Of a stretch of 64,000 nt of DNA, positions 1 to 64,000 are shown piece by piece; within the stretch, counting starts at the first letter, position 1, and each line of letters starts with the position of its first letter. The translations under genes were made by a program, and so were the position numbers. Source of the DNA: an uncultured virus (IMG/VR IMGVR_UViG_3300041405_000400). Lineage: Duplodnaviria; Heunggongvirae; Uroviricota; Caudoviricetes. The notes beneath the pieces are model-generated. The model did no database searches. It was not told the DNA's origin and saw nothing but the letters and a program-made list of their open reading frames with translations. The DNA lies in the IMG/VR virus record IMGVR_UViG_3300041405_000400; one strand, 5' to 3'.

Positions 1-228
1 ATGCCTACTATGGGAAAAACCAAAATCGTTCCGTACCAGCCCTACTACTCCTCGGGCGGCAACACCGTCGTCGAAAAGTGGGAGGAGCCTGCCATGACCC
101 GCGACGGGTTGCGTCAGATGCTGACATGGGTTCGTTACCAGGACAAAAAAGGCAAACTGGCAGAGACAGTTGCACAGGTAGTCTGGATCGATCAGCCCTT
201 CGCTGACGCCCACAAACGATATCAATAA
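1..228 (+). CDS. hypothetical protein (may be 5'-truncated by the window edge)
   Basis: ORF at the window start, co-directional with the next gene; no recognised motif. Confidence 0.5.
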   Translation: MPTMGKTKIVPYQPYYSSGGNTVVEKWEEPAMTRDGLRQMLTWVRYQDKKGKLAETVAQVVWIDQPFADAHKRYQ

Positions 229-247
229 TTCAAGGAGTTTTCCTGCT

Positions 248-709
248 ATGAAAAAAAGTCTGATGAGCGCCCTGCTGCTGGGCTCGGTTTTGGCGCTTGG
301 TGGGTGCATGACCAACCAATCCGGCAATGTCTATTCCCGTGAGGATGCCCGGCGTGTGCAAACCGTGAACATGGGCACAATCGTGGGTCTGCGCCCTGTC
401 CAGATCGAGGGCACAAAAAGCCTGATCGGTGTCGGTGCTGGTGCGCTCATTGGTGGTATCGCCGGTAGCACCATGGGTGGTGGGCGTGGCACCTACCTCA
501 CGGCCATCGCAGGCGCCCTGGCCGGTGGCTACGTTGGATCGAAAGCTGAGGAAGGCCTGACCAATGCCAACGGCGTTGAGATCACTGTGCGCGAAGACAG
601 CGGCTACACCCGAGCTTACGTTCAGGAAGTCGGCGAGCGTGAGCTGTTTCGAAACGGCGACCGCGTACGCATCATGACGGTGAATGGCCAAAGCCGCGTC
701 AGCTTGTAA
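248..709 (+). CDS. slyB: SlyB/Pcp-like outer-membrane lipoprotein (glycine zipper 2TM)
   Basis: AAGGAG RBS, lipobox LGGC, VYSREDARRVQTV motif, glycine zipper, GVEITVREDSG...GDRVRI C-terminus. Confidence 0.9.
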   Translation: MKKSLMSALLLGSVLALGGCMTNQSGNVYSREDARRVQTVNMGTIVGLRPVQIEGTKSLIGVGAGALIGGIAGSTMGGGRGTYLTAIAGALAGGYVGSKAEEGLTNANGVEITVREDSGYTRAYVQEVGERELFRNGDRVRIMTVNGQSRVSL

Positions 710-796
710 TCCTTTGTTGTTTGCATAGCACGCCAACAGGCGTGCTATTTATTTTCAATTATTGGGCAGGTGCTTCGCGCTGCCGGGTTTTGTCAG

Positions 797-1039
797 ATGA
801 AAGTAAAAATCAAGGATTTGTCGGGATTTCAGTGCAACGTGTTCGGGGCTGATTGTTTCCTTGAGTACTGGCCAGAAATCAAGACAACCGGCATCGAAGT
901 GCAGCTTTTCCCAGCCTGGGGGAATACGGAGCATTATTACGTCATGCGCGATGGCAAAAAGGTAAATGACACTGCATTCTTTAGTTTGAAAGAAATGCAG
1001 TATCTGGAAGAGGTCGTGGAAATATCTTCTGCGCACTAA
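797..1039 (+). CDS. hypothetical protein
   Basis: ATG at 797 within track ORF 770..1039; protein-like composition. Confidence 0.6.
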   Translation: MKVKIKDLSGFQCNVFGADCFLEYWPEIKTTGIEVQLFPAWGNTEHYYVMRDGKKVNDTAFFSLKEMQYLEEVVEISSAH

Positions 1040-1083
1040 TGCTCTGATTTGAGGTAAAATAGAAATAAACAACAGGAGTTAAA

Positions 1084-1626
1084 ATGACTATTGCCCTCAA
1101 GAAAAAGCTAAAAGAAATGTTCGCGTCTGAAGAATCCATCGGAATCCAGCAGCTTGATTTCAGTACCGGTGAAACAGAGGAAGAATTCAATAAAAGGGGT
1201 CATGGGCGCCCCTTTGAAGACATCGCCACACTCCCGAATGGATTCGGTATGGGAAATTGTGGATACTGCGCTGATTATGTTATCAAAGCACTCGGCGAAG
1301 GCTACCGTTACGGGTTTCACTGCGAAGATAATCCAGTCTCAGAAAGAGAAATAGAAGGCGTCGGCGGACATGATTTCGCTGTCATTCAGGGGCGATACAT
1401 CGTCGATATTTGGATCAGTCTTTATGTTGGAGCAACCGAACAGGTTGTTTATGACATGCGCGACAAGGCGGATGAAAAAGCCATTACGCATATATTTGGT
1501 GACCCAAACAAATGGTCTGTATATGATCACGTAAACAAGAGAGCCTACGAGGCCAAAGATGTTCCTGAGAACTTGAAACTGTCTCTTGGAAGGCCGTCGC
1601 AGGCGCAAGGGCTTAGCATGTCATGA
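1084..1626 (+). CDS. hypothetical protein (Cys/His/Asp arrangement NCGYCA...GHDF...VDIW)
   Basis: CAGGAG RBS, 180 aa. Confidence 0.75.
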   Translation: MTIALKKKLKEMFASEESIGIQQLDFSTGETEEEFNKRGHGRPFEDIATLPNGFGMGNCGYCADYVIKALGEGYRYGFHCEDNPVSEREIEGVGGHDFAVIQGRYIVDIWISLYVGATEQVVYDMRDKADEKAITHIFGDPNKWSVYDHVNKRAYEAKDVPENLKLSLGRPSQAQGLSMS

Positions 1627-1643
1627 GTGTATAAGGAAGTTGT

Positions 1644-2273
1644 ATGAACGATAAGCTGAAACATTGGATCGAGTCCGGTATGCACCTTCCAAAAGTCATG
1701 CGGTCGCCAGAGAGCAGGTTGCTGGCGTCAAGCATGATATTTGAGGTCACGAAGGACATTAGTGAAAAACATCTCATCGCCCTCACTGAAGAGATGGCTT
1801 ACCGTTATATATTCGAGTGTTTTTTGCCCTTCATGGCGGAACATGGGTATGTCATCAGGCGCAGCAGGTTGGACATGCCCTTTCAGGATTTGCAAAGCGA
1901 AATGGCGGCGTTCAAGCGTCAAGACTATAGAAACTGCATGAAGCCCATGGATGGTCGGGTCGAACGCTGGCGCAAGAAATACACCTTCATGCCGTCCGAG
2001 TTCCTGGAGTTTCATGAGCAAAAAGATCTGCTAAAGGCGCTGTTCGACACCCGCGTGCCATCAATATCCGAAGCGCTCAATATCAACATCATCCAAGGCC
2101 ACTGCTACCTCTTCGATTGCTTTTTGTGGGTGCTTGCCCGGTTTGGTCTGGTGCTGCAACGGAGTCGTTCGCCGCAGGATTTTGCCGATCTTGGTGCGCT
2201 CATCAATGCAAACACAAAACGTCGCGATGATTTTTTTACAGCAATACTCATGCGCAGCGCTGAAACCAAATAA
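1644..2273 (+). CDS. hypothetical protein with an internally duplicated domain
   Basis: AAGGA RBS; two similar halves. Confidence 0.8.
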   Translation: MNDKLKHWIESGMHLPKVMRSPESRLLASSMIFEVTKDISEKHLIALTEEMAYRYIFECFLPFMAEHGYVIRRSRLDMPFQDLQSEMAAFKRQDYRNCMKPMDGRVERWRKKYTFMPSEFLEFHEQKDLLKALFDTRVPSISEALNINIIQGHCYLFDCFLWVLARFGLVLQRSRSPQDFADLGALINANTKRRDDFFTAILMRSAETK

Positions 2274-2310
2274 CCGCCGCTCCCTATTACCATCAGACGA
2301 CATTGAAGTT

Positions 2311-2658
2311 TCAGGGCTGCTTTGCAATGCGTTCAAGCACTCTGATTACCTGATTTGCCGCCGCATTCGGGCGTTTGTGCCCCGTTGCTTCATAAACACC
2401 GGACAAATGCGAGCGCATTTGCTCTTTCCACCAGTCGGCGGTTCCTGGTTCTCTGCTGCTGTTTATTTCCGGTAGCTGTTCATCAGGAGGAAGGAATGGT
2501 TGTGTCTGTCCACTGCCATTGCAGGATTTGCAGGCAATTTTTTCAGCCGAGTTAAGCTCGATCCTACTGCCATCACAGCGTTCGCATCGCCCTAGGCCGT
2601 CTTCCCAGTCTTCTAGACTGTGTGGATAGTCGGAGGGGGGTGGTATTTCTTTTTCCAT
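2311..2658 (-). CDS. small protein with DnaJ-like CxxCxG zinc-finger motifs
   Basis: CERCDG and CKSCNGSG. Confidence 0.6.
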   Translation of the reverse strand: MEKEIPPPSDYPHSLEDWEDGLGRCERCDGSRIELNSAEKIACKSCNGSGQTQPFLPPDEQLPEINSSREPGTADWWKEQMRSHLSGVYEATGHKRPNAAANQVIRVLERIAKQP

Positions 2659-2742
2659 GATCAGTCCTTTGGGATTTAGTGAGTCCTCTGTTGATCTATT
2701 ATGAGGGTCGCTCACTAAATAAGCCACATGCGACTCTTTGGC

Positions 2743-3267
2743 TTATATAAGGCGAAGTTGACGCAGCCGCATGCTGGCGGCGGCATTGGACACCACAAAT
2801 GTCTCACTGAGGTCTTGCACTTGCTTGATTACCGGGAAAAAAATTCTCATCCAGAATTCTGGCATCAGCAGCGCCAGTGCAAAATCACAGGCTGCTGCGT
2901 CTTCTTCACTGCCTTTATCGGAAAAAACGCTGGCAGTAATTTCTGAGCCCGGCTTATTCACATGGCCCAGCAAAACGTGCCCCAGGGAAAAAGCCATTGC
3001 GAAATTTTGGCGGTAAATAATTTCATCTGGATGGTATTCACAAACGAACTCACCACACTCCTGATCGAAGTAAGCCCGAGCGCTGAGAGTTTTGGCGTTT
3101 TCTGCATTCAAGGGCTGGTACTTGATGCTGATCTTTTTGGTGCTGCCATCGCCCTCAGCCCGCTTAATGACCAACTGACTGGCAATCCAGAAAGGGCTAA
3201 AGGGCGGATCGATGCGTCCGATAAGAGCGTGGGCCTCTTTCGCCATATTGACAGCTTTTCTGTTCAT
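2743..3267 (-). CDS. ImmA/IrrE (DUF955)-family protein with a degenerate HExxH
   Basis: RQNFAMAFSLGHVLLGH and EEDAAACDFALALLMP match the family motifs RxRFTxAHELGH and ExxAxxFAxxLLMP. Confidence 0.8.
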   Translation of the reverse strand: MNRKAVNMAKEAHALIGRIDPPFSPFWIASQLVIKRAEGDGSTKKISIKYQPLNAENAKTLSARAYFDQECGEFVCEYHPDEIIYRQNFAMAFSLGHVLLGHVNKPGSEITASVFSDKGSEEDAAACDFALALLMPEFWMRIFFPVIKQVQDLSETFVVSNAAASMRLRQLRLI

Positions 3268-3357
3268 CGTTTCGAGTCTCAAATTATGTACTGATCATAC
3301 ACAGATAAGGCACTAAAGTCAATTACAGTGACAATTTTAGCGACTGATGGAGGAACA

Positions 3358-3385
3358 AAAATCCCGGCGATTGCCGGGATCTTTT
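3358..3385. terminator. intrinsic terminator hairpin
   Basis: AAAATCCCGGC GATT GCCGGGATCTTTT. Confidence 0.7.
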
Positions 3386-3397
3386 AAGTCGTCAGCG

Positions 3398-3625
3398 TTA
3401 GTCGTCGGCAAGCCATTTCCAGAGGCCGTAGACAATCCCGCCGACCGCCAGAGGTGCAGCCGCCACCACGCCAATCCCGGCAGCCATGCTGCCGCAACCA
3501 ATCGTTGCCAGGGTGCCGGTCATCGCGGCTGCGCTGGAACCGGCTGCCGCTACGCCGATGCCTGCCACGGTTCCGGTCGCACCAACTGCACCGGCCTTTT
3601 TAGCATTGTCGTCAGATTCACTCAT
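3398..3625 (-). CDS. small Gly/Ala-rich membrane protein
   Basis: AGGAG RBS, hydrophobic glycine-zipper-like sequence. Confidence 0.75.
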   Translation of the reverse strand: MSESDDNAKKAGAVGATGTVAGIGVAAAGSSAAAMTGTLATIGCGSMAAGIGVVAAAPLAVGGIVYGLWKWLADD

Positions 3626-3736
3626 GTTGTTACTCCTGTTGTGGGTCGTGTCTGCATCCATGATTCTAGGCCTGAAAAACAAATTGTCAAAACGCAAGAA
3701 CGGGAACATAATTTAGACAAATCATTAGGAGGTTGT

Positions 3737-4003
3737 ATGGCAGAGATTGATGTTTTGATGGCAAAAGCCAAAGGTTTGAGGAAGGCTGGAATGCCAATGA
3801 ATGCCATTACCAAAATGCTGGGACAGGCCAATGGTGATTCATTGTTGGCCATGGGGCTCTATGAAGCGCAAGGTTGCGCAGTAAACGTTCGAGGTGGGCC
3901 TGAGGTTCGGTCAGCATGGGACATGAGCTATGCGAAGAGCTGGGCATCAATGTTCGAGTTGGATGAGAACTATGAATTCGTGCGTAAACCGGAATCGGAT
4001 TAA
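3737..4003 (+). CDS. hypothetical protein
   Basis: AGGAGG RBS before ATG 3737. Confidence 0.75.
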   Translation: MAEIDVLMAKAKGLRKAGMPMNAITKMLGQANGDSLLAMGLYEAQGCAVNVRGGPEVRSAWDMSYAKSWASMFELDENYEFVRKPESD

Positions 4004-4033
4004 GCACGAATCCATAGTTCATGGCAGCAGCCA

Positions 4034-4306
4034 TCAATACATGCAGATGCTTCCATCTCGGGTATAGCCGGTGCCATGATCTTCGATTCGTTCATCATGG
4101 AGAAATTGTTTAGGATCAATCTCGGCACCATCCCAAATTTTGTCCCAATCGTGATCGGCCAGTGTCCAATTTTTGTAAATATACAGCGTGTTACCCATGT
4201 GCTTATCGGTACTGGAGTACCGGTCACGGGAGATGTATTTATTCCCCTGTTGAGTCTCCCGGAGTTCAAAAATGGAGTATCGACCATCATCGACTTCCGT
4301 GGACAT
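4034..4306 (-). CDS. hypothetical protein
   Basis: ORF in a minus-strand operon; start uncertain. Confidence 0.6.
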   Translation of the reverse strand: MSTEVDDGRYSIFELRETQQGNKYISRDRYSSTDKHMGNTLYIYKNWTLADHDWDKIWDGAEIDPKQFLHDERIEDHGTGYTRDGSICMY

Positions 4307-4358
4307 TTGTTTTTTGCTGCCTTTCACGACAAAGTTCGGTTCCATATACCCAAACATA

Positions 4359-5087
4359 TTATCTATCCTCAAAAGCCATTTTGAAATTTCTACCACTGTT
4401 TGTGCAGGTCATGGTGAACTTTACGCGCTGAAGGAACACATTTCCCTCATCGGTACGAAGCTCAAACTCAGGGCGCTCTACCTCAGAACCAAAAAACTCA
4501 TAACACAGATCGTTGATCTTTTTGATGTTTCGATCAGTATAGAGGAGATAGTTGGATTCACGGCTACCACTTCTTTCGGTTAGCGAGGTGTCGAATTCGG
4601 ATTTGAATTTAGCCAGACGCTCAGCGTGTTTGGCGTTAGCTTTATTCAGCTCTTCTTCATTTTTGTAATACATCAGGCTGCTGGTGTGCTTCTCATCCTG
4701 GGAATAAAATTTAATCTCGCATTGCAAGTACCCTGAAGCTTGCAGCTTAACATTGACCCATAGTCCACGAGCTTCAAGAAGCTCATTAAGCTGCTGTTCC
4801 TTCAGGCCAACATAATGAGCGATCACTTCGAAATTGATGTCATCACGCTCACCCAGCTTTGCTTCCAGTTCACGAACCTGCCCGTTCAGGCGTCGAATTT
4901 TGATAGTTTCATCGGGCGTATAGCCCAGATCCGACAACAGTGACTGATTACTGCTGTGCTGCATTTTCAGCAAGTCGATAATCGAGTCCGCATCTCGTTT
5001 ACCCTCATAATGCCTTTTAACGAGTGAAAACATTAGGCCGAGGTTTTCCAAGTAACGTTTGATGTTTGCTTCGACTACCGTGTCCAT
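4359..5087 (-). CDS. hypothetical protein
   Basis: 242-aa ORF abutting the upstream gene. Confidence 0.8.
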   Translation of the reverse strand: MDTVVEANIKRYLENLGLMFSLVKRHYEGKRDADSIIDLLKMQHSSNQSLLSDLGYTPDETIKIRRLNGQVRELEAKLGERDDINFEVIAHYVGLKEQQLNELLEARGLWVNVKLQASGYLQCEIKFYSQDEKHTSSLMYYKNEEELNKANAKHAERLAKFKSEFDTSLTERSGSRESNYLLYTDRNIKKINDLCYEFFGSEVERPEFELRTDEGNVFLQRVKFTMTCTNSGRNFKMAFEDR

Positions 5088-5089
5088 AT

Positions 5090-5767
5090 TTATACCCTGA
5101 TCTCAATGTGGCCGTGAATGTTGAAGGCTACTGTGTCATGACAAACTACGATGTCTCTAACGCGGTGTTTTTTGGGATAGGTCGCCAGCATGTCCGCGAC
5201 TTTATTGCCATGATGGGTTTGTAGAAAATAGTGGCGCACCAAATAAAGTTTGTAGCCACCCTCGATAGGCCTGATGTCTTTAACTTTATAATCATGATCA
5301 CGAGGCCGAAAATTAAAACTTCGCTCTTTTTCTAGCGCTTTCAGCTGTTCCACAATGTTGGCAACAAAGCCATGCGTGCTCTCGTTGAAATCAGTAAGGT
5401 TTTCCTTGATCAAATCTCGATTAAACAGCGGTTTAAAGTAATAGTTGAGATACACATTGCGGACATTGCCTTCGTCGATGTCGATTTTATCAACATAAAC
5501 GTCGATGTCACCCGAAGGAATTGGCAATTTCTGTTCACTCATAAGGCCATGAACAAGTGTCTCGCGATTATCGGTTAGATAATTCAGCGCATACTCAACA
5601 TTGGTCGGTGATGCAGGATAATAATACTCTTCACGCCTTTTGTAGCAACGAGTCAAAAGATGATCGTAGAACGCCTTTTCCGCTTCACCGCACAGAAGCA
5701 TGCCCATATCCATGCTTCCAAAACAGAATTTCCACTCTATTTCACCGTTTCCATACACAATGGACAT
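5090..5767 (-). CDS. hypothetical protein
   Basis: 225-aa ORF with AAGGGA RBS. Confidence 0.8.
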   Translation of the reverse strand: MSIVYGNGEIEWKFCFGSMDMGMLLCGEAEKAFYDHLLTRCYKRREEYYYPASPTNVEYALNYLTDNRETLVHGLMSEQKLPIPSGDIDVYVDKIDIDEGNVRNVYLNYYFKPLFNRDLIKENLTDFNESTHGFVANIVEQLKALEKERSFNFRPRDHDYKVKDIRPIEGGYKLYLVRHYFLQTHHGNKVADMLATYPKKHRVRDIVVCHDTVAFNIHGHIEIRV

Positions 5768-5795
5768 ATCGATCCCTTTATCAGTGCGCGGTTAA

Positions 5796-6032
5796 TTACG
5801 CATTCAGCATGTATGACACGTAAAAGGCCACGCCTCCCGCTGTGCCCATGAGCCCTAGGCCGATGTAACGCCACATTGGCCATTCGTTCAGCAGTGGCGC
5901 TGAGGATTTCGCAGGGCTACCGGATCTGACCCACATTTTCTGAATCGAACCGCTATACCAAAAGCACATGGCTGATGCGATAAACAGCGTGACTCCACAG
6001 ATTATTGCCATAGCAAAACTGGTCTGAGACAT
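5796..6032 (-). CDS. small two-TM membrane protein
   Basis: AGGAG RBS, two hydrophobic segments, upstream TTGACA..TATAAT promoter. Confidence 0.7.
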   Translation of the reverse strand: MSQTSFAMAIICGVTLFIASAMCFWYSGSIQKMWVRSGSPAKSSAPLLNEWPMWRYIGLGLMGTAGGVAFYVSYMLNA

Positions 6033-6475
6033 GATGACTCCTGAATGGTGGGAGCCAAAAGCCCCATCAATTAATAAGTCAATATTATATAAATTCCAAC
6101 ATCCATTGTCAATTACGCATAACAATACAGCGGTGCGATAATGAGGGGTCTGGAGACGGGGGTGAAGGGAGAGGAAGCCTCACCCGGCTGGCCACCTTCG
6201 GGCGATTAAATCGCCGGTCTGCGTTTAACGTCAGACATGTGCTCGGGTCATGGGACAGTAGGTTTGCATTCAATGTAATGTTTGCGTAACACCGATACCA
6301 GGATGTCACGTATACCGAACGTTGATCAGTACTCGCTTCGCGAAAATGTCCCAGCCGGGCGGCGTCCTCCTCTTTTCCTTGCACCCTTATGTGTACGATG
6401 CAAGAAGGCATGCCTGCCATGTGATATACATCCGCCGTCCGATTAAGAGCGGCGGATTATTCTCCAATGGATGAA

Positions 6476-7753
6476 TCAGTCGTCAAACTCGATTTCTTCA
6501 GTTTTTCTCAGATTCAGGCGCGCCTGGATATTCACAATGATAAGTTGATCGGGGTCTTTCCTCATTCTGGCCAATTTGAGGGCTTCGAAGCTTGCGAAAT
6601 CCGCACCGCTTGGATCATTATCGATATAGAGAGTCATGTCCGAAAGAATCAGAAAACGCGGATCGAGGCTGGTGATCTTCTTTTCTCGCAATTTTTCGAG
6701 CTTGGACAGGTGGAGTTCATTCAGTTCGAAGCCCGGCCCCATGAGTTCAGCGAATCGGTCGCGGATGTCGTAAATCGCATGGTCAATACAGGTATGCAGG
6801 TTTTCTGATGGCAAGACGCCCTTAATCAGGTAGCCATCGTCCAATACATTCAGTTTTTTTCGCAGATAGCCAACCGGCATGCCGAATTTGCCGTAACCGG
6901 TCAAACCGTCTTGGGGGGCCATGACCCCGATAATTTCACGTAGCTCGGCTTCGTTGAGTTTGACGTTCGTTTGCAGGGCTTTAATGTTCTTCTTGATTGC
7001 CGCATCCACGTCAACCAACTCTTGACCGGAGCGGACACGGAACTCGGCCAAAACGGTCATCTGGCAGCAGCGAAGTTTCGAATTCCTGTAGTCATTTGGC
7101 ACGCATACCACATCACGAGGGTGAACCTTTACAAGCACCAGACGGCTGCGGGAATCGCCACCAAAAAAACCATTCGCCAGATACCCCACCGTGCAGACGT
7201 GGAGGCCTTCTGAGCAAGTTTGCTCTGGATCGCTGCAAACATCTTCCCGTGGCATTGATGCAATTGCTCCAGGCTCGTAGAGGACGGTCTGGCTGTAGTG
7301 ATCATAGAAGTCTTTACGCACAGTTTTGTACGCCAGCATGTAACCGTCATCAGTGATTGGCAGCGCGTTGTTTTCAATGAAGCCGTACAGCTCATTGACG
7401 GCCCGCTGATCCGGGTTTTGTTTCAGGTTTTCCATGAATCTCAGAAATTTGGACGGATCTTCATTACGGGCGATCATTTCTGTAATTTTATCGCGCAGTA
7501 CGCTGTGCAATTCCTCACCGTCAAAAATCAGTGCGCCATCATCAACGCTCATGCGACCATTTTGTTGGGCGCAGAAAGCGCGGATAGGGTCAATAAGCGC
7601 CTGCACTTGAGCTACATCATCTTTTTTCAGAGCGAGGACGATTTCTGGGAATTTTGGATGATCTTTTCGCACCATGCATGGGCGTGCTTCGCCTGGAAGC
7701 ATCATGGAGACAACATCAGCGCGGATTACAAAAGAAATATTGGTGTTCGTCAT
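6476..7753 (-). CDS. rIIB: rIIB-like protein
   Basis: FMENLKQNP...ELYGF...LPITDDGYMLAYKTV, MPREDV...TCSEGLHVC, VKVHPRDVVCVPNDY; lies directly downstream of rIIA. Confidence 0.88.
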   Translation of the reverse strand: MTNTNISFVIRADVVSMMLPGEARPCMVRKDHPKFPEIVLALKKDDVAQVQALIDPIRAFCAQQNGRMSVDDGALIFDGEELHSVLRDKITEMIARNEDPSKFLRFMENLKQNPDQRAVNELYGFIENNALPITDDGYMLAYKTVRKDFYDHYSQTVLYEPGAIASMPREDVCSDPEQTCSEGLHVCTVGYLANGFFGGDSRSRLVLVKVHPRDVVCVPNDYRNSKLRCCQMTVLAEFRVRSGQELVDVDAAIKKNIKALQTNVKLNEAELREIIGVMAPQDGLTGYGKFGMPVGYLRKKLNVLDDGYLIKGVLPSENLHTCIDHAIYDIRDRFAELMGPGFELNELHLSKLEKLREKKITSLDPRFLILSDMTLYIDNDPSGADFASFEALKLARMRKDPDQLIIVNIQARLNLRKTEEIEFDD

Positions 7754-7784
7754 TTGATCTGCCTGTGAAATAGGTGGGTTGCCT

Positions 7785-10097
7785 TCAGGCAGCCTTTGAA
7801 GTTGTGAAATTAATGTCGTTTTTTTGAGCCTTAACCATCATTACCATCGCGATATAATTTCGAACCATGGCCTTGCGCTCATCTGTGCCCGTGTTGACCT
7901 TGTTAATCTCAGGATGCATCTGACTCAGCATTGGATAGTCATTCAGCATGGCTTTCAAGGGGTTCATGCGCGCCTTCAGGCGGTTGATCCGGTTGGTTGC
8001 TTGGATCGTCGCTTTTTTATTTTGTGTCCAAAACGACGAGCCTTCACTGATGTGCGATCTCGCATCATTGCATTTGTTTCTGATGGCTCCAAGCCGTTCA
8101 GCCGCTTTGAACTTCCACGCTTGGGCGCCGAACAGGTCAGCACTCATCGCTTTGAGCTTGATGTGGTGCTCAATTCTCAAATCGCCCAATTTGTAATTGT
8201 GACCAATCATTTGCTTGGCCATGGTGCGCACCATGGTTTTGTTCAATGGATGGCTTGGGTCATCACCAATGCTCTTGAGGACTGTATTGATGTCTACCAA
8301 ACAGATGAAGTCTGACAAAACATCGAGGGTTTTCTTTTCGAGTGCGATGAGCCCCGAAAAGCCTTCAGTGTTTCGGATCTTGGGCAAAAAACCAAGGGTT
8401 GTGGCGACTTCCATCACAATAGCGCACGGTGATTCCCATTTGCTGTTGCTTCTCTTGAGGAAATAATAAACAGGTTCTGCATTCTCAGTGGCACTTTTGA
8501 GCACGTCATACAAATCTGCGGGCTTTATTTCTGTGACATTGCTGATCGAATAGCGTGAGCTGTACACCTTTTTCACCCGTTCCAACAATGGCACTGCCTG
8601 GGCCTTGTCAATCATGCGCTTGTGTTCGGCGCGTGCTTGATCTGCCAGAACTTGAATCAGCTCTTCAGTCAGTAGCGGAGGGTTTCCTAGCTGACGAATA
8701 ATGTCTTTTGCAGAATCCATTGTAATGGGTTTTCCGCGATCTCCTTCGATGACGAGCAAAATGCAGTCTTTTGCGTACATATAAGTATTAAGTAGATCGC
8801 GGTTAAGCTTGCGATTAGTTTTAACCAATACATGCAAACGGGACCTGGGCGTAATTTGTGAAAAAACGGCTTTACGGGAACCGGGTTTGACTGGCTCTTC
8901 AAATCTTACAGTCATTAGGCGCATTTCTTTCTTTTCAACGTAAAGCTGTTTGATTTCCAAATTACCGAGTTTAAGGTCTTTGAAGTCAAAATGTGTTTGC
9001 TGGATCGTATCCAAGCCAAGCATCATCAACAAATCGCCAGCCATCTGGTCGTTGATATGCTGCATCAATTGCCAGTCGGTCATGTCAGTGCTGACACGTT
9101 CGAGCTTTTTCTTCACGAATTTGACGATTTCGCGCATGCGTCGTTCGATAGCACGGCACGTCAATTCAGTGTATTGCAGCTTCTCGCGGCCTGTATCGAG
9201 GTTCACCGGGGTTTTGCTGATATCCAATTCGATGACCAAGCCTTGTAGGCGCTTGATGTTCAGATCGCCCAGCGTATAGCTGTTTTGAGCTGCCATGGTC
9301 TCAAAATCGAGTGGATAGCTGACGCCACCAATCACAACGCTATTATGGTTGATATGGTTGTAGGCATCCGAAAAGGTTTCTTTACTGCTGTTGTTCGAAA
9401 CTTGCAGGTATTTCCAGCCTTTTCCGGAATGCTTCACCAGTTTATTCAGACGTCCTCGCAAAGCCAAGACTTTATCGGAGATGTCTTTGCCGATGAACAC
9501 AGGAATGGAGGCGGTGTGCTGGTACAGCTTAATGGCCTCGGTCTCAAAGGTTTCAATGTCGGCAATTTCAACCGGGACGTTCACAATGACGCCATTGGCG
9601 TGATCAGTCGGTCCTTCCGCCAGCTGGGTCATGTGGGGGTAATTCGCCTCATCTTTGTAGCATTGGTAGAGGCAGCGCTGGCCATCCTTGAAGGCTTCTA
9701 CGGTAAACATACTTGAATAGGAAAATGGCGACTTGCTGCCTACTCCAAAAAAGCCGTTGTTCTCTTTGCGTTCTGCCGACAGAGACATGAAAAAATTGCC
9801 AATGAGGTTTTCGACCTCTGTCCAGAACAGGCCAATCCCTGAGTCTTCTATGATCAGATAGGGTTCTGCGTGCGTGGGCAAATGCACATGAATCGGCTCA
9901 AGGGGTTTGCCAGCATCAATGTGTGAATCCAATGCGTTGGTCGATAGCTCGCGAAGCACGGCTTCCTGGCGACGATGGTGCGAGTAGATGTTGGAAGACA
10001 ACACATGAGCAGCCATGGCGACGTTCGAGAAACCGTAAGCTACCCCCTCTCCCATGTTGCTGCGCTGCACTTCAACGGCTTTTGGATTGATCTGCAT
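7785..10097 (-). CDS. rIIA: rIIA-like protein (N-terminal GHKL/Hsp90-type ATPase)
   Basis: LSSNIYS...AVLRELSTNALDSH, IEDSGIGL, GFFGVGSKSPFSYS, GREKLQY. Confidence 0.88.
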   Translation of the reverse strand: MQINPKAVEVQRSNMGEGVAYGFSNVAMAAHVLSSNIYSHHRRQEAVLRELSTNALDSHIDAGKPLEPIHVHLPTHAEPYLIIEDSGIGLFWTEVENLIGNFFMSLSAERKENNGFFGVGSKSPFSYSSMFTVEAFKDGQRCLYQCYKDEANYPHMTQLAEGPTDHANGVIVNVPVEIADIETFETEAIKLYQHTASIPVFIGKDISDKVLALRGRLNKLVKHSGKGWKYLQVSNNSSKETFSDAYNHINHNSVVIGGVSYPLDFETMAAQNSYTLGDLNIKRLQGLVIELDISKTPVNLDTGREKLQYTELTCRAIERRMREIVKFVKKKLERVSTDMTDWQLMQHINDQMAGDLLMMLGLDTIQQTHFDFKDLKLGNLEIKQLYVEKKEMRLMTVRFEEPVKPGSRKAVFSQITPRSRLHVLVKTNRKLNRDLLNTYMYAKDCILLVIEGDRGKPITMDSAKDIIRQLGNPPLLTEELIQVLADQARAEHKRMIDKAQAVPLLERVKKVYSSRYSISNVTEIKPADLYDVLKSATENAEPVYYFLKRSNSKWESPCAIVMEVATTLGFLPKIRNTEGFSGLIALEKKTLDVLSDFICLVDINTVLKSIGDDPSHPLNKTMVRTMAKQMIGHNYKLGDLRIEHHIKLKAMSADLFGAQAWKFKAAERLGAIRNKCNDARSHISEGSSFWTQNKKATIQATNRINRLKARMNPLKAMLNDYPMLSQMHPEINKVNTGTDERKAMVRNYIAMVMMVKAQKNDINFTTSKAA

Positions 10098-10252
10098 GGC
10101 TATCCCGACGAGTAATTTTATAAACGTCATATTATATGCCGCCGTACGTTTTTGTCAATGCAACTTACGCAAGTCTTTTCTGTAAATGGTATTGACATTT
10201 GTGTCGCGATTAGCTATTATTAGCCAATATTCTTCCAGCCCATGGATGCCTC

Positions 10253-11026
10253 ATGAAATTCTTGAAACCTGAACACATGCTCTTGCTTAATCAGTCGTGT
10301 GCTGACATTGATGGCATGATTCGCCTGACTGAGCGCATTCATGATCCGGAACAGCGGGAAAACATCGTGCGCAAGCTGGCCGACGCCAAGGATACCTTGG
10401 CGGCACAATACGGGGAGTTTGAGCAGGAGGATGGCTCGCTTCTGGTAAAGCACCCGGCCTTCTGCCTGATCTACATTGATGAGGATCTGCTCGATGAGCC
10501 GGTGAAATTGTTTTTCGCCAAGACCAAGGCGCTCAGCTCGATCAAAATCTCCGTTTACCGGGCGGATGCCCGCGTCCTGCCCAACGGTAACGTTACTTAC
10601 GAGCGACGTGAGCAGTTGGCTGGTGTGGAACTCACTCAGGAAGTGTTTTCAAAGTGGATTACGATCTCTGGCAGTGACCGTTTCCCGGCGACTATCCGAA
10701 ATTTTGCAGGTCAGAACCTGAGTTATCCAGGTGATGCCTCTGAGCAGTCGTCACGAATGCTGATGGACGCCGCCTACAAGGTGCCCGATGGCTTCGAAAA
10801 GTGGGGGCAGGACATTCTGAACATCGTCAGTGCCCGAGCGGCGAAAGGTGGTGCGATGAGCAAGTCGGCGCGTGATGAAATCCGTAATACAAGCAGTACG
10901 CTTGAGAGTTGGATGGCATCCAACCCGAATTTTTATGCCCGAGAACTGGCCAAGCACGTCACACAGGTGGCAAACAATATTGAAATGGAAGTCGTTGCCG
11001 CCAGCAAGCTTAAGGGAGAGAAATAA
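10253..11026 (+). CDS. hypothetical phage-type protein (paralogue of the next gene)
   Basis: 257 aa; own TTGACA..TATTAT promoter. Confidence 0.8.
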   Translation: MKFLKPEHMLLLNQSCADIDGMIRLTERIHDPEQRENIVRKLADAKDTLAAQYGEFEQEDGSLLVKHPAFCLIYIDEDLLDEPVKLFFAKTKALSSIKISVYRADARVLPNGNVTYERREQLAGVELTQEVFSKWITISGSDRFPATIRNFAGQNLSYPGDASEQSSRMLMDAAYKVPDGFEKWGQDILNIVSARAAKGGAMSKSARDEIRNTSSTLESWMASNPNFYARELAKHVTQVANNIEMEVVAASKLKGEK

Positions 11027-11940
11027 TGCTTTTTCAAACTGATCTTCGTGTTCTGGGCTTGACCGAGGACGAAGCAAATTTGCTGATTGGTGCTGCCAAT
11101 GATGCAATGGCTACAGTACGCACACACATCACGCCTCATCAAATGCGTGACGCGGAGTACGCTGACAAGGCGTTGACCGAAAAGGTTAATGGTGGGGTTA
11201 TTGAGGCGGCTGAAAAAGCTGAGCTTTTTTCGGCCTTCATGCTTCACAACCGGGACTGGGGTAATTTTTCCCCTCGCACCTTGGACGAAAGAGTTGTCCC
11301 TGGCGGTGATTCCTTTGTAGAGCACCCGAGTTTCGGCAGTATTGACCGCAGTATGTTCACCACCAATGCGCCGCGTGTATTCGGTTCGCCAAACACCAGC
11401 CGTAGTATGACCGGCCTGCGATTCCACCGGGGGATCGTTGAGGTGAGTGACAAGATGCTTTCAGCGCGTGAGCCTTATCTTCGTGAGGGTATGACCCTGC
11501 TGGAGCTGCACCTGTCGCTGGATCAGTTCTCTGGCCTGTTGCGTGACCGCCATAGTAATAGTCCCTGCGCATTGGAGCACTGGAACTATCGTTATCTCGA
11601 CGTTCCGCCTCGGATGCTGTCCACTTTCGACTCCGTTGAAGGGGTGGAAAAGCGTTCCATGGCTGTGTGCAAGCCGGTCATAGATGCAATCAGGTCGATG
11701 GGTGTCTATTTGTCCGAGAAGGCGAAAATCAGCACTCAGGCTGATTATGCTGAGCTTCAGGTATTGGCCAGGGCGATTCAGGATGCGCTCATTCAAGCTC
11801 GTGAGCCCATGCAGCAGGTGTTGAAAGATGCTGCTGGAACCTCGGCAGAAGCGGCGACCCGTCAGTTGATTGCTAATATCGCCGAGCCGCTCAAGGCACT
11901 TGGCATGGATGCAGACTCGCTACTGCTTCAGTTGAAATAG
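11026..11940 (+). CDS. hypothetical phage-type protein
   Basis: 304 aa; TAATG translational coupling. Confidence 0.8.
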   Translation: MLFQTDLRVLGLTEDEANLLIGAANDAMATVRTHITPHQMRDAEYADKALTEKVNGGVIEAAEKAELFSAFMLHNRDWGNFSPRTLDERVVPGGDSFVEHPSFGSIDRSMFTTNAPRVFGSPNTSRSMTGLRFHRGIVEVSDKMLSAREPYLREGMTLLELHLSLDQFSGLLRDRHSNSPCALEHWNYRYLDVPPRMLSTFDSVEGVEKRSMAVCKPVIDAIRSMGVYLSEKAKISTQADYAELQVLARAIQDALIQAREPMQQVLKDAAGTSAEAATRQLIANIAEPLKALGMDADSLLLQLK

Positions 11941-12110
11941 GTGTGAGTCAAGGGTAATTGTAAACAGCTTGCAGTTACCCTAAGCCTCAATTAATATCGT
12001 TAAAAGCTAGCAGATATGCTGAGTCTGTCATATCGTTGCTCGGTGCCTGAAACAATCTTGTGGCGCCTCACGTTTTCTTGATGTCAAATTAATCTATCCA
12101 AAGGTGCCTG

Positions 12111-13124
12111 ATGCGTCATATTGCTATTGCTGTGCTGGTCTCTGGTCTGCTTGCAGGCTGTGCTGTGAATCAACCTGAGCAAGTCCCCACCAATCCTGTA
12201 GTAACCCCTGTGGCTGCCCCTCAGGACGCCACAAGTAATCTGCCACAGGTCGCTGTCTCTGAGGCTGACGTTTTGCTTCAGGATGCTTACCGCGCCGAAG
12301 AGCGTAAGGACATGGAGTCGGCATTGCCGCTCTATGAGGAGTCTGCGCGAAAAGGCAGTGCAAAGGCACACTATGAGCTGGCCCGTCTCTATGCACAAGG
12401 CGCTGATGGCGTAGTTAAGGATCTGGCGGTGGCGAACCGTCATCTGATCGAAGCGTCCGGCATGGGTAATGATGAGGCTACGCGTGTTTTGGCGTGGCAG
12501 TACTTGCGAGGAGCCGGTGTTGAAAAAAATCAGGTAAAAGCAGTCGAGCTTTTTGATCAGGCGGCAAAAACCAGCCTGCGAGCACAGCGTGAAGCTGGCA
12601 TGCTGTACGTGAATGCCTACCCGCAATACGCGCTGAATGATTCGAAAAAGGGACTGTCGTACTTGCACACGGCTACTCAGGCCGGTGATGCCGAATCCGC
12701 TTTTTATCTGTACAAGACCGTTACACAAATGGGTGCTCCAACGAATGAGTCCGATGCGGCCCTCGTGATGGCGGTGCAAAAAGGCTATCCAAAGGCATTG
12801 TTTCTGGCGGGCAGCGTGGCTATGAAACAAGGCAAGTACGAGCAGGCCAGTCAGATCTACCTGAAGGCTGCCATGAATGATGATGCGGCATCCATGTACG
12901 AGTACGCGAACAACGTGCTGCTGAAGAAATTCAAATCCAATGAGCGCGAACTGGAAGCCTGCACATGGTTCGCCATTGCTGCATCAAAGAATAATGAAGC
13001 GTCGATCACTGAACTGGTGGCCCAGGCAGGCCTGCGTCGTATGCTGGAGAAAAAACAGCCTGGGCGACTCGACAACATGATTGCCAGCACCAAGCAGTTG
13101 ATTCGCCCGTGGAAAGCCGAATGA
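12111..13124 (+). CDS. Sel1-like repeat lipoprotein
   Basis: lipobox LAGC; SLR repeats (AHYELARLYAQG, LAWQYLRGAGVEKNQVKAVELF). Confidence 0.88.
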   Translation: MRHIAIAVLVSGLLAGCAVNQPEQVPTNPVVTPVAAPQDATSNLPQVAVSEADVLLQDAYRAEERKDMESALPLYEESARKGSAKAHYELARLYAQGADGVVKDLAVANRHLIEASGMGNDEATRVLAWQYLRGAGVEKNQVKAVELFDQAAKTSLRAQREAGMLYVNAYPQYALNDSKKGLSYLHTATQAGDAESAFYLYKTVTQMGAPTNESDAALVMAVQKGYPKALFLAGSVAMKQGKYEQASQIYLKAAMNDDAASMYEYANNVLLKKFKSNERELEACTWFAIAASKNNEASITELVAQAGLRRMLEKKQPGRLDNMIASTKQLIRPWKAE

Positions 13125-13406
13125 TAATGCTGTAACATAGTAACCAGAGCGCGCTTGAGCCTTCTCGCTCTTAAAAACCAGATAAGGCCCGCGTAGCACC
13201 TGTTGTCGGTCGGCTCGTAAAGGGCAAAAGGCAACCAGTTGGGCAGCGGCCAACTCTTAAATCCCGGACTTGTTCCGGGATTTTTGTTTGTGTACGTCCA
13301 GAATTGTGCATTTCGTTTGAAATGCACCGGAACTGTGTCATTGTGATTGACATCGACTCCGGGCCTGTATATAATTTGAAAATATTAAATATACCGAGCT
13401 AGACAA

Positions 13407-14258
13407 ATGAGCAGCATTCAGATTGCCAAAGACATGACGTATTTTAAAGTTGAGGTCGTTGGCCATCGTCTGGCTATGCAGCCCACTACAATCAAGCGCC
13501 TTTTGGCTAAGACGGATTCGTATTTCGACGATAAGGACCAGACGCTGTATTGCGTATTTCAGGAAGTCGATTCAAATGGGGTTGCAATCAACAAGTCCTT
13601 TCTTGAAGACATGCGCTTCTGGCGTATGAACGATATCGTGCGGGTATCCTCGGTCCATTTGTTTGATTCCCCTGAGCTGGCGGCGGCGTTTGCTGCTGCG
13701 CTGGATCTGGAGACATCTCAAAAGGTCGCTCGTATTCGAGACGATGCGATTGCCAACAATCTCATCTTGATCGAAGAGATGATTCCAGGCTTTGTTTTCC
13801 ATTGTGTACGTGTGATTCCCAGCATGTATCGCACGTATATCGAGTCCAATGAGGTCGTTTCATCTCCAACGCTCCATGAGGATGTTGGGTCATACTTTGT
13901 ATTGATTCGCGATCTTAAGACTGGTCATGAGGCCAGCCGTAGCCTGTGTGATATGTCTATTGGTGAGCTTAATTCTTACAACAAGCACCGAAGCTTCAGG
14001 CAGCTGATTGAAGCAGATGCTTATGTAGAAGAAGTAGCTAAAATTGACGCTTTGCCGGTGCCTGATCTTGCTCATTTGTGGTCATCGGTCCATGACCGTT
14101 TTTTTGAGCACACACGTTTCACAGCAATAGATCTTGATAAGCATGAATCACTCTCCTGCTTCATGCCACGAAGCGAGCGCCTTCCAAAGCGGCCACATGG
14201 AAAACGCGACTTTAAACAGAATCCCTCTCGCAATACGGGGCCAAAAGGTCGCTGGTAA
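13407..14258 (+). CDS. hypothetical protein
   Basis: 283 aa; TTGACA-17-TATAAT promoter; flanked by similar terminators. Confidence 0.8.
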   Translation: MSSIQIAKDMTYFKVEVVGHRLAMQPTTIKRLLAKTDSYFDDKDQTLYCVFQEVDSNGVAINKSFLEDMRFWRMNDIVRVSSVHLFDSPELAAAFAAALDLETSQKVARIRDDAIANNLILIEEMIPGFVFHCVRVIPSMYRTYIESNEVVSSPTLHEDVGSYFVLIRDLKTGHEASRSLCDMSIGELNSYNKHRSFRQLIEADAYVEEVAKIDALPVPDLAHLWSSVHDRFFEHTRFTAIDLDKHESLSCFMPRSERLPKRPHGKRDFKQNPSRNTGPKGRW

Positions 14259-14315
14259 ACGCCGGTCAATGCTTGTTGCTAAATCCCGGACAGTGTTCCG
14301 GGATTTTTGTGTTGA

Positions 14316-14948
14316 CTAGGGGGCTGGGCTTTGGGTTTTGTTGTTGGCCTGGGCCTGATAGACCTGCACGTTGTTTCTGATGTCGATATTGGTTTTCAGT
14401 GCCGCAATCAGACTTGGCGATCCACCATCTACATTGTGTCGCAAAGCGGAGTCCTTGGCTTGCTGCTTGGCGCTCTCAAGGTTGTCGGAAAAATGCCATG
14501 GGCTTTTCACGTCATTCTCGTAGTCACGCCATCTCCATGCCCACGTAGTAACCTCTCCGAGCACAGCGGGTTTTTCTCCGTTTTTGCCGGTTGGAAGATT
14601 GGTGTCATAGACCTCTCGGGTATCATCAAATATTCCGTGTTTAAGTTGGAAGCTGGGTTTTTTGTCATTTTCGAACTGATAACAGACAAAAATGTCCTTC
14701 TGTATCACTAGTTCCCAGTTTGTCTTGGGCTTTCCGTCTTCGTGAAGAATGGCATCAGCGTAATGCTTAAGGAAGGCGACACCACCCCTGTGGTTCCGCA
14801 TGCTCGTGTACATATCGGCTTGTGGCTTGGTGAACAGACCTGCTTCTCCAGGATCATCAGTCAGGCTGTCTTCGTCTTGCTTAAGATAGCCTTTATCCTG
14901 ATTGTTCCACAGTAAAAACGCGTTTTTAATCGGTAGCGTGATGCTCAT
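14316..14948 (-). CDS. hypothetical protein
   Basis: AGGAG RBS. Confidence 0.75.
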   Translation of the reverse strand: MSITLPIKNAFLLWNNQDKGYLKQDEDSLTDDPGEAGLFTKPQADMYTSMRNHRGGVAFLKHYADAILHEDGKPKTNWELVIQKDIFVCYQFENDKKPSFQLKHGIFDDTREVYDTNLPTGKNGEKPAVLGEVTTWAWRWRDYENDVKSPWHFSDNLESAKQQAKDSALRHNVDGGSPSLIAALKTNIDIRNNVQVYQAQANNKTQSPAP

Positions 14949-15095
14949 TTTTTTACTCCTGTTTGGACTATTATACAATAAATAGCCTATCGAATACGCT
15001 GGAAGCGGATACTAACTATGGATGCCTGAACTCGCATTGACATTTATTGGTTATTATTGTATATTTGAGTAAATATCAATCCGTGGATTTTTACC

Positions 15096-15533
15096 ATGCC
15101 AAGCGACAGTACATTGCCTCTTTCTGATGGTCAGTTTTTCAAAATAGTGGAGATGCTTGCAGAGGTAGCCAAGGCTGCACATTATCTCTGTGAAGACTCG
15201 CTCGAAAATGAGCATGGCACAATTGAAGCAGACAGCAAGGGCTGGGAAACCCTCAGTGAGAAGCTGGATCAACTGGATACCCTGCCAGAAATTGACGATG
15301 GTTATGTGCGTGATGGTTGGCTGCGGGCGCTGAAACACCTTCAGCAGCTGAAGATTGTTGGTTACGCAGTTAAATTGCGGGATGGCAAAATTGAACAACG
15401 TGGGCCGTATCTAGAGGCTGCTCAGCAATATGCTGATGCCTGGAATGCGGGTGTTGAAGACAATAAGGCTCGGGTGATCGAAGTGTACGCCTATGACCCT
15501 GTTATCGTTCCAGATAAAGTGACCAGTGAATGA
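15096..15533 (+). CDS. hypothetical protein
   Basis: first gene of a coupled run. Confidence 0.75.
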   Translation: MPSDSTLPLSDGQFFKIVEMLAEVAKAAHYLCEDSLENEHGTIEADSKGWETLSEKLDQLDTLPEIDDGYVRDGWLRALKHLQQLKIVGYAVKLRDGKIEQRGPYLEAAQQYADAWNAGVEDNKARVIEVYAYDPVIVPDKVTSE

Positions 15534-16015
15534 GACACTCCTATCACAGCAACAACCATGTTGACTGGTCTAAAGCGCCGCAAGAGGCTGTTGGTGTCAT
15601 GCTTGGCCCCTGCATCACCCGGCAAGGTTTTGATGGGAAGTACACCCATTGTGAACAGGTTTTTGTCTATTCCTATCCATACCAGGAATTTGATTATCAC
15701 AAGGTTGAAAATCAGTATGGTGAGATTTCCGGGTTTGGCGTTCGGGTTTGGTCTTTCCGGCCTCATCCTGACTTCGCCAAGCGTATTGGCCAGATCCCCG
15801 GCAATGCCGAGTACATGAACCGTGCAAACGGTATGCTTTATCGTAAAAACCCTCAGGCCCCTCATTCTGACCATGCTAAGGCTGAACGCCTTGAATTGTG
15901 TTGGCAAGGTCATACCGGCGCTTGGGTGGACACCTCAATGGCCAATGTGGCATTGGATTTTAACAGCAATAAATACGAGAAATTCCCTCAGGCGTTAATC
16001 CATGATGTCGCTTGA
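15530..16015 (+). CDS. hypothetical protein
   Basis: ATGA overlap with the previous gene. Confidence 0.7.
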   Translation: MRHSYHSNNHVDWSKAPQEAVGVMLGPCITRQGFDGKYTHCEQVFVYSYPYQEFDYHKVENQYGEISGFGVRVWSFRPHPDFAKRIGQIPGNAEYMNRANGMLYRKNPQAPHSDHAKAERLELCWQGHTGAWVDTSMANVALDFNSNKYEKFPQALIHDVA

Positions 16016-16351
16016 GCAGGAATTGCAATCCTATTTGGTACTTCCAGCCGACTGGGACGGCTATGGCGGTGTGTCCGCCCCAAAGGGCCTAGTTGACCTC
16101 TGGTGACGCCCTGCCCTCGCCCATGGTGGCCGGTGACGGTGAGGTGTCGCTTTATTGGGGTCGGTCTGTATCTGGAGGTATCTTTTCCTGGGGATTCGAC
16201 TTGTCACTTCATTGCCGCTTCTGAAAAAGAGCGTTATGGCTGTGATGATCTCAGCATTACTGAGGCGGCTCGGGATTCGAGGTTTTTGAGGTATTACTCG
16301 CTCGCACAGAAAACAATTATTGAAAGGCGTGTCAATGAAACGAATTTCTGA
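16002..16351 (+). pseudogene. frameshifted WDGYG-motif hypothetical gene
   Basis: three consecutive frames give LPADWDGYGG / LPSPMVAGDGEVSLYW / GLYLEVSFPGD. Confidence 0.65.
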
Positions 16352-16646
16352 TGGAATTATTGAGTGTCCCAATACCGGGATCTGTAAAATCGATATTGAT
16401 AAAATTTGCCAAGCATTTCGTGAATCGTCACTGATTTCTGAGTATGACGGTGAGTTTAGACTGTATGACTACACGCCTGTCAGAATGCTTCAGCGTACAA
16501 AAATAACCATTTCTCAACGTGACGCAGAGACGATCATCGCTCAACTAAGCTTGTTGAAATGTCAAGACGGTGTGTTTGGCAAGGCTTTTAAGTACGTATT
16601 GACGCATAAAATGATTAGAAACACGTATAAGAAAAAGAAGGCTTGA
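16335..16646 (+). CDS. hypothetical protein
   Basis: ORF with AAGG RBS. Confidence 0.65.
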   Translation: MKRISDGIIECPNTGICKIDIDKICQAFRESSLISEYDGEFRLYDYTPVRMLQRTKITISQRDAETIIAQLSLLKCQDGVFGKAFKYVLTHKMIRNTYKKKKA

Positions 16647-16663
16647 TAAACCTTCCTATGTAC

Positions 16664-16837
16664 TTACACCTCTGAGTCCTTCTGCTCATCTATTTCTTTG
16701 AGTCGCATGCGTATGAACGCTCTGCGTTGCTCGCCAGTAAGTCCAGATGGAAATGAAATTGTAGGGCCACTCATGGCCTCTTTCATTTTCTCAAGATCGA
16801 AATTAAAGGTGTATTCGGCGTCTGTATTAGCAGTCAT
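16664..16837 (-). CDS. small hypothetical protein (FNFDLEKMKEA motif)
   Basis: ATG at 16837; upstream TATAA promoter-like sequence. Confidence 0.65.
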   Translation of the reverse strand: MTANTDAEYTFNFDLEKMKEAMSGPTISFPSGLTGEQRRAFIRMRLKEIDEQKDSEV

Positions 16838-16919
16838 TTGATATCCGTCACATTGATTTTTGTTTATAATGACAACAGATATTCTTAATTGCAAGCCAAT
16901 ACCCATGAGGAACTAAACA

Positions 16920-17369
16920 ATGTGGCAATCAATAATGATCCTGGGCCAAGATCACTGGCAGATCAATCTTGTTATCAACACACATGAAACTGAAGACGAG
17001 GCTATTCTCTGCGCCAGCAAGGGAAGATTCTCACCGCGACTGGTGATTCATGGTGACGATTACGCGTTGGAAATCCAGGTCGATGGTGTTAGCAAATACT
17101 ATCGAGACAAAGATATTGTAGTGACGGAAATTTCCAAAGAAAAACGAGCGGTGTTGGGAATGCCGCTCGACCCATCCAATGCTGAGGACTTCAAGCAGAT
17201 TCAGGCATCCATGGATGCAATTGAGACAGGAGAGGATCATCCTCGCATCGTCACGGAAGCAGATATGGTGCCCTCTACTATCCGCTTGGAGCATCTCATT
17301 ATCATGAACGGTGTCGGGAGTTCCATTGATCACCTCGCTTGGGGCGTTGATCCTGCCCCTCAAGCCTGA
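16920..17369 (+). CDS. hypothetical protein
   Basis: GAGGA RBS. Confidence 0.7.
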   Translation: MWQSIMILGQDHWQINLVINTHETEDEAILCASKGRFSPRLVIHGDDYALEIQVDGVSKYYRDKDIVVTEISKEKRAVLGMPLDPSNAEDFKQIQASMDAIETGEDHPRIVTEADMVPSTIRLEHLIIMNGVGSSIDHLAWGVDPAPQA

Positions 17370-17391
17370 ACAAAAATAAGGACTCTAATTC

Positions 17392-17844
17392 TTGCCACTT
17401 CTCCAATCGATTGACAGCGATCACTACGGAGCCTATCAGGCCCTTTGTGTCGGAATTGTAGACTATGGAAAATTGCTGCGAACTATGGGTGTTTCGGAGT
17501 ATGAGCGGTGGTATTGGCGCTATGGCCCTCCTAAGTACTTTAGCGCCTTTACGTCAGTTACTTTGTATGATTACTTGGACAGCGACGGAAAATCCATGCA
17601 CCTCGACCGTATAGCTATCTTTGTACCTACCAAAGAGGCGAATAAAGAATGGGATTCCAGAAATACTGCCTATGGACGGGCCATTGGCGACAAGCGAAAA
17701 AGACCATTCCCATTGAGCACAAGAGCTAAGGATATCGAAAAATGGCAAGCCAGTCTTCCGGCTGGAATATTGTTGCCTGAGTGGATGATAGAGTGTTCGA
17801 CTGTCGAAGAACTCCGAATTGCCGACAGGAAAGCGCACGAATGA
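17392..17844 (+). CDS. hypothetical protein
   Basis: TTG start after AAGGA. Confidence 0.6.
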   Translation: MPLLQSIDSDHYGAYQALCVGIVDYGKLLRTMGVSEYERWYWRYGPPKYFSAFTSVTLYDYLDSDGKSMHLDRIAIFVPTKEANKEWDSRNTAYGRAIGDKRKRPFPLSTRAKDIEKWQASLPAGILLPEWMIECSTVEELRIADRKAHE

Positions 17845-18131
17845 AGACAGCCAATCAGAGGTATCGATCCTCGAAGCCCTATCGGCTACGCTGGATTCTT
17901 CGTGAGTTGAATAAAGCAGGCCCAATCAGAGGTGATGATCAAGGTTTTGTGCAGGCGTTTGCTGAAGCGTGTTGTGCCAAGATTGAAGGCGCGGCCAGTC
18001 GTGCTAGATGTAGTCTACTCGATACCTATTTTCGGTATCTTCACAGCCAGGGGCAAATAAAGCGAGACATGCAATGTGAGGCCACCAATGATGGGAAAAT
18101 GCTGATTCATTGGTGGTACTCCTCAATATAG
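17841..18131 (+). CDS. hypothetical protein
   Basis: ATGA overlap. Confidence 0.6.
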   Translation: MKTANQRYRSSKPYRLRWILRELNKAGPIRGDDQGFVQAFAEACCAKIEGAASRARCSLLDTYFRYLHSQGQIKRDMQCEATNDGKMLIHWWYSSI

Positions 18132-18150
18132 TTCTTTGAAGAAGTATGGA

Positions 18151-19122
18151 TTATTTCTGTGCTGGGGGGTATTCAAAGTCAAGAGGGCTGCCTTCATTCT
18201 TTTTGTTGAATAATAAAGTACGTAGTTCGCTTCTCTTTGTTGGCAGATTCAGCCAATTTATATTCGTGTAAATCTCTTCTATCTCGCTCAGAAATTCAAA
18301 TTGATGTTTTACATGGTCTGCATCATTTTTAAACTCTTTCAGGTGATTTTGTACGTCAAGAAAAATATCTAACAGTTCTTCAAATGGTTTTCCGCGATTT
18401 GCATTCATATTTATATCGGCAATTTGTGTGTTGCGATAATAAACGCTCAAGTATGGAATTTGATTTCCATTTAGCCTAGTTGTAATGAACATTTTTTTAT
18501 TTATCTGAATAAAACTATGCTCTTTGAATTCGTTTAAAAATACATCCCTCATGCATTCGGTTAGCTCAGATACAATCTTTTTCCATTCCAAAACGGAGAA
18601 GTCATAAACATGAATGTTGTTCTCTCCAAAACGAACAAAATCAGAAATTCTTTCATTATAAAATGTCGCCAGATAAGAAAGTGAATCAATTTGTTCCTCT
18701 GTAAATTCAAATGGGTTTGAATTATCGTAAGTAAATGCAAACGCACGCGACAATCGAGATACCGCTTTTCCATCACCACTTCTGAATATTTTTTCTAAAG
18801 CAGATTGAAGATAAATTTCAACTTCTTTGGACATGGGGCGTAAACTAGCCTGACCAACCCTGTAAATAATGGAAGGTATGTGTCCAGCTAACACGCATGC
18901 ATCAAGTTCTTCTATTGGAATAATGTAGCCATATTTATAATAATCAACCATCTGATTAACGTGGGACACCAGCGCATGATCCTCTGCATCAAGGATTTCT
19001 TTCGATGAGACTATGTTGTGCTTGGTAGTTATTAGAGCATGCTCCAGATCTTCCATGTCGCATGTTTTATAAAATTCAGAGTGAAATGTAGTTAACAATC
19101 GTTTTACAGATGGAGATTTCAT
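18151..19122 (-). CDS. AT-rich hypothetical protein (paralogue of 19197..20114)
   Basis: AAGGA RBS; shared YKYGY...CVLxGxI and WLNLP motifs. Confidence 0.85.
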   Translation of the reverse strand: MKSPSVKRLLTTFHSEFYKTCDMEDLEHALITTKHNIVSSKEILDAEDHALVSHVNQMVDYYKYGYIIPIEELDACVLAGHIPSIIYRVGQASLRPMSKEVEIYLQSALEKIFRSGDGKAVSRLSRAFAFTYDNSNPFEFTEEQIDSLSYLATFYNERISDFVRFGENNIHVYDFSVLEWKKIVSELTECMRDVFLNEFKEHSFIQINKKMFITTRLNGNQIPYLSVYYRNTQIADINMNANRGKPFEELLDIFLDVQNHLKEFKNDADHVKHQFEFLSEIEEIYTNINWLNLPTKRSELRTLLFNKKNEGSPLDFEYPPAQK

Positions 19123-19196
19123 TTATTTGTCCTTTGTTTTTATTGTAAAGTGATAAGGCGAAGTCCTTCACGGCTTCGCCTCTTATCGGGAATAAA

Positions 19197-20114
19197 TTAT
19201 TCAGGTCGAAACAGAGTCGCTATTATGTCCCTATCCGTTGCAGGCAAATTTAGCCAATCGACGTGTGGGTTTTTGGGTTCAAGTTCACTCACAAAATATA
19301 TTTTGGGCTCAGCATTCGCTGTCGCCTTTGTATGTTCTGCCAAATATATTTTTATTCGTCCTATTATGTCTGTAAGTTCATGAGCATACGGGTCGGTTAA
19401 ATCGATTGATATTCTCACGAGCCTGTGGCCCTTGAAGTAAATTTCAAGTTGATCTTCCCATACTCTTAAATAGAGAATTTTATTTACGTCATAACTTTTA
19501 GCCGCTACTTCATTGAGAGCATTTTCTCGAAGTGCCTGAAAAAGAGTTATGACAAACAATCTCCAATCAGAAACGGACATCTGATCAACATGTACGTAGG
19601 TCTCACCAATCAGTATTTCGGTAATCCCTTTTTCATAAGATTCTGCTGCGGTTGCAATTTTCTCACTATTTTCTTGCGAAAGATTTAAAGCGTTCCCCTC
19701 ATAATCAATTGAATTCGTTAGGATGTATGACAGTCTGTTTATAATTTTTTTGTTATTACTTTTAAAAATTTTTGACATGGATTCTTTAATAGATTCCACT
19801 ATTTCTGGAGTCAGATGATCACATTTTGAATTCCTAATTGCATAATCAATTGCGGAGATGTACCCGCTCAGTACGCATCTATCCAATAGGTCGGCTGGAA
19901 ATGAATAACCGTATTTGTAAAAATTCACCCGATTACGAGCGTAGATCAAAAACACCTTATCTTCTTCATCAAGCTCCTCGCCACTTGAGGCAATATCTTC
20001 TTCAACGGTGTTGATTGCTCTTTCTAGGAAATCAAGGTCAAAATTTTCATAATATTGTGGATATATCTGATCTTTTAATATTTTCACTCGTTTAGATATC
20101 ATGTGCAGCTCCAT
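19197..20114 (-). CDS. AT-rich hypothetical protein (paralogue of 18151..19122)
   Basis: 305 aa; shared motifs. Confidence 0.85.
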   Translation of the reverse strand: MELHMISKRVKILKDQIYPQYYENFDLDFLERAINTVEEDIASSGEELDEEDKVFLIYARNRVNFYKYGYSFPADLLDRCVLSGYISAIDYAIRNSKCDHLTPEIVESIKESMSKIFKSNNKKIINRLSYILTNSIDYEGNALNLSQENSEKIATAAESYEKGITEILIGETYVHVDQMSVSDWRLFVITLFQALRENALNEVAAKSYDVNKILYLRVWEDQLEIYFKGHRLVRISIDLTDPYAHELTDIIGRIKIYLAEHTKATANAEPKIYFVSELEPKNPHVDWLNLPATDRDIIATLFRPE

Positions 20115-20297
20115 TTTTTAGGTTAAATTATATACCTCATTAGAAAGACTGCGCAATGCGCAAAGGGGCCAGCGGTGCCCCCTCCTTTATTCTCTTGTCC
20201 TCTTACCCTCTTACCCTCCGATTTTGTCATTTTGATTGACAGCCATCTTGCATATGGTTATAATTTCACCATAAACAAACAACTCACCGGATAGAAA

Positions 20298-20987
20298 ATG
20301 AGCATCAAGCCAGACAAGTGGATCAAACGACAGTGCATGACCCCCACCCATATTCGCCTGGATAGCGCCGGTAAGGCGTATTTCCACAATAGCGGCCTTG
20401 GTCCTTTGCCGGTCGCTGAAACACTTTGGCACGAGGTTACCCCTGCTGAACTTGAGCAATTCTGGCGTCCTATGATCGAGCCTTTCAACTCGGGTCAATG
20501 TCGCGGCAAGCCCGGTGAGCCATCAATCAGTTACGGCGTCAGCAGCTATGGCTACGACGTCCGATGCGCCAATAAATTCAAGGTGTTCACTAATATCAAT
20601 TCGGCCACGGTCGATCCGAAAAATTTCAACCCAGAAAGCTTCGTGGACGTGGAGAGCGATGTCTGCATCATTCCTCCAAACTCGTTTGCGCTGGCCAGCA
20701 CCGTTGAATATTTTCGGATTCCACGTAATGTCCTGACGATCTGCTTGGGCAAAAGCACTTACGCTCGCTGTGGTATCATTGTAAACGTAACGCCACTTGA
20801 GCCGGAGTGGGAGGGTCATGTGACACTGGAGTTCTCCAACACCACGACTCTGCCCGCTAAAATTTATGCCAACGAAGGCGTTGCGCAGATGTTGTTCTTT
20901 GAGTCCGATGAGGAGTGCGAGGTTTCCTACAAGGATCGAAACGGAAAATATCAAGGTCAGCGCGGCGTGACGCTGCCAAAGGCTTAA
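20298..20987 (+). CDS. dcd: dCTP deaminase
   Basis: [48 protein letters not shown]. Confidence 0.97.
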
Positions 20988-21016
20988 GGTTTTTGATCTC
21001 AAACAAAGGTGGCGGC

Positions 21017-21271
21017 ATGCTTAAGGGTCTCGTAAACGCGCTTGGATCGATTGGGGAAGGTTGGGCAAGCATCATGAATGCTTGTGCGGGCACCAGTCGC
21101 TTTGATGACTACAAACATCTGATGCCGCGTGGGCGTGACGTTAAGCCTGAAGGGGTTTTGAACGCTGATAAGACGGCGCTTCTGGGTGACCAAAGCAGTC
21201 TTGTTCAATGGAAAGACATTGGGCAGTGGAGTGATATCGGCAAGCAATGGAGCGGTAGGGATGGCGACTGA
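21017..21271 (+). CDS. hypothetical protein
   Basis: ORF downstream of dcd. Confidence 0.55.
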   Translation: MLKGLVNALGSIGEGWASIMNACAGTSRFDDYKHLMPRGRDVKPEGVLNADKTALLGDQSSLVQWKDIGQWSDIGKQWSGRDGD

Positions 21272-21818
21272 TGATCCGCTCTCTTATGTAGAGTGGGCCT
21301 TCTTGTCATGGGTGGCTGAGAACCCTAAATCCCATTGTTTTTACATCACGGCCAATAAGGTAATTTCGCAGTTCGAGTTCACCGCAGAAGCTGACAAGGC
21401 CGCACAGTCGTTGGTCAAGCGTGGTTTTTTTGATGCGACGAGTTATCGCTGCTACCGGATTAATGATGCTGGGCTGGGTGCCTTGAGGGACGCAGCAAAA
21501 CCAGAATGGCAGACCCCAAACACTCCGGCATTCAGCGTCAATGAGCATGTTGCGCTCAATTCCCTGTACGAGCGCGGTGCTGACTCGGAATGGAAAATGC
21601 TTACGTCGGTTGATGGGTTGAGTCGCGCACAGCTGGTGTCCGCCTTGCAAGCGCTTGTTGCGCATGGTTTGGCCACGGCAACACAAAAGCCGGGCGCAGA
21701 GATTTACACACAGGAGAATGTACGCTGCCCTTCCCTGTTCAGGCATTCAAGGTTCGGCTGGCACTACATGCTGACCACTCACGGCGTTGAAAAGCTGTGT
21801 GAGCTGGATTTGGAATAA
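21261..21818 (+). CDS. hypothetical protein, possibly tandem winged-helix domains
   Basis: two segments resembling 'L..L...G.....Y.I/LT..G'. Confidence 0.65.
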   Translation: MATDDPLSYVEWAFLSWVAENPKSHCFYITANKVISQFEFTAEADKAAQSLVKRGFFDATSYRCYRINDAGLGALRDAAKPEWQTPNTPAFSVNEHVALNSLYERGADSEWKMLTSVDGLSRAQLVSALQALVAHGLATATQKPGAEIYTQENVRCPSLFRHSRFGWHYMLTTHGVEKLCELDLE

Positions 21819-21859
21819 TCAATTTTCTGACAATGTGACAAATTAACGAGTATTCGAAC

Positions 21860-22225
21860 ATGATTGGTGTTTTTCTGGATGATGAGCGCGTTCCAAGCGA
21901 TGTCACTTGGGGTGTTTATCCGCAAGGTATCGTGTGGCGCATCGTCCGCAACTATGCGGAATTTGTGGCGGCTGTAACTGAGCTGGGCAAAGATGAGTTC
22001 GTCATCAGCTTTGATCATGACCTTCAGGATTTCGACGCGGACGGCGCCGAAAAAACCGGTTACACCTGCATGAAAATGCTGGTAGACCTGTGCATTGATA
22101 CCGATGCGAAAATTCCTGTTTGTTTCTTCCATTCCAAAAACGGAATCGGTGGAGACAACATGGCAGGCTATTACCATAACGCAGTCAAACACTTTGGCCT
22201 GCGTCCAACTAAATTTGAGGAATAA
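21860..22225 (+). CDS. cyclic-phosphate-processing receiver-domain protein
   Basis: VFLDDERVP, ISFDHDL, TGY, HSKNGIGGDNM. Confidence 0.85.
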   Translation: MIGVFLDDERVPSDVTWGVYPQGIVWRIVRNYAEFVAAVTELGKDEFVISFDHDLQDFDADGAEKTGYTCMKMLVDLCIDTDAKIPVCFFHSKNGIGGDNMAGYYHNAVKHFGLRPTKFEE

Positions 22226-22231
22226 AACTGA

Positions 22232-22672
22232 ATGAAAGGCGCGGGCGGAACGGAAGGCGGTGTCGTTAAATTTCTTGTTGGCTTGATCATGATCGCAATC
22301 GGCGGCTACATGCTGCTCAACGCGATCCAGGTCACTTCCAGCTTTGGTCTGGGTTCACGCCTGTATGGCTTCAATGCCATGGGCAGCACCTATGGCCTCA
22401 CCAGCGGCATGATCATGGTGCCCTTTATGTTTGGTGTGGGCATCATTTTCTATGACTACAAAAAATGGCTGGGCTGGGTGCTTGCTACAGGCTCCCTCGC
22501 CGCGCTGATCGTCGGTGTGATTTCGTCGATTCGTTTTACGTTCAGGACGATGACCTCTTTCGACCTGATCGTGATTTTGGTGCTGTTCGTGGGTGGAATC
22601 GGCCTATTTCTCAACTCATTGAAATCCGCCAAAATTGATGACAAAACGACCAAGGAAGCTGGAGGAGCTTGA
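22232..22672 (+). CDS. four-TM membrane protein
   Basis: MKGAGGTEGG N-terminus, four hydrophobic helices. Confidence 0.85.
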   Translation: MKGAGGTEGGVVKFLVGLIMIAIGGYMLLNAIQVTSSFGLGSRLYGFNAMGSTYGLTSGMIMVPFMFGVGIIFYDYKKWLGWVLATGSLAALIVGVISSIRFTFRTMTSFDLIVILVLFVGGIGLFLNSLKSAKIDDKTTKEAGGA

Positions 22673-22673
22673 A

Positions 22674-22862
22674 ATGAGCCCGGTGAATTTCTACTTGGCT
22701 CTGGCGATGGTGCTGATGATTGGGTTTGTGGCGGGATACTTTGTTGCGCGCATGACTCAATCAAGCGGCCAGGGAAAGCAAGCGCCTGAAGTCCGTCGAT
22801 CAGAACACCTGGGGCGGGTCGCTTCAAGCCATCCGGCTCATGTTGCAACCATTGATAATTAA
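22674..22862 (+). CDS. small single-TM protein
   Basis: GGAGGAG RBS. Confidence 0.6.
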   Translation: MSPVNFYLALAMVLMIGFVAGYFVARMTQSSGQGKQAPEVRRSEHLGRVASSHPAHVATIDN

Positions 22863-22871
22863 GGGGTCAGC

Positions 22872-23264
22872 ATGACTGATAACACGTGTCCGGTATGTGA
22901 GGAAGGCTCACTCACTGAAGTGGTTTCTACCCATGAAGTCTCTCACAAGGGCCGATGCGGGGTTGTCGGGTCGTTTGGCGCAGTCTGTAGTTTCTGTGAG
23001 ACCTATCAGGCTGGTGGTGAGCATCTACGTGAAAATAAACACCGTATGCTTCGTTTTAAAGCGGGCATTGACTTCGGGCACAAGGCTGACGATATGCCAA
23101 TGGATTTGCTGCGAGCCATTTATGATCGCAAACCGCATTTCTATGGCACCCCTACCCATTTTTGGTCGATGAAGTTGAGCCGCACCCATGGAACATGTCG
23201 ATTGCCGCGTGGGCTTTGGCGCCAGCAGTTTGCAATTGGCTGGAAAAAGTCTCCAGGAATGTAA
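22872..23264 (+). CDS. MqsA-family zinc-finger domain protein lacking the HTH
   Basis: CPVCEEG...CSFC...LRENKHRM. Confidence 0.6.
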   Translation: MTDNTCPVCEEGSLTEVVSTHEVSHKGRCGVVGSFGAVCSFCETYQAGGEHLRENKHRMLRFKAGIDFGHKADDMPMDLLRAIYDRKPHFYGTPTHFWSMKLSRTHGTCRLPRGLWRQQFAIGWKKSPGM

Positions 23265-23386
23265 ATTCACTGAAACAGTTTTTTAAAAAACGCTTATCTT
23301 TACTGAATTGTCCAACAGATTGTTGGACAAACTGTCTTTCTACGTCTTGAATCTCACTTCATATTGCCCCAATCACCTCTTCAAGG

Positions 23387-25153
23387 ATGTGTATTTTGGC
23401 TAGGATAAATGAAATAAAGACGGTAGGTCTTTTGGCGCTGATAGTTTGTGTAGCGCCCAATGCCAGCGCCTGGTACTTCCCAGGCGTCAGCGAAATTGTA
23501 AGGGGCGGTGAGCAAATACTTCACGAAGGTGGAAAAGTTATTACGTCCGTCATTGGAGGCGTTGTTCGTGTTGGGGAAGGTGTCGTTGATGGTACTGGCA
23601 AAATAATCAATGCCGCTGGCAAGGAGGTCAGTATTTTTGGCCAAAACATCAACAGCGAAGGCAATATCGCCATCTCCAATGCGAGTCGAGAATTCAACAA
23701 GGGCATTTCAGACATTGCTAGAAATTTAGGCAAGGCCTCCGAGGATACGAAAGCCACTGTCGGTAAGGCTGGCAAGGATGTTGAGGCAAACATCGCTAAA
23801 TCCGGTCGGGATATTGAGGATGCAGCTCACGCGGTAGGTACTTACGTAGAGCGCCAAACTCAAAGCACAATCAGCAGCTACGAGAAGGCCATCACGAGAA
23901 TCCGCGAAGGTAAATTCGTCGATGCGGTATGGCATGCTGCCCTTGATCCGCTCAATGACCAGCAGAAGAACATGGCTATGGCTGCAACAGAAAGCAGCCT
24001 GATCCGTACGATAGGCCAGACCGCTGCCAGCGCCTACGGTGGCCCACAAGGCGCCGCAGCTTATGCGGCATGGCTCACCTATCACCAGACGGGCGGGGAC
24101 ATCAATGCGGCCATTCAGGTCGGTTTGATAACAGGGATTACCGCAGAAGCATTCAGTGGCCTGAATGAGCACATGACGGCCAATGAATACACCGTGTACC
24201 AGAAGGCATTAGTGGTCTCTACGGTTGGCGCTGTAGGGGTGGCTGCTGCTGGAGGCTCGCCCGACGATGTTAAAAATGGGTTCCTGGCAGCAGGCGCTAT
24301 GGTGTTGGTTCAAGACTATTACGAAGAATCCACAAAGCATGAGTTAGGAAGAGATGCACAAAAGGCATCAAAAGACGGCCCGCCATACTGCACTTCAGGG
24401 TTTAAAGGGGTTTGCACACCCGTTCCTGACGATATCGTGTTGGAGCGAGGCCCTGATGGGTTGCCAACCAAACTGGATCGCACAAAAATAGATATTCGAG
24501 TGGATTCGGTCGGCATTGAAGGCAGTGCAGATCGAGGAGGAGAATTCACCAAGCCCATGGAGATTGCCTCGAAGATCCCAGGTATTCAGGGAATGTCCGT
24601 AATGCATGATCAGTGGGTAATAGACTACGGCCTTCAGGGCGCCCAAATACCTACCACAATTATCCCTGCCATCATCGTCTTTTATGCGGGAACCGGAGCG
24701 CCCTACTACGACCTACAACGACAAACTGCCATTGAGAAAGCGCTCAGGGCTCAGATTAAGGCTGATGCAGGAAAAGCACCAACTGACCCAAGCGAACAGC
24801 TGACCTCTGAGCAGATAGCCGCGATCAGTCCTGTAGTGAATGAGGCAAATTTTACTCGCCCAGATCCTACTTCTATCGTGGATTCGTATGTGTGCGCACT
24901 GCCACAGACGGCCAATCAGATGGTGGTCGAGGAGTTTGACATACCTAATCCATTTGTCTGCCGTGTACTGTATCTCAACGGCGCCACGCAAACTTCCAAG
25001 CCGATTTGGTATGCCCGGCACGAGACTGGTTATTGTGCAAAGGAGGCCGCAAAGCTGTCCAAGAGGCTGGAATGGTTGGGGATGAAGTGCATGCAACAGG
25101 ATGGCAGCAAGAAGCTACTGGCTGAAAGTAAGGTGGCCAAAGCCCGCCCTTAA
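23387..25153 (+). CDS. secreted Ala/Gly-rich helical protein
   Basis: signal peptide (…APNASA), amphipathic ~11-residue repeats, Cys-containing C-terminal domain. Confidence 0.8.
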   Translation: MCILARINEIKTVGLLALIVCVAPNASAWYFPGVSEIVRGGEQILHEGGKVITSVIGGVVRVGEGVVDGTGKIINAAGKEVSIFGQNINSEGNIAISNASREFNKGISDIARNLGKASEDTKATVGKAGKDVEANIAKSGRDIEDAAHAVGTYVERQTQSTISSYEKAITRIREGKFVDAVWHAALDPLNDQQKNMAMAATESSLIRTIGQTAASAYGGPQGAAAYAAWLTYHQTGGDINAAIQVGLITGITAEAFSGLNEHMTANEYTVYQKALVVSTVGAVGVAAAGGSPDDVKNGFLAAGAMVLVQDYYEESTKHELGRDAQKASKDGPPYCTSGFKGVCTPVPDDIVLERGPDGLPTKLDRTKIDIRVDSVGIEGSADRGGEFTKPMEIASKIPGIQGMSVMHDQWVIDYGLQGAQIPTTIIPAIIVFYAGTGAPYYDLQRQTAIEKALRAQIKADAGKAPTDPSEQLTSEQIAAISPVVNEANFTRPDPTSIVDSYVCALPQTANQMVVEEFDIPNPFVCRVLYLNGATQTSKPIWYARHETGYCAKEAAKLSKRLEWLGMKCMQQDGSKKLLAESKVAKARP

Positions 25154-25194
25154 GGGTGTGTCGGCAAACTGCCATTAACTGCGCAGCTTGCTGA

Positions 25195-25413
25195 TCAATG
25201 AACGGTCGGAATCTTTGCGCCCATCAGCTTCAGCAGTGCCACAGTCGGCTCAGCGGGTGCATCCAGGATCTCTTGCACTCGTTCCATCGCCTCATCAGAG
25301 ATCACGATTCTTTCAGAGTTGGATGGATCAAGACGCCCCATTCCCAGCTCCACGTAGGTCACATCAGGATCACCTGCACCTGCTACCGGTTTTTTATTCT
25401 TTTTACTGCTCAT
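25195..25413 (-). CDS. DUF1778/TacA-like antitoxin C-terminal domain protein
   Basis: RIVISDEAMERVQEILDAPAEPTVALLKLM. Confidence 0.65.
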   Translation of the reverse strand: MSSKKNKKPVAGAGDPDVTYVELGMGRLDPSNSERIVISDEAMERVQEILDAPAEPTVALLKLMGAKIPTVH

Positions 25414-25633
25414 GAGAATTATCTCTAAAATTTAAATTAGAATGGATCATACCTATACCTCATAAAAATGTCAATATGATTTTCACGAGGGTTGGCAAAG
25501 ATAAGAGACCCCCTACCGCTGGACCACTTCAGGCCGCAGGCATGGATTATTCGAGATAACGCATGTCATTGTGATTGACATTGATGCGGGGGTTTCCTAT
25601 ACTGACCTCATTCAAATGCAAGGAGTGTTCCCC

Positions 25634-26137
25634 ATGGAATTCAATGTTGGCGATTCACCTGAACTGGCTGCATACATCTTGGCTCGTTTTACCAATGAGC
25701 CTGAAAAGCATCCTGATGTGCTGGCCAACTTGACTCGCACTTTGTGGAACAGCCTGAGCTATCGTGTGGCCAAGCCTTTTGAGGAAGGTGGTGCTGCCGA
25801 GATCATTTCGGGAACCGGTAAGCACTTCGTTTATGACAAAAAGACCCAGCTGGTTTTCTTCAACATGAGCGGCGGCACTCATCAATTGCTGATCTCCTAT
25901 TTTGCGGCTTTGCACAAAACCGACTTTTCTCAAGACACCGATGGCTGGTTCACCGAGCATTTCGTAGGGTGGAACGCCCAAAGCAAACTGGTTGATTACT
26001 ATATCGGCTCCGGTTTGGGCCTGTTTGAATCAACAGTGGGTGGTAAGGATCGAATCTGGGCGTCTAGTGATATTGAGTTCAACTCAATGGAGCGTCAGGT
26101 CTTCCGGCGTTTTGAGAAGTTTGATCCTAACGACTGA
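25634..26137 (+). CDS. hypothetical protein
   Basis: AAGGAG RBS; TTGACA-17-TATACT promoter. Confidence 0.8.
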   Translation: MEFNVGDSPELAAYILARFTNEPEKHPDVLANLTRTLWNSLSYRVAKPFEEGGAAEIISGTGKHFVYDKKTQLVFFNMSGGTHQLLISYFAALHKTDFSQDTDGWFTEHFVGWNAQSKLVDYYIGSGLGLFESTVGGKDRIWASSDIEFNSMERQVFRRFEKFDPND

Positions 26138-26217
26138 TTAAATGTTGGAGGGGATGCTTGTGCATTCCCAGCAATAACACGTATGCCCTATCTCACTTAA
26201 CAACAAGGTGACCAAGA

Positions 26218-26442
26218 ATGAATGATGAAGAAATTAAGGCTGAATGCCTTCGGCGGGATGCGTGCGATGATCACCTCGTTTACAGGATCTCTGTTGATTC
26301 AAGAACGTTCAAACTTGTATGGTCAAGCATTTCCTGGCAATCACTGATCCATGGTGAGCGTTATTGCATGGTAAAAAACGGGAACATTTTCAATTCTGCT
26401 GAAGAATGTCAGGCAGCGATAGCGCGAGCACTGAATCGCTGA
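26218..26442 (+). CDS. hypothetical protein
   Basis: AAGGTG RBS. Confidence 0.6.
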   Translation: MNDEEIKAECLRRDACDDHLVYRISVDSRTFKLVWSSISWQSLIHGERYCMVKNGNIFNSAEECQAAIARALNR

Positions 26443-26855
26443 TTTTATGTGCGATGGGCTTTCAAGTGGGCCGCGTCTGCTGGAGGCTTTCCATAACTGA
26501 TATTGCGGTTGCTGGATCGTATTCCCCATCGATAACAGTGGCGGTAACCAAGTCAGGGGGCTCGGTGCAAACACTGAACCTTTCTGTTCCCAACTGGACG
26601 GTTTACCCAAATGACGGCTGGCTGGATTGATTTTGTTTAATTGATGCTGTCGTATTAGACAAAAACTCGCTAATTGCGAGTTTTTTCTTAATAATATTGA
26701 CATTTTTATCGTGCGGCCTATAATGTCATTAAGGATGGCCACCTTCCGCTCCCGCCTGAAAAGGTACGGTAAACCCGCTGAGAGTCAAACACCTCACTCA
26801 TAGCATTCAATGAATCTGTGCGTGGCAAGGGGAGCCGCTACAAGTTAACAGATTC

Positions 26856-27626
26856 ATGGAGAATGATATGAGCAAGTCTTTTTCAACATATTCTGATTAT
26901 TCAGCCTTTGCCCATGCAGTTGTGCGTGCCTCCGATGGCCGACTGGGCATTAACGGCAGTGGGTTGCTTTCTTTGTTTGCAAAAGCACGTGGGTTTGATT
27001 CACCGCAAGCTTTTAAAGCATCTTTCCCGGTTTCACCGGAAGCACCCCAGGGGGTCTTCTCTCCTTCACCTGATATCGGTTCTTCCCGAGAAAAGATCAG
27101 TTTGCAATTGCGATCTTCAGTGTCTGAGTTTTTCTTCTCCGATTTTGATGTATCCAAAATGGTTCGAGAGGCGGTGACCGAGGCTATTTTTCAAAAAGAA
27201 TCAGCACGCGCTATGGACATTCGTAGCGCGTTGTATGGCAGCGAGTTGCATACCCAGTTTATAGAAGATATTTTCACCTATCCTCAAACCTCAAAAGATT
27301 TTGACCTTGATTACCTCGTTAAAATTCATGGAAATGATGCTTACCGCAATGTATGTAACTCCAGAAATGTAGTGCATATGAGTTTTGTTGATGGGCTGCT
27401 ATTCCGGGTTCAACGTGAATCAGCTGAGCTAGCATTTCGAGAAATGCTGGATGAGATGCTGACATTGCTTCAGATATCCGTTTTGAACAATTACCCTGTT
27501 CGCCAGTCAATATTGGGGCAGTATGCAGAACCTCGAAACCCAGAAATGCTTTTGAATAATGAGGTCTTTCGTCAACACTTTCTCATTATTCTTAATCAGT
27601 TGCTGGTGAGCGACTACATGGACTAA
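26856..27626 (+). CDS. hypothetical protein
   Basis: own promoter, long leader, and terminator at ~27635. Confidence 0.8.
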   Translation: MENDMSKSFSTYSDYSAFAHAVVRASDGRLGINGSGLLSLFAKARGFDSPQAFKASFPVSPEAPQGVFSPSPDIGSSREKISLQLRSSVSEFFFSDFDVSKMVREAVTEAIFQKESARAMDIRSALYGSELHTQFIEDIFTYPQTSKDFDLDYLVKIHGNDAYRNVCNSRNVVHMSFVDGLLFRVQRESAELAFREMLDEMLTLLQISVLNNYPVRQSILGQYAEPRNPEMLLNNEVFRQHFLIILNQLLVSDYMD

Positions 27627-27721
27627 TCAGCAGGCCCCTCCTAGTGAGGGGTTTTGTTGTTTTTGGCTGCGTTATGGTAATTTCGTATAAACTAATTAGA
27701 AATATTTACACGGAGTAATTA

Positions 27722-28339
27722 ATGGATACCGATCATAAAGTGCCTGGACTCAGCTGCGCAGTTTATCCTGCAAAATTTAGCGTCCGTGACGTGCGAACTA
27801 AAATTGATGACCCCTCTATTCAGAAAGCGCTACGGCGATTTTATAGGCAGGATGAGCCGACCGTGAGTGTCAGTGACATTTGGTTTGAGTGTGTAATGAA
27901 AGAGCTTGAGTCATTCCCGTCTGAAACCATTGAGGCCCACCTGAAGACCTACAGTCAGGCGCGATTGATCCAGCAATTTGACCGCGACAAGCCATCTTTT
28001 ATTAAGGTAGATGTGGTGCTGCTGATAGCATTGCTCGGCATCATTGTCACTCAGCGTGCAGCTGATGGTGTGAGTGTCCCTGGCGTCGATTGGGAGGGGC
28101 TGCGCAGGCTCATTGCGCTGGGCGATACAGGTGCCATCTGCGAGGCTCAAAGGGCAATTGATGGAGATCACGACTGGAATGGGTTGAAATCACAAGCCCT
28201 TGAAATGAGCGGGATCTCTAGTAATGCCAGAATGGAAGCGTTTATGCCGCAGCGTGAGCCTATTCGCCCGCTCTCCAGCACAGCAGATGGCGTTTATCCG
28301 GTTCGATCTATGTTTTTTGACCAAGGTGACAAGGCATGA
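27722..28339 (+). CDS. hypothetical protein
   Basis: GGAG RBS. Confidence 0.75.
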   Translation: MDTDHKVPGLSCAVYPAKFSVRDVRTKIDDPSIQKALRRFYRQDEPTVSVSDIWFECVMKELESFPSETIEAHLKTYSQARLIQQFDRDKPSFIKVDVVLLIALLGIIVTQRAADGVSVPGVDWEGLRRLIALGDTGAICEAQRAIDGDHDWNGLKSQALEMSGISSNARMEAFMPQREPIRPLSSTADGVYPVRSMFFDQGDKA

Positions 28340-28572
28340 TCCGGCGCCTGTTCAAGGGACTGGTTAGGCGCCTTTTATTCAGGAGGTTGGCGCCAGCCAA
28401 TAAACTGGAGAATACCGGCAATCCATTTACGGACCCGGCAAGCAAAACATCAATGCGATTTATGAAAGACGCACATGATGCCGTGATATCGCAGATGCTT
28501 GATCCGACAAAGATTAAAAATTCTCAGCACAAACCTAAGGCTTTCGGGAGCAGTTTTCATGACAAGCACTGA
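28336..28572 (+). CDS. hypothetical protein
   Basis: ATGA overlap. Confidence 0.55.
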   Translation: MIRRLFKGLVRRLLFRRLAPANKLENTGNPFTDPASKTSMRFMKDAHDAVISQMLDPTKIKNSQHKPKAFGSSFHDKH

Positions 28573-29359
28573 TAAATTTAATGGCGACCCTCAACGCCCG
28601 TTCGGACATCGTGTGAAAAAATCGACCACATCGTTGGACATTGATGTTTACCCGGTGATTCACCATCTCAATGCGGCCACTACGCTTGAACAGGCCGATA
28701 TTGCCTTTGACGCCCAGGCAGACGGCGTGTTCCTGATTTCGCATTATCGTGATGATGATGCACTGGTGCCACTGGCTCATCAGATCAAGGCGAAGTACCC
28801 GGACAAGAAGGTTGGGCTAAACTTCCTTTCCAAAGGCCCTCAGGCGGCGCTGGACGCTGTTGATATCGCGGGGCTTGACATGATGTGGGGGGACTACTGT
28901 GGCGTCACCTCCGGTGAGCCAGAAATGCTGGCGCATGATCTTGACGTTCGCAATCAGGAGATTGGCGTAAAGGACATCTTTGCCTCGGTGGCTTTCAAGT
29001 ATCAGGCTGAAGACACTGATCCTCCATTGGCTGCACGCCACGCTAAAATCTTTGGCTTTATTCCAACGACCAGCGGCGCCGGAACCGGCGAAGCGCCAAC
29101 CGTGGATAAGATCAAGGCCATGAGCGCAGCCGCTGATGGAAATCTGGCGGTGGCCAGCGGCATGACGGTGGAAAACATAGGTGATTACGCCCCCTATCTT
29201 CGCTACGTCCTGGTGGCTACTGGGGTGTCGTTGGACGACCATCACTTCGATTTTGAGCGTCTGTATCGATTCATTGCGCTGGCCAAAAACGCCAAAGCCA
29301 ATCACTTGATTACCAGTGAGTTGGTCGCGGTTGCGGCAAAGACGGATGGCGGTAAGTAA
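28559..29359 (+). CDS. BtpA/SgcQ-family TIM-barrel protein
   Basis: PVIH...ADGVFLI, GLNFL, VAFKYQ, TSGAGTG, ASGMTVENI, LVATG. Confidence 0.8.
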   Translation: MTSTDKFNGDPQRPFGHRVKKSTTSLDIDVYPVIHHLNAATTLEQADIAFDAQADGVFLISHYRDDDALVPLAHQIKAKYPDKKVGLNFLSKGPQAALDAVDIAGLDMMWGDYCGVTSGEPEMLAHDLDVRNQEIGVKDIFASVAFKYQAEDTDPPLAARHAKIFGFIPTTSGAGTGEAPTVDKIKAMSAAADGNLAVASGMTVENIGDYAPYLRYVLVATGVSLDDHHFDFERLYRFIALAKNAKANHLITSELVAVAAKTDGGK

Positions 29360-30204
29360 TGACTGTCAAAGCGAAGTTTCTTATCGACAGGTATGTCGTA
29401 GAAAATAGCTATCACGATGACCTTTATGAGCAATTGAAGCTGCTCGGATTTGAGGTTGTTTGTGATGGCTACACCTATTTCACTCAGGAGCCTGCGACCA
29501 AGCATTTTGGTGATGATGACTGCGTGGTTCTGTACGGCAGCATGAGCTTTGTGGAGCAATTTGGTCGTGGGCGTGGATTCATCCCAGGCGCCTATTACAC
29601 CAAGAGTCGCTACCTCTGCTCCCAGTACATGCACAGGCTGCCTGAAGGCATCATGGCGAACGATGATTATCTGATGCTGCCTTTTGGTGAGTTCGTCCGC
29701 CGTCACAAGTCGATTTACCAGTTGTTCAACAGCAACAAGATTTTCATTCGACCCAACTCTGGACACAAAACCTTCACCGGCCTTCCGATCCATATTGAGG
29801 AATTTACTCATGAAATCAATACATTGAGAAAGCTTCTTAATGTATCGGATGACACATTGATTTTGATCGCGTCCTGCAAGGAAATCATGGCTGAGTACCG
29901 GTTTTTCGTCGTTGGCGGAAAGGTGATTACTGGCTCCAGGTACAAGCTTGGAAATGAGCTTTCCATTGAGCCCATCATTGATGAGGCGTGCCTTGAGGTG
30001 GCTAAACGCGTTGCCGAGCATGCTTGGCAGGTGGATCTGGCCTATGCATGCGATGTTGGTATTGTGGATGGAAAACCGAAGGTCATCGAACTTAATGCAT
30101 TTTCTACATCTGGGCTCTATGCTGTTGATATTCCTAGCTTGTTTACTGCTGTCGCCGAGATTGCGGTAGCTGAATGGAATGACGAAGTTTCACTTACCGA
30201 TTAA
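29359..30204 (+). CDS. ATP-grasp domain protein (R2K/DUF4343-like)
   Basis: FIRPNSGHKTFTG, EYRFFVVGGKVITGSRY, IELNAFSTSGLY. Confidence 0.85.
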   Translation: MTVKAKFLIDRYVVENSYHDDLYEQLKLLGFEVVCDGYTYFTQEPATKHFGDDDCVVLYGSMSFVEQFGRGRGFIPGAYYTKSRYLCSQYMHRLPEGIMANDDYLMLPFGEFVRRHKSIYQLFNSNKIFIRPNSGHKTFTGLPIHIEEFTHEINTLRKLLNVSDDTLILIASCKEIMAEYRFFVVGGKVITGSRYKLGNELSIEPIIDEACLEVAKRVAEHAWQVDLAYACDVGIVDGKPKVIELNAFSTSGLYAVDIPSLFTAVAEIAVAEWNDEVSLTD

Positions 30205-30213
30205 GGGCAAACG

Positions 30214-30468
30214 ATGACTGTCTCAAAAAACCATCTCTGCTTAAAGCATGGCGGAGACCGCGAGACGCCGGATGACTTCTGGCGCTGCGATACCTGTGCT
30301 CGCAACCACATCAATAACTGTGCCTGTGGGGCGCCCGCACGCTGCTTCGGCGAGGCATTGATGTGCGCTGTGAGCTGCGAGCGGTGTAAGGAGTTTGTGA
30401 TGTATGTCGGTTTTGATAAGGACATACGCAAGCTCTGGAACGAAGGTGTTCGAGGAAACGTTAAGTAA
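30214..30468 (+). CDS. small Cys-rich zinc-finger protein (Lar-like C-terminus)
   Basis: CACG...CERC...LWN. Confidence 0.65.
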   Translation: MTVSKNHLCLKHGGDRETPDDFWRCDTCARNHINNCACGAPARCFGEALMCAVSCERCKEFVMYVGFDKDIRKLWNEGVRGNVK

Positions 30469-30558
30469 GGAGTAGCTGTCTCATTGTTCTGCCAATTTGC
30501 GTGAACATGAGCACGCTAGGTGCTCCAAATTAAATATCAGGAAAACAGGAGATTCACT

Positions 30559-30774
30559 GTGACAGATTATGTGTATCGAAGGCAGGCGTATAAGGCAGCA
30601 AGGCAGAAAGTGAGAGAGGCGATGATTCATGGCAGGCTAGATCGAGCAGCCATTATTGACATTGCACAGGGAGTTATTGATTCCGATTACCCTGGAGCTA
30701 AGGTCGATATCAGCGATCTTGTTGGCGCATGCCTCTATTACCAACAAGGCATACATCCAGTTGATGAGGGCTGA
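30559..30774 (+). CDS. hypothetical protein
   Basis: AGGAG RBS, GTG start. Confidence 0.6.
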   Translation: MTDYVYRRQAYKAARQKVREAMIHGRLDRAAIIDIAQGVIDSDYPGAKVDISDLVGACLYYQQGIHPVDEG

Positions 30775-30841
30775 TCGGAATTTCAACAGATTAACAAAAA
30801 GGCCTATGAAGGCCTTTTGTTTTGTTTGATGGACTACGATG

Positions 30842-31432
30842 TTACAGTTTTATGCCCTTCTCTTCTGCTTTCTTGATGAAGTGTTCAGCTTGTGAGTCCT
30901 TATCCAAATGATCGGTAATTTGATCAATAGGATGCGTCAGCCAGCGGATAAGTGATGAATCTTGCTGCTGAGCAGGCTTTTTCTTCCATTTTCTTTTCAG
31001 GTTCCCCTTCCACAATTCAGCTTTTGTGTCGGGATCAAAACGCGTTGCTTCAATGAATTTAGCGCCAACACGTTTGAATTTGACCACCTGCGGTTTGCAG
31101 GAGCTGTTACCGGTGCTTTTTTCTTTGTAAACAACACTTTTGTCAGCCTGTTCACCCATTCGCTCCAACGGATACCGGCAGTGATGGCGATTGTTCATGG
31201 GGCCATCCCAGACATGAAATACGTTGTAGCTGGTCGAGCTGGGGCCGATGTAGGCTTTACCAATGATGTTGCCCTGGCCGTTCATTTCGCCGCGCCATAC
31301 GCCTGCCAGAGAGGTGCTGTCCGTGGGTTTGAAGTTCTGTTGCTCTTTTTGTGTTTGATCTTGTGCCTGGGTTATCATGGGGGTTGAACAAACGATGCCC
31401 AATAGGATTAATTTGGATAGTTGTCTGATCAT
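30842..31432 (-). CDS. secreted hypothetical protein
   Basis: signal peptide. Confidence 0.75.
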   Translation of the reverse strand: MIRQLSKLILLGIVCSTPMITQAQDQTQKEQQNFKPTDSTSLAGVWRGEMNGQGNIIGKAYIGPSSTSYNVFHVWDGPMNNRHHCRYPLERMGEQADKSVVYKEKSTGNSSCKPQVVKFKRVGAKFIEATRFDPDTKAELWKGNLKRKWKKKPAQQQDSSLIRWLTHPIDQITDHLDKDSQAEHFIKKAEEKGIKL

Positions 31433-31677
31433 TGTTTTTTGGCTTTCTTGGCTTTCTTTTGAATGACGACATTGGCAACGTGTTCAATCGCTACGTTCTT
31501 CATCAGCGAGTAGCCGTTCTCACCGCCTTTTGTTCCTCCGCCGAACCACTGCGCCAGCAGCGCAACAGCTTCAGCGCCTTTGACCTCCTCTCCATTTTCA
31601 AACTTGTCCATGATGCTTTGTTTGACAGTTAGTTCGCCATATTCACCGTCTTCAAACAGTTTTTCAATCTTCATCAT
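31429..31677 (-). CDS. hypothetical protein
   Basis: GAGGTG RBS. Confidence 0.7.
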   Translation of the reverse strand: MMKIEKLFEDGEYGELTVKQSIMDKFENGEEVKGAEAVALLAQWFGGGTKGGENGYSLMKNVAIEHVANVVIQKKAKKAKKQ

Positions 31678-31704
31678 TCACCTCGTTGGTTAGGATTACT
31701 GGAA

Positions 31705-31739
31705 TAAAAAAACCGGCAGCCCGAAGGACTGCCGGTTTG
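31705..31739 (-). terminator. intrinsic terminator after tRNA-Thr
   Basis: AAACCGGCAGTC-CTTCG-GGCTGCCGGTTTTTT. Confidence 0.85.
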
Positions 31740-31743
31740 TATG

Positions 31744-31819
<76 letters not shown>

Positions 31820-31902
31820 GTTGATGTGTTCATTGTATATATAGAGGATTGACTAGGCAAGCATTATTTTCATGGTTTTTTGATTATTTTATTGGTGTTC
31901 AA

Positions 31903-32157
31903 TCAGCATACAAAAAACAGAATAGTGAAAATCAGGGCGCCGGTCATTTGGAAAATGGTTACTTTTCTAATTGTTCCAGGATTTTTCTGCCAATCATGGA
32001 TAAGGCCATTGAATATTGATACATGCTCTTGAAGGCTGTAGTTCTGTTTAATCACATGATACGTGACAAAAATGGCAAAAATTCTGAGAGGGATATGCAC
32101 AATGAAAATTGAACAAACAAATAAAATGGCAATATTCGACGCTAACTGAGATGTCAT
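31903..32157 (-). CDS. small membrane protein
   Basis: hydrophobic ORF with AAGGGG RBS. Confidence 0.6.
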   Translation of the reverse strand: MTSQLASNIAILFVCSIFIVHIPLRIFAIFVTYHVIKQNYSLQEHVSIFNGLIHDWQKNPGTIRKVTIFQMTGALIFTILFFVC

Positions 32158-32184
32158 TATCGCCCCTTCGAGCCTTGAAAGTGT

Positions 32185-32470
32185 TAATGCAGGGAGGTCG
32201 CAGCATCTGGTTAGCTCGTGACCCAAGGGCCAAGGGTTCCCCGATTGATCGTTGTTGCCTGATCACCGCCTCCACAGCCTTGTAGGCAAAGCTGCCGTCC
32301 ACACGTGGGGCCTTTACCTACGGCAAGTCCACGAACTGCTCTTACGCTGCATTGGGAAAGATCGAAGCACTTCAAGGGTGCCTGTCTCGCAGTTACAAGG
32401 GAAATAGCGACCCGTCCCAGGTAGTGCGTCTATCGATGTTTTCCAATGCATCCTCTTTCGAGGAAGTTGG
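32185..32470 (-). ncRNA. two stem-closed structured RNA cassettes
   Basis: AATGCAG/CTGCATT and TGCATTGG/CCAATGCA closing stems, CCTC-GAAA-GAGG hairpin, promoter at ~32494-32523. Confidence 0.55.
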
Positions 32471-32542
32471 TTTTAACTGCAAAACTTCTGTGTATTATAT
32501 GGAGTGTTAGACTATTTCTTCAATAACGAAAACATCAATCCA

Positions 32543-32746
32543 TTAAATCGAGCAGGTTTTACGCAGCAATTCTGCCGATGGTACACTTGCCCTCACCTTT
32601 TCCTCAATTTCAATATCGTACAGACGCATTCTCTCACGGCTTTCCGCAAAACGTTTGTCGATTGCCGCAGTTTCTTCCGGTGACAACTTACCTGCATTGT
32701 ATAGACGCAATTTTTCTGTAATTTCAAGCAATGCGGCGAGGGACAT
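32543..32746 (-). CDS. hypothetical protein
   Basis: AGGAAG RBS. Confidence 0.65.
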   Translation of the reverse strand: MSLAALLEITEKLRLYNAGKLSPEETAAIDKRFAESRERMRLYDIEIEEKVRASVPSAELLRKTCSI

Positions 32747-32909
32747 TATTCTTGCTTCCTGAATTTTCGTTTAAAAGTTTGATTATACTCACAAGAAATA
32801 GTGGAGAGGCATTAAACCGAGACGGGACTTTAACCCGTCGAAGTCTGTCGTCATCACAGTGCCCTTTTCGCTCGGCCACCGATCTAATGCCTTTCCAGTA
32901 CAGCCTGAA

Positions 32910-33332
32910 TTAAGAACTTTGTGTCTCTTCGATGGGTGTCCACTTTGTGGCGTCCAACTCATGGGCTTTCCACTGATCGATACTGCCATCACCAAAGATT
33001 GTCATAATAATGTAGTCACCACATTTACGGCCATCAGTAACCTGTAGCTCATCAGGGACATAATGGCTTTTGAGCTTGGCAATTCTCTGTTTATTTTCAT
33101 CAAGCAGCCAATAAAGTCCAGCATCGCAGACTTTGTAATACACACGAGCCTCAATTCCGGCTGGCCAGTTTAAAACATGACCAGAACGAAGATCGATAGT
33201 TGGCATCCAGCCATCGCCTTTCCGAAAGGGAATCTTGCCTCCGGTATCAGCAACACCGTTAATATAACCGTCTTCCCAATATCGGACGCCAGCATCTACT
33301 TCAATGAATCTAGCGCATTTGATTTTAAACAT
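32910..33332 (-). CDS. conserved phage-type hypothetical protein
   Basis: VDAGVRYWED...YKVCDAG motif. Confidence 0.75.
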   Translation of the reverse strand: MFKIKCARFIEVDAGVRYWEDGYINGVADTGGKIPFRKGDGWMPTIDLRSGHVLNWPAGIEARVYYKVCDAGLYWLLDENKQRIAKLKSHYVPDELQVTDGRKCGDYIIMTIFGDGSIDQWKAHELDATKWTPIEETQSS

Positions 33333-33529
33333 ATTCAGTCATAATCCGTGTGTAATCTTGTTGCGTTTGCCTAGTCTACACCATTTGCATTGGAGATTGG
33401 CTTTCTAAATGCTTATCTTCATTGCAAACTTCTCTGAGGTGATTGTGTGCTCTTACCTGCCGTCACGGCACTACCTTCCGTCCTCTTGACTTCTTCTGCG
33501 CCCTAAAGAGCGGAGAAGGCCATAAGGTG

Positions 33530-33814
33530 ATGTACATCAGTGATGTACACCCCGGCAACGAAGGCCTGCTGCCTGAAGCTGAGCAGATGGCGAAGCAATT
33601 CGGCACCTATGATCAATTGGCCAACAGCATTTCGATTGATCAAGCATTCGTTTGGGTCGGGACGATCCTTACAAAGGATGCAGATGCCTGCACAGAAAGC
33701 ACGCATGCCATTGATCAGTTTATCGAGAAGGAAATTAAAACCGGTAAGACGGTATCGCGTGTTGGGAAGCCTGTGATGAAGATTACCAACAAGCCGATTG
33801 CCTGCCCGGCATGA
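33530..33814 (+). CDS. hypothetical protein
   Basis: ORF; start uncertain. Confidence 0.5.
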   Translation: MYISDVHPGNEGLLPEAEQMAKQFGTYDQLANSISIDQAFVWVGTILTKDADACTESTHAIDQFIEKEIKTGKTVSRVGKPVMKITNKPIACPA

Positions 33815-33893
33815 GGCTGATTTGGCGGGGCGGCGTCCCGCCACATTGAGATCTGTGCCAGTCAACTGATTCTGTTTTCTATTCGATGCGACA

Positions 33894-33919
33894 CAAAAAG
33901 CCCGCTCGATGGCGGGCTA
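33894..33919 (-). terminator. terminator of the RNA-cassette operon
   Basis: AGCCCGC-CATCGA-GCGGGCTTTTT. Confidence 0.8.
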
Positions 33920-33940
33920 GATTGCGACAAGCGTTCAGCG

Positions 33941-34201
33941 TCACATATTGAACGCGTCCAGGGCCTCTTTACAGGTCATCTGATAGCCGAGCGAGGCCCC
34001 TTCTGAATCACCTCGCGTTGGTCCTTTGTCAGTCATGACCCAAGGTACTTTATTTTCACCCATCGTAAGCGCTAGACCGTTCTGGTCGCAGGCAATCCAT
34101 TGTGATTGAGGAGAAATCAGGTCGGCTGCGGCATACGCCAATCCACAAAGCCCAAGAGCAATGAGCGCTGCCAAGATGCGCAGCTGAATTCGTATGATCA
34201 T
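33941..34201 (-). CDS. small secreted protein
   Basis: signal peptide (…AYAA). Confidence 0.65.
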   Translation of the reverse strand: MIIRIQLRILAALIALGLCGLAYAAADLISPQSQWIACDQNGLALTMGENKVPWVMTDKGPTRGDSEGASLGYQMTCKEALDAFNM

Positions 34202-34239
34202 GTTTTCACTCGATAGATGTGTACCGGTTCTGCATTGGA

Positions 34240-34366
34240 AACCCATGTGAAGAGACTCGAACTCTCAGATCTCGGCAGTTTGTCCCGACCGTGGATCGCG
34301 CGCCTTCCCGGTTCTGAGTCCCGGTTTAGGTGCCGCCTGCGTCTACCAATTTCGCCACACATGGGT
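34240..34366 (-). ncRNA. Leu-type tRNA scaffold with an expanded central insert
   Basis: D-arm GGCGAAATTGGTAGACGC, T-arm GAGAG-TTCGAGT-CTCT, extended acceptor stem. Confidence 0.6.
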
Positions 34367-35716
34367 TTCCAATACAGCCTCCGAAGAGGATGTTTTGGGC
34401 AGGGCTGGAGGCAAATTCCAGCTTTTCAAAGTGCCTTGGCCACGGGTTACATCACGTATAGCTTAATGAAAAGCAGCCCCGTTATTATGCGACAGCCGTT
34501 GCCGATTGAACGACATTCCTGCTTTTGAATTATACAATACTTTCTTAAAAAATATTATATGCATCGGCAGAATGATTTGGTGATGGATTCGAACCATCGT
34601 CCCGGAATGCCGCGCCGTTGATCAAACGGCCCTGCCAAATCACTCTCCGATGCACTCTCGTGTGAGAATGCGGTGTAACGGGTGACACAAATGACCGGCA
34701 CTGAACTCCGGCTTTAAGGCGCCAAAGCCACCATGCCCTTTCGGGTTTGCTTCCAGGTGGCAATTAAGCACTCAGTTATCTGGGCTGCGCATCAGCCTAC
34801 GCATTCATTCGCATCGGGGTGTGATCTGGCCGGTGCTGGTCTCCGGCATTCGTGGTTATCTGGTGGCCTGCAACCTTCAGGCTCTACGAACTGGGCACAA
34901 CCCCAACGTCAGATGCGCATTACTTGGAATCATCGAACAGCTCCCGGATGTTTGTGGTTACGGGAGTGCCTGTCTGATGTGTTCCCCACGATCAAGCTTG
35001 CTTGCGTATCAGCCTACGCATTCAGATCACACCCCGATGCGCTCTCAGAGAGAGTAATCGGGCAGTTAGCGACAGGCTGTCGTGCAGTGATTCTGTGTCC
35101 GAAGGAGGTCGGACCGGCATGCAAGGCCATTACGCCATTCACCCACCTATCGGGCTCTGTCACCCCTTCATAACGCGTTCGGGGTTTTACGCGGCGATCC
35201 AGACTTACTTTTATATGGGGTTCCAGGGTCGCATCTCGCCCATTTCGTTTTGGCTTTCGCCTAATTCTTGCGGTGCATCTGAAGCTGTATTGGAATGTCG
35301 GTCCACACCATTTTCTGCAATCAACGTCCGGGTGTTCGCCACAATCCGATTGCTCTGGAGATGCTTTTTTCATGACCCGCCGACATTCCGATACAGCCTC
35401 TTTCGAGGTGATCGGGCCGTCTTTCCGGCTGTCACAGAACCAACGATTGAGCCGGTAGGTCTGAACGGCTATCCCTTTATGTGCTTGGGAGTCCAGCAGG
35501 CGGCTTGATCCCCGCTCAGGATTCTTTGTGACACTCTCGCGTGAGAGTGCTGTATTACGGTTGACGCAGATGGCCGGTACTGAACTCCGGCTTGGCGCTC
35601 TCCTGGGCGTGTTAGCGTATTTCACCTCGCAAGCGGTCTCTCACCGCCTCTTCCCTTTCGGGTTGCCCCAGCCAGTTGCGCATCAGCCTGCGCATTCATC
35701 AACGTCGGTGTTGCTA

Positions 35717-35803
35717 TGGAGCGGGTACATGGATTCGAACCATCAGCCGCTAAGCCGCCTTTATCCACTAGTAGGATTGCCCCCAATGGGCTCGGTTCCC
35801 CGC
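35717..35803 (-). ncRNA. aberrant tRNA-like RNA with CUA at the anticodon position
   Basis: GCGGG/CCCGC-T-CCA acceptor, ATGG-TTCGAAT-CCAT T-arm, ATCC-TACTAGT-GGAT arm. Confidence 0.6.
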
Positions 35804-35808
35804 AAATC

Positions 35809-35878
35809 TGGCGCCCCTACGTGGAGTTGAACCACGCGACCGACGCATGATCAGTGCGATCGTCAATCCCTCCAGGGC
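35809..35878 (-). ncRNA. D-arm-less tRNA-like RNA with a GAU loop
   Basis: GCCCT/GGGGC-G-CCA, CGTGG-TTCAACT-CCACG, CGCA-CTGATCA-TGCG. Confidence 0.6.
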
Positions 35879-36209
35879 AAATTCTAATGCAAATGGCCGG
35901 TACTGAACTCCGGCTCAGCCAATCTTTTCTATTAGGCAGTTTCAACGGCATGCCGCCTCATATACCTGTAAACCCTTTTGGCCCATCCAGTTTCTCAGTG
36001 CGCCTCAGTCGGCGCCAACATCTGCATTGGTAGGTTCACCGGCTAGGACGCATTCGGCTGGTACAAGCCTCGAAAATATTGCCCAAACGGGGGACATAAA
36101 ACCGGTCACGCCTCCCGTCCTCTGACCGGATTGGGCCGCTCTAAACGGCTTCCGGTGAACCTCCAATACAGCCTCTTTCGAGGCTAAGCCAACCAGCGGT
36201 TTCTCACGC

Positions 36210-36455
36210 TTAGTCGTGCCGATTGATCTTAAGTGTCCATTCGCGGTCGCCATCCACTGACAGCGTGACCTCATGGTCTTTCTTCAATGCCCTGACAATG
36301 ACGCTTTCTGTGGCCAGGATGGGCTCTTTATCTTCATCTTCGCCGATTTCCGCAGCCAAATACAGCTTTTCTGCTGCCACTTCCTTAACCAGCGCTTTGC
36401 GGGTCGTATAGACAGTGATCTCGTAGGCTTCGTTAACGGTTGTAAAAATCGTCAT
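36210..36455 (-). CDS. small acidic hypothetical protein
   Basis: ATG at 36455 with GGA RBS. Confidence 0.65.
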   Translation of the reverse strand: MTIFTTVNEAYEITVYTTRKALVKEVAAEKLYLAAEIGEDEDKEPILATESVIVRALKKDHEVTLSVDGDREWTLKINRHD

Positions 36456-36530
36456 CAGAGATTCCGTAATCTGTTTTGTGTGCAATAGCACAATGCATTG
36501 GGGTGAAATCTGACCGGATGTGATCCCGGC

Positions 36531-36600
36531 ATGTGTGGGTGGACTCGAACCACCGACGCGCCTTTTGCGAGGCCGCTCTACCAACTGAAGCTACACACTA
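36531..36600 (-). ncRNA. pseudo-tRNA nested in a cassette
   Basis: TAGCTTCAGTTGGTAGAGC D-arm, GGTGG-TTCGAGT-CCACC T-arm, shortened anticodon arm, no CCA. Confidence 0.6.
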
Positions 36601-36852
36601 CGCTATCTGTTCACCGGGCCTAGGAATCCCGTCACCGTCAAGCCTATTGAGTCACAAACTCACTTTCAGATTCCACCCCAATGCATCCCCAAAGGGGCAG
36701 TGGGCTTAAAATTGCATTAGTGGATGCTCCGATAACTACTTGCCATGCTTCGAATATTATCCGAATCAGGGAATTGAACCCCGGACACACCCCATTTGAT
36801 GCTTCCCTAACGCAGTTATGTTTACAAGTTCATATTCTGCTCTTGTCGGACT

Positions 36853-36881
36853 ATTTTAGCGAGGTCTCATACATGTGTCAA
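36853..36881 (-). promoter_or_regulatory. sigma70 promoter of the cassette operon
   Basis: TTGACA-17 nt-TAAAAT. Confidence 0.8.
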
Positions 36882-36926
36882 TGCTATTTTCAGATTTTTT
36901 TGAATCAAACGGCATCTGGTGTTGTA

Positions 36927-37244
36927 TTAGTGGATGGCAAACACATTACTTCGCTGGATAATCAGAATATCACCGGCTTCAAGGCCATGGTTTTCGGTAT
37001 TTTTAAGCACATTGGCGACTGAACCGAACATGTGAAGTGGATCTACCGCCAGGAGATCAACCCAGAACGCTTCACTACCTTTTTTGCCGTATTCACCCAC
37101 ACCCACTTTCACATAATCGCCAACCTCTAGCGAATGGAGTTCAGTTGCACTGGGAAGTGTTATTGTGAAGCCATGTTTGTCCGCGATTTCTTGTGCGTTA
37201 TGGAGATCTGCATGTTTTACTGAATTTGGGTCAAATGTGGTCAT
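36927..37244 (-). CDS. hypothetical protein (DUF2314-like)
   Basis: GDYVKV...EAFWV...GSVAN. Confidence 0.65.
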   Translation of the reverse strand: MTTFDPNSVKHADLHNAQEIADKHGFTITLPSATELHSLEVGDYVKVGVGEYGKKGSEAFWVDLLAVDPLHMFGSVANVLKNTENHGLEAGDILIIQRSNVFAIH

Positions 37245-37535
37245 GGTTCGCTCTAATAATGTGAGTGGTCGTTAGCGGCAAGTGGTTTGAATTTCATATA
37301 TTATCAAATTTGCGCTTCAGGCGCCTCTTTCTTGCGTCGGAAGATTTGCTTTTTTGCCTAAGTACGCACCGTATTTAATGTTGTCAACAGGGGGCTGAAG
37401 GGTGGACTTACCACTGGTCGGCAAACATGCACTAGATATTTCTGTTGCAGTGACAAGAAAATGTAAGAGCGAGACTGTTTGGCATCTGTTGCAATTATTT
37501 ATTATGACTTTCTTGAAAAGACAAAAACCATCCAC

Positions 37536-39100
37536 TGAGTCTCCCTGTGGTATATCTAGGGATTCTGAAGGTGAATCATCCGGGGTTTCAGGTGAGTGCC
37601 TGCTGTGACCGAATGCAATCCTTCTTTGACGTACCATCCGCTCTGCCGGTAGATACCGGGGCTGTGACTTACGCCACAACGCTTGCAGATTGATCTTTCC
37701 ATAGTCCGGTACGTCGCAGCACAGACTCCTGATCTGCCAGCATCTGAGCGATACTGGAGGGGCTATGGGTGTTTCCATCAGTGCAACACGCCAACAGTGC
37801 CGAATAAACGTCCCTTTGAATCAGCCCGTTGCCATCACCCAGCGCGTGCCAACGCAAGGACAGGGGTTTCTTCGTGTAGGAATCGGTGCAGTGATCGTAC
37901 TGCGACATTTTGAGCTTCCAGGTATTCAGTTCAATCATCTTGCCGCCAGCACTTTCAGCCTTGCGTTTCAGATGTTGAACAAAATAGCCCGGTGCCCTGT
38001 TTTTCACTGACTTTCCAAAAGACTTCTGAAAAGCCCGGTAGGACAATTTTTCGAGGTGCCAAATGTTGGCTTGACTGAGCAAGCGATTTACTAGTTGGCC
38101 GTGCTCATTCCGGCGTCGAGCCTGCAAAGTGCGTTCGATGTTTGCGATCCGCTGCCGCAGTGTGATCAATCGGCTTGATTGATTCGTGATACGTTGACCG
38201 CTGATCCAGAGGCCTTTCTTATCAAAGCACTGTGGATTGGTGGAACGCACGGAGCGGTCTGCCTTGCGCTGCAACCGCCGCAGAGTTTTGGCGCAAGGCA
38301 CAACGCCAGGACAAAAAGTTTGCAGTGTGGCACCTGACTCGGTGAAGCTGGCCACTGTCGAAGGTCCGATATCCAGTCCGCCGTGGGCGTTGACCGATAG
38401 ACTGGTGGGAGGGGCTTGACCTTCGAGGATCAGCTGGACGAAATAGCGAGTTTTACCCTTAATATTGCGCCATAGAACCCGCGAGAATTTCACTCGGTTT
38501 TTCAATGCATCATCGAGGAACGGGTCTTTACCCGGTGTAGGCAGAATCACAGGCATCAACAAGCCAGCCCATAGCAAGCAGGCGGTTTCGGACTGATAGC
38601 GAATGGCTGAAGCAGCACTTTTACCTTCTAGCGAATGCAGGGGTCGTTTTAGGCCTTTGAAGCGAGGTAGGCTGCGCTTCTTGTAGGAGTGCTGTTCAAG
38701 AGCAAAGAACACACGCTTCGCCAGTGTCTGCGGCTCATGAGCACCGAGGTGGTCGCGCCAAAGTCGGTTCTTAAGGCGTGTGCCAAAGGCAGAAAGGGCG
38801 TACTCAGAAAAACCGTAAGTTTCACGCAGCTGTTTATAGCCAGATCTTTTTGTCTGCACATCTTTTCTGTCGCGAAGGGTTGCCCATAGTGGATCACTAC
38901 GCATGGCAGAAAGTCTTCGGATACCCTCTGCAAGCAGGGCGTTGTAGAGCCTCTTGCCTGCCTCAAATCGCTTACGCATCACTGCCGAGTCGCGACCTTT
39001 TGTCACGAGCGGTAGCGTTATAATGAAACTGGAAGTTGAGGCTTTTTTCATCCGGTTTTACACTTTCAGCTCGACGAAGAAGAGTACAAACAAAGGCTGT
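37536..39100 (-). mobile_element. IS200/IS605-family tnpB-only (IS1341-like) element; boundaries approximate
   Basis: tnpB followed by a structured tail ending TCCCT...AGGGAGACTCA; no tnpA. Confidence 0.65.
37669..39051 (-). CDS. tnpB: RNA-guided endonuclease TnpB
   Basis: RuvC motifs GLDIGP, HLEKL and QRDVYSA; LYNALL N-terminal helix. Confidence 0.88.
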   Translation of the reverse strand: MKKASTSSFIITLPLVTKGRDSAVMRKRFEAGKRLYNALLAEGIRRLSAMRSDPLWATLRDRKDVQTKRSGYKQLRETYGFSEYALSAFGTRLKNRLWRDHLGAHEPQTLAKRVFFALEQHSYKKRSLPRFKGLKRPLHSLEGKSAASAIRYQSETACLLWAGLLMPVILPTPGKDPFLDDALKNRVKFSRVLWRNIKGKTRYFVQLILEGQAPPTSLSVNAHGGLDIGPSTVASFTESGATLQTFCPGVVPCAKTLRRLQRKADRSVRSTNPQCFDKKGLWISGQRITNQSSRLITLRQRIANIERTLQARRRNEHGQLVNRLLSQANIWHLEKLSYRAFQKSFGKSVKNRAPGYFVQHLKRKAESAGGKMIELNTWKLKMSQYDHCTDSYTKKPLSLRWHALGDGNGLIQRDVYSALLACCTDGNTHSPSSIAQMLADQESVLRRTGLWKDQSASVVA

Positions 39101-39220
39101 TACTATCTAAATTTGGCTTGATCTTAAATATAGGAAAGGAGTTGTAATAGTCAATAGTGTTTTATGTCAATTATTTTTTATGAATGAATCAGGATGCTTG
39201 TGAGGCACCTCTGTTTGCCC

Positions 39221-39297
39221 TGGAGCCGGTGACAGGAATCGAACCTGCATAACGATGATTTGCAATCATCAGCCTAGCCTTTCAGCAACACACCGGC
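39221..39297 (-). tRNA. tRNA-Cys(GCA), with 2 extra nt before the D-stem
   Basis: GATGA-TTGCAAA-TCATC, U73, CCA. Confidence 0.88.
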
Positions 39298-39539
39298 ATG
39301 CTCTTTTCAACTGATTAGGCAATCATTTAAGCCGTGCTTTTATGATTCCCACTTCAGTCTATATTCTTGAACTTATGGTTAATATTCAGAAGGGTGAGCG
39401 TCAAATCTCACCCTCCTCGCCCGTTCTCAGGCGAACAACTGGATATGTTCAGTTGCCAATCCCTTATTACAGCACAGGGTCTGCCTCCCAATATTATGGC
39501 AAACGGGAGCACCTATTCACGGAAACCATCCGCAAAAAC

Positions 39540-39616
39540 TGGCTGGCGATGCTGGGCTCGAACCAGCGACCTAATGATTAACAGTCATTTGCTACTACCA
39601 ACTGAGCTAATCGCCA
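39540..39616 (-). tRNA. tRNA-Asn(GUU)
   Basis: AATGA-CTGTTAA-TCATT, G73, CCA. Confidence 0.95.
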
Positions 39617-40131
39617 ACATAAACTCTAAAGATGTATTCGTGTAACACCGAAATTGTGGGTCTCCAATCGGCCAAGAAAAACAGTGTTACGCGAATACAG
39701 CCTTTCACCTCTGCATTCGGTCTTCTCTCAGACTGTCACGGCACTGCCTTCCGTCCTAGGGCTCCACCCACACTTCTCGCGCTTAGCCACTTCGCTTTTT
39801 AGGCTACTGAGCTGTCGGATAAAGTGCCCTCGGAGTTGACTGCAAACATAGAGTCATGTCTCTATTGGCTAACTGCAACCCATTTCTACAAGAGAACTAG
39901 GCCAGCGGAATTGAACCGCTCAGGGCTCATAGCAGGCTTTTTTCGGCTTCATGTGCGCACAATCGGCTTACTACCCCTGCTACTTTACCATTTGCATTTG
40001 AAAGTGTTCTTGTCAGAAGTCTTTCAAATGCAAACACGCATAAAATAGAACTCTATCTGCAATATAATCCAAATACGAGCCTGGATTATAATGTGTCAGA
40101 GCTTGCACCCTGACCGGAGTCAAAATGTCGG

Positions 40132-40521
40132 TCAGTCTTCTCGGACAAACCTGAAGCCTTTAACCGCTGCGAAATCTGGCACATGGTCGCCATTATAAAT
40201 CAGCTTCCACTTCTTGTTAGCCAGCTCTTCCAAATGAAACATGCGCTTATCAGTTTTAACCGCTACGGGCTTGATCATTTCGAATTCGCCCAGACCTCTT
40301 ATTGAAAATTTGCCGTTTGACAAGTCAATCGACTCAACATCAACAATGTCTTTTACATCCGATTCGTCGTTCGAGAAAAAGCATGTGTTAAAGGTCAATC
40401 GCCATGTCCCATCTGGAAGTTCATCCAAGTGAAACAAGTTTTTACGGATTTTAACTGCTGTTACACCACTCAATTCGAGTGTAATGTCAGTTCCAGCCAG
40501 CTCAATTGCCCTTCGAAACAT
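40132..40521 (-). CDS. hypothetical protein with an internal repeat
   Basis: FHLDEL...WRLTFN / FHLEEL...WKLIYN. Confidence 0.75.
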   Translation of the reverse strand: MFRRAIELAGTDITLELSGVTAVKIRKNLFHLDELPDGTWRLTFNTCFFSNDESDVKDIVDVESIDLSNGKFSIRGLGEFEMIKPVAVKTDKRMFHLEELANKKWKLIYNGDHVPDFAAVKGFRFVRED

Positions 40522-40569
40522 GCTTATCCCTTTAAAACTAGAGTGGTCATATAGACCACTCTTTTTATT

Positions 40570-40657
40570 TGGCGGAGGCGAAGAGATTCGAACTCTTGGA
40601 CCTGTTACAGTCGGCAGTTTTCAAGACTGCTGCCTTAAACCACTCGGCCACACCTCC
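40570..40657 (-). tRNA. tRNA-Ser(UGA)
   Basis: GCAGT-CTTGAAA-ACTGC, long variable arm, G73, CCA. Confidence 0.97.
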
Positions 40658-40846
40658 AAACTTTTTAGAGCTATTGACTCATCATCAAGAGTTTCTGTTT
40701 CCAGTCACTCTGGATCATAAGTCAACTACGCCTATTATTAAACCGGGCGAAGCGGTTACCTCTTGCTACCACTGGTAGCCGAGCAACAAGAGTTTGGAAT
40801 TTGCTAGCTGTTTTAGTTTCTAGCTGGTTCCGAATCCTATGTCGCT

Positions 40847-40875
40847 ATAATAATCATCTAAGCATCATGTGTCAA
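40847..40875 (-). promoter_or_regulatory. sigma70 promoter of the Ser/Asn/Cys tRNA operon
   Basis: TTGACA-17-TATTAT. Confidence 0.75.
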
Positions 40876-40892
40876 TAAGAATCTCAACTATT

Positions 40893-41774
40893 TTAATCCT
40901 TTAGAAACATTCCGCAGCTCGCTTTTACATCAAAGCCGACTTTTGGCACGATTCTCCAACTTTCTGCCTTGATCAGCGAGCGCAGGATCTCGGTATTGCG
41001 CTGAATGACCTCTTCGCACGGCTCCTTTCCATATTTTGCTGAATACGGGTTATAGCGAACGATGTTCAGGTTCACCTTCAGGTCGCGCTCGTTGATCGCA
41101 TTGGCAATGGCGACCATATCAGCTTCAGAGTCATTCTCGCCTTCGATGAATGCGAAATGAATCTTTGGCACTTTATGACTGAAATCTTGCCATGCCTTGA
41201 GCATATCGAGGCCATGTTCAGCCGTGTGCGCTCGGGCCAGCCAACGCTTACGGAACGATGGGTTCATGCTGTAGATCGAGTAATAGATCTCTGGATGCAC
41301 CTCTGGAAAAATGTCTTCCAGTCGCAAGTCACCCATCGAGGTTGGAAAAATAGACGACACCAGGAATTTGGATTCCAGGCCATAGGTTTGCGACTTCGCT
41401 GCCAGTCCATTGAGCAATTGCGCGCTGTCACTCAGCAGCAAAGGGTTGTTCAGTGGCTCCCCCCTGGCCATGAAGTTCCAGTGGATGAGCTTGGCCGGAG
41501 CTTGGGTGTCGTAATGCTCCAAGATGCGTTCGGCCTGCTGCATGAAGTCGTCCATTTCAGCATTGTCGAATTGATTCTGGCCGGTCGATGTCAGGTGGCA
41601 AAATCGGCACGCTTGATCGCAGCCAGATTGCGAGGACAGGTAGCCAATGATGTACTCAGGCACCCGACGAACGTAACGGTTTTCATAGCGACCGACATTC
41701 GGCGCAGGGTACTCAAAGTTGACCGACTGATCCTGCTGACTGAAGTGGGCTTTGAAAATGATGTTCTGGCTCAT
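40893..41774 (-). CDS. RlmN/Cfr-like radical SAM protein
   Basis: SSQSGCDQACRFC, MARGEP, GENDS, DVKASCG. Confidence 0.88.
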   Translation of the reverse strand: MSQNIIFKAHFSQQDQSVNFEYPAPNVGRYENRYVRRVPEYIIGYLSSQSGCDQACRFCHLTSTGQNQFDNAEMDDFMQQAERILEHYDTQAPAKLIHWNFMARGEPLNNPLLLSDSAQLLNGLAAKSQTYGLESKFLVSSIFPTSMGDLRLEDIFPEVHPEIYYSIYSMNPSFRKRWLARAHTAEHGLDMLKAWQDFSHKVPKIHFAFIEGENDSEADMVAIANAINERDLKVNLNIVRYNPYSAKYGKEPCEEVIQRNTEILRSLIKAESWRIVPKVGFDVKASCGMFLKD

Positions 41775-41863
41775 GCGTGCCTCGGTATATTTTGTTTGTG
41801 TGATTATAGCTTGGCTTTGAAGATTTTCAATTTTTCATTGAGTCGAGTGCCAGCGGATGAGAT

Positions 41864-42139
41864 TTAATTCAGGGCTTCTGCTGCACTCTCAATTGCATCA
41901 TTTCTCATGCGTTCAATCGAGGTAATTAGTTTTGCCTTCGTCTCTGTAAAAGGCAAATCATGATCTAGGAAATATTGAACGGCCAAACAATGTGCGAAGA
42001 TCGGTATTTGAGCATCAGTAATATCTTTTAGCCCATTTTCATCCACGGCTAATTCTTCCGGGTTCCAGAAAAAAGGCTCCCTGCCCTGCATTGCTGGCAT
42101 AAGCGGTTCCAATTTTGGAGTGAATGGAATTTTCTGCAT
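41864..42139 (-). CDS. hypothetical protein
   Basis: ORF in a minus-strand run. Confidence 0.6.
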   Translation of the reverse strand: MQKIPFTPKLEPLMPAMQGREPFFWNPEELAVDENGLKDITDAQIPIFAHCLAVQYFLDHDLPFTETKAKLITSIERMRNDAIESAAEALN

Positions 42140-42183
42140 ATTATGGGTGCTCGTTGAGTGGGTTGATTGAGATTCTTCGTCGA

Positions 42184-43149
42184 TCAGATTGAGGGCGATG
42201 AACGTTTTTGATTCAGTGATTGAGTTTGTTCGTAGCGCTTCGCAGCCTGTGGATTTACACCTAGGCTGGTCATGTCCAGGGCGTTGTGGTCAACGGCACG
42301 GTCGTGATCGATCAATTTACGCAACGCTTGAGGCACATCCACTTCTGCGGTTGGGCGATATTTCTGCTCAATGTTCTGCATGGCGGTGGCCAGGGTATCG
42401 ATCTGCGCCTGTAGATCCTTGCAGGACTTTTCAATTTCGTTGTACGGAGTAACGAATCTGTTTCGCTGATCAATGCACATACGCTCGGCATCGTCGAGTT
42501 TCTGCATATTGAAAATAGACATAAAATCGATGATCGGCTCAATGGTAAAATCCAGAACGGTGTCAATCACTGACAAGCCCAGCACATTCTTATCGCTGGT
42601 GCGCTGTTCTTTGAGGGCGTCTTGAAAGGCATTGGCGTGAGCGAACGCTCTGGAAACGTCATCTTGAGCGCTGCTGGTATCTAGGGCTGAAATAACGGAG
42701 AAGACCTTGTTGTTGGAGATCGCGTCTGTAAATTCGCTCCAATAGGCACTGTTACAAGATGCGGCAGCTTTGTCCAGATGGGCCACGGCGGTATCGCCCA
42801 GGCCTTTCAGCTCATAAAGCGGTGCAACAGCAGCCTCAAGGTTCTGGCGTTTTGCAAGCAAATCACCCCATGTCTTGCTGTCGGCTGGTTGAGCTTCGAT
42901 AAGCTCCACGACGCGCTGATCAAGCCAAAGCTGAGTCGATTCACGGGATGACTGCTCAATCGTGCTAAATCGCTCCTGAGCGGCCTTCAGTCCTTTCTCC
43001 GCAGGAGTGTCCATCACCGCATCAACGATTTGCCCCCAGAGGCCAGTCCGAGACTGTTTATCTGATACAACGCCCTGCTCTGCTTGAGCAAGGTCTGAAG
43101 CAGCCGCACTAAAAGTCTTGCTGATGGCGTGAATTGATGGGCTGCTCAT
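42184..43149 (-). CDS. helical/coiled-coil hypothetical protein
   Basis: AAGGA RBS, 321 aa. Confidence 0.8.
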   Translation of the reverse strand: MSSPSIHAISKTFSAAASDLAQAEQGVVSDKQSRTGLWGQIVDAVMDTPAEKGLKAAQERFSTIEQSSRESTQLWLDQRVVELIEAQPADSKTWGDLLAKRQNLEAAVAPLYELKGLGDTAVAHLDKAAASCNSAYWSEFTDAISNNKVFSVISALDTSSAQDDVSRAFAHANAFQDALKEQRTSDKNVLGLSVIDTVLDFTIEPIIDFMSIFNMQKLDDAERMCIDQRNRFVTPYNEIEKSCKDLQAQIDTLATAMQNIEQKYRPTAEVDVPQALRKLIDHDRAVDHNALDMTSLGVNPQAAKRYEQTQSLNQKRSSPSI

Positions 43150-43182
43150 TAATAATCCTTTAAATAAAAAAATTATATCACA

Positions 43183-43207
43183 GAAAAAAGGCCGCTTTCG
43201 CGACCTT
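43183..43207 (-). terminator. intrinsic terminator
   Basis: AGGTCGC-GAAA-GCGGCCTTTTTT. Confidence 0.8.
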
Positions 43208-43619
43208 GGGTATTACGAGCAACCGGGGATTTTCTTAGATCACTCTAAGAACCGCAATCAAGGCAGGCTCTATGCGGTTTTCTTCCGCATACTATTGAGT
43301 GTGCCATGACGCTGCCCCGCTTACCGCCACAACTGAACTTTCGCATGGGCTTGGTACTTGTTCAATCGTCACTTATCACTAACATTTCCGACAAATAACA
43401 AGTGATCACAGTTATCTGACCGTGGCCCACACCAGATTATGGTTACCTCTTTAATTTTCCTGGGATGCTGGCCCAGGCCGTCTTATCTAAACAATGCAGG
43501 GAAAAAACGGAACCCAGCCATTGTACACCGTCTTTTATGCTTCACGCTCAGATCGTATTGACGGTAGTCAGTCAACGATCCATCCCATAGCGTGAAGGTT
43601 TGCGGAATACACCGCAAAT

Positions 43620-43850
43620 TCAGATCATGACCCAGCGATACCCATCTGCAATCATGGCGTCAATTGTTGCCAGATGTTCTTCGTATTGAGCACCACCTTT
43701 GCCCTCAAAGGAATTCTCAAGAAGCCAATCACGGTAAAACTGTGTGGGGTTTCCAGAGTTGAGTGCGGCTTTCGTTACAGTGGTAGGTGTCTGAAAAACA
43801 ACATCAAAATTAACAATCTTGCCCTTTTGCAAAGCGAGATTCATGCTCAT
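43620..43850 (-). CDS. small hypothetical protein
   Basis: GAGG RBS before ATG 43850. Confidence 0.7.
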   Translation of the reverse strand: MSMNLALQKGKIVNFDVVFQTPTTVTKAALNSGNPTQFYRDWLLENSFEGKGGAQYEEHLATIDAMIADGYRWVMI

Positions 43851-44292
43851 GTTGCTACTACCTCTATAGCGTAAAATTTCGAGCGTGGCGCAGTAGACGC
43901 CTTGCTGGTCGAGTATTAGCTCAGCCAGCGCTGGATTGCAATCCCCAGAGTTCTTAACCACCATCGGCTTTATCTTTACCTTCTAAAAGCCGAAAAAACG
44001 CCAGCTTTACTTAGAAGCTGATGAAAGCGTCGATGTTCCTCATCTCAAAGGCCCCGATTTTCACAGTTCGGGGTTCTGATTTGCTGTCTACTCAGCAAAA
44101 TTCCGGATGCAGTGTTGCTGCAAACATTGACCAAAGCAGAGCCTCCCTAAAGTATCGCTATACATAAAACCGAAACTTAATGTACTTACGATGACTTTTC
44201 GGGAGGACTGCAAACTTGCCTTGCGGCGAACTCTTACTGGGTGCGAAAGTAGTACTTTCTGACCACAATAACTGGTCTTACACCTTTTAAAA

Positions 44293-44369
44293 TGGTCCGA
44301 GAGGAGGGACTTGAACCCCCGACCACCCGTTTATGAGACAGACGCTCTAACCAACTGAGCTACCCTCGG
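44293..44369 (-). tRNA. tRNA-Met/Ile2(CAU)
   Basis: TCTGT-CTCATAA-ACGGG, A73, CCA; Met versus Ile2 identity unresolved. Confidence 0.92.
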
Positions 44370-44376
44370 ACAACAC

Positions 44377-44450
44377 TGGAGCGGATAGCGGGAATCGAAC
44401 CCGCGTCATTAGCTTGGAAGGCTAAGGTTCTACCATTTAACTATATCCGC
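44377..44450 (-). tRNA. tRNA-Gly(UCC)
   Basis: TTAGC-CTTCCAA-GCTAA, U73, CCA. Confidence 0.97.
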
Positions 44451-44500
44451 TTAAACCCTGCGAAACTTAGCGTCTGCTTCATCTCGACTTGATGCTGGCT

Positions 44501-44529
44501 ATGATATCGAAGTAACTATCACCTGTCAA
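44501..44529 (-). promoter_or_regulatory. sigma70 promoter of the Gly/Met tRNA operon
   Basis: TTGACA-17-TATCAT. Confidence 0.75.
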
Positions 44530-44658
44530 CATTTATTTTCTATTAAATTCAACAACTTGCGTGAATCTTGAAAATAATGGCCAGACCGTCATCATGCAAC
44601 ATCCATGAGAGGGGATCTGGCTCTGTTGTACTTATCGTAACTATAATTTCGAGTTAAG

Positions 44659-45429
44659 TCAACGCTTTGCAGCTATTTCTTTGACGGTGTAGCCAAATCC
44701 CTCGACCCACTCTCGATAGATTGCTGTTTCGTACTGCCGGGTGGCCGTAAGAAAATTGCGGTTCTGTGACCCCAGGTTTTCCAGAAGCGCTGCCAAGGCA
44801 ACGGCAGGCGCATCCATCTTTTGGCAAGGGATCGTGTCCATGACCGCATGGCTACTGAGGCTGACCATCGCCGCCTGATCAGCTTCGATGCTGCCAAGGA
44901 ATTCGATGGTTGAGCTTTTCCCAAATGTCCGCTCGGCTTGCTCATTTGTTCGAATGCACCTGACGACATCCACCATTAGGTATGGATTGGACTCCAGTAT
45001 GTCCAGTGCATCAGTCCAGATGGTGAACATGTACACGGATGTGCCGCCCTGAGGCTCATGTGGCGCAGGATGCTTGCTCTTGGTGATGCTGAGGCCTTCG
45101 TCATGGAAATGCTTGCGCATCGGACTGATATACCCTTCGAATCCCCTGCCCTGTGGCGGATTTTTGCCAAACATTGGTGAGAAAAACATCAGCATCTGGT
45201 TGTTCACGTACAGGGTCGTTTTCCCGCTGGTATGGTAGTGCTGCGAGAAGACAATGTTTTTCTCAGCCATATCGACGCGGCGTTCAGATGACCAGGGTTC
45301 GTTGGCATCAAACAGCTTTGGCAGGGTGTCGCTACGGTTCATGTAGTTGTACATGGTGTGCGAGAAATCGAGCTTATCGATCTCATCAAGGCCCTCATTC
45401 CTCACAGCCATTAGCACCAAGTTGCCCAT
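44659..45429 (-). CDS. hypothetical protein
   Basis: GAGG RBS, own promoter. Confidence 0.8.
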   Translation of the reverse strand: MGNLVLMAVRNEGLDEIDKLDFSHTMYNYMNRSDTLPKLFDANEPWSSERRVDMAEKNIVFSQHYHTSGKTTLYVNNQMLMFFSPMFGKNPPQGRGFEGYISPMRKHFHDEGLSITKSKHPAPHEPQGGTSVYMFTIWTDALDILESNPYLMVDVVRCIRTNEQAERTFGKSSTIEFLGSIEADQAAMVSLSSHAVMDTIPCQKMDAPAVALAALLENLGSQNRNFLTATRQYETAIYREWVEGFGYTVKEIAAKR

Positions 45430-45511
45430 CTGTTCTGCCTCTGATGTTTTTTGACATTGTACGTTTCACTACCCCAGTGTCAATAGTAATGACATGGCGT
45501 GAGTCGTGCAA

Positions 45512-45937
45512 TTAACTCGAATGGGGGGCGCTTACAGATTCCCATTTCAGGGTTTCTGTAGTTGATGTATTTGAGCGCTGATAATCCTTGAGCATTTCGC
45601 TGTAACGACAATTACTAAAGTCGTACCGGCAGTGTGCGTTAATTATGTCAAGGAGAAGTGCCTTACTTTTATTACTCGAAAGTTCTTTAAAAGCATCGAG
45701 GTCTTCCTTTTTCTTTTCAAGAACAAAATTGCTATTGCATTCGATCCCGGAGTTTTGACCGCAATAAACGCGTTCTACGTTTTGATTGATAAAGGAGATA
45801 ACGGCATCTCGATTCTCGGCAGTGTCAGAAAAACCCGATGGACTGATGAGGTCAATGCCTTGCGCTTGGCAGGTTGTCGCGGCCATCATTGAAATGAATG
45901 CGAATGACAACGTGGTGATAATATTTTTCCCGTTCAA
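45512..45937 (-). CDS. secreted Cys-containing protein
   Basis: signal peptide, TTG start. Confidence 0.7.
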   Translation of the reverse strand: MNGKNIITTLSFAFISMMAATTCQAQGIDLISPSGFSDTAENRDAVISFINQNVERVYCGQNSGIECNSNFVLEKKKEDLDAFKELSSNKSKALLLDIINAHCRYDFSNCRYSEMLKDYQRSNTSTTETLKWESVSAPHSS

Positions 45938-45964
45938 AGTCTTTCTCCCAAAAGGCCGTGTTTG

Positions 45965-46636
45965 TTAGTCTTTAGATGGTTCATCACTGTCTGAAATAGG
46001 AGTGCCTGTCTGCTCAAGTCGCTCAGTCAACAATTCCGTCACTTCATCATTATCCTCTGGATCGAAGAGGTCGATGTCCATATAGACCGAAAAAAGAAGC
46101 TGATCGAGCGATATTTCCACAGTGTTTTGCGCAAAAACGGTCGCGATATTTTTCGGCTGCTTTTCACAAACCATATTGGGATTTGGCTGACGGTCGATAA
46201 TCTCGGCGTTCCGAATTTCGATAGGTAGATACAACAAGTCTTTGAGGTTCAGGAGGCCGAGGGAAACGTCTCCCTGTGGGGTAACGCCCCATAGATTGAC
46301 CTGCTCTTGAACCGAGTAAAGCTCCGTACGAGTGACATCCGTTGTCTTTTGCAGTACCAGATGGGTAATTTGATCATTGCCAGGGTTGGTAATTAGGCCA
46401 ATGCGTGGTTTCGCTGCGACCGACAGGCGCAAAAACTCATCACCCCAATTGGACAACTTGAGCAGATCCGGATAATTGATCAGGAGCAGTTTTATCGTGC
46501 GAAGAGTAAATGATGCGGCATTATCGAAGTCGATGTGTTCACTGATGACCGACAGTACATTGTCTTTGTTGACCAGAGTCGCATCGTCATCCAGGCGGCT
46601 CAGCAGACCGGATTTACAATCGAGTTTCAGCATCAT
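45965..46636 (-). CDS. hypothetical protein
   Basis: GAGGA RBS. Confidence 0.8.
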   Translation of the reverse strand: MMLKLDCKSGLLSRLDDDATLVNKDNVLSVISEHIDFDNAASFTLRTIKLLLINYPDLLKLSNWGDEFLRLSVAAKPRIGLITNPGNDQITHLVLQKTTDVTRTELYSVQEQVNLWGVTPQGDVSLGLLNLKDLLYLPIEIRNAEIIDRQPNPNMVCEKQPKNIATVFAQNTVEISLDQLLFSVYMDIDLFDPEDNDEVTELLTERLEQTGTPISDSDEPSKD

Positions 46637-46745
46637 TTAATCCTCAAGTCATTTGACATCGTACGGCTCATCTGGTCATCGCGTCAATTTGCTGACATTG
46701 TGTTTAAACCACTACCCAGAGCCCTGCCCCCTCCGGGTGACCGCC

Positions 46746-47351
46746 TTATCGATCTATGGAGGCAATCAGTTTTGGGGCCAGATCGTAACTGTAAACGGCA
46801 ATCATGTGTCCCCAGCTGTCAAAGCCCTCATGTGAGGTGTTAGCAAGTACAACTGGGTCGGTCAGCACGATGCTCAGTGCGCGAGCGGCGAAGCTGTCCA
46901 GCCGATTAAAAAAGCTGTCATCACTGCGCTTGAGTTTTTCAACAAGCATGGCATCAGCCACTTCCATTGGTTTATCACCAATCAGGCTGCTCCAGTTATT
47001 TCCCTCGCTCCAGTCATGCGTCATCTCTTCGGTATAAACTTGCAGGCTTCGCTCTGCAAAAATGGCCAGCGGGGTCTTGGCTCCATACTTCCCACACTCT
47101 TCGCCGACAGGCCAGAAATCGCTCAACGGCCAGCCGTTATATACCTCGGTGGCGTCCATGGAGGAGGAGACATCAATCTCAAAACCTTCGCTGTATCGCC
47201 CACGGGTAATACCCACGACGAACATGTCATACGGGTAGTCGCTTTGGTACTCGGCATCGAGGTCAAGTTTGACTTGCTGACCGATGAAGGGCGTACAGCC
47301 GAATCGCTCTTTCCAGAACGCCAACGCCTCGGTAAAATTATTTTTCATCAT
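46746..47351 (-). CDS. hypothetical protein
   Basis: 201-aa ORF. Confidence 0.75.
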   Translation of the reverse strand: MMKNNFTEALAFWKERFGCTPFIGQQVKLDLDAEYQSDYPYDMFVVGITRGRYSEGFEIDVSSSMDATEVYNGWPLSDFWPVGEECGKYGAKTPLAIFAERSLQVYTEEMTHDWSEGNNWSSLIGDKPMEVADAMLVEKLKRSDDSFFNRLDSFAARALSIVLTDPVVLANTSHEGFDSWGHMIAVYSYDLAPKLIASIDR

Positions 47352-47405
47352 GAGCCCTAACGTTAATCGATGGGAAAAAGCCGCATGTACTACGGCCCTT
47401 TTGGC

Positions 47406-47732
47406 TTAAATGGCGTGGTCGGCTGGACAGGTGATGCCCGCTCTGGATTCGGTGGTAACCGGTTCCTGGAGATTGTTTTCACCCTTCTTCTTGCTCTTCA
47501 GGTGACCGTCAATGGTGACCTTGTAACACTTGTCACCTTCCTTGATCTCTCGAACCCCCGTGAACATCATGGCAGATGTCAGTTCGGTATCGCCGTTTTC
47601 AAGAATGATCGCATCAGCGAGATAGCCAATTTCATCTCCGCTCTCACTCAGCACCTGAACGTCAGGAGCCTCGGCAGCATAAACTGCGTTGGCGAACAGC
47701 AAAGCAAAAGCTGAAAAAACCATTTTGATCAT
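47406..47732 (-). CDS. secreted hypothetical protein
   Basis: signal peptide (…AVYA), GGAG RBS. Confidence 0.8.
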   Translation of the reverse strand: MIKMVFSAFALLFANAVYAAEAPDVQVLSESGDEIGYLADAIILENGDTELTSAMMFTGVREIKEGDKCYKVTIDGHLKSKKKGENNLQEPVTTESRAGITCPADHAI

Positions 47733-47777
47733 AAAAACTCCGTGGCTGACCAGACCATCTGGTCAGCGTTTGTTCTG

Positions 47778-48311
47778 CTATTTAGAGGCGAGGTATTCTT
47801 CGGCGAATTTCTTGGCCTGTGCGCCGTCGTACAGGCCCTGAAATTGTTTCAGATGCTTCATCACGCCGCCAATGTTGGTCGCCTGCGAAGCTGCGATATG
47901 CTGGCGCAGCGTGTCATCGTCCATCATCGCCGGGAGAAATTGCTTCAAAATTTCGTTTTCTGCGGCGAGCTTCTCACTTTGCTTGTGGCCGTATTTAATC
48001 GACTCGACGTTGCTTTTGATGAATTTTCGAACCTTGGCCTCGACCTTTTCGTCGGTGATCTCGCTATCGTCTTTGACCAGCTCAAAGGTGATCAGGTATT
48101 CCACGCCATCAACGGTCTTGGTAGCCTGTGGATCTTCAGGACGCACCATTTCTGCCGTCAGTGGAATCAGCTTCTCCTGATACTCTTTGCCGTTAATGGC
48201 GTCTTTCTCAAGATCGCCCAGCAGCATGGTAACGATGCCACAAGCAATGACTTGATCTGGCTTGCCTCGGGTTTCAGCTCGCAGTTGTTGTGCTTTCTGA
48301 TACAGACTCAT
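47778..48311 (-). CDS. GatB/YqeY-domain protein
   Basis: TDEKV...KFIK...E..IL.QFLP.MM...IGGVMKHLK...YDG. Confidence 0.75.
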   Translation of the reverse strand: MSLYQKAQQLRAETRGKPDQVIACGIVTMLLGDLEKDAINGKEYQEKLIPLTAEMVRPEDPQATKTVDGVEYLITFELVKDDSEITDEKVEAKVRKFIKSNVESIKYGHKQSEKLAAENEILKQFLPAMMDDDTLRQHIAASQATNIGGVMKHLKQFQGLYDGAQAKKFAEEYLASK

Positions 48312-48747
48312 GTATTTCTCCTACTCAATGTAACAATTAGCGCCACGCCTTTGCGTTGGCGATGCTCATCTCTACAAAAACTAATCGCTGGAATCAGAAA
48401 AACCCTCACTAAAAGGGTCTTGTCTTGTGTGATTCGTGTAAGCGCAATAACAATTAAGTGATCTTATTATATATCACTGATCCGTCCTTGTCAATTGCAA
48501 TGACAGCAATCACCGCTCATCAAGCTCTGCATCGCGCTCATTCTCAAGCTGGGCTTCATATTCGCTTTGGCGTTGTTGATCTTCCTGGTCCTCAAGTTCC
48601 TTGCACGGGTCGCAATATGGAAGGCCAATCGGCCCGCTGCCCGTGATCCAGCAAAGGGGGATGTTGCAACGAAAGCAGTGGAGTCTGTACATATCAAACA
48701 CCTGGGCAATTTCAGCAGCATGCTGATTTATAATTGAGGTCGTTGCA

Positions 48748-49299
48748 TTAGGCTGCGGTGGACGTAATAACGCCTTTGCTAGCCGCTTGGGGTCGCGCCT
48801 CATCCGTGAGTCGAAGTTCTTCCGCCAGCTCAACCAAGTCGAGCGTCTCATAACGTGTAGGCGCTGAAACTGGGTAGGTCTGATACACGGTGTCAGTGAG
48901 CTGGTTGAACATTAGGCTGTCGGTTAGCTGGGCGACATAATCCAGAACCGTAATTGCGTCGCCTGACAGCTGATCAAATTCTTCTTTGCCCACAAAACCA
49001 ACCTCGATTCGGTGCGGCCATTGTGTGTCATCGAATGTAGAACGGAAAAGGCGATTTGACGCCATCGACCGGCGCAGCGATTCGGAATCAGGCCCATGGT
49101 GACCAAATTTCCACGCCTCTCCACTGATTGTCTGTCCATAGCGCAGGGCACTGAGCCAGTCAGCGAGATAGAACATGAAAACGATTTGCTGAGCGGACAG
49201 GGTTGGGGACTGGCTCTTGTGAAGAAGATAGGCGGTAGCCTGTTGAATCTTGGTCATAGGGTTTCCAGTGGAATATACCGGCAGTAGGTGCTGCGACAT
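48748..49299 (-). CDS. Panacea (DUF4065/SocA-like) domain protein
   Basis: MFYLADW...YGQTISG..W....HGP, L...VYQTYP. Confidence 0.75.
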   Translation of the reverse strand: MSQHLLPVYSTGNPMTKIQQATAYLLHKSQSPTLSAQQIVFMFYLADWLSALRYGQTISGEAWKFGHHGPDSESLRRSMASNRLFRSTFDDTQWPHRIEVGFVGKEEFDQLSGDAITVLDYVAQLTDSLMFNQLTDTVYQTYPVSAPTRYETLDLVELAEELRLTDEARPQAASKGVITSTAA

Positions 49300-49367
49300 C
49301 GCGACACCTATCAATATGCCGATATTATGACCATGCTAGACGCTTATGTCAATCTCAGTGACTTTGC

Positions 49368-50417
49368 TCAGGCGACGGAAAGATTCATGCTCTGATTGGA
49401 CACTTGCTTGGAGGGCACGACCAGCGCGTAGCCCAGTTTGAAGGCGCCCTCAACGTCTCGCAGGACAGTTCTGTACATGTAGGATGCCTTTTCTTTCATT
49501 TCTCGAATCTGCTGCTCGCTTTTTCCTCGGCCATCATTCTCAATGGTTTTGAAGATTGATATTTTTGCGGCGACAAGTCCACTGATGACGCTTTTTACGT
49601 CTCTGCCATTAACAGCCAATAGTGCTTTTTTCATTAACAGAATGCTGTCTTTATTAAACTCTCTATTTTCCATAATGAAGGAGTCAATCGTCCGCATAGT
49701 GGGGATGAATGAGCAAACCTGTTTCATCGACGGAATATGCAGTTTGTGCGTAATGGGCTCATTCGCCTTCTTCTGGTCAAGAATGAACTGCTCCATGGAA
49801 ATAGGCTTTGGTTCTGTCTCTTTAAGATGCGGCATGTACTTGATGATCATCTCGGCGGCTTGACGCAAATTCGTTGCCTCGGCGTATTCAGCCTGACGAG
49901 ATTTAAAGCAATCGGAATAGCTGGCGCCTAAGCTGATCGAGCTGGCAAAGGACTGTTGAAGATCGAGTTCCGCTCGAAGATTATTGCTCTTGATACATGT
50001 CAATATCTCGACTGCCTGGGTTAAACGTCGATCCGAAAGAGCCTGATACTCGGCATGTGCCTTTACATTCTTAATCAGGGTTTGTGTTTCCTGGTTTAGC
50101 TCAGACGGCAGCACGTCATAAATCTTGCTCATGATTGTGTATTTGAGCTGATCAATCGACATGACATTTTTGTAGCTATCAGCACGCATCTGTGCAACAA
50201 ACGATAACGCCTCGACGGGGTGGTTGGCGTCTTGCTTCTTTAGGGTTTCTGAATAAAAATCATTGAATTTCTGAGAAATGCTAACGACTGAATTGTACAT
50301 GTTCTTGATTTCATCAACGATAAAATCACGGTGTCCGTGCATTTCATTAAAGCTCTTTTCGAGAGTATCGTTAATGCTATCTTCCATTATGCATTTAAAT
50401 TCTTTCAAACTCGGCAT
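49368..50417 (-). CDS. helical hypothetical protein
   Basis: 349-aa ORF. Confidence 0.8.
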   Translation of the reverse strand: MPSLKEFKCIMEDSINDTLEKSFNEMHGHRDFIVDEIKNMYNSVVSISQKFNDFYSETLKKQDANHPVEALSFVAQMRADSYKNVMSIDQLKYTIMSKIYDVLPSELNQETQTLIKNVKAHAEYQALSDRRLTQAVEILTCIKSNNLRAELDLQQSFASSISLGASYSDCFKSRQAEYAEATNLRQAAEMIIKYMPHLKETEPKPISMEQFILDQKKANEPITHKLHIPSMKQVCSFIPTMRTIDSFIMENREFNKDSILLMKKALLAVNGRDVKSVISGLVAAKISIFKTIENDGRGKSEQQIREMKEKASYMYRTVLRDVEGAFKLGYALVVPSKQVSNQSMNLSVA

Positions 50418-50499
50418 ACTTTAATCTCGTTTTTGATACAAGTATAACACAGCGAAAGTCAATATTTTTAATCATTAAAAAACCGCCCGAAGGCGGTCT

Positions 50500-51258
50500 T
50501 TAAATTTCCACTACCAAGAAGGGATCAAACTCCTTATTGGGGTATTTATTGGTGCCTCTGGGGTTGGCCACAACACGCGTATCTCCGATCATACAGTCGG
50601 TTTTTGAATGCATATGTCCGTGTGCGTAAAAATCAACTTTATTGTACAGCAACATTGAGTCCAATTCAGAGCAATACATATAGTTGTGAGGATGGCCTTG
50701 ATATATCTCAGGCACACTTTTGTGGGTAAGCGAGTGATGAGACAGCAACACCGTTTTGCCGTCAAAATCTTTTTCCAACTCACTTTGGAAATAGGACTTC
50801 GACTTCAGATGCTCAGACAAAATGAATTGTGAGTTAATGCGTTCATCTCGCTCATCATTATCGATGTACATGTAGTCCTTGGTAACGCCCATTCCTTGAA
50901 TAAGGCACAAGGGATTCTGATTATTAAAATCAGTCCACAGCGTGGCACCGATAAAGCGAACATCGTTAATGACATGGGTGCTGTTTTGCAGCAAGAAAAT
51001 ATTTCCGTGAGACTTGGCCTTCTCTTCCCAGGCTGCGTAGGTGTCTTTAAGCGAGCTGAGGTAGAACTCGTGATTACCCAGCACCAAGAGTACAGGTTTT
51101 GTATCAGCAATCCGGCGCACAAAGTCATAGCCACGAGTGCCCTCATGAATATCACCCAGCACTGCGCAGGCGTCCGCCTTGCAGATAGGCGGTTCCATGC
51201 CCCACATGTCCAGATGGGGGTCGCTAAACAGATGTAGGTTGAACGGTTGGCGGCTCAT
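50500..51258 (-). CDS. calcineurin-like metallophosphoesterase
   Basis: SDPH, GDI, GNHE, HH, HGHMH, NPRG. Confidence 0.92.
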   Translation of the reverse strand: MSRQPFNLHLFSDPHLDMWGMEPPICKADACAVLGDIHEGTRGYDFVRRIADTKPVLLVLGNHEFYLSSLKDTYAAWEEKAKSHGNIFLLQNSTHVINDVRFIGATLWTDFNNQNPLCLIQGMGVTKDYMYIDNDERDERINSQFILSEHLKSKSYFQSELEKDFDGKTVLLSHHSLTHKSVPEIYQGHPHNYMYCSELDSMLLYNKVDFYAHGHMHSKTDCMIGDTRVVANPRGTNKYPNKEFDPFLVVEI

Positions 51259-51324
51259 TGTGTGCTCGAAATTAAAGGATTTTTGAGTATTATGTTTGGG
51301 TTGCGGCCCTGTTTCAAGAGCCGC

Positions 51325-52059
51325 TTAAATTTGCTTGATTTTGGCTTCCTTGAAGACAGCCTCTCTCACTGCTTGTGGTACGCCTTTCATGCCTTCATTG
51401 AGCATGAAGTACAGCTCTTTCGAGATCGCACTGACCTCGTGGTTAATCGATTTCAGCTTTTGCTTATCGGCATCGCTGCTGTATTTACGATCCTTGATCA
51501 GGGCGCTCACTTGCTCTTGCTTGGCCTTCATCTGGGCGTTCAGCCCCAGGATCTTGGTGACGACCTCGGTTTTCATCGCTTTCGCTTCAGCGGGCTTCAG
51601 GGAGCCGCTCAGCGTAATGCTGAAATGGTCGGCGAAGAGCTTGAGGAACTCTTCGACCTTGGCGAACTGAAAACTCTTCAGCGCTTGTTCGTCGTGATCG
51701 ACAAAGAATGCCTTCAACAGCTCCTTGGCTTCGGACACGGAGAATTCACGGGAGTATTCCACCCCGCCGTCTTTGGACATTTTCACGGTGGCGCGCACAG
51801 TGTGGGCTTCCACGTTCTTGAAATTGAAACTGAAGGAGAACGAGGCGCCAGCGTTCACGAAACGATACAGGTAGATGCAATCGAAGGTGATGGGTTTGCG
51901 CAGGTTGGATTCATCCAATCCCCAGCAATTGAACTGATACGATTGACGGTTCAAATTGACCTTGTTGAGGTGCGGTAGCGCCATAAAGCCTTTCAGATAC
52001 GGGCTAAGCACCTGCATCGGAGTTTGTTGGCGTTGTCCAAATTCATCTTGCTTCATCAT
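51325..52059 (-). CDS. hypothetical protein
   Basis: AAGGA RBS. Confidence 0.8.
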   Translation of the reverse strand: MMKQDEFGQRQQTPMQVLSPYLKGFMALPHLNKVNLNRQSYQFNCWGLDESNLRKPITFDCIYLYRFVNAGASFSFSFNFKNVEAHTVRATVKMSKDGGVEYSREFSVSEAKELLKAFFVDHDEQALKSFQFAKVEEFLKLFADHFSITLSGSLKPAEAKAMKTEVVTKILGLNAQMKAKQEQVSALIKDRKYSSDADKQKLKSINHEVSAISKELYFMLNEGMKGVPQAVREAVFKEAKIKQI

Positions 52060-52134
52060 GGCGATCAGTTCCTTGTCTCGTTCAATCAGTCTACATCGAA
52101 AGGTTTGAGGCGGTCTTCAGCAATGTCGAAGTGA

Positions 52135-52605
52135 TTACGCCTCATTGCCAAAAGCCTCGTTGTACAAATGCAATTCTTCTTTGTATTGGCGGTAGTCATC
52201 CACAACAGCTTCGATGACACCGGAATGTTGGTAAATAAATCTCCCCAAGTCGCTGGAGAGGTGTTCCATGGCACCCAAGATGTTGACCTTCTCCATCTCT
52301 AGTCGGGCGTTGTGGACGGCGGTGTAAACCTGTAGATCTTCCTCGATCAACACGCGATTGATCATCGCGAATCGATTGTCTGAGACGTGAAACGTTGGTT
52401 TATAAGCGACGGAGGCTCTCTCGAATCGCTCACGAAGCGCTTCCAGCTCCATCGTCCGGATGCAGGCAAGGCAAGCCGCGTCTTTGGTTGCAAGCGCATC
52501 AAACGCCGCACGATCAAGCAAATAGCCGGGCTGTGTTGCACTGCACAGTGCATGGCCGTGGGCGCCAGCTATGTCGTTAACCCGAAGATGATTATTGGTG
52601 GTCAT
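52135..52605 (-). CDS. hypothetical protein
   Basis: ORF with H..C...C..C. Confidence 0.7.
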   Translation of the reverse strand: MTTNNHLRVNDIAGAHGHALCSATQPGYLLDRAAFDALATKDAACLACIRTMELEALRERFERASVAYKPTFHVSDNRFAMINRVLIEEDLQVYTAVHNARLEMEKVNILGAMEHLSSDLGRFIYQHSGVIEAVVDDYRQYKEELHLYNEAFGNEA

Positions 52606-52757
52606 TGCTTGATTTCTCAAAGTGGGTGGCGCCGAGTGGACGCGTTCAATGGGCTAATTTTAACCATTCTGATTGCTCATGTCAATGATAATGACAGATT
52701 CTCACATTGACCAACGCCAACGTTACGCGTATATTAAATTAAAAAGGAGCCACATTG

Positions 52758-53120
52758 ATGATTTACGCAACTCTGATTCGTCGTTATTTGCTGCCACTTA
52801 TTGGCTACTCGATTCTGGCTGCATTGCTAGTTGTGGTATGCGTCTGGAATTTTGAAGGCTTCGTGCCTGTTCTGTCATTTGGTGTGTTTATGGGCGTGGT
52901 GCTCTTTTGCATTCCTGTCCTTATCTATATTGATTACAAAGAGGTCAAGGGGCACATCAGCAGTCTGAACGATGTGCGTAAAGGCGGCTCTGTGCCTGCG
53001 GAATACATTGAAAAAACGATTTCGATGGCAGCTGAAAAGACCGGTGTGCCTGAGTTTGTTGTGTCGTATTTCTTCCGTCGCGCTGCGGCCCTTAGCAATA
53101 TCAAGCAGCTTCAGGAATAA
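52758..53120 (+). CDS. membrane protein
   Basis: AAGGAG RBS, two TM segments. Confidence 0.75.
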   Translation: MIYATLIRRYLLPLIGYSILAALLVVVCVWNFEGFVPVLSFGVFMGVVLFCIPVLIYIDYKEVKGHISSLNDVRKGGSVPAEYIEKTISMAAEKTGVPEFVVSYFFRRAAALSNIKQLQE

Positions 53121-53280
53121 AGGGTATCTGGTGCTTCTTCACGTAATATGATGCTGATTTTTCAGCAGTGCTGGCATTGGTAGCAGTTGTGTGACGGGCA
53201 CTGCTTACGGGTTGTATGACTGGGCACACAAAGAATTCCCCGACATGTACGAACAGCGTCGATAAATAGGAAATAACGAT

Positions 53281-53616
53281 ATGGTTCCAAATAAACCTGT
53301 CTCCGAGTTAACCCTGATAACAATAGGCTCAAAAAATAACGTGACTCCTCCTGGTCATCACTATTACCTATTCCACATAGCCACTGACCAACCAGACAAA
53401 CCGTTTTGTTTTGAGGAATCTGTGGGTGGGGGTCATGCAGCGGGAGGTGGGGCTATATGTCTTGCCTTGCTCGAACTCGATGGGTGGCCGGGCGGCTGGC
53501 GAGACCATCTCACCAAAGCTGGCTGTATTTGGGTTGCTGACGTTATTGACTCCCGTCTAGATCAGGACATACATATTGTAGTGGCTGAAATTCTCAAGCA
53601 CCACGAATCATTTTAA
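53281..53616 (+). CDS. hypothetical protein
   Basis: AGGA RBS. Confidence 0.65.
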   Translation: MVPNKPVSELTLITIGSKNNVTPPGHHYYLFHIATDQPDKPFCFEESVGGGHAAGGGAICLALLELDGWPGGWRDHLTKAGCIWVADVIDSRLDQDIHIVVAEILKHHESF

Positions 53617-53824
53617 TAGCCGGGCCACTGATGCTCTCTGGCTCATCATGCAGCGTGCAATACAGGCGTGAAAAGTACTTGCACTGGTGAAGCACCAAGT
53701 GAACCAACCGCCTTGGTTTGGACAGAGTGTAGATGTCTGTGTGGAACAGGCGATCATGCAGCTCCTGTCGGTACTGGAGATCGAACAATTGGGCTTTGGT
53801 GATGTGCGTAATTGGCTTAGTCAC
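53594..53824 (-). CDS. small hypothetical protein (possibly truncated)
   Basis: GTGA overlap with the upstream gene. Confidence 0.5.
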   Translation of the reverse strand: MTKPITHITKAQLFDLQYRQELHDRLFHTDIYTLSKPRRLVHLVLHQCKYFSRLYCTLHDEPESISGPAIKMIRGA

Positions 53825-54120
53825 TTTTTTCTCTTTTTCGCAGTGGCGTCTTTCATCTTGCCGAATTTCCGAATGATTTTCACCTTCAGATCAGGGGCTT
53901 TGAGTTCGATGGCCTGCTTGATCAGCTCAATATCGAGTTTGTATTTTCTGATTTTATTGATTTGTTTGGAAATTATTTTTCCTGCGCCAATACGAACACG
54001 GGTGTCTTCCTGATCGGCACGACTGATTTGAGCTTTAAGTTGGTCATAAATCAGGCGTGCTGACGCTCGATGGTCTTCAGGAATTCCGTGCTCCTCGCAC
54101 ATTTTGGTGAAATTATCCAT
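53821..54120 (-). CDS. basic hypothetical protein
   Basis: GAGG RBS. Confidence 0.7.
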   Translation of the reverse strand: MDNFTKMCEEHGIPEDHRASARLIYDQLKAQISRADQEDTRVRIGAGKIISKQINKIRKYKLDIELIKQAIELKAPDLKVKIIRKFGKMKDATAKKRKK

Positions 54121-54129
54121 GAAGGTGCC

Positions 54130-54669
54130 TCACAGCAGGTTTTTCGCAAAAACCAGTCGCGACAAGTTCGTCGCGTCCACCAATGCGTTGTGCTGACGAC
54201 CCTCGAACGACAATCCTGCCTCTTCCATAGCCTTGACCATGCTGACCTGACTGCCGTTATGGCGAACTTTGATCATGTACAGCAAGGCAGCGTTGATCGA
54301 GGTGGTGATTGGGTTTTCGATGCCCTTCCACTTGCACTGCTCGCCCAGATACTCGGTGTCATTACCCCATGCCACGTAGGTTTTTTTGCTGCCACCGAAC
54401 TTCTGTTTGATGGTTTCCAGCACCTTATGGAGTGGGCGCCCCTGTTTGCTCACCATGGCTGGTGTAATCCCGGTCAGCTGGGTACAGAACTCTGACACCC
54501 GATCTTCATCTGGTTTGACGTAATAATGCGCGTCACGCAATTTCCTGCCGGTGAGCAGGCACAGCTCAACAATGCCGATGGAGATGATCTCGCCGACACG
54601 GCGATCCCCTTCATCCCAGCAGCACATTTCCATGTCGTAACAAACAACCTTGGAGTAATCGGATTTCAC
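54130..54669 (-). CDS. DEDDh 3'-5' exonuclease (KapD/ERI-1-like)
   Basis: DMEMCCW, EIISIG, FCTQLTGIT, AWGND, GRQHNALVDA. Confidence 0.9.
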   Translation of the reverse strand: MKSDYSKVVCYDMEMCCWDEGDRRVGEIISIGIVELCLLTGRKLRDAHYYVKPDEDRVSEFCTQLTGITPAMVSKQGRPLHKVLETIKQKFGGSKKTYVAWGNDTEYLGEQCKWKGIENPITTSINAALLYMIKVRHNGSQVSMVKAMEEAGLSFEGRQHNALVDATNLSRLVFAKNLL

Positions 54670-54695
54670 GGTAACCTCTTTTCTATTCTGTCGGC

Positions 54696-55163
54696 CTAGT
54701 CCAGGCTCGATTTACTGCGACCATATTTGGGAAGGCTGTCCAGGTCGATACTGGTCACGAAACGATAAAACGCACGGGACGGTGGAACCCCCATCTTGAT
54801 GTAATTCAAGTAGCCTTCAGGCCACTTCCAGCCATCGCGCTCAAACTCGCGACTACCATTCATTTCGCCGGTCAACCGGTGCAAGGAAAAGCCGCGATAC
54901 TGGATGCGGGTGGTAAATGGCGATGCCTCCATTTCCTTGAGCAACGCGATAAACAGATCTTGCTCATAGCCCTCTGGCTGATAGACCACTGGCCAAGGGC
55001 AATGCCACGTCGCCCGCTTAGTGTCGCTACTCCAGTCCTCGCCTTCCGGGATCTCTCGACCAGGGCGCCAGTAACCTTCAATGCCAATGGGGAACGAGTG
55101 TTCGCCATTAACATCGACAAACTCGGCGTAATGTTCTGCACGTGATTTGGCTGGATTGTTCAT
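54696..55163 (-). CDS. hypothetical protein
   Basis: YRGFS..R...NGSREF....W.WPEGY..Y. Confidence 0.75.
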   Translation of the reverse strand: MNNPAKSRAEHYAEFVDVNGEHSFPIGIEGYWRPGREIPEGEDWSSDTKRATWHCPWPVVYQPEGYEQDLFIALLKEMEASPFTTRIQYRGFSLHRLTGEMNGSREFERDGWKWPEGYLNYIKMGVPPSRAFYRFVTSIDLDSLPKYGRSKSSLD

Positions 55164-55765
55164 CGTTTTATCTCTTCCGCTTTGATGAAGTACCCATTGA
55201 CCGTGGCGCCTGAGCGATTGCGGATCTTTTGAAGTCGCTCTGCAAGAACGGTATCCAGATCGATCTCATGCTTACTGGCAATGACGCACAGTGTCTGCAT
55301 CAGCAGCGAGACGGATGGATTGAAGATCAGGTCGTCTTCGGTGTTGACACCCTTACTCAACCGTCCCATCTGGGTCATCGCCAGCAAAACAAGATCAGCT
55401 GTCTTGTTCTTGTTGTCGAGTTCTCGACCTTTGCGACTGGCAAAAAAGCTTTTTTGAAACTCACTGAACGTCGGGTCAACGCCTAGCACCTTGTCGAAGT
55501 ATTTATTGGCCAGAATATAGCGCATGTCAGCCCGTCCATAATGCTCGACGAGAGTCAGCAGGGTGCCGATGAGGCTGCCGATTTTGCGACCCAAGACATC
55601 CATGTCTGGCATGTAGTCATAGACGCACTGGGCAATCTCACCGAGTTTTTCACTCGCGTGAAGCGCAATTGTTTTGGCATTGCTCTCAGCCAGAAGAATG
55701 CCATTGTCTCTGGCCCAATCACTGAAACGATCCTGTTGCATGGCAATACTTGGAGAAAGACTCAT
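55160..55765 (-). CDS. MazG-like (all-alpha NTP pyrophosphatase) protein, degenerate
   Basis: WARDNGI...EKLGEIA; C-terminal KIRNRSGATVNGYFIK. Confidence 0.65.
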   Translation of the reverse strand: MSLSPSIAMQQDRFSDWARDNGILLAESNAKTIALHASEKLGEIAQCVYDYMPDMDVLGRKIGSLIGTLLTLVEHYGRADMRYILANKYFDKVLGVDPTFSEFQKSFFASRKGRELDNKNKTADLVLLAMTQMGRLSKGVNTEDDLIFNPSVSLLMQTLCVIASKHEIDLDTVLAERLQKIRNRSGATVNGYFIKAEEIKR

Positions 55766-55767
55766 GT

Positions 55768-56196
55768 CTATCGTTCCTTGGTGGCTGAAGAGGCGTCATT
55801 AAGCCAGTCGATGGCGTGTTGCGGAAGCCCTTCAGTCAGCAGATGAGCTTGCTCAAGCCGCTGAAGTGCGTGGAAGGTTGCTGCGACATGCAAGGCGCGT
55901 TCATTGCCGGGCTTGCTCTTCCTGATTGCCACGTCCACATGGAGTGTCCTCCAGCTATCGGTATAGAGCTTCGCAATTAGGGCAATGTCCTGCTCTTTTT
56001 GAGTAAAACTGGACATCCACTCACCCAACTGCGCGGCGCGAATATCGTGTTCTGAAGAAGGCTTGTTCCAGTGCGATGAGTTGGTGTCAAAAACCTCGCG
56101 GCTTGACTGAATCCTGGTCGAGGCAATGACATGGCTAATCGACAGTTCTTGCGGTACTTCTTGTGCGGTCATAACCGCGTGTTCGGGTGAATTCAT
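55768..56196 (-). CDS. hypothetical protein
   Basis: ORF in an operon. Confidence 0.65.
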   Translation of the reverse strand: MNSPEHAVMTAQEVPQELSISHVIASTRIQSSREVFDTNSSHWNKPSSEHDIRAAQLGEWMSSFTQKEQDIALIAKLYTDSWRTLHVDVAIRKSKPGNERALHVAATFHALQRLEQAHLLTEGLPQHAIDWLNDASSATKER

Positions 56197-56209
56197 TGTC
56201 GTCAGTCCA

Positions 56210-56647
56210 TTATTCCGCAGTCAGCTTTTCCAGCATGTCCCAGGCTTCACGTTTAATCACGCGTGGGCAATTATCAGCGTGCTGAATGCCCTGTTCATCA
56301 TCCACATCAGCTTCCTGTTGGCACCCCGCACATTTGACCAGATCGGCGTTCCAGGAGCCTTTGGTGTGATATTCATCGGCGCCCTTCCCGGCCACCAAAA
56401 CCTTGCGCACCAGATCCTTGATATGCGTAAGCTCGGTCGCCAGTTTTTGGTGGCTGTACGCTTCCGAATGAAGATACGTCGCCAGCGCCCGAATGGCCAT
56501 CTCGCCGTCACCTTGAGGATGACGCACGGTAAACTCTTCGGATTGATCTGTGCCAGATGTCTGCACATCATATAGGCCATTCTCTAGCTGAATGACTTGA
56601 ACGACGCCAACCTTGGTTCCTTCTGCTTCCGCGACAATTTTGCTCAT
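56210..56647 (-). CDS. hypothetical protein with a C-terminal CxxC...H...C
   Basis: GGAGGA RBS. Confidence 0.75.
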   Translation of the reverse strand: MSKIVAEAEGTKVGVVQVIQLENGLYDVQTSGTDQSEEFTVRHPQGDGEMAIRALATYLHSEAYSHQKLATELTHIKDLVRKVLVAGKGADEYHTKGSWNADLVKCAGCQQEADVDDEQGIQHADNCPRVIKREAWDMLEKLTAE

Positions 56648-56779
56648 AAGTCCTCCAATTTCCGTTATCATAGCAATTGTCACGACAGTTGTCAATCCCA
56701 TTGACGGTCCGTAATTTGCCTGTAGCGACATCATACAGAATATTTTTCTTCTGAAGATGATATTATTTCATAAAAGGAG

Positions 56780-57826
56780 ATGCTTATGAGCAGCAAAGAA
56801 ATTGAATCAACGATTTTAAAAGAAATGAAAACCACCGTGCTTGTCCATGCGATGGCGAAAGAGCTAACCAAACAGAAAATAACCGATCCTAGCTTGTGGA
56901 ATCGCGAGTCTTTGATAAATGGCATTTCTAAACTTTACCCTTTGACAGTTGCCCTTGAGGCCAATTTAATAATAGGGAAGCTTGAGGCTGTACACCGCAA
57001 GGGTATCGTTGATGTATACCTTGATGTTCTGAAGGAGAATGGACTTGAGGATTCAAAAGAACTTCAAAAGGACTTTGGCTATTATGTAGCAGACATCTTT
57101 TATCCTGCTCAAATAGAAAATGACGACGAATTTACAGCCTCTTACCATGTGGAGCCGAGGGATCTTACTTTAGATGAGGACATCATGGAAACCGAAGTCT
57201 ACCTACATGAATTTGAGCATGAATCAAAGTTCAAGCCCTGTTTTATGGACTTTATGTCATTGCCCTTCTACAAAGGTCTGAGTCAGAAACAAAAAGATCA
57301 GTTAACTTCAAAGAATCACTCTAGTGCATTTTCTATGCTTTCCGAATATACCGGTTCCGCTACCGCAGCCAGCACCTTGCTTGCTCTGACCAGCCGGGTT
57401 GTCTCACACACTAACCAAAGAGATCCCAGTAACTCGCTGTCAAAAGAAGATCTTAGTCCTAAGAACATGGGTATACATGCGTTGGGGCTTTGTACAGCAT
57501 CTCGTATATTAGGTGGATATTTGTGCAATCAAGATGACCGGGCAATGCTTAACTTAGACTTGGCGGCATTGAAAGAAAAATATCTTCCTGAATTTGATGA
57601 ATTTGTTTCTTCTGGAATCGACGTTGTGGGTTATGCCAAGGGATTGGCGATTTTCGACGCATCAATCGGGAAGGATGATCAATTCGGTTTAATTGAAAAC
57701 TCAAACCCCTTTAATGCCAATCCTGAAGATGACAAATATTGGCAGGTCAGTGAAACAATATTTGACGATAGAATGATCCGTCGAAACAAATCTTTGGGCA
57801 CATCCCCTTCCTCCCCGTCGATGTAA
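56780..57826 (+). CDS. acidic hypothetical protein
   Basis: AAGGAG RBS, 348 aa. Confidence 0.8.
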   Translation: MLMSSKEIESTILKEMKTTVLVHAMAKELTKQKITDPSLWNRESLINGISKLYPLTVALEANLIIGKLEAVHRKGIVDVYLDVLKENGLEDSKELQKDFGYYVADIFYPAQIENDDEFTASYHVEPRDLTLDEDIMETEVYLHEFEHESKFKPCFMDFMSLPFYKGLSQKQKDQLTSKNHSSAFSMLSEYTGSATAASTLLALTSRVVSHTNQRDPSNSLSKEDLSPKNMGIHALGLCTASRILGGYLCNQDDRAMLNLDLAALKEKYLPEFDEFVSSGIDVVGYAKGLAIFDASIGKDDQFGLIENSNPFNANPEDDKYWQVSETIFDDRMIRRNKSLGTSPSSPSM

Positions 57827-57873
57827 ACTGGCTTGAGGCCGATAGGCAGCCTTCAGGATGTCTACCGGCCTCA

Positions 57874-58524
57874 TCAGCCGCCACAAGTGGCGAATGGGCC
57901 AGCAGGTGCTTGTGTTGTACTCCTTGCCGGGCTTTGAGAATTCAATCCTTTCTGTTGGCGCTCAGCGAAAGTCAGCAACTGTCCCAGTTTTCGAGTGGCT
58001 ATCGTGAACGTTTCTTTGCCCGTTTGGTTAAACCCCATGTTTTTGTACCATTGATGCAAATTTTCTTTGACGGCACCATGCTGCCTGCGAGGGATGTCTT
58101 CCAGCTCGATAAGCAAGGGGCTGGCGCGAAGGAATACCACGGGAGCGATATGCTGGTAGTCGGCCAGCTTGCGCAGCAACTCGGTGCCGTAGCCCATGCC
58201 CCGGCACTCATCGTCAATCTTCAGGATGTCCACGAACACCATGTTCACCCGAGGAATTCCTTTTTGGTCGAGGAACGGCTTGGCGGTTTTTTGCAGGTCC
58301 TGGTCAGCGGTAAACAACATGTCAACAAAGTCATTTCCCCACACGGGCGCAAACTCCGCGTGCCGCTGTTTGGCGTCACCGGCCAGCACGAGCAGGCCAT
58401 TCATTTCTGCGATCATCAGATTATGGTGGTCGTAGGCATTCATTTGGAACTGTTTAAAAAAGCAACTGAGATCCGGCCAGCAAGGTCGGTAATCCTTGGT
58501 TTCATGTTCGATTGAAACGATCAT
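57874..58524 (-). CDS. GNAT-family acetyltransferase
   Basis: RGMGYGTELL acetyl-CoA motif; WYKNMGF. Confidence 0.8.
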   Translation of the reverse strand: MIVSIEHETKDYRPCWPDLSCFFKQFQMNAYDHHNLMIAEMNGLLVLAGDAKQRHAEFAPVWGNDFVDMLFTADQDLQKTAKPFLDQKGIPRVNMVFVDILKIDDECRGMGYGTELLRKLADYQHIAPVVFLRASPLLIELEDIPRRQHGAVKENLHQWYKNMGFNQTGKETFTIATRKLGQLLTFAERQQKGLNSQSPARSTTQAPAGPFATCGG

Positions 58525-58549
58525 TTCTGCTTACGCTCCTGGTGCGTGA

Positions 58550-59014
58550 TTATTGGCCATAGCCACAGCTTGTAGAAGGCACAACCCTCAGTTTTGGTGG
58601 TGGCATCGTAATCACGAGGCCTTCTGCTGGCGCCCGTTCATGGACGTGGATATTCGATTGTTCAAGTGTCTCTTTAGGGATGTAGGCCCAAATGAAATCC
58701 TCTCCCCGCCCAATAGCATCACGGTAGCGATGATTACCGTCTTCAACCTCAAGATCGTAGCCACAGACAATCGGCGGGCGCGAGAGAGGATTCATTTTTC
58801 CATAGCGCGCCTGTTTTTTCTCGGATTTCTGATTGTGATCGTCATCGCCGGGTTTTAGGTCGTTGATGGCAACCCTCACCAACTCAGCTTGCGAGCCGTG
58901 GAAGTATTCTTCGACCATTTCCTCGTTGACGTAGGTGGGGCAGTTTTCCGAAATGTAAGCAGCGATCTGACGTTCATCTTTAAGAAGTGCAGGCCATGTG
59001 ATAGTTTTTGGCAT
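58550..59014 (-). CDS. ParB/Srx N-terminal-like domain protein
   Basis: PPIV...EDGNHRY. Confidence 0.7.
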   Translation of the reverse strand: MPKTITWPALLKDERQIAAYISENCPTYVNEEMVEEYFHGSQAELVRVAINDLKPGDDDHNQKSEKKQARYGKMNPLSRPPIVCGYDLEVEDGNHRYRDAIGRGEDFIWAYIPKETLEQSNIHVHERAPAEGLVITMPPPKLRVVPSTSCGYGQ

Positions 59015-59116
59015 AGGGAGTCCTATTCATTGTTTTTTAACTATACTGCTTTATTATCAAATTATATCAGGATTAACAAAAGTTTATCCTGACCTTGCGA
59101 TCTAGGGGAGATATTC

Positions 59117-59434
59117 ATGAGTCTGCAAAAACTTCCGGACACTGAAAAGCGCATTGAAACTGGAGCCGTGCAATTCGGTGAGGACTGGCCGGGTGTTTTC
59201 CTGCGGGGCGACAATGCCAGTGGGTCGGCCTTCATGTTGGCGTCCAGGGCCGCTAATATCGCCAATGCCAGTGAAGATCGGGATGTGCTGTCGATGTGCC
59301 TGATAGTCGTTCAACACGCTCAACTGCTGTCTGAGGCCGATGTGCATGGGCAAACTCAGAAGGCAGTGAATGGTTACGCCAAAACCGTTGAGGATCGTTG
59401 TAAATCGTTTCGAGTCAACGCGCTGGGGATCTAA
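59117..59434 (+). CDS. hypothetical protein
   Basis: GGGGAG RBS; RIETGAVQFGEDWPGVFLRGDNA. Confidence 0.75.
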   Translation: MSLQKLPDTEKRIETGAVQFGEDWPGVFLRGDNASGSAFMLASRAANIANASEDRDVLSMCLIVVQHAQLLSEADVHGQTQKAVNGYAKTVEDRCKSFRVNALGI

Positions 59435-59449
59435 GCGCTGAGCGTCATG

Positions 59450-60328
59450 CTACCCGGTGAAATACAGCTGGGTAGCAATGATGCTGGTTAGGAGCACAAT
59501 GTCTCGTGCAGTGAAGATCACCCTCTTGTCCTGCATGTAGTAATACAGGTAGCCGATGAGCACCATGCCTGCGCTGCGCAGGGTCACGTACTGCTCGACA
59601 GGTATCTTGGTCACGATCTGGGTGTTCAGAAATTGGGTGATGCAGTAAAGGCTCACCACGACCAGAAGATTGCGCTTGTTGGACATGGCAGCATTGAGCT
59701 GGTTTAGTTCCTTGTTTTTCAACGACAACGACATGAATACCACAATGTTGATGCCATTGGTTGCGATCAAGAAACTGTAGGAATCATATTCCTGCATCAG
59801 TTTGGCGTGCAGCACAATCGAAAAGGTGCCAATCAGAACGTTCAGGGCAAGCCAGTGCAGGCGAGTGATGGCGCCTGACTTGAGCTTATTGAAATAATAG
59901 ACAATGGTCAGCAACAAGGTAATCGCGCACATGGCGACCATCGACAACAAGCTGTCGTACTGCACCTCCACCGTGTTTTTGAACGGTAGCGTGGTGACTA
60001 CAATGAAGCTGGCAACCGGCGCCGCAGAGATGATCAGGAAGCTTGAAAAATTGAACAGTGGCATGTTGTCCTGACACTGTTTGCGGCCCTCTATCTGCAC
60101 CATCACCAAGGCAATCAGCAGTACCTGAGAGACATAGAACCGAAAGTCGCCCAGAAAGGCAAAATCAAAGGGGGCTTCGCTTACCAGTTTCCAGGCGAGA
60201 AACACCACACAGCTACTGCTGCACATCATGGCTGCGCTGGTGTATTTGATGTCGTACAAATCAGATTGAAGTTTCTGAAAGTGGACAGTCAGCAGCAGGA
60301 ATAAAGGGAAAAGCAGGTAGGCCGTCAT
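59450..60328 (-). CDS. polytopic membrane protein, possibly DMT/EamA-like
   Basis: about 10 hydrophobic segments in 292 aa. Confidence 0.7.
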   Translation of the reverse strand: MTAYLLFPLFLLLTVHFQKLQSDLYDIKYTSAAMMCSSSCVVFLAWKLVSEAPFDFAFLGDFRFYVSQVLLIALVMVQIEGRKQCQDNMPLFNFSSFLIISAAPVASFIVVTTLPFKNTVEVQYDSLLSMVAMCAITLLLTIVYYFNKLKSGAITRLHWLALNVLIGTFSIVLHAKLMQEYDSYSFLIATNGINIVVFMSLSLKNKELNQLNAAMSNKRNLLVVVSLYCITQFLNTQIVTKIPVEQYVTLRSAGMVLIGYLYYYMQDKRVIFTARDIVLLTSIIATQLYFTG

Positions 60329-60381
60329 TGATGTCTTTGATCAGCGGATGGAAGAAAAGAGAGAAGGCCCGAAGGCCCCTC

Positions 60382-60813
60382 TTAAGTGTCTAATGAATGT
60401 GATTCGGCGACTTTCCCCGAAGGATCAATCACCGTTGCTTTCAACAAAAAGCCACCGTAGTAGCCGTTGTGTTCGTTGTGAGCCTCAAAGGTCACCATGT
60501 CTCTGTCGGTCAAGACCTCCAGAAATTCGACTTCGTGCGCTTCGTTGCACGCAGAATCCAATACTACGTTGACCTTCTGTGTAACCCGAATATTCATCAG
60601 GGTTTCGCCTACCAGGGAGTTCAACTTATCGTTGGTTCGCAGGTAGCGTGTTTCGCAACAGTCTTGGCCCGCATCAGCCAGCAAGATTTTAAAGCCCGAC
60701 GCCAGCGTTATGACAACCTGACCGTTTCCACCGTTGCCAGCATCATCCAGGACGATATCGGCAATAACATGAAACGTGGAAACGGTATTCAGCAAAGTAA
60801 TTTGACGGTTCAT
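60382..60813 (-). CDS. phage-type hypothetical protein
   Basis: QDCCE...HNEHNGYYGG motif. Confidence 0.75.
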   Translation of the reverse strand: MNRQITLLNTVSTFHVIADIVLDDAGNGGNGQVVITLASGFKILLADAGQDCCETRYLRTNDKLNSLVGETLMNIRVTQKVNVVLDSACNEAHEVEFLEVLTDRDMVTFEAHNEHNGYYGGFLLKATVIDPSGKVAESHSLDT

Positions 60814-60964
60814 AAGAATTTCTCAGACATGATTTTCGATCACGTTCCTACGAGAAATCCGTACTATTGAATCAAACCGCTGGCGGGCGAATCATTTTCA
60901 TTAAAACATGCTTATTATATCTACAGCCGACATGCATGGCAAGCAGGCATCTTTCTTTGTCGGA

Positions 60965-61408
60965 TTATGTCTTGGGGGTCACTTGAACATTCTTGTAAAA
61001 ATCCCAGGTCGGGCCAAAATCGCAGCTTGGGTATTTGGCCTTCAGCGCCTCTGACGGTACAAAATTCTCCAGCGCCTGCTGGGTTATTTCTTCGAATCGC
61101 GGCGTTGGCCAGGGATTGTTCAAATCAGGCGGCAGTAGGCCCACGAGGTTGCCTGAGTTGGCGTCAAGGGCATATACATCCTTGATATCGGCGCTACCGT
61201 CTTTGAATTGAACGTGCAGAAAGAGACGGGTCTTATCATCGGAGCCAATCACGTCGGCGTAGACTGTACGGGTGCGATCATGAGACAGGCTGTTGTCCCA
61301 TTGTTCCGAATCGTTCACGTCTAGGTCAGAGCCAAAATCGTAGGACTCAAAGACGTGTTGGGCGACGGCTGCGCGTTGATTGTCGAGTTCTTCTGGTGAA
61401 AGGTGCAT
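60965..61408 (-). CDS. hypothetical protein
   Basis: GGAG RBS. Confidence 0.75.
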   Translation of the reverse strand: MHLSPEELDNQRAAVAQHVFESYDFGSDLDVNDSEQWDNSLSHDRTRTVYADVIGSDDKTRLFLHVQFKDGSADIKDVYALDANSGNLVGLLPPDLNNPWPTPRFEEITQQALENFVPSEALKAKYPSCDFGPTWDFYKNVQVTPKT

Positions 61409-61467
61409 GCAGGACTCCAGGCGATGATCAAGGGCCAGGGAGCGGTGCTTCTGGCCCCTTCGGGGTA

Positions 61468-61734
61468 TCAGTGATTGGCGAAGTCCGGGTGGCCGTCTTC
61501 TTTGTAGTACGTGGCCGTTTGGGAATTGTCGGCGGTCTGACCGAAAATGGCGATTTGCAGGGCTTTGCCTACCTTTGTGGCCGCTTCAAAATTCTTCATC
61601 TGAGGCATCGAGCCATCAGTCACGGCGCACACGCCATACTTGGCGTCTTCAGGGTTGTAGCGAAAGATGAAGCCCACGACCGGACGCACGCCTGCGCGGC
61701 TGAAATATTGGGTGGGAACGTCTTGAAAACTCAT
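61468..61734 (-). CDS. small hypothetical protein
   Basis: AAGGAG RBS before ATG 61734; own TTGACA..TATAAT promoter and terminator. Confidence 0.75.
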   Translation of the reverse strand: MSFQDVPTQYFSRAGVRPVVGFIFRYNPEDAKYGVCAVTDGSMPQMKNFEAATKVGKALQIAIFGQTADNSQTATYYKEDGHPDFANH

Positions 61735-62209
61735 GGCCAACTCCTTCGATGTGATGAAGTGATTATACAGGCTCGACCCAGGCATGTCAATCCCGTTGAC
61801 ATTCAGAGAAGAAGCTGTACATCGGAGTATTGGCCTGCAAGTGCTAAAAATGGAGCAGTTACTATTCCACTGCCAAAGCCACCGCCCGAAGGCAAAAGGG
61901 TCGGACTGTCCTATTCCGTCACGCAAGCAGCCCTTTCTCTGCTCTGTGAAGTGCGATTTCCTTGAACCACAAAAAGCACCGAGGGTCACCGCTTCGACGC
62001 CATAAGGCTCCACTATCCCCGCTGGCCGGTTCTATTGGTGGCTCATTGTCCAGGTCGCCAGTCTTGACCTTGACGTAGATTTGCTCGGGCTCACTCACCT
62101 AAGCTGCCATGCTGCGCTACCGCTTACATAGCCTGTCCCTCAGTGCGATTAATCGAAAAAATGGTTAACCAAGTTACCAGAGCAACCGCTTCTGGATTTC
62201 AGAAGTTTT

Positions 62210-62238
62210 ATAATAACGATCTAATGGGTAGTTGTCAA
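62210..62238 (-). promoter_or_regulatory. sigma70 promoter facing a non-coding region
   Basis: TTGACA-17-TATTAT. Confidence 0.75.
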
Positions 62239-62381
62239 TGTCATTATTGCTTTTTTGTGATGCTTGAGGGAGTCCGGGCAAACTGTATTCGCAATGAAAA
62301 AGCCCCAACCTATTGATTGGGGCTTTTCGTTCAACTGCGAGACTGATATCGTAATCCCAATAATAGGAATGAGAATCAGTA

Positions 62382-62882
62382 TCAAAAAGGAATGTCATCA
62401 TCAAAACTGTCAAAGTCAGGTGCGGGTCCTGGCGTTGGAGTTTGCTCACCGGAACCTTGTGGTGCGGTGTTTTGCTTGCCGGTAGTCGATTGTGAAGGAC
62501 GTGGAGCGCGCTGCTGTTGCTCACCGCCTTCGCCCGGCTTGCCGCCGCCCAGCAGTTGCATGGTGCCGTTCATGTCTACCACGATTTCAGTGGTGTAACG
62601 TTTGACGCCATCTTTTTCCCATTCACGGGTTTGCAGTCGGCCTTCCAGATAGATCTGGGAGCCTTTTTTAACGTACTCGCCAACGATTTCAGCTACTTTA
62701 CCGAAGAACACTACGCGGTGCCATTCGGTCTTTTCGACCTTCTGATTGGTTTGCTTGTCAGTCCAGGTTTCGCTAGTTGCAAGGGTCAGGTTGGTGACCT
62801 TGCTGCCGTTAGGCATGTCACGAACTTCAGGATCTCCGCCCACATTACCAACCAGAATTACTTTGTTTACGCCACGAGCCAT
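62382..62882 (-). CDS. ssb: single-stranded DNA-binding protein
   Basis: [21 protein letters not shown]-terminal DDDIPF. Confidence 0.98.
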
Positions 62883-63002
62883 GTATATTTCTCTCTTATG
62901 TATAATTAATTATCTACTGTACTTTTTACTCCGTTTCCGGAGAACAATACTATTAGATCATTAATGCCTTATTATGTCTAGCGTTATTTCATTAGCACAT
63001 AC

Positions 63003-63030
63003 AAAAAACGCTCCTTTCGGAGCGTTTTTG
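63003..63030. terminator. intrinsic terminator
   Basis: AAAAAACGCTCC-TTTC-GGAGCGTTTTT. Confidence 0.85.
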
Positions 63031-63031
63031 T

Positions 63032-63445
63032 TTAAGCGTTGATCGCGATGGATCGGGGCTTCTTGTCTTCTGGAATTTCCAGGTCGATGTCGATTGCCAA
63101 AAGGCCATGTTCGAGGGTGGCTTTTTTCACGACAGCGTACTGGTGAAGCACAAATTCCAACTTGAAATTGCGCTTGGCGATGCCTTCGCTTTGGTAAACT
63201 TTGGTTTCATCACGTTGCTGGGTGCCCTCAATGATCAACATGTCATCTTTTTGTTTGATGGAGATGTTGTCCAAGGTGTAACCGGCGACTGCCGCTGTAA
63301 TCCGTACTGAGTTGGACTCTTGATCAAGCACTTCAATGTCGCAAGGCGGGAAACTCGGGCGTTTTGCCAAGCTGTCGATGTGGCTGAACAGCTGATCGAA
63401 GCCAATGAGAAAAGCATGTGGAAGCTGGGAACTACGGGTCATCAT
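63032..63445 (-). CDS. ibpA: small heat-shock protein Hsp20 (IbpA-like)
   Basis: IGFDQLF, FPP, AVAG, GIAKRNF, A.LEHGLL.IDI...IPEDKKPRSIAI. Confidence 0.9.
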   Translation of the reverse strand: MMTRSSQLPHAFLIGFDQLFSHIDSLAKRPSFPPCDIEVLDQESNSVRITAAVAGYTLDNISIKQKDDMLIIEGTQQRDETKVYQSEGIAKRNFKLEFVLHQYAVVKKATLEHGLLAIDIDLEIPEDKKPRSIAINA

Positions 63446-63446
63446 T

Positions 63447-63516
63447 CACTCTCCATGAGCAGTGTGTAATAGTTTAACCGCCTGTGTCAGGCAGTGAACC
63501 CCTCTTTTGAGCGGGA
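63447..63516 (-). promoter_or_regulatory. ROSE-like RNA thermometer leader
   Basis: three hairpins; the last is CACT-G-CTC-ATG-GAG-AGTG, with a bulged G opposite the SD. Confidence 0.55.
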
Positions 63517-63696
63517 ACAAATATAATTTAACGTTAACAATGACTTGCGTCAATACCCTTTGATGATTTTTTTGTAATTTTGTTGCTGCGTTGTTTACTC
63601 AGCGTTTCGTAACGTGATGCACAGCAGCACCCTTTTGTGTAGAATGTCGTCTATTATATGCTGATGGGTCAGCAGCCAATCAAAGGATATTCAGCC

Positions 63697-64000
63697 GTGA
63701 CGGAATCGAGACAGAGCATTGTTGAGCCAAGAAATCTGGCCAATGTCCTTCAGCACATGAATGGTGTCATAGAGGCATTCATTGCCCTGCGAGAACAAGA
63801 TGAGCGGGATGAACAGGCCAGTTTTTGGATGGGTATTTTCCAGGAAGAAGCCAAAACCATTGCATCAACATTGGCCGACTTGGGTCTCATTACAAAGGCA
63901 GAAAAGGTCGATGTCCTGAAATCTATTGAATGGACAATGAGCAAGGCAGAGATCAGGGAGATCCAGCAGTACACGACTATGGAGATTGAGGCTTGCATCC
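63697..64000 (+). CDS. hypothetical protein, runs off the window end
   Basis: GTG after AAGGA; open frame to the end of the window. Confidence 0.6.
   Translation, partial: MTESRQSIVEPRNLANVLQHMNGVIEAFIALREQDERDEQASFWMGIFQEEAKTIASTLADLGLITKAEKVDVLKSIEWTMSKAEIREIQQYTTMEIEACI

Follow-up and report, generated by a model that had tools for sequence, protein, structure and literature searches.

A conserved leader hairpin overlapping the closing stem of RNA cassettes in Pseudomonas phages

Described systems with related features

The T4 tRNA region produces small stable RNAs and tRNA precursors, with non-coding RNAs clustered among the tRNA genes and some of them tRNA-like, and in this it resembles the cassettes described here. 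Unlike the RNAs of that region, the cassettes have no sequence or Rfam match and also occur in lambdoid and N4-like Pseudomonas phages. The bacterial Y RNA-like RNAs (YrlA) also combine a tRNA-like module with a long stem in which the 5′ and 3′ ends pair. In the cassettes, however, the stem continues the acceptor stem, and only 3 of 85 cargos from relatives have a T-arm-like hairpin. The single Rfam signal was a low-scoring YrlA match (24.2 bits, where the gathering score is 69), and it fell on two canonical tRNAs at 44344–44408, off the cassettes.

In the leader-trailer (processing) helices of bacterial rRNA operons, the flanks of the cargo pair over a long distance, which is possible only after the whole cargo has been transcribed, and the leader also holds local helices (PMC10250234). 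The cassettes share the long-distance pairing but differ in that their cargos are small (43–190 nt), hypervariable and located in a phage, the outermost 7 bp of the helix are a conserved word, and a leader hairpin overlaps the helix end; RNase III cleavage is putative here. E. coli SRP (4.5S) RNA is described as rearranging during transcription by toehold-mediated strand displacement, a 5′ hairpin forming first and being replaced by a long extended helix once the 3′ strand appears (bioRxiv 10.1101/379222). The same order is predicted for the cassettes. The SRP intermediate, however, is non-native and is not known to be under selection, whereas the local partner in the cassettes is conserved across 31 inner hairpins and only the last 4–7 bp are exchanged. 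The short conserved stem-loops of T4-type phages (PeSLs) are thought to mediate modular shuffling and, like the motifs of the cassettes, bound variable modules in T4-like genomes (PMC4122927). PeSLs are terminator/promoter composites flanking protein genes, with no long-range stem, GYAUYGG word or RNA cargo, unlike the cassettes.

Seven cassettes and their leader hairpins

The window analyzed is a stretch of 64,000 nucleotides from the uncultured virus IMGVR_UViG_3300041405_000400, a T4-like Pseudomonas phage, and the cassettes were read on its minus strand. The tRNAs and flanking genes are on that strand, the GAAA and UUCG loops read correctly on it, and in L016 a terminator follows. Wobble asymmetry in the stems did not confirm the strand, as A·C mismatches (47) outnumbered G·U pairs (34) in the sense strand. 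The RNA-library data are assembled contigs that possibly include DNA and in which no ends are seen. Promoter-like sites within 32000–37200 numbered 6 against 5.8 expected, and only two, at 36881–36853 and 32523–32494, are close to cassettes on the minus strand. The stem-loop followed by an early sigma-70-type promoter that characterizes PeSL cassettes was not found, and this class was rejected.

The arms of the cassettes start with the word GYATYGG, which occurs 53 times in the window against 34.5 ± 5.4 expected, a number reached in 0 of 100 shuffles. Fourteen of the 15 copies in 32349–36684 form seven convergent pairs. The region contains seven complete cassettes rather than the five quoted in the preliminary description, and all seven have the long stem in their minimum free energy (MFE) fold. 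The outermost 7 bp of the 17–21 bp stem are the conserved word, 5′ GYAUYGG with CCRAURC 3′, and the base after it is a purine. In stems I1–I4 the arms are 19–21 nt long and 90–100% complementary, a nearly perfect duplex of about 20 bp contributed by the flanks of a structured RNA, as in RNase III processing stems (leader-trailer helices).

The preliminary description had proposed that the first-transcribed arm of each stem has a second, imperfect partner across a small hairpin. The observation is confirmed, and the five sites it quoted match the sequence exactly as written. A partner was scored when the 12 nt on the 5′ side of the small hairpin offered at least 4 contiguous Watson–Crick pairs to the first 9 bases of the arm. 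By this measure, five of the seven cassettes have 4–6 complements to the first arm bases, and the partner is absent from those at 34561–34653 and 36024–36169.

Cassette 1 (32349–32449) was delimited by its GYATYGG pair and MFE fold; its distal arm begins at 32349, its 5′ arm ends at 32449 with GCAUUGG, and the closing stem encloses about 70 nt of cargo. The leader hairpin (32451–32470) consists of an inner UCCUC-GAAA-GAGGA (32451–32464) and CCAA at 32467–32470, which can form 4 Watson–Crick pairs with UUGG of the arm (quoted as CCAA 32443–32446 with TTGG 32467–32470). Cassette 2 (34230–34377) has the 20-bp stem I2 (34230–34249/34358–34377), predicted to stack coaxially on the acceptor stem of its tRNA-like cargo; when introns were allowed, ARAGORN reported 34241–34365 as a tRNA that contains a 47-nt insert and whose anticodon is implausible. 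Its leader hairpin (34378–34398) joins CCUC-UUCG-GAGG, ACA/UGU and CCAA/UUGG over 13 positions with 2 mismatches (quoted as CCAAtACA 34369–34376 with TGTtTTGG 34391–34398). In cassette 3 (34561–34653), a stem of about 21 bp closes a tRNA-like cargo with a GAU loop and a T arm but no D arm; the adjacent small hairpin (34655–34668) is extended by GCA/UGC instead, and there is no CCRAU partner (3 Watson–Crick pairs only). Cassette 4 (34810–35041) is closed by the perfect (100%) 19-bp stem I3 (34810–34828/35023–35041) around a 194-nt cargo that includes two hairpins with complementary loops. Its leader hairpin (35042–35062), CUCUC-UCU-GAGAG, is followed outward by CCCGAU (35057–35062), with 6 Watson–Crick pairs to AUCGGG of the arm (quoted as CCGAT 35034–35038 with ATCGG 35057–35061).

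Cassette 5 (35281–35400), with the 21-nt arms of stem I4 at 35281–35301 and 35380–35400, shares 93% identity with an intergenic region of Pseudomonas phage Aurca01 and, at arm base 5, forms a C·A mismatch with the distal arm. The leader hairpin (35397–35415) has CCUC-GAAA-GAGG, CA/UG and CCGAU (35411–35415) with 5 Watson–Crick pairs to AUCGG (quoted as CCGAT 35388–35392 with ATCGG 35411–35415), for 11 bp in all with two one-base bulges. Cassette 6 (36024–36169, or 36024–36184 with its small hairpin) was recognized by its GYATYGG pair and fold; the hairpin GCCUC-GAAA-GAGGC (36171–36184) lacks an upstream partner (2 Watson–Crick pairs), and in relatives 6 nt replace 93 nt of the cargo. Cassette 7 (36493–36686) encloses a tRNA-like cargo in stem I1 with 21-nt arms, and its leader hairpin (36687–36704) is CCCC-UUU-GGGG with CCCA (36701–36704) facing UGGG (quoted as CCCA 36677–36680 with TGGG 36701–36704). 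Loose ends were noted at 36690.

With a chance of 6–10% per cassette, five or more Watson–Crick partners in seven have a probability of 6.8e-5 if the cassettes are independent, which, being paralogues, they are not. When G-U pairs were allowed, a 4-bp match had no significance (chance 0.3–0.54). The upstream CCRA(U) and the distal CCRAURC both complement arm bases 3–7 and thus define two mutually exclusive helices on one shared strand. With the arm in the leader hairpin, its inner 10–14 bases are unpaired and available as a toehold to an invading strand.

Conservation and folding order

The cassettes are members of an RNA family that occurs in Pseudomonas phages and prophages and carries no annotation. 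It was found in at least 120 viral contigs, 17 named Pseudomonas phages and prophage-like loci of 10 Pseudomonas species, and is common to T4-like, lambdoid and N4-like phages. Searches with Rfam 15 gave 6 tRNAs and no cassette match across the whole window at the gathering score, no match on the cassettes in 31500–45000 at E ≤ 5, and 0 matches in ten related loci at E ≤ 1. Canonical tRNA genes were rejected as an identity, as neither ARAGORN at its default settings nor Rfam (RF00005) reports the cargos. The relatives carry 85 distinct cargos in 38 clusters.

Loss of the outer-arm complementarity in homologues had been named beforehand as grounds for abandoning the proposed pairing; the upstream complement is kept. 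CCGA occurs within 36 nt outside one arm only in 108 of 118 distinct cassettes, outside both in 3 and outside neither in 7, and the side on which it lies is the one given by an independent marker of orientation in 28 of 30 cases, with 0 discordant. Among 54 distinct 5′ elements of the GAAA-hairpin type, 43 have at least 4 Watson–Crick pairs and 46 have CCGA; the partner is absent from 8. The aligned outer helix is paired in 87% of cells, compared to 31–40% when the partners are slid. The helix persists with a different loop in the relatives of cassette 7 (CCCC-GAGA-GGGG plus CCCAA, CCCUA or UCCAA). The upstream partner still matches in the commonest cassette, which has a C5·A mismatch between arm and distal arm, and in phage phi2, which has C5·C plus A8·C. 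Among 51 distinct arm pairs, an A·C mismatch was found at position 5 in 10 and at position 8 in 25. Such recurrent mismatches make the pairing of the arm with the distal arm weaker.

Covariation in the outer helix was no higher than in shuffled controls (2 pairs changed on both sides, a number reached by 229 of 500 shuffles), and therefore the partner may be conserved as a sequence word and not as a pair. If so, the upstream CCGAU and the distal CCGAUGC would be two copies of one word, recognized by a host or phage factor or used as recombination homology, and the pairing of the upstream copy with the arm would be a by-product without a role. The word is nearly invariant; cargos are swapped exactly inside kept stems between relatives that are 90–97% identical; 38 cargo clusters sit on the same stem; assembly contigs break at the arms; and the PeSL motifs of T4-type phages are proposed to mediate such shuffling (PMC4122927). 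Nonetheless, the upstream base tracks the arm base in 6 of the 7 cassettes of the window (A where arm base 5 is U, in three, and G where it is C, in three), and a search for further U-type arms outside these cases found none. Moreover, the partner always lies at the foot of the hairpin, whatever its sequence or length (31 distinct kinds of inner hairpin separate CCGA(U) from the arm), and, at 4–7 nt long, is always in register with the arm. We consider a word without a pairing role unlikely.

Nearest-neighbor energies and growing-chain MFE predictions bore out the claim that the arm has two exclusive partners, of which the local one is made first and is weaker. In four cassettes, the first bases of the arm were paired upstream in 69/73, 116/116, 202/202 and 80/80 transcript lengths, and the long stem took over only once the distal arm was complete. 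The other three gave 88/162, 45/118 (with a different partner) and 0/65, the last being cassette 3. The full stem is favored by 3.2–22.9 kcal/mol in 22 of 22 cassettes, and the outer helix has an equilibrium probability of about 0 in complete cassettes. Displacement of the leader pairing by the distal arm probably happens physically.

The preliminary description went further, and saw in this order a parking of the arm that insulates the folding cargo, or times processing, until strand displacement removes it. The energies account for the order of events; the partner is conserved; mismatches at arm positions 5 and 8 narrow the energy gap between the states in phi2 and the loci L151 and L161; and the SRP RNA offers a precedent of toehold-mediated displacement (bioRxiv 10.1101/379222). 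However, parking involves only 4–7 of 17–21 arm bases and exposes the 10–14 nt that are able to mispair with the cargo, making a poor insulator, and the arm of cassette 7 pairs into its cargo at 55 of 162 lengths despite its partner. A 5-bp helix beside a toehold of 10–14 nt would cause little delay and be a poor timer. Two of seven cassettes do without a partner, covariation is at the level of shuffles, and a mirror overlap on the 3′ side is left unexplained. Neither states close in energy nor a linked trigger or output, as a switch would have, were found as a rule; near balance is limited to phi2 (ddG 2.5 kcal/mol), L151 (3.2) and L161 (−6.9). The either/or pairing itself is conserved, but its role as insulator or timer is doubtful.

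In the mirror-image overlap, a GCAUC lying downstream is able to pair with GAUGC in the distal arm; 21 of 22 loci have such a partner, 6 nt or longer. The presence of both flanking partners in 21 of 22 temperate-phage loci would also agree with a static fold, in which the terminal 7 bp never form in multi-module RNAs and both flanking pairings coexist with a shortened stem in a three-way junction of stacked helices. The recurrent mismatches in the terminal 7 bp and the preference of L161 for this fold by 6.9 kcal/mol are in its favor. However, with the 3′ alternative allowed, 21 of 22 loci still favor the full stem by 7.2–22.4 kcal/mol. Complementarity and conservation also extend to the terminal 7 bp, and most cassettes of the window lack the downstream partner. 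A static fold seems improbable.

A role at the DNA level is the least probable reading and hardly to be expected. Folded single-stranded hairpins with extrahelical bases would then be recombination sites for cassette capture, as integron attC sites or IS200/IS605 ends are. The two one-base bulges on one strand of the leader hairpin, the mobility of the cassettes between unrelated phages and a transposase-like ORF (phrog_506) at 37669–39051 are consistent with it. Against it, no integrase was found among 25 ORFs scanned and no linked HUH enzyme or constant neighbor gene was found; the tRNA-like cargos, the stable tetraloops and the direction of the genes are all consistent with transcription of a single strand; and the compensatory changes in cargo helices are typical of RNA. 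The attC consensus is GTTRRRY. An attC-type site was rejected, as no integrase was found among the scanned ORFs, no neighbor gene is constant, and the R/L consensus is absent from GYATYGG.

A possible boundary-defining role and its significance

We read the feature as a conserved leader hairpin that overlaps a processing-type leader-trailer stem. The overlap may be selected, with a probability of roughly 40%, as a device that defines the boundary of an excisable module and seals it, rather than as a timer. Each cassette would be a minus-strand structured non-coding RNA inside its 17–21 bp stem, with the leader hairpin directly 5′: a variable, stable inner stem-loop whose base is formed by the upstream CCRA(U) and bases 3–7 of the boundary word. 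In silico, this hairpin prevails as the stable fold for as long as the distal arm is missing; thereafter the full stem is favored, and the free inner 10–14 nt of the arm can serve as a toehold. After a putative RNase III-type cut of the stem, the 5′ fragment would snap back into an extended hairpin and cap the 3′ end of the upstream RNA, and at the opposite end the GAUGC in the distal arm would cap the downstream RNA by pairing with its GCAUC. A hypothetical mid-stem cut let the 5′ fragment fold to the extended hairpin in 9 of 11 cases; against this reading, the two halves were still predicted to hold together at standard state by 3.5–17.5 kcal/mol. A timer or insulator role is no more likely than a capping of the ends that follows excision. 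The conserved boundary words may also permit the cargo exchange between phages.

A broader proposal is more tentative. Leader hairpin, 7-bp word and closing stem, often with a second hairpin sharing the word, may make up a universal RNA adaptor in Pseudomonas phages that displays dozens of unrelated structured cargos, some tRNA-like. Its excision from early transcripts would be self-sealing, the flanking pairings pulling the halves apart and capping both ends, and cargos would be exchangeable through the words. The hypervariability of the cargos points to an arms-race function.

A functional overlap would be a natural, widespread example of branch migration coupling a leader hairpin to a processing stem, and the adaptor would be a useful scaffold for the expression of structured RNAs. 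If the adaptor reading is true, the locus would correspond, at the RNA level, to a hot spot of accessory genes and might carry anti-defence decoys. Regardless of the switch, the analysis exposes a modular RNA cassette family of Pseudomonas phages.

Genome setting of the cassettes

The source of the window is a T4-like phage carrying rIIA (7785-10130) and rIIB (6476-7753), and no near relative was found among 50,697 phage records. Its six canonical tRNA genes are all on the minus strand, and among them is encoded a radical-SAM/Fe-S protein (phrog_27142, E 4e-110); this protein and an ATP-grasp R2K-type protein lie at 40893-41774 and 29359-30204. ORFs are short and sparse at 32.3-36.7 kb. Just upstream of this region, in the sense of transcription, an ORF of 460 aa (37669-39051, minus strand) matches the phage 'transposase' family phrog_506 (E 8e-31) and has no Pfam match. 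The motif GYATYGG is enriched in the window, with 53 copies against 34.5 +/- 5.4 expected, a number reached in 0 of 100 shuffles. Of the fifteen copies between 32349 and 36684, all but one belong to seven convergent pairs (14 copies), the ends of long inverted repeats with arms of 19-21 nt that are 90-100% complementary. Folding identified the repeats as closing stems around a cargo of 70-194 nt. Therefore, the region holds seven cassettes (structured RNA cargos, each enclosed by a long stem) and not five.

The assignment of transcription to the minus strand rests on the orientation of genes and tRNAs, the tetraloops, a terminator at the related locus L016 and two promoter-like sites. One site (TTGACA-17-TAAAAT, 36881-36853, minus strand, 11/12 match) is just upstream of the neighbourhood of cassette 7 and the other (TTGAAG-18-TATAAT, 32523-32494, minus strand, 10/12 match) just upstream of cassette 1; the overall count of such sites was not above that of shuffles. 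Wobble asymmetry gave no confirmation as a strand test (47 A.C vs 34 G.U). A site acting at the DNA level is one of the rival readings of the element.

The leader hairpin and its upstream partner

The minus-strand layout consists of an upstream CCRA(U), a small stable leader hairpin, 1-3 nt, and the 5' strand of the closing stem (the arm), which starts G-Y-A-U-Y-G-G. Loops of the small hairpin in the window are GAAA, UUCG, UUU or UCU. The five examples quoted in the preliminary description are all exact. For cassette 5 the sequence reads CCGAU-CA-CCUC[GAAA]GAGG-c-UG-u-AUCGG, a hairpin of 11 bp interrupted by two single-base bulges. Such an extended hairpin is the predicted fold of transcripts ending after the arm in five of the seven cassettes. 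When only Watson-Crick pairs were counted, upstream pairing amounted to 4-6 contiguous pairs in 5/7 cassettes, where chance is 6-10% per cassette; at least five of seven would be reached with P = 6.8e-5 assuming independence, a property that cassettes, as paralogues, do not have. The same test with G-U pairs allowed was discarded as uninformative: a 4-bp match was not significant (chance 0.3-0.54 per cassette), and four contiguous pairs arose in 51% of shuffles. The partner is absent at the cassettes 34561-34653 and 36024-36169. At base 5 of the arm, U goes with an upstream A and C with an upstream G (6/7 cassettes). Pairing of the inner-hairpin loop to arm bases 6-10 (CUCC with GGAG) was also considered and rejected, not being above that of shuffled loops. 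The arm of cassette 7 has another upstream complement, CUAAUGC (7 nt), supplied by a degenerate boundary word at 36713-36719 (GCATTAG, plus strand) that may be left over from one more cassette.

The outer-arm complementarity is conserved in homologues. Of 118 distinct cassettes of the stem family, retrieved without constraint on their flanks, 108 have CCGA no more than 36 nt outside one arm alone; 3 have it at both arms and 7 at neither. The CCGA side was the 5' side by an independent strand marker in 28/30, with 0 discordant. The strand of relatives was set by kissing-hairpin motifs; ORFs in the 500-nt flanks were discarded because they mis-oriented the related locus L149. The inner hairpins between CCGA and the arm are of 31 kinds, their loops measuring 3 to ~18 nt, and therefore the partner is always at the hairpin foot, whatever the hairpin. 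The shortest partner is CCGA (4 nt) and the longest CCGAUGC (7 nt). Among 54 distinct 5' elements of the GAAA-hairpin type, at least four Watson-Crick pairs are formed in 43 and CCGA is present in 46. Relatives of cassette 7 have the loop GAGA and the partner CCCAA, CCCUA or UCCAA.

Across 53 aligned elements, 87% of the cells of the outer helix (the pairing of the partner with arm bases 3-7) were paired, vs 31-40% when slid. Covariation of the helix in the same elements did not exceed that of shuffles, with double-sided changes at 2 pairs, a number reached in 229/500 shuffles. One rival reading is a sequence word kept for a factor or for recombination. Searches for more arms of the U type (AUUGG) returned nothing useful: three distant relatives of the ORF at 32910-33332 were without a cassette, two viral scans gave 3 chance matches and 0 matches, and of the 92 stretches from a metagenome scan, none of those examined proved to be a true cassette.

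Competition between the two helices

All the structure evidence was computed. In complete cassettes the full stem was favoured by 3.2-22.9 kcal/mol in 22/22 cases, about six of which are no test of the helix first described because the script took another upstream partner, and the probability of the outer helix was near 0. In growing-chain series the first bases of the arm were paired upstream at 69/73, 116/116, 202/202 and 80/80 lengths in four cassettes, and at 88/162, 45/118 (with another partner) and 0/65 lengths in the other three. The flip to the full stem occurred only once the distal arm, the 3' strand of the stem, was complete. Another rival reading is a static three-way junction. The stem energies and the growing-chain series thus make the order of events proposed earlier, local hairpin first and full stem later, a prediction of the energy model. 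Strand displacement of the leader hairpin by the distal arm probably happens, judging from these models. The closest known case is E. coli SRP RNA (bioRxiv 10.1101/379222).

The commonest cassette has a C5.A mismatch between arm and distal arm, and the phage phi2 cassette has C5.C and A8.C. In 51 distinct arm pairs, A.C was at position 5 in 10 and at position 8 in 25. In all these cases, the upstream partner still matches. The recurrent mismatches sit exactly where the two helices compete. Those of phi2 bring the two states within 2.5 kcal/mol, which is not so in most loci.

The preliminary description had the arm parked in the weaker hairpin as a folding insulator or processing timer. Parking holds for 4-7 of the 17-21 arm bases, but the inner 10-14 stay free, and therefore the arm is neither hidden from the cargo nor would invasion through a long toehold be much delayed. 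There is also a mirror pairing: on the 3' side of 21/22 temperate-phage loci, a GCAUC 34-142 nt downstream is complementary to the last bases of the distal arm (GAUGC plus 1-3 nt), and their pairing would close the next hairpin or module. This 5'/3' symmetry is unexplained by a 5'-side timer. A pure timer or insulator is doubted on both counts, the few arm bases held and the mirror 3' pairing.

Cargo exchange and the role of the element

Other Pseudomonas phages have parts of the cassette region in gaps between annotated features, where the neighbouring genes run in the same direction; cassette 5 and Aurca01 share 93% identity over 137 nt. The pattern was found in twelve genome loci, 10 of them named Pseudomonas, and parts of a typical locus occur in seventeen named Pseudomonas phages, always without an RNA annotation. 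Scanning viral contigs for the pattern yielded 14 loci, then 116 stretches including 61 distinct members, and one stem sequence was present at at least 120 loci. The phi2 cassette lies between Ydd and ParB-like genes, and no constant neighbour gene was found when these and the ORF upstream of L149 were examined. In five temperate-phage loci (L005, L012, L015, L016 and L018) a strong Shine-Dalgarno sequence comes after the RNA region, and the start codon behind it meets a stop 0-2 codons later (e.g., ATG TAA, ATG AAG TAG), which makes tiny start-stop ORFs ahead of the next gene. No Rfam family matched the cassettes in the window or in ten related loci, and a literature search, with supplements outside its scope, found no published description, so the family was taken as undescribed. 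The RNA arrays described in bioRxiv 10.64898/2026.09.22.753630 are others (TwoAYGGAY, UG27).

The 85 distinct cargos found within a single stem sequence fall into 38 sequence clusters. The commonest cargo is non-coding, with compensatory changes in its helices; a small ORF (AUGAAAAAAGC...) was rejected because the variation is compensatory and not three-periodic. Some cargos are tRNA-like, and in cassette 2 the cargo is shaped like a tRNA with a 47-nt insert in its anticodon arm, and the closing stem extends its acceptor stem. Further tRNA-like pieces with T arms, one with the 3' end ...GGGGCGCCA, were observed at 35717-35880 and 36740-36830 on the minus strand; neither ARAGORN nor Rfam called them. 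The stretch 35717-35762 is 96% identical to one beside the tRNA-like region of the N4-like phage 98PfluR60PP.

Contigs with 90-97% identity to the window, from one other run and three RNA libraries, have the stems kept and the cargo swapped: 167 nt are replaced by 19 at 34520-34688, 164 nt by 58 at 34838-35003 and 93 nt by 6 at 36036-36130. The RNA-library contigs cover 34.4-36.7 kb, may include DNA and are uninformative on transcription, strand and ends. Two recurrent hairpins, GCGYAGGCUGAURCGC (34790-34810, 35000-35022, 35680-35700) and GCCGGAGNUCAGNNCCGGC (34697-34715, 35582-35600, 35897-35915), also found at L016, L149 and L267, have complementary loops, GCUGAU with AUCAGC in temperate-phage copies. 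They flank variable inserts on both sides and may form a kissing-loop scaffold, nested within the cassettes or placed after them.

On the best reading, the element would be a conserved leader hairpin overlapping one end of a leader-trailer stem of the kind seen in rRNA operons (PMC10250234). If the stem were cut, the 5' fragment would refold into the extended hairpin and the 3' fragment could close its own hairpin. In modelled mid-stem cuts the 5' fragment did refold in 9/11 cases, and staying together was still preferred by 3.5-17.5 kcal/mol for the cut halves at standard state. Rather than acting as a timer, the element is more likely to have been selected for marking and sealing the boundaries of a module that can be excised and exchanged.

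Follow-up and report, generated by a model that had tools for sequence, protein, structure and literature searches.

What does a phage encode in about 3 kb of DNA that is nearly free of protein genes? The question is raised by the minus strand from 36881 to 33894 of the window, the whole 64,000-nt stretch of a large uncultured Pseudomonas-type phage that we analysed. Here we describe a row of about fifteen RNA modules, each folding on its own and many with the shape of a closed-off tRNA. We tentatively explain the row as a non-coding operon within the phage's tRNA region, yielding a series of small RNAs from several exchangeable module families that would be cut out by host RNases. The original prediction had seen a promoter-to-terminator row of structural frames with unique cargos; that description holds, but the tRNA-like nature of the modules and their setting in a tRNA region had been overlooked.

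A module row bounded by promoter and terminator

The proposed bracketing of the region by promoter and terminator was recovered by a site scan, with a sigma-70-type promoter (TTGACA-17-TAAAAT; 36853..36881, minus strand) that agrees with the consensus at 11 of 12 positions and an intrinsic terminator (33899..33918, minus strand) consisting of a GC-rich 7-bp stem and a T run; as classes, promoter-like and terminator-like sites are no more frequent in the window than in shuffles. The only plausible coding sequences between them are the two short ones already noted, both on the minus strand and both without a family match: an 82-aa CDS at 36210..36458 (MFE z = −0.2) and an 86-aa CDS at 33941..34201, read from an internal ATG of a listed 101-aa ORF and beginning with a signal-peptide-like N terminus. 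GAAA, UUCG and GUGA loops, as well as T-loops, read correctly on the minus strand only, and the flanking genes and tRNAs share this strand with the RNA modules. Six canonical tRNAs, all on the minus strand at 31744–44450, surround the array (ARAGORN). The earlier inventory was accurate for the framed units and incomplete for the rest, as three free-standing type B modules, a module of about 180 nt and at least three unframed tRNA look-alikes are also present.

Frames conserved as structure

A frame consists of a small hairpin, its loop often GNRA or UUCG, abutting a closing stem (P1) of 16–21 bp around a unique cargo. The closing stem of the framed units starts (C)UGYAUYGG, giving a conserved 9-bp base, (C)UGYAUYGG/CCRAURCA(G). 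With up to three mismatches, the frame pattern CCTCNNNNGAGGNTGYATYGG has 8 matches in the window compared with 1.37 ± 1.05 in 100 shuffles (maximum 5), and six of the eight are minus-strand units between 32443 and 36698; the shorter string TGYATYGG has 18 matches, 12 of which make six convergent pairs within 32348–36685. The eight units listed previously (U1–U8) are real and lie on the minus strand, the proposed stem closing in all eight when folded with RNAfold. Their MFE z-scores against 100 dinucleotide shuffles are given with each unit below; four coding controls gave −0.2 to +0.5. Type B and type E modules and the look-alikes T2 and T3 (see below) are thermodynamically unexceptional (z of 0.1 to −2.0), which counts against our explanation.

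U1 (36493..36697; z = −3.2) has a 21-bp closing stem and a hairpin CCCC-UUU-GGGG, which departs from the hairpin types first assigned to the units; its cargo is a tRNA look-alike (36528–36600) and a type-B-like hairpin pair with loops UGUG and CACA. U2 (36022..36183; z = −5.1) encloses a unique cargo with a CCUC-GAAA-GAGG hairpin and a closing stem of about 20 bp. The weakest unit, U3 (35430..35549; z = −1.8), combines the hairpin (CA)CUCUC-ACGC-GAGAG(UG) with a short 6-bp stem, GUCACA/UGUGAC, and its cargo has a block, AAUCC.GAGCGGGGAU.AAGCCGCC, in common with locus L011. U4 (35285..35408; z = −2.9) has a CCUC-GAAA-GAGG hairpin, a 16-bp P1 and a type A pseudoknot as cargo, and U5 (34810..35054; z = −5.5) a CUCUC-UCU-GAGAG hairpin and a 19-bp P1 of the GGGGUGUGAUCUG arm family around a nested type B module with inner hairpins at 35003–35020 and 34829–34847. 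In U6 (34560..34667; z = −4.8), the hairpin UCUC-ACAC-GAGA and a P1 of about 18 bp with one bulge frame two hairpins and a T-arm, GGTTCGAATCC (34585–34595), that adjoins the 3′ arm. U7 (34230..34389; z = −5.4) carries a CCUC-UUCG-GAGG hairpin and a 20-bp P1 that runs on into the acceptor stem of a tRNA-Leu-like cargo (34241–34365) with a class-II D-arm, a lengthened anticodon arm and a T-arm, which ARAGORN -i calls as a tRNA with a 47-nt ‘intron’. U8 (32348..32464, minus strand; z = −2.9) is preceded by a promoter-like site from the same scan (TTGAAG-18-TATAAT; 32523–32494, minus strand).

The suggestion that structure rather than sequence is conserved in the stems is borne out by the distal arms, which pair at 9.23 of 10 positions with their own partners as opposed to 5.56 of 10 with non-partners, in a set of 35 distinct combinations and 21 distinct 5′ 10-mers. 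Recurrent A·C or C·A mismatches in P1, which would be G·U pairs on the opposite strand, count against our explanation. No family of Rfam 15 matches the region, leaving the units, whose novelty had been marked for checking, unexplained by existing families.

Conserved module families

The type A cargo, found in U4, is a conserved pseudoknot RNA backed by compensatory changes. It accounts for 44 of the 69 detected units (29 distinct sequences) and is 105 to 108 nt long with invariant unpaired blocks. In the type A alignment, 98.3% of cells are paired and the covariation score is 0.153 compared with 0.070 in shuffles, a value reached in none of 500 shuffles, with slid controls at or below 0.053; as the covariation stems from two or three clades, the independent events are few. 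The second helix crosses P2 to form the pseudoknot, is kept in three sequence groups and has an energy of −5 to −14 kcal/mol versus 0 to −4 kcal/mol for local alternatives.

Type B, with four copies in the window, is closed by a 7-bp stem and contains two hairpins whose loops are complementary. In B-a (35560..35703, minus strand), the arms enclose AA, the hairpin UGCGCA-GGCUGA-UGCGCA, a variable insert and the hairpin GCCGG-AGUUCAGUA-CCGGC. The variant B-c (35887..36027, minus strand) has the 5′ hairpin GCGCC-GACUGA-GGCGC and the 3′ hairpin GCCGG-AGUUCAGUA-CCGGC, with ACUGA/UCAGU complementarity between the loops. Its 5′ arm overlaps the 3′ arm of U2, as that of B-b (34687..34812, minus strand) overlaps the 3′ arm of U5; with about 4 nt in common, both helices cannot be complete simultaneously, a further point against our explanation. 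Among 119 distinct copies, the arm right after the 3′ hairpin pairs with the 5′ arm at six or more of seven positions in 90, and 30 distinct 5′ arms occur. Compensatory changes are seen in the hairpin stems (GUCGG/CCGAC, GCAGG/CCUGC and GCCAG/CUGGC) and in the loop–loop pairing, where GCUGA/UCAGC has the compensating variants GGUGA/UCACC, AGCUGA/UCAGCU and ACUGA/UCAGU. Together, the 7-bp closing stem and the 5-bp stem of the 3′ hairpin measure 12 bp, as does the acceptor/T stack of a tRNA; an N-CCA end follows in just 9 of 90 copies, again counting against our explanation. Unannotated type B modules are present in more than 120 viral contigs, in 153 phage records, in the coliphages HK620 and mEp460, and in 1,037 of 5,426 complete Escherichia coli genomes.

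Type E (35060..35241, minus strand; MFE z = 0.1) is a conserved module of about 150–180 nt with two IMG/VR contig homologues and changes on both sides at four pairs; in locus L017 it is located after tRNA-Asn.

Distribution and cassette exchange

Exact copies of the frame occur in 64 IMG/VR contigs and in 19 genome stretches, of which 10 carry Pseudomonas in their titles, usually with one or two copies per locus. Similar hairpins had been suspected in Pseudomonas temperate phages, and the same frames indeed occur there, for example in PseuP_224, which is cultivable, as is Aurca01, another carrier. In temperate phages, a unit stands by itself between ORFs of an early, an immunity or a late-leader transcript, such as downstream of cI in PseuP_224 and mEp460 and between pR′/qut and the late terminator in HK620. 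Loci L011, L006 and L003 are 95–100% identical on either side of unrelated cargo, first across the hairpin and 5′ arm and then from the 3′ arm on, and the GGRGUGUGAUCUG arm family encloses at least 12 different cargos. Contigs from four soil RNA libraries (Logan), compared with a temperate-phage homologue, cover the neighbouring framed unit at a low depth of 15–40, with RNA ends not visible in such contigs and DNA carry-over possible.

Single units between ORFs, conserved frames with freely replaced cargo, and the two small CDSs between modules of the window array would suit a cis-acting role, in which the modules are processing or stability signals that separate and stabilize neighbouring messages and the excised RNAs have no job of their own. 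As such punctuation, they would be tRNA-like or RNase III-type cut sites and end-protecting helices. Some cargos, type A among them, are themselves strongly conserved, with invariant unpaired blocks and a pseudoknot; at least eight consecutive modules with just two small genes far exceed the need; and the canonical tRNAs of the window lack such frames. We regard the cis-acting account as improbable.

Exchange also occurs across phage lineages. Modules of this phage are 92–96% identical to those of the Pseudomonas phages Aurca01, PseuP_224 and 98PfluR60PP; its rIIA is less than 33% identical to the rIIA of any phage in the collection. The modules thus move as cassettes between unrelated phages and are therefore selected in their own right. 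Near-identical modules in unrelated phages could instead reflect selfish or recombination cassettes, the frame arms serving as DNA-level homology or boundary and the array being a pile of hitch-hiking inserts. Breakpoints do coincide exactly with the inner arm ends, CCCGAU occurs twice (upstream of the hairpin and within the 3′ arm), and in one RNA-library contig a 226-nt type A stretch is replaced by 294 other letters. Against this, the distal arms vary yet stay complementary, with G·U allowed on one strand only, which indicates selection on RNA pairing rather than on DNA homology. The hairpins moreover have GNRA or UNCG loops, and no recombinase or homing nuclease accompanies the units, making a purely DNA-level origin distinctly unlikely.

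tRNA look-alikes and linkage to tRNA genes

At least three unframed elements resemble tRNAs. T1 (36758..36851, minus strand; z = −2.3) starts near the predicted transcription start, has a T-arm, GGTTCAATTCC, at 36770–36780, and is called by ARAGORN at a lowered threshold only, with no Rfam tRNA match. T2 (35813..35878, minus strand), also without an Rfam match, has a GCCA end, and T3 (35721..35801, minus strand; ARAGORN at lowered thresholds) a UCCA end, a long variable arm, a 4-bp T stem and CUA in the anticodon position. A homologue of T3 adjoins tRNA-Arg in the unrelated, N4-like Pseudomonas phage 98PfluR60PP; the acceptor, variable arm and T-arm of the two are 95.7% identical and the other arms differ yet fold. 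Outside the operon, T0 (32798..32901, minus strand; z = −3.6) is a ninth stem-closed element, a look-alike with a T-arm-like motif at 32825–32835. The T-arm motif has 15 matches compared with 7.5 expected, six of them inside non-canonical elements of 32825–36780, and a T-arm with a GTTCRANYC loop adjoins the 3′ arm of the closing stem in U6, U7, L080 and L053. Linkage to tRNA genes recurs elsewhere, with framed units flanked by same-strand canonical tRNA genes in L017 and type B followed by three tRNAs in L117.

Canonical tRNAs were rejected as the identity of the modules. Within 33894–36881, the Rfam tRNA model (RF00005) has no match at the gathering score or at E up to 10, and ARAGORN finds no tRNA at default settings, its calls requiring -i or -ps80. 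The need of ARAGORN for lowered thresholds or an artificial intron, the silent Rfam model and the six canonical tRNAs nearby could point to a decaying tRNA gene cluster, in which T-arm elements are phage tRNA pseudogenes and the stems are chance or relic. This is very unlikely given the preservation of T3 in an unrelated phage, the strongly negative z-scores and the upkeep of frames and type A and B modules in tens to hundreds of contigs.

A model for the module row

In the small-RNA operon that we favour, the modules follow a common design: the two ends of a module form a closing helix with a variable insert in the centre, accompanied by a true T-arm next to the 3′ arm or, in its place, by a pair of hairpins with mutually pairing loops. 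In framed units, the closing helix is lengthened by the 9-bp base and capped by the abutting stable hairpin, and it is because of this extension and cap that the tRNA-like body lacks a free acceptor end. Host RNases may cleave the precursor at or near the helices, with RNase III acting on the long stems and RNase P/Z-type enzymes and exonucleases trimming the tRNA-like ends. The products would be nuclease-resistant small RNAs that might serve in trans as mimics of tRNAs or decoys for proteins, either in the course of infection or, for temperate phages, in the lysogen. The analysis establishes the structures with their conservation and covariation, the exchange of modules and the link to tRNA genes; transcription of this region, processing, stability and function are inferred. 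Two points count against the model: no RNase III cleavage determinant is readable from the sequence, and no conserved neighbour points to a partner protein (tblastn of 13 window proteins against loci L001–L087).

More speculatively, and in our estimate with a low probability, there might be an undescribed class of ‘closed tRNA mimics’ common to Pseudomonas and enterobacterial phages, interchangeable cassettes that act in trans to decoy host enzymes that bind tRNAs or defence nucleases that cleave them, the operon then being an RNA-only counter-defence island. The tRNA-like scaffold of such a mimic would comprise a 7 + 5 bp stack with a loop–loop elbow or true T-arm, its acceptor end being closed off by the conserved frame, and would display variable RNA domains. 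If true, the island would be the RNA counterpart of anti-defence gene clusters, and tRNA-mimicking decoys would add an RNA-based layer to the phage–host conflict over tRNAs. The locus in any case adds a defined grammar that can be searched for and has covariation behind it, made up of the frame, the pseudoknot of type A and the kissing-loop module of type B. With type B in E. coli and coliphages and frames in cultivable Pseudomonas phages, knock-outs, Northern blots and pull-downs are directly feasible.

Relation to known systems

The array had been likened to CRISPR, and the cassette logic of that analogy stands, as constant elements alternate with variable inserts that are swapped among relatives, the cargo being exchanged exactly between constant arms. 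The analogy goes no further, as the cargos are folded conserved RNAs (a pseudoknot, tRNA mimics) rather than guide-like spacers. A CRISPR array was rejected: the constant part is an inverted pair around each insert, not a direct repeat, and no cas family is present among the window ORFs scanned.

That the array is a library of guides or scaffolds serving an RNA-guided protein such as TnpB, or of reverse transcriptase (RT) templates as in UG27 arrays, is scarcely credible: a distantly TnpB-like ORF lies about 0.8 kb upstream (37669–39051; NCBIfam NF040570, E = 1.6e-17, below the cut-off) and ncRNA arrays with conserved structure and diverse sequence are reported for UG27 prophage systems (10.64898/2026.09.22.753630), but the array has its own promoter, its cargos are folded and not guide-like, tblastn with the TnpB-like protein and 12 more proteins of the window finds nothing in L001–L087 (flanks of up to 2.5 kb around frames), and no RT domain is found in 85 window ORFs (Pfam). 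A TnpB omega-RNA overlaps, or comes straight after, the tnpB 3′ end and moves with the gene; the array begins some 0.8 kb downstream under its own promoter, and the TnpB-like protein has no match in those loci. UG27 arrays, as described in that report, resemble it in being variable phage-DNA arrays of sequence-diverse, structurally conserved ncRNAs, and differ in lying beside an RT and two accessory genes and templating cDNA. Long non-coding intergenic RNAs from the early region of the crAss-like phage phi14:2 are described as exceeding most mRNAs and lasting late into infection (10.1101/2020.03.07.982082); that phage belongs to another group, and its account reports no common sequence or defined modules.

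YrlA-type Y RNAs, which also occur in phages, are modular and join an end-formed stem to a tRNA-like domain that has no free CCA end (PMC4201824), as in the modules here. Their GNCGAAN0-1G motif, located near the 5′ end (PMC4201824), is absent, the closest frame string, CUCGAAAG, having C for the required G. The YrlA end-stem replaces the anticodon stem, and the acceptor-like stem of YrlA ends in a loop, whereas the end-stem of U6, U7 and L080 extends the acceptor stem next to the T-arm. Unlike YrlA, the modules are without any Rfam match, and none of the 85 window ORFs has a TROVE domain (Pfam) that would mark a Ro60/TROVE gene, the neighbour expected for YrlA.

The RNase III stems of rRNA operons and of phage T7 early RNA are likewise long helices formed from the flanks of structured RNA in a polycistronic precursor. 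A P1 of 16–21 bp with a stacked hairpin of 4–5 bp falls within the size range of RNase III substrates and is compatible with cleavage in a helix of roughly two turns; the conserved base sequence and 5′ capping hairpin of the frames are not known from RNase III sites.

That the tRNA clusters of phages encode small stable RNAs has been known since the 1970s. RNAC and RNAD (species 1 and 2) are encoded among the T4 tRNA genes, co-transcribed with them and processed from a precursor. By description rather than sequence comparison, the module row is best read as the same kind of thing: like the small RNAs of the T4 and T5 tRNA regions, the array is non-coding and lies beside phage tRNA genes on the same strand, as also in L017 and L117. 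One account of RNAC and RNAD presents them as small non-coding RNAs of a virulent phage without an assigned function (PMC9697503). There the RNAs are two, whereas here about fifteen modules have a common conserved frame, and modules of this kind occur also in temperate phages, away from tRNA genes.

A promoter-to-terminator row of RNA modules

The minus-strand array at about 33894–36881 is bracketed as the original prediction had it, by a TTGACA-17-TAAAAT promoter at 36881–36853 (11 of 12 positions matching) and a terminator at 33918–33899, and just two short coding sequences lie inside, of 82 amino acids (36210–36458) and 86 amino acids (33941–34201). Its repeated frame, a small hairpin followed by a closing stem (P1) whose 5′ and 3′ arms enclose a unique cargo, exceeds expectation: a pattern tolerating up to three mismatches is matched at eight sites where 1.37 would be expected, six of the eight being minus-strand units, and the TGYATYGG stem start forms six convergent pairs within 32348–36685. 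Folding with RNAfold closes the proposed stem in all eight units listed in the prediction (U1–U8), with minimum free energy z-scores of −1.8 to −5.5 (7/8 at or below −2.8) versus −0.2 to +0.5 for four coding stretches. The stems are kept as structure, as had also been claimed, the arms varying in sequence and pairing with their own partners at 9.23 of 10 positions versus 5.56 of 10 otherwise. Rfam 15 explains no unit, either at gathering score or at E values up to 10. The scans, run on the whole window at gathering score and at E ≤ 10 on the region, two sub-stretches and a copy of one two-hairpin module (type B, below) from phage HK620, returned no family for any array module or for the HK620 copy. 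The original observation is confirmed, the array is a real feature, and the region holds more than was first described: from promoter to terminator runs a row of RNA modules that fold on their own, are conserved and exchangeable, and show linkage to tRNA genes. The hairpin loops, the T-loops and the orientation of adjoining genes and tRNAs together establish that the RNA has the minus-strand sequence.

In the AT-rich stretch separating U6 from U7, a possible internal promoter is marked by an extended −10-like element, TGTATAAT, at 34529–34536 (−), with a −35 match absent.

A widespread frame with exchanged cargos

IMG/VR has 64 stretches with the exact string CCTCGAAAGAGGNTGYATYGG, chiefly contigs of 40–60 kb, and the string is also present in 19 genome stretches, 10 of which have Pseudomonas in the title; among the other nine, a closed unit was established for one locus, L080, alone. 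The downstream closing arm was located in 69 detected units, and 31 representatives give the frame consensus ..CCCGAUCA-CCUCGAAAGAGG-CUGCAUCGG(A/G)GUGUGAUCUG ... CAGAUCACACCCCGAUGCAG-AUGAA, with hairpin loops of GAAA, UUCG, GUGA or short pyrimidines. Past the conserved 9 bp the arms are divergent yet complementary (35 distinct arm combinations; 21 distinct 5′ 10-mers), with a recurrent A.C mismatch immediately beyond the conserved frame base. A strict ungapped detector finds one frame in 68 other loci and two in 5; in the window the same detector finds four and folding finds eight, the largest array seen. In the 31-representative consensus, the CCCGAU of the 3′ arm recurs 5′ of the frame hairpin, where it could form a helix with AUCGGG in the 5′ arm. 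Such a helix might be an alternative that forms earlier, or the repeat may be left over from an insertion.

Cargos are exchanged within near-identical frames. Three homologous loci from other genomes (L011, L006 and L003) share 95–100% identity through the hairpin and 5′ arm, resuming at the 3′ arm, and the cargos they enclose, 41 to about 90 nt long, are unrelated; one arm family, GGRGUGUGAUCUG, encloses at least 12 different cargos of 80–230 nt. In four soil RNA libraries, a contig of 1263 nt (977 nt in the fourth run) matches L011 over a neighbouring framed unit, which is covered at a depth of 15–40 (L011 2230–2960 examined), and in three of the four runs the contig has 294 other letters replacing a 226-nt stretch that bears a type A cargo (below). 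The type A unit of L011 itself is uncovered in the four runs, which is uninformative either way. Comparison of the L011 neighbours with PHROGs and Pfam gave nothing informative, and no protein travelling with framed units was found by tblastn of the loci or by the PHROGs and Pfam searches at L011.

Very deep short contigs (summed depth up to about 2900; 88–99% likeness) also cover L011 2230–2360 in the four libraries. The signal, at 88–90% likeness over 2230–2330, falls outside the finding. It matches the region where a small ORF begins, immediately downstream of the type A unit; its source may be a prophage gene with high expression or an unrelated sequence that looks alike.

A pseudoknot cargo and T-arm cargos

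The cargo of U4, type A (window 35285–35408), is present in 44 of the 69 units as 29 distinct sequences. In its alignment (A1), 98.3% of cells pair, and covariation is 0.153 versus 0.070 in shuffled alignments (reached by 0/500) and at most 0.053 with partners slid, a value that few clades underlie. Helix P2 changes from GGG:CCC to CCC:GGG in 11 sequences. A second helix pairs a segment internal to P2 with an external one (−5 to −14 kcal/mol versus 0 to −4 for local folds); this crossing helix is kept with differing sequences in three groups, and the type A cargo is therefore an H-type pseudoknot. Its A-rich and GCGAA/GGACG linkers are invariant. A coding role was rejected on length variation (105–108 nt) and compensatory pairs.

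In U6, U7, L080 and a further locus (L053), a true T-arm abuts the 3′ arm. In U7 the D-arm is of class II and the anticodon arm is lengthened, and an ARAGORN call of this unit needs an artificial 47-nt intron. A hammerhead or other ribozyme, suggested by CUGAUG and GAAA, was rejected: the words sit in hairpin loops and Rfam gives no match. Self-complementary UGAUCA or GAUCA occurs in loops of U6 (about 34625), of the unframed tRNA look-alike T2 (about 35850) and of type B 3′ hairpins, and could permit intermolecular loop–loop pairing.

Free-standing modules and tRNA look-alikes

Type B stands free on the minus strand at 35560–35703 and 34687–34812 and, as a variant, at 35887–36027; a fourth window copy is nested in the framed unit U5. 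In order, the module has a 5′ closing arm (about 7 nt), the dinucleotide AA, the hairpin UGCGCA-GGCUGA-UGCGCA, a variable insert of 30–150 nt, the hairpin GCCGG-AGAUCAGCA-CCGGC and the 3′ arm. Of 119 distinct copies, 90 have, directly 3′ of that hairpin, an arm that pairs at six or more of seven positions; the 5′ arms take 30 distinct forms, and compensatory variants occur in the hairpin stem. The two loops are mutually complementary (GCUGA/UCAGC), with compensating variants GGUGA/UCACC and AGCUGA/UCAGCU, ACUGA/UCAGU in the window copy at 36015–35896, and UGUG/CACA in U1. The closing stem (7 bp) and the hairpin stem (5 bp) total 12 bp and may thereby resemble the acceptor/T stack of tRNA. An encoded CCA end was discarded as a general feature, being seen in only 9 of 90 copies.

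The type B 5′ motif occurs in more than 120 IMG/VR contigs (a lower bound), and in 153 phage records, chiefly of lambdoid phages from Klebsiella and E. coli. Of 5426 complete E. coli genomes, 1037 carry it, and none of the 25 matches listed has an annotated feature. It lies between pR′/qut and the late terminator in HK620 and immediately downstream of a cI-like repressor in mEp460; in temperate phages such positions, after cI and in the pR′ leader, are those at which transcription in lysogens is expected, as in lambdoid phages. Elsewhere type B precedes three tRNAs (L117) or lies directly upstream of an abiF RNA motif (RF03085, 55 bits; L158 597–633, +), which places it beside a candidate abortive-infection locus. 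In the HK620 leader between pR′ and the terminator (L213 2206–2353, +), a short reading frame, ANEEMYLAVA-stop, resembles a tmRNA tag, with weak Rfam matches to tmRNA and permuted tmRNA (E 0.036–0.069, far under gathering score). The HK620 genome paper is reported to describe conserved 'boundary sequences' that separate modules, and type B might be among them.

Type E, a conserved module of about 150–180 nt, lies at 35060–35241 (−). Two IMG/VR contigs conserve it, and in four of its pairs both sides have changed; it follows tRNA-Asn in L017, a locus in which framed units stand among canonical tRNAs on a single strand. Short word matches to RNase P RNA fall within a local hairpin, and with no Rfam match that identity was dismissed.

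Of the tRNA look-alikes, T2 terminates in GCCA and T3 in UCCA. In T3 (35721–35801, −) the anticodon position reads CUA, the T stem is 4 bp, the variable arm is long and CCA is encoded. Its homologue in the N4-like Pseudomonas phage 98PfluR60PP (L002, about 2502–2592, −) adjoins tRNA-Arg. The two copies are identical in acceptor, variable arm and T-arm and both have the CUA; their remaining two hairpins differ and still fold. Judged by sequence, T3 could be an unusual amber-suppressor-type tRNA. TAG recoding behind the CUA was rejected, read-through adding 4% to ORF length and TAG stopping 8 of 85 ORFs.

Proposed mechanism and known systems

We propose that the row would be transcribed as one precursor, on which host RNases (RNase III, RNase P/Z and exonucleases) would use the long end-helices and tRNA-like ends to release compact RNAs, their ends buried in helices; the released RNAs would probably act in trans as tRNA mimics or protein decoys. 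Overlapping neighbouring helices and the recurrent A.C mismatches count against this model. We rate lower the possibility that the modules are punctuation acting in cis, and likewise that they mark recombination boundaries or are selfish cassettes. Descent from decayed tRNAs is also rated below release of trans-acting RNAs, as is a library of guides or templates.

Among known systems, T4 RNAC and RNAD (PMC9697503) are the closest in kind. The YrlA Y RNAs (PMC4201824) are the closest in architecture; three of their defining features, which were tested, are absent here. UG27 ncRNA arrays (preprint 10.64898/2026.09.22.753630) need a reverse transcriptase, a domain absent from the 85 window ORFs scanned with Pfam. 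Word and motif-string searches of openly available articles found no published account that describes the frame or the type A and type B modules. The array belongs to a kind already known but unexplained, here with an unusually clear grammar and wide reach.

The phage and its accessory genes

The window encodes rIIA (7785–10130, −) and rIIB (6476–7753, −), an SSB, a dCTP deaminase-like protein and many family-less ORFs, and in a collection of 50,697 phage records no rIIA reaches 33% identity to the one encoded here; gene content and rIIA divergence thus indicate a large, uncultured phage of virulent type. We infer a Pseudomonas-like host, the sole basis being RNA modules 92–96% identical to those of Pseudomonas phages. 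All six canonical tRNA genes of the window sit on the minus strand within 31744–44450, and none has a frame. Searches for a syntenic array in relatives, made with two flanking proteins, reached five loci, none with a frame array, T-arms or tRNAs, and tblastn of 13 window proteins against loci L001–L087 gave no matches.

Accessory genes include those for a SocA/Panacea antitoxin-domain protein (48748–49314, −), an R2K-type ATP-grasp protein (29359–30204, +) and a radical-SAM/Fe-S protein (40893–41774, −). A TnpB-like ORF of 460 amino acids (37669–39051, −), a distant relative of the RNA-guided TnpB nucleases, matches NCBIfam NF040570 under the cut-off (E 1.6e-17); Pfam and PDB sequence searches gave no match, and PHROG 506, 'transposase', is matched at E 8e-31.

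What the first reader, a model, noticed from the sequence alone, without database searches (positions are those of the whole stretch)
34399..36670. Six copies of a tRNA-shaped scaffold with co-varying kissing loops and exchangeable inserts
Seen on the minus strand: closing stem, 3-nt linker, short stem with loop 1, variable cargo, 5-bp stem (GCCGG/CCGGY) with 8-9 nt loop 2, closing stem. Loop pairs: 34690-34809 GCTGA/TCAGT; 34826-35025 GCTG/CAGC; 35569-35700 GCTGA/TCAGT; 35893-36021 ACTGA/TCAGT; 34399-34522 GGCAA/TTGCC; 36509-36670 TGTGA/TCACA. Loop sequences change while complementarity is kept, which is covariation within one locus. Inference: a Watson-Crick kiss replaces the D-loop/T-loop elbow, giving a natural 'tRNA scaffold' (possible RNase P substrate) that stabilises different cargo RNAs placed where the anticodon arm would be. 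Possible roles are decoys, antisense RNAs or anti-defence RNAs.
Basis: partly seen in the sequence, partly recalled or inferred. Interest (0 to 1): 0.88.

Follow-up and report, generated by a model that had tools for sequence, protein, structure and literature searches.

The report
Phage tRNA-shaped kissing-loop RNA scaffold
The six repeats are real copies of a small folded RNA frame, locked by two loops that pair with each other and carrying a different insert in each copy; the frame is a widespread, largely undescribed RNA family of phages that infect proteobacteria.

Summary
On the minus strand of 34399-36684 lie six units built as: closing helix, 3-nt linker (mostly AAU), hairpin 1, variable insert, hairpin 2 stacked directly on the closing helix.

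- A covariance model from homologues in other phages finds four units at E 1e-10 to 1e-17 (one was not in the seed).
- U1 is too divergent for the model. It keeps the architecture, and its insert is homologous to one sitting in a canonical scaffold elsewhere (L220).
- U6 is only probable (E 0.24).

The loop-loop kiss is strongly supported. When I selected public sequences only for a changed loop-1 base, all 8 that carried the scaffold had the compensating loop-2 change. On 102 sequences all four helices covary, and G.U outnumbers A.C 55 to 1, so the fold is selected on the RNA strand.

The family is very large: phages and prophages of alpha-, beta- and gamma-proteobacteria, and 121-187 cultured phage records, all unannotated. 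It has no Rfam family of its own. Rfam STnc100 (with the PasD sRNAs) is a divergent branch with the same architecture.

Inserts range from 19 to 266 nt, are swapped at orthologous loci, and are sometimes tRNA-like.

Function is inferred, not shown. The most likely role is a self-folding processing and stability frame for diverse cargo RNAs. A tRNA-mimic decoy is the main rival.

The parts
36495..36684 (-). U1, a divergent unit. Closing helix 36666-36684 / 36495-36513 (19/19 pairs); linker AAG 36663-36665; hairpin 1 TGAG-TTTGTGA-CTCA 36648-36662; insert 36530-36647 (118 nt, holds a tRNA-like element with D arm and T arm); hairpin 2 CCGG-GATCACAT-CCGG 36514-36529; kiss TGTGA/TCACA.
   Evidence: R1 does not find it. 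Its insert is homologous to the insert of the canonical unit L220:160-326 (blastn 81% over 68 nt; alignment). Relaxed ARAGORN calls an odd tRNA at 36528-36600.
35884..36030 (-). U2, a canonical unit. Closing 36019-36030 / 35884-35895 (11/12); linker TTG; hairpin 1 GCGCC-GACTGA-GGCGC 36000-36015; insert 35915-35999 (85 nt); hairpin 2 GCCGG-AGTTCAGTA-CCGGC 35896-35914; kiss ACTGA/TCAGT.
   Evidence: R1 56.8 bits, E 3e-14 (in the seed).
35563..35706 (-). U3, a canonical unit. Closing 35697-35706 / 35563-35572 (9/10); linker AAT; hairpin 1 GCGCA-GGCTGA-TGCGC 35678-35693; insert 35592-35677 (86 nt); hairpin 2 35573-35591; kiss GCTGA/TCAGT.
   Evidence: R1 65.5 bits, E 9e-17 (in the seed).
34811..35040 (-). 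U4, a canonical unit with a long closing helix. Closing 35023-35040 / 34811-34828 (18/18); linker AAT; hairpin 1 GCGTA-GGCTGA-TACGC 35004-35019; insert 34848-35003 (156 nt); hairpin 2 GCCGG-AGACCAGCA-CCGGC 34829-34847; kiss GCTG/CAGC (4 bp).
   Evidence: R1 45.1 bits, E 8e-11, not in the seed. The whole unit including its insert is 75% identical over 200 nt to L295. The insert is replaced in a relative, with a joint at 34838/35003 and 58 other letters between.
34684..34815 (-). U5, a canonical unit. Closing 34806-34815 / 34684-34693 (10/10); linker AAT; hairpin 1 GCGTA-GGCTGA-TGCGC 34787-34802; insert 34713-34786 (74 nt); hairpin 2 GCCGG-AGTTCAGTG-CCGGT 34694-34712; kiss GCTGA/TCAGT. Its 5' closing strand overlaps U4's 3' closing strand by 5 nt.
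   Evidence: R1 60.4 bits, E 3e-15 (in the seed).
34399..34522 (-). U6, a probable divergent unit. Closing GCAGG/CCTGC (5/5); linker AAT; hairpin 1 GTCG-(12-nt loop ending GGCAA)-CGGC 34495-34514; insert 34423-34494 (72 nt); hairpin 2 GCTGGA-ATTTGCC-TCCAGC 34404-34422; kiss GGCAA/TTGCC. An extended -10 box (TGTATAAT) lies just upstream at about 34530-34545.
   Evidence: R1 10.4 bits, E 0.24. At background level for my loose descriptor. Conserved as a discrete module with unlike flanks in a relative (34401-34539). The promoter is read by eye.
36853..36881 (-). Sigma-70-like promoter TTGACA-17-TAAAAT, at the head of the non-coding cluster.
   Evidence: 11 of 12 matches. A consensus match only.
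33899..33918 (-). Intrinsic-terminator-like hairpin followed by a T run, the likely end of the roughly 3-kb transcription unit.
   Evidence: Also seen in the weak Rfam leader matches.

Best explanation
The six elements are copies (four canonical, one divergent but corroborated, one probable) of a modular non-coding RNA that is very common in phages and prophages of proteobacteria.

Fold. The RNA forms a multi-way junction. A closing helix made by its two ends stacks directly on hairpin 2. A short AAU-type linker leads to hairpin 1. The last five nucleotides of loop 1 pair with five nucleotides of loop 2, leaving one spacer before the stem. This Watson-Crick kiss locks the two hairpins together the way the D and T loops lock the tRNA elbow. 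The remaining arm of the junction is a hypervariable insert.

Proposed function (inferred). The scaffold is a self-folding, nuclease-resistant frame with defined ends. It lets a phage express and release many different small structured RNAs from inside long transcripts. In this window that transcript is a roughly 3-kb non-coding cluster that also holds odd tRNA-like genes. In other phages it is a tRNA cluster, the pL leader between nutL and N, the late leader between Q and the lysis genes, or a stand-alone promoter-to-terminator gene. The long closing helices here (10-19 bp, extended by the 5-bp hairpin 2) would be cut by a double-strand or tRNA-type endonuclease such as RNase III or RNase P. 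The insert would be the effector.

Shown: the fold, the covariation, strand specificity, the distribution and the exchange of inserts. Inferred: processing, stabilisation, and what the inserts do.
For: Structure:
- On a MAFFT alignment of 36 units, 98.3% of cells are paired, 17 of 22 pairs change on both sides, and 0 of 500 shuffles reach this. Slid controls give 28-48% paired.
- On 102 model-aligned units, 98.8% are paired and 20 of 22 pairs change on both sides. The kiss helix is 97.6% paired (GC 77, GU 16, AU 5, UA 1; CG 96, UA 2, GC 1; UA 91, CG 7).
- Unbiased test: a scan for loop-1 position 4 not T returned 16 loci. Eight carry the scaffold, and 8 of 8 have a compensating loop 2 (GTCGA/TCGAC three times; GCCGA/TCGGC twice, plus one 4-bp version; TGCGA/TCGCA; GGCCGG/TCGGCT). 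The other 8 are chance hits without a scaffold.
- RNA strand: 55 G.U-type cells against 1 A.C-type cell.

Family size:
- 41 of 44 viral loci found with a loop-2 pattern carry the full scaffold.
- 107 of 120 viral loci found with a hairpin-1 pattern passed my strict script, 97 of them with a clear kiss.
- 106 of 120 genome loci passed the same script.
- 187 and 121 cultured phage records match.
- The 5' module occurs in 480 of 5426 E. coli genomes.
- 12 of 121 genomes of one Pseudomonas genus sample match.

Frame rather than fixed RNA:
- Inserts are 19-266 nt, median 78. A 66-nt unit has only a 12-nt insert.
- L003, L015 and L026 share both flanks but carry unrelated inserts.
- U4's insert is swapped in a relative, with the break at the hairpin-1 boundary.

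Inserts are selected:
- U1's insert is conserved in L220 although the scaffold sequences differ completely.
- U4's insert is conserved in L295.

Transcription context:
- Units lie on the same strand as the flanking operons and tRNA genes.
- Promoters lie directly in front of some units (L002, L024) and terminators directly behind others (L001, L055, L074, L090, L101, L121), read by eye.
- A tRNA gene follows 4-10 nt after the unit in D6, L021 and L220.
- Related STnc100/PasD RNAs are expressed. PasD is Hfq-dependent and contacts many mRNAs (passages of PMC8550237; PMC12370729).
Against: - No experiment or read-level data here shows processing, stability or any activity of an insert. The RNA-library contigs of two studies that cover the units do not prove transcription.
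- The scaffold modules are conserved in sequence, not only in shape, across alpha-, beta- and gamma-proteobacterial hosts. A 66-nt unit has almost no insert. Both points suggest the scaffold may have a function of its own.
- Stand-alone units seem to start at the closing helix (promoter spacing read by eye), so they need no 5' processing.
- No insert matched a known RNA family, so what the inserts do is unknown.
- U6 is weakly supported, and R1 does not recognise U1.
Confidence: 0.5

Rival explanations
1. The scaffold itself is the effector. It would be a tRNA-shaped mimic that binds or titrates a conserved tRNA-handling or anti-phage factor (a processing enzyme, a modification enzyme, or a tRNA-targeting defence nuclease). 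The insert would be a tolerated variable arm.
For: - A 21-nt 5' module is identical in hosts from alpha-, beta- and gamma-proteobacteria.
- Loop and stem sequences are far more conserved than pairing alone requires.
- A minimal 66-nt unit has a 12-nt insert.
- The scaffold model gives its best non-family score in the window to a true tRNA-Cys (12.6 bits, E 0.055, full length).
- Units sit among tRNA genes.
- Some inserts are themselves tRNA-elbow-like: 6 of 206 inserts against 1.07 in shuffles.
Against: - U1 keeps its insert but has a completely different scaffold sequence, so shape seems to matter more than sequence.
- Inserts are conserved over long distances.
- No conserved neighbouring protein gene points to a partner.
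- tRNA models do not recognise the scaffold.
- There is no anticodon arm and no CCA end.
Confidence: 0.25
2. It is a cis-acting leader element of phage operons. It would stabilise the 5' end, or uncouple upstream control sites from downstream genes by cleavage, as the RNase III hairpin of the lambda N leader does (recalled). It would not be a carrier of trans-acting RNAs.
For: - In L005 and L038 the unit lies between the cI-type repressor gene and the N gene (Pfam N_peptide). In L005 it lies downstream of a boxA/boxB-like nutL, read by eye.
- In L003 and L033 it lies between antiterminator Q (PF06323) and the lysis genes.
Against: - Many units are stand-alone, with a terminator directly behind them.
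- Six lie in one non-coding cluster here, and others lie inside tRNA clusters.
- The hypervariable but conserved inserts are not explained.
- HK022, whose put RNAs occupy such leader positions (recalled), shows no recognisable scaffold in the 14 kb I fetched, by my loose descriptor only.
Confidence: 0.1
3. It is a DNA-level element: a miniature transposon, a recombination site, or a folded single-strand DNA site like an integron attC. Its inverted repeats would merely look like RNA helices.
For: - Units are gained, lost and re-filled at exact boundaries in relatives.
- The conserved ends flank a variable interior.
- Units occur in many genomic contexts.
- A gene that PHROGs labels as a transposase lies 1 kb upstream.
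Against: - G.U-type pairs outnumber A.C-type pairs 55 to 1, so only one strand folds.
- A loop-loop helix covaries.
- Closing-helix sequences vary freely, unlike transposase-bound ends.
- Orientation always follows local transcription.
- The relatives STnc100 and PasD are detected as RNAs.
Confidence: 0.03
4. The units are decayed tRNA pseudogenes or chance hairpin clusters in a tRNA-rich region.
For: The region holds several non-canonical tRNA-like sequences.
Against: - E-values of 1e-10 to 1e-17 against a model built mainly from unrelated phages.
- Hundreds of homologues with compensatory changes.
- No similarity to tRNA models.
Confidence: 0.02

Closest known systems
STnc100 (Rfam RF02076) and the PasD1/PasD2 sRNAs of lambdoid prophages
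   Same: - Positions 31-147 of the Rfam model have the same architecture: 7-bp closing helix caUGGUG/CACCAug, AAU linker, 5-bp hairpin 1 with a 6-nt loop, an insert, and a 5-bp hairpin 2 abutting the closing helix.
- My scaffold model hits the STnc100-like locus of phage D6 full length (24.2 bits, E 1.7e-5), where RF02076 scores 39.6 bits.
- Both sit in prophage late regions near Q and the lysis genes (preprint 10.64898/2026.05.13.724894, sections and passages read).
   Different: - RF02076 does not match any window unit at E up to 10, nor the canonical units in the 9 loci tested at E up to 1.
- R1 finds nothing in E. coli E2348/69, which has 7 RF02076 matches.
- STnc100 copies have a 5-nt loop 2 (AGGCA) and no clear 5-bp kiss, by eye.
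- The passages I read describe Hfq-dependent base-pairing sRNAs. They do not mention a tRNA-like junction, a loop-loop kiss or swappable inserts. I could not see the figures or supplements.
tRNA (Rfam RF00005)
   Same: - Four-arm topology.
- The closing helix (usually 7-10 bp) stacks on a 5-bp hairpin, as acceptor plus T arm do.
- A short linker after the closing helix.
- Two loops that dock on each other.
- Location among tRNA genes.
- The scaffold model weakly aligns a true tRNA.
   Different: - No match to tRNA models or ARAGORN.
- Loops of 6 and 8-9 nt joined by a 4-5 bp Watson-Crick helix, instead of the D/T-loop tertiary contacts.
- No anticodon arm and no CCA end.
Engineered tRNA scaffolds for recombinant RNA expression, and viral tRNA-linked small RNAs such as the tRNA-miRNA units of murine gammaherpesvirus 68
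   Same: The idea is the same: a cargo RNA placed in a tRNA-shaped frame that folds on its own, resists nucleases, and can be cut out by tRNA-processing enzymes.
   Different: Those use genuine tRNA sequences. Here the frame is not a tRNA, and processing has not been shown.
C4 antisense RNA of P1/P7 and CI RNA of P4 (Rfam C4 family; RNase P processing recalled)
   Same: Small phage RNAs with a closing helix and two hairpins, released from longer transcripts.
   Different: No Rfam C4 match at any unit. In those RNAs the loops pair with target mRNA, not with each other (recalled).
Riboswitch junctions locked by kissing loops (purine and lysine riboswitches; recalled)
   Same: A multi-helix junction whose two hairpin loops pair to fix the global fold.
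   Different: There is no sign of a ligand pocket. The junction segment here is a hypervariable insert. No Rfam riboswitch matched.

Membership tests
Kissing-loop scaffold family defined here (model R1, alignments A2 and A4) | Significant full-length match to the covariance model. | tested here: met
   U3 65.5, U5 60.4 and U2 56.8 bits (all three in the seed); U4 45.1 bits, E 8e-11 (not in the seed). Not met for U1 (no match). Inconclusive for U6 (10.4 bits, E 0.24).
Kissing-loop scaffold family defined here (model R1, alignments A2 and A4) | Hairpin 2 abuts the 3' closing strand; a 3-nt linker sits between the 5' closing strand and hairpin 1. | tested here: met
   All six units. In U1 one base can belong either to hairpin 2 or to the closing helix.
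Kissing-loop scaffold family defined here (model R1, alignments A2 and A4) | The 3' end of loop 1 is complementary (4-5 bp) to loop 2, with 0-1 nt left before the stem. | tested here: met
   5 bp in U1, U2, U3, U5 and U6; 4 bp in U4. The family shows the same geometry.
STnc100 (Rfam RF02076) | Match to the Rfam model at or above its gathering score of 47 bits. | tested here: not met
   No RF02076 match in 33800-37400 at E up to 10, and none at gathering score in the whole window.
STnc100 (Rfam RF02076) | Core architecture: closing helix, AAU linker, hairpin 1, insert, hairpin 2 on the closing helix. | tested here: met
   Consensus structure of model positions 31-147 compared with the unit anatomy. 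R1 hits the D6 STnc100-like locus.
tRNA (Rfam RF00005 / ARAGORN) | Cloverleaf with D arm, anticodon arm and T-loop, recognised by tRNA models. | tested here: not met
   The six ARAGORN and Rfam tRNAs of the window all lie elsewhere. No tRNA hit on the units at E up to 10 or on the minimal unit L161. Only relaxed ARAGORN settings call the tRNA-like insert of U1.
C4 antisense RNA (Rfam) | Match to the Rfam model. | tested here: not met
   No match at E up to 10 in the region, nor at E up to 1 in 9 homologous loci.
RNase P / RNase III substrate | Cleavage at the closing helix by the enzyme. | not testable with these tools
   Geometry only: closing helix plus hairpin 2 gives about 12-15 bp in most of the family and 15-24 bp in this window.

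The most novel reading that the evidence does not exclude
Phages of proteobacteria share a natural cassette system for RNA. It is a tRNA-shaped frame whose fold is locked by a short kissing helix that can be re-coded. Unrelated effector RNAs (base-pairing sRNAs, tRNA-elbow mimics, others still unknown) are swapped into it by recombination between the two conserved scaffold halves. Host tRNA- or dsRNA-processing enzymes then release each cassette from long transcripts. It would be the natural counterpart of engineered tRNA scaffolds, and an RNA analogue of integron cassettes. The different kiss codes within one operon (GCUGA/UCAGU, UGUGA/UCACA, GGCAA/UUGCC) might keep neighbouring units from mis-pairing.
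Probability: 0.35. Interest if true: 0.85.

Novelty: new variant of a known kind. Interest (0 to 1): 0.72.

Why it matters
- A structured RNA found in hundreds of cultured phages has gone unannotated. It occurs in virulent T1-like and large Klebsiella phages, lambdoid and Stx-converting phages, and the P1-like phage D6. It is also in about a tenth of sampled E. coli and Pseudomonas genomes, where 'hypothetical protein' calls sometimes overlap it.
- The fold, with a covarying pseudoknot, gives a concrete handle on the poorly understood STnc100/PasD sRNAs. It links them to a much larger family.
- If the frame works as a processing and stability chassis, it explains how phages pack many small RNAs into tRNA clusters and operon leaders. 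It would also offer a compact natural scaffold (66 nt without insert) for RNA expression.
- If the frame is instead a tRNA decoy, it bears on the contest between phages and tRNA-targeting defences.
- A bacterial CRISPR spacer against the conserved 5' module shows that hosts use this conserved sequence as a target.

Tried and rejected
- Rfam at gathering score on the window, and at permissive E-values on the region, 9 + 20 homologous loci and the minimal unit. No family covers the canonical scaffold. Only weak, non-significant matches appeared (tRNA-Sec 17.6 bits on a neighbouring tRNA-like; rydB 13.7 bits on hairpin 2).
- HK022 immunity region as a test of 'is this put RNA?'. No scaffold by my loose descriptor. 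I did not run R1 there.
- A loose structural descriptor of my own. Its background is too high (about 15 chance hits per window), so it cannot validate U6, and its fixed 3-nt linker missed U1, U3 and U4.
- L018/L019 as relatives of this phage. They share only the U4-type scaffold ends and are not syntenic.
- R1 on E. coli E2348/69. No hit under the strict filters, so the link to PasD rests on RF02076 and on reading the sequences. I could not tell which of the 7 loci are PasD1 and PasD2.
- Prevalence in a class-wide sample: 1 of 151 genomes, the centre itself. Only 25 candidates per genome were scored and many genomes are small, so this is a weak lower bound.
- Neighbouring genes in 15 viral and 10 Pseudomonas loci. 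No protein is consistently linked.
- Expression. RNA-library contigs of two studies cover parts of the cluster, but these are contigs, DNA carry-over is not excluded, and I laid no silent control stretch. Parts without cover mean nothing.
- Earlier findings of this scan: nothing on record.
- Literature searches: by motif sequence; by tRNA-like/prophage/RNase P terms; by kissing/covariation terms; for STnc100, PasD and Proteo-phage-1. I found no description of this scaffold or its kiss. Subscription papers, figures and bioRxiv supplements were not visible to me.
- Pfam on the 460-aa ORF that PHROGs labels as a transposase, and on the small ORFs of the cluster: no hits.
Full report
**What is in the window**

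I read the minus strand of 34200-36900. It is an almost entirely non-coding cluster. A strong sigma-70-like promoter lies at 36881-36853 (11 of 12 matches) and an intrinsic-terminator-like hairpin at 33918-33899.

The window as a whole looks like a large phage. It has RIIA/RIIB homologues, six tRNA genes on the same strand, and many ORFs without a family. No whole genome is held for it. The DNA is found in rhizosphere and soil metagenome runs. Its few blastn matches are to Pseudomonas phages.

**The six units**

With their full closing helices they span:
- U1: 36495-36684
- U2: 35884-36030
- U3: 35563-35706
- U4: 34811-35040
- U5: 34684-34815
- U6: 34399-34522

Each unit consists of:
- a closing helix (19/19, 11/12, 9/10, 18/18, 10/10 and 5/5 pairs)
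- a 3-nt linker (AAT in four units, AAG in U1, TTG in U2)
- hairpin 1
- an insert of 72-156 nt
- hairpin 2 abutting the 3' closing strand

RNAfold recovers this layout for U3, U4, U5 and U6 without constraints. They are 5 bp in five units and 4 bp in U4.

**Is it more than chance?**

I fetched homologues from elsewhere.
- A scan of viral contigs with the hairpin-2 sequence returned 44 loci, and 41 carry the whole scaffold (29 distinct). Of the other three, two are identical coding-like sequences and one is cut by the contig end.
Of these, 107 passed my strict script and 97 have a clear kiss. Most of the 13 failures show the 3' module with one flawed pair.

From 36 units, 33 of them from other phages, I built covariance model R1. 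On the window it finds U3, U5 and U2 (seed members). It also finds U4, which was not in the seed, at 45.1 bits, E 8e-11. With filters off, U6 reaches only 10.4 bits (E 0.24) and U1 is not found.

U1 is nevertheless a member.
- It keeps the GCCGG...CCGG hairpin 2 on a 19-bp closing helix.
- It keeps the family's loop geometry: the kiss lies at the 3' end of loop 1, with one spacer nucleotide after it in loop 2.
- Its 118-nt insert is homologous to the insert of a canonical unit in another genome (L220; 81% over 68 nt by blastn, aligned across the insert).

U6 remains 'probable'. Its 5-bp closing stem is at the background level of a loose descriptor. In its favour are the AAT linker and an own extended -10 box (read by eye). 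It also recurs as a discrete module with unlike flanks in a relative.

**The kiss**

- On the MAFFT alignment A2 (36 sequences), the four helices including the pseudoknot are 98.3% paired. 17 of 22 pairs change on both sides. None of 500 shuffles reaches any measure, and sliding the partner by 1-3 columns drops pairing to 28-48%.
- As a test not conditioned on loop 2, I scanned viral contigs for units whose loop-1 position 4 is not T. Sixteen loci came back. Eight are chance matches without a scaffold. All eight with a scaffold have the matching change in loop 2: GTCGA/TCGAC (three, one being the Shigella phage DS8 sequence), GCCGA/TCGGC (two, plus one with 4 bp), TGCGA/TCGCA and GGCCGG/TCGGCT (DS8 first seen).
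- On a model-fitted alignment of 102 units from 96 sources, 98.8% of cells pair and 20 of 22 pairs show double changes. The kiss helix is 97.6% paired with double changes at three of its five pairs. The fifth (A-U) pair is absent in 12 sequences, so the core is 4 bp. That alignment leans towards the model's structure, and I had added the eight loop variants on purpose. Those variants were chosen by loop 1 alone.
- Wobble pairs are strand-specific: 55 G.U-type cells against 1 A.C-type cell. The fold is therefore selected on this strand, which means an RNA, not a DNA palindrome.

**How widespread it is**

Record titles span Enterobacterales, Pseudomonas, Halomonas, Xanthomonadales, many beta-proteobacteria, several alpha-proteobacteria and a few odd MAGs. 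106 of 120 pass the strict script, and most of the rest show the scaffold with one flaw.
- In cultured phages, 187 records match a 181-nt query. 121 match the 66-nt minimal unit, 78 of them over at least 80% of it. They include T1-like coliphages, 157-160-kb Klebsiella phages, lambdoid phages (HK633, mEp460), Stx2-converting phages, Pseudomonas and Aeromonas phages, and the P1-like phage D6. The annotation under the match is 'none' or 'hypothetical protein'.
- The 5' module is in 480 of 5426 complete E. coli genomes, unannotated.
- 12 of 121 genomes of one Pseudomonas genus sample have a unit. A class-wide sample gave 1 of 151, with low sensitivity.

**Anatomy across the family**

- Closing helices are mostly 7-10 bp (92 of 106).
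- Hairpin 2 is 5 bp. It is mostly GCCGG/CCGGC, with compensated variants.
- Loop 2 is mostly AGAUCAGCA.
- Loop 1 is GGCUGA.
- Inserts run from 19 to 266 nt, median 78. One unit is 66 nt long with a 12-nt insert.

Pseudomonas prophages and this window share a sub-type. It has a roughly 19-bp closing helix of conserved sequence, preceded by a small CCUC-GNAA-GAGG hairpin.

**Inserts are exchangeable and selected**

- L003, L015 and L026 share both flanks yet hold unrelated inserts.
- In a relative of this phage, U4's insert is replaced. The joint is at 34838/35003 with 58 other letters between. Position 35003 is the last insert base next to hairpin 1.
- Another relative joins U6 to U5 (34520 to 34688). 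It drops the tRNA-like element between them, and the breaks lie inside the two closing strands.
- Some inserts are conserved over long distances: U1 with L220 and U4 with L295.
- 6 of 206 distinct inserts contain a T-arm-like hairpin, against 1.07 in shuffles. U1, L220 and L121 carry tRNA-like inserts.
- No insert matched an Rfam family.

**Context**

- Units always lie in the direction of local transcription.
- In L003 and L033 the unit sits between antiterminator Q and the lysis genes.
- In L005 and L038 it sits between a cI-type repressor and an N-type antiterminator. In L005 it is just downstream of a boxA/boxB-like nutL (read by eye; consensus recalled).
- In D6 it sits among tRNA genes, 4 nt before tRNA-Ser.
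- In L021 and L220 it sits just before a tRNA.
- Some units have a promoter directly upstream (L002, L024) or a terminator directly downstream (L001, L055, L074, L090, L101, L121), read by eye.
- No protein gene is consistently adjacent.

**Relation to what is known**

Rfam 15 has no family for the canonical scaffold.

Positions 31-147 of RF02076 (STnc100) have the same architecture. R1 and RF02076 both hit the same second locus in phage D6 (24.2 and 39.6 bits). STnc100 is therefore a divergent branch. In E. coli E2348/69, RF02076 finds 7 loci. They keep the closing helix, AAU linker and both hairpins, but have a 5-nt loop 2 (AGGCA) and no clear 5-bp kiss. R1 misses them.

From the literature I read passages only:
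- STnc100 is expressed, is found in vesicles, and lies downstream of stx2 in Stx2 phages. Its function is unknown (PMC12370729).
- PasD1 and PasD2 are Hfq-dependent and contact many mRNAs (PMC8550237).
- PasD and STnc100 are structurally homologous (bioRxiv 10.64898/2026.05.13.724894: outline, section 17 and passages).

None of these passages mentions a tRNA-like junction, a loop-loop kiss or swappable inserts. I could not see figures or supplements. Searches by motif and by concept found nothing else.

The scaffold is not a tRNA. ARAGORN and the Rfam tRNA model are silent on it. R1 does give its best non-family score in the window to a genuine tRNA-Cys, which reflects the shared shape.

**How it most likely works**

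Shown: a strand-specific RNA fold with four covarying helices, a frame that tolerates and exchanges inserts, and wide horizontal spread.

Inferred: the frame gives each insert an autonomous fold and protected ends. Its closing helix, coaxial with hairpin 2, serves as a processing site. This would let the units be cut out of long precursors such as the roughly 3-kb cluster here. With 15-24 stacked base pairs in this window, RNase III is as plausible as RNase P.

The main rival is that the frame itself is a tRNA-shaped decoy or ligand. Favouring it are the extreme sequence conservation of the two modules across host classes and the near insert-less unit. Against it is U1, which kept its insert while its scaffold sequence changed completely. 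I put the chassis model at about 0.5 and the decoy at about 0.25. A purely cis leader role, a DNA-level element and tRNA decay are all well below that.

**Verdict**

The functional interpretation is open.

The finding is a large, unannotated extension of a barely characterised sRNA family, with a newly demonstrated pseudoknotted, tRNA-shaped fold and cassette-like inserts. It is a new variant of a known kind, of high interest to RNA and phage biologists.

Noticed in passing
window 34241-34365 (-), closing helix out to about 34228-34386: A tRNA-like gene enclosed by a roughly 19-bp closing helix. ARAGORN calls it only when introns are allowed (tRNA-Cys(ACA) with a 47-nt insert at position 35). 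The insert holds a CCGG-GACTCAGAA-CCGG hairpin that resembles hairpin 2 of the scaffold.
   Followed up: partly
window 35715-35880 (-), 34574-34641 (-), about 36760-36850 (-): Several non-canonical tRNA-like sequences with good T arms. Two of them end in an encoded CCA, but standard tRNA finders do not call them. Rfam tRNA-Sec scores 17.6 bits (E 6.3) on 34574-34641. Relaxed ARAGORN calls 35721-35801 as 'tRNA-Pyl (CUA)', which would be a suppressor-like anticodon if real.
   Followed up: partly
window 32442-32463, 34368-34389, 35387-35408, 36162-36183 (+ coordinates; read on the minus strand): Four copies of a small hairpin CCTC-GAAA-GAGG followed by CTG(T/C)AT(T/C)GGA. This opens a 17-19-bp closing helix around a second kind of module: 34228-34386, about 35290-35410 and about 36040-36185. 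The same signature precedes scaffold units in Pseudomonas prophages (L251, L318). TGCATTGG/CCAATGCA recurs at module borders. One of these modules (36037-36125) is absent in two relatives.
   Followed up: partly
L232 (Halomonas olivaria chromosome, genome-contig hit): Here the conserved 5' module of the scaffold is a spacer inside a CRISPR array (repeat GTTCCCCGCAGGCGCGGGGATGAACCG seen three times). A host therefore targets this conserved phage sequence.
   Followed up: no
window 37669-39051 (-): A 460-aa ORF 1 kb upstream of the cluster matches PHROG phrog_506, labelled 'transposase' (E 8e-31), but no Pfam family at E 0.001.
   Followed up: partly
L203:93-172: Rfam Proteo-phage-1 RNA (RF03044, 74.7 bits) lies about 120 nt upstream of a scaffold unit in a Pseudomonas prophage. 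Two phage RNA motifs may travel together.
   Followed up: no
L161 hairpin 2; Rfam RF00118: The rydB sRNA model aligns its hairpin GCCGGAGAUAAGCGCCGG to hairpin 2 of the scaffold (13.7 bits, E 0.89, not significant). rydB could be a remnant of a scaffold 3' half.
   Followed up: no
L045 (Shigella phage DS8) 2430-3140; L011 and L003 upstream of the unit: In lambdoid late leaders the unit is preceded by one or more long hairpins (GGTAAGAGCATTG...CAGTGCTCTTACC). Their 3' strand overlaps the 5' closing strand of the scaffold (GTTGTG is shared), so two alternative pairings are possible. The shared strand contains a boxA-like GCTCTTA (consensus recalled).
   Followed up: no
window 36872-36900 and 40866-40894: The promoter region of the cluster (CATGTGTCAATGC...) is repeated 4 kb away, in front of the tRNA-Ser region (72% identity over 29 nt). 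This suggests a shared promoter type for the RNA clusters.
   Followed up: no
window 35034-35416: This stretch between U3 and U4 is 93% identical to Pseudomonas phage Aurca01 (unannotated there). It overlaps a possible small ORF starting at 35373. Whether it is coding or RNA is not resolved.
   Followed up: no
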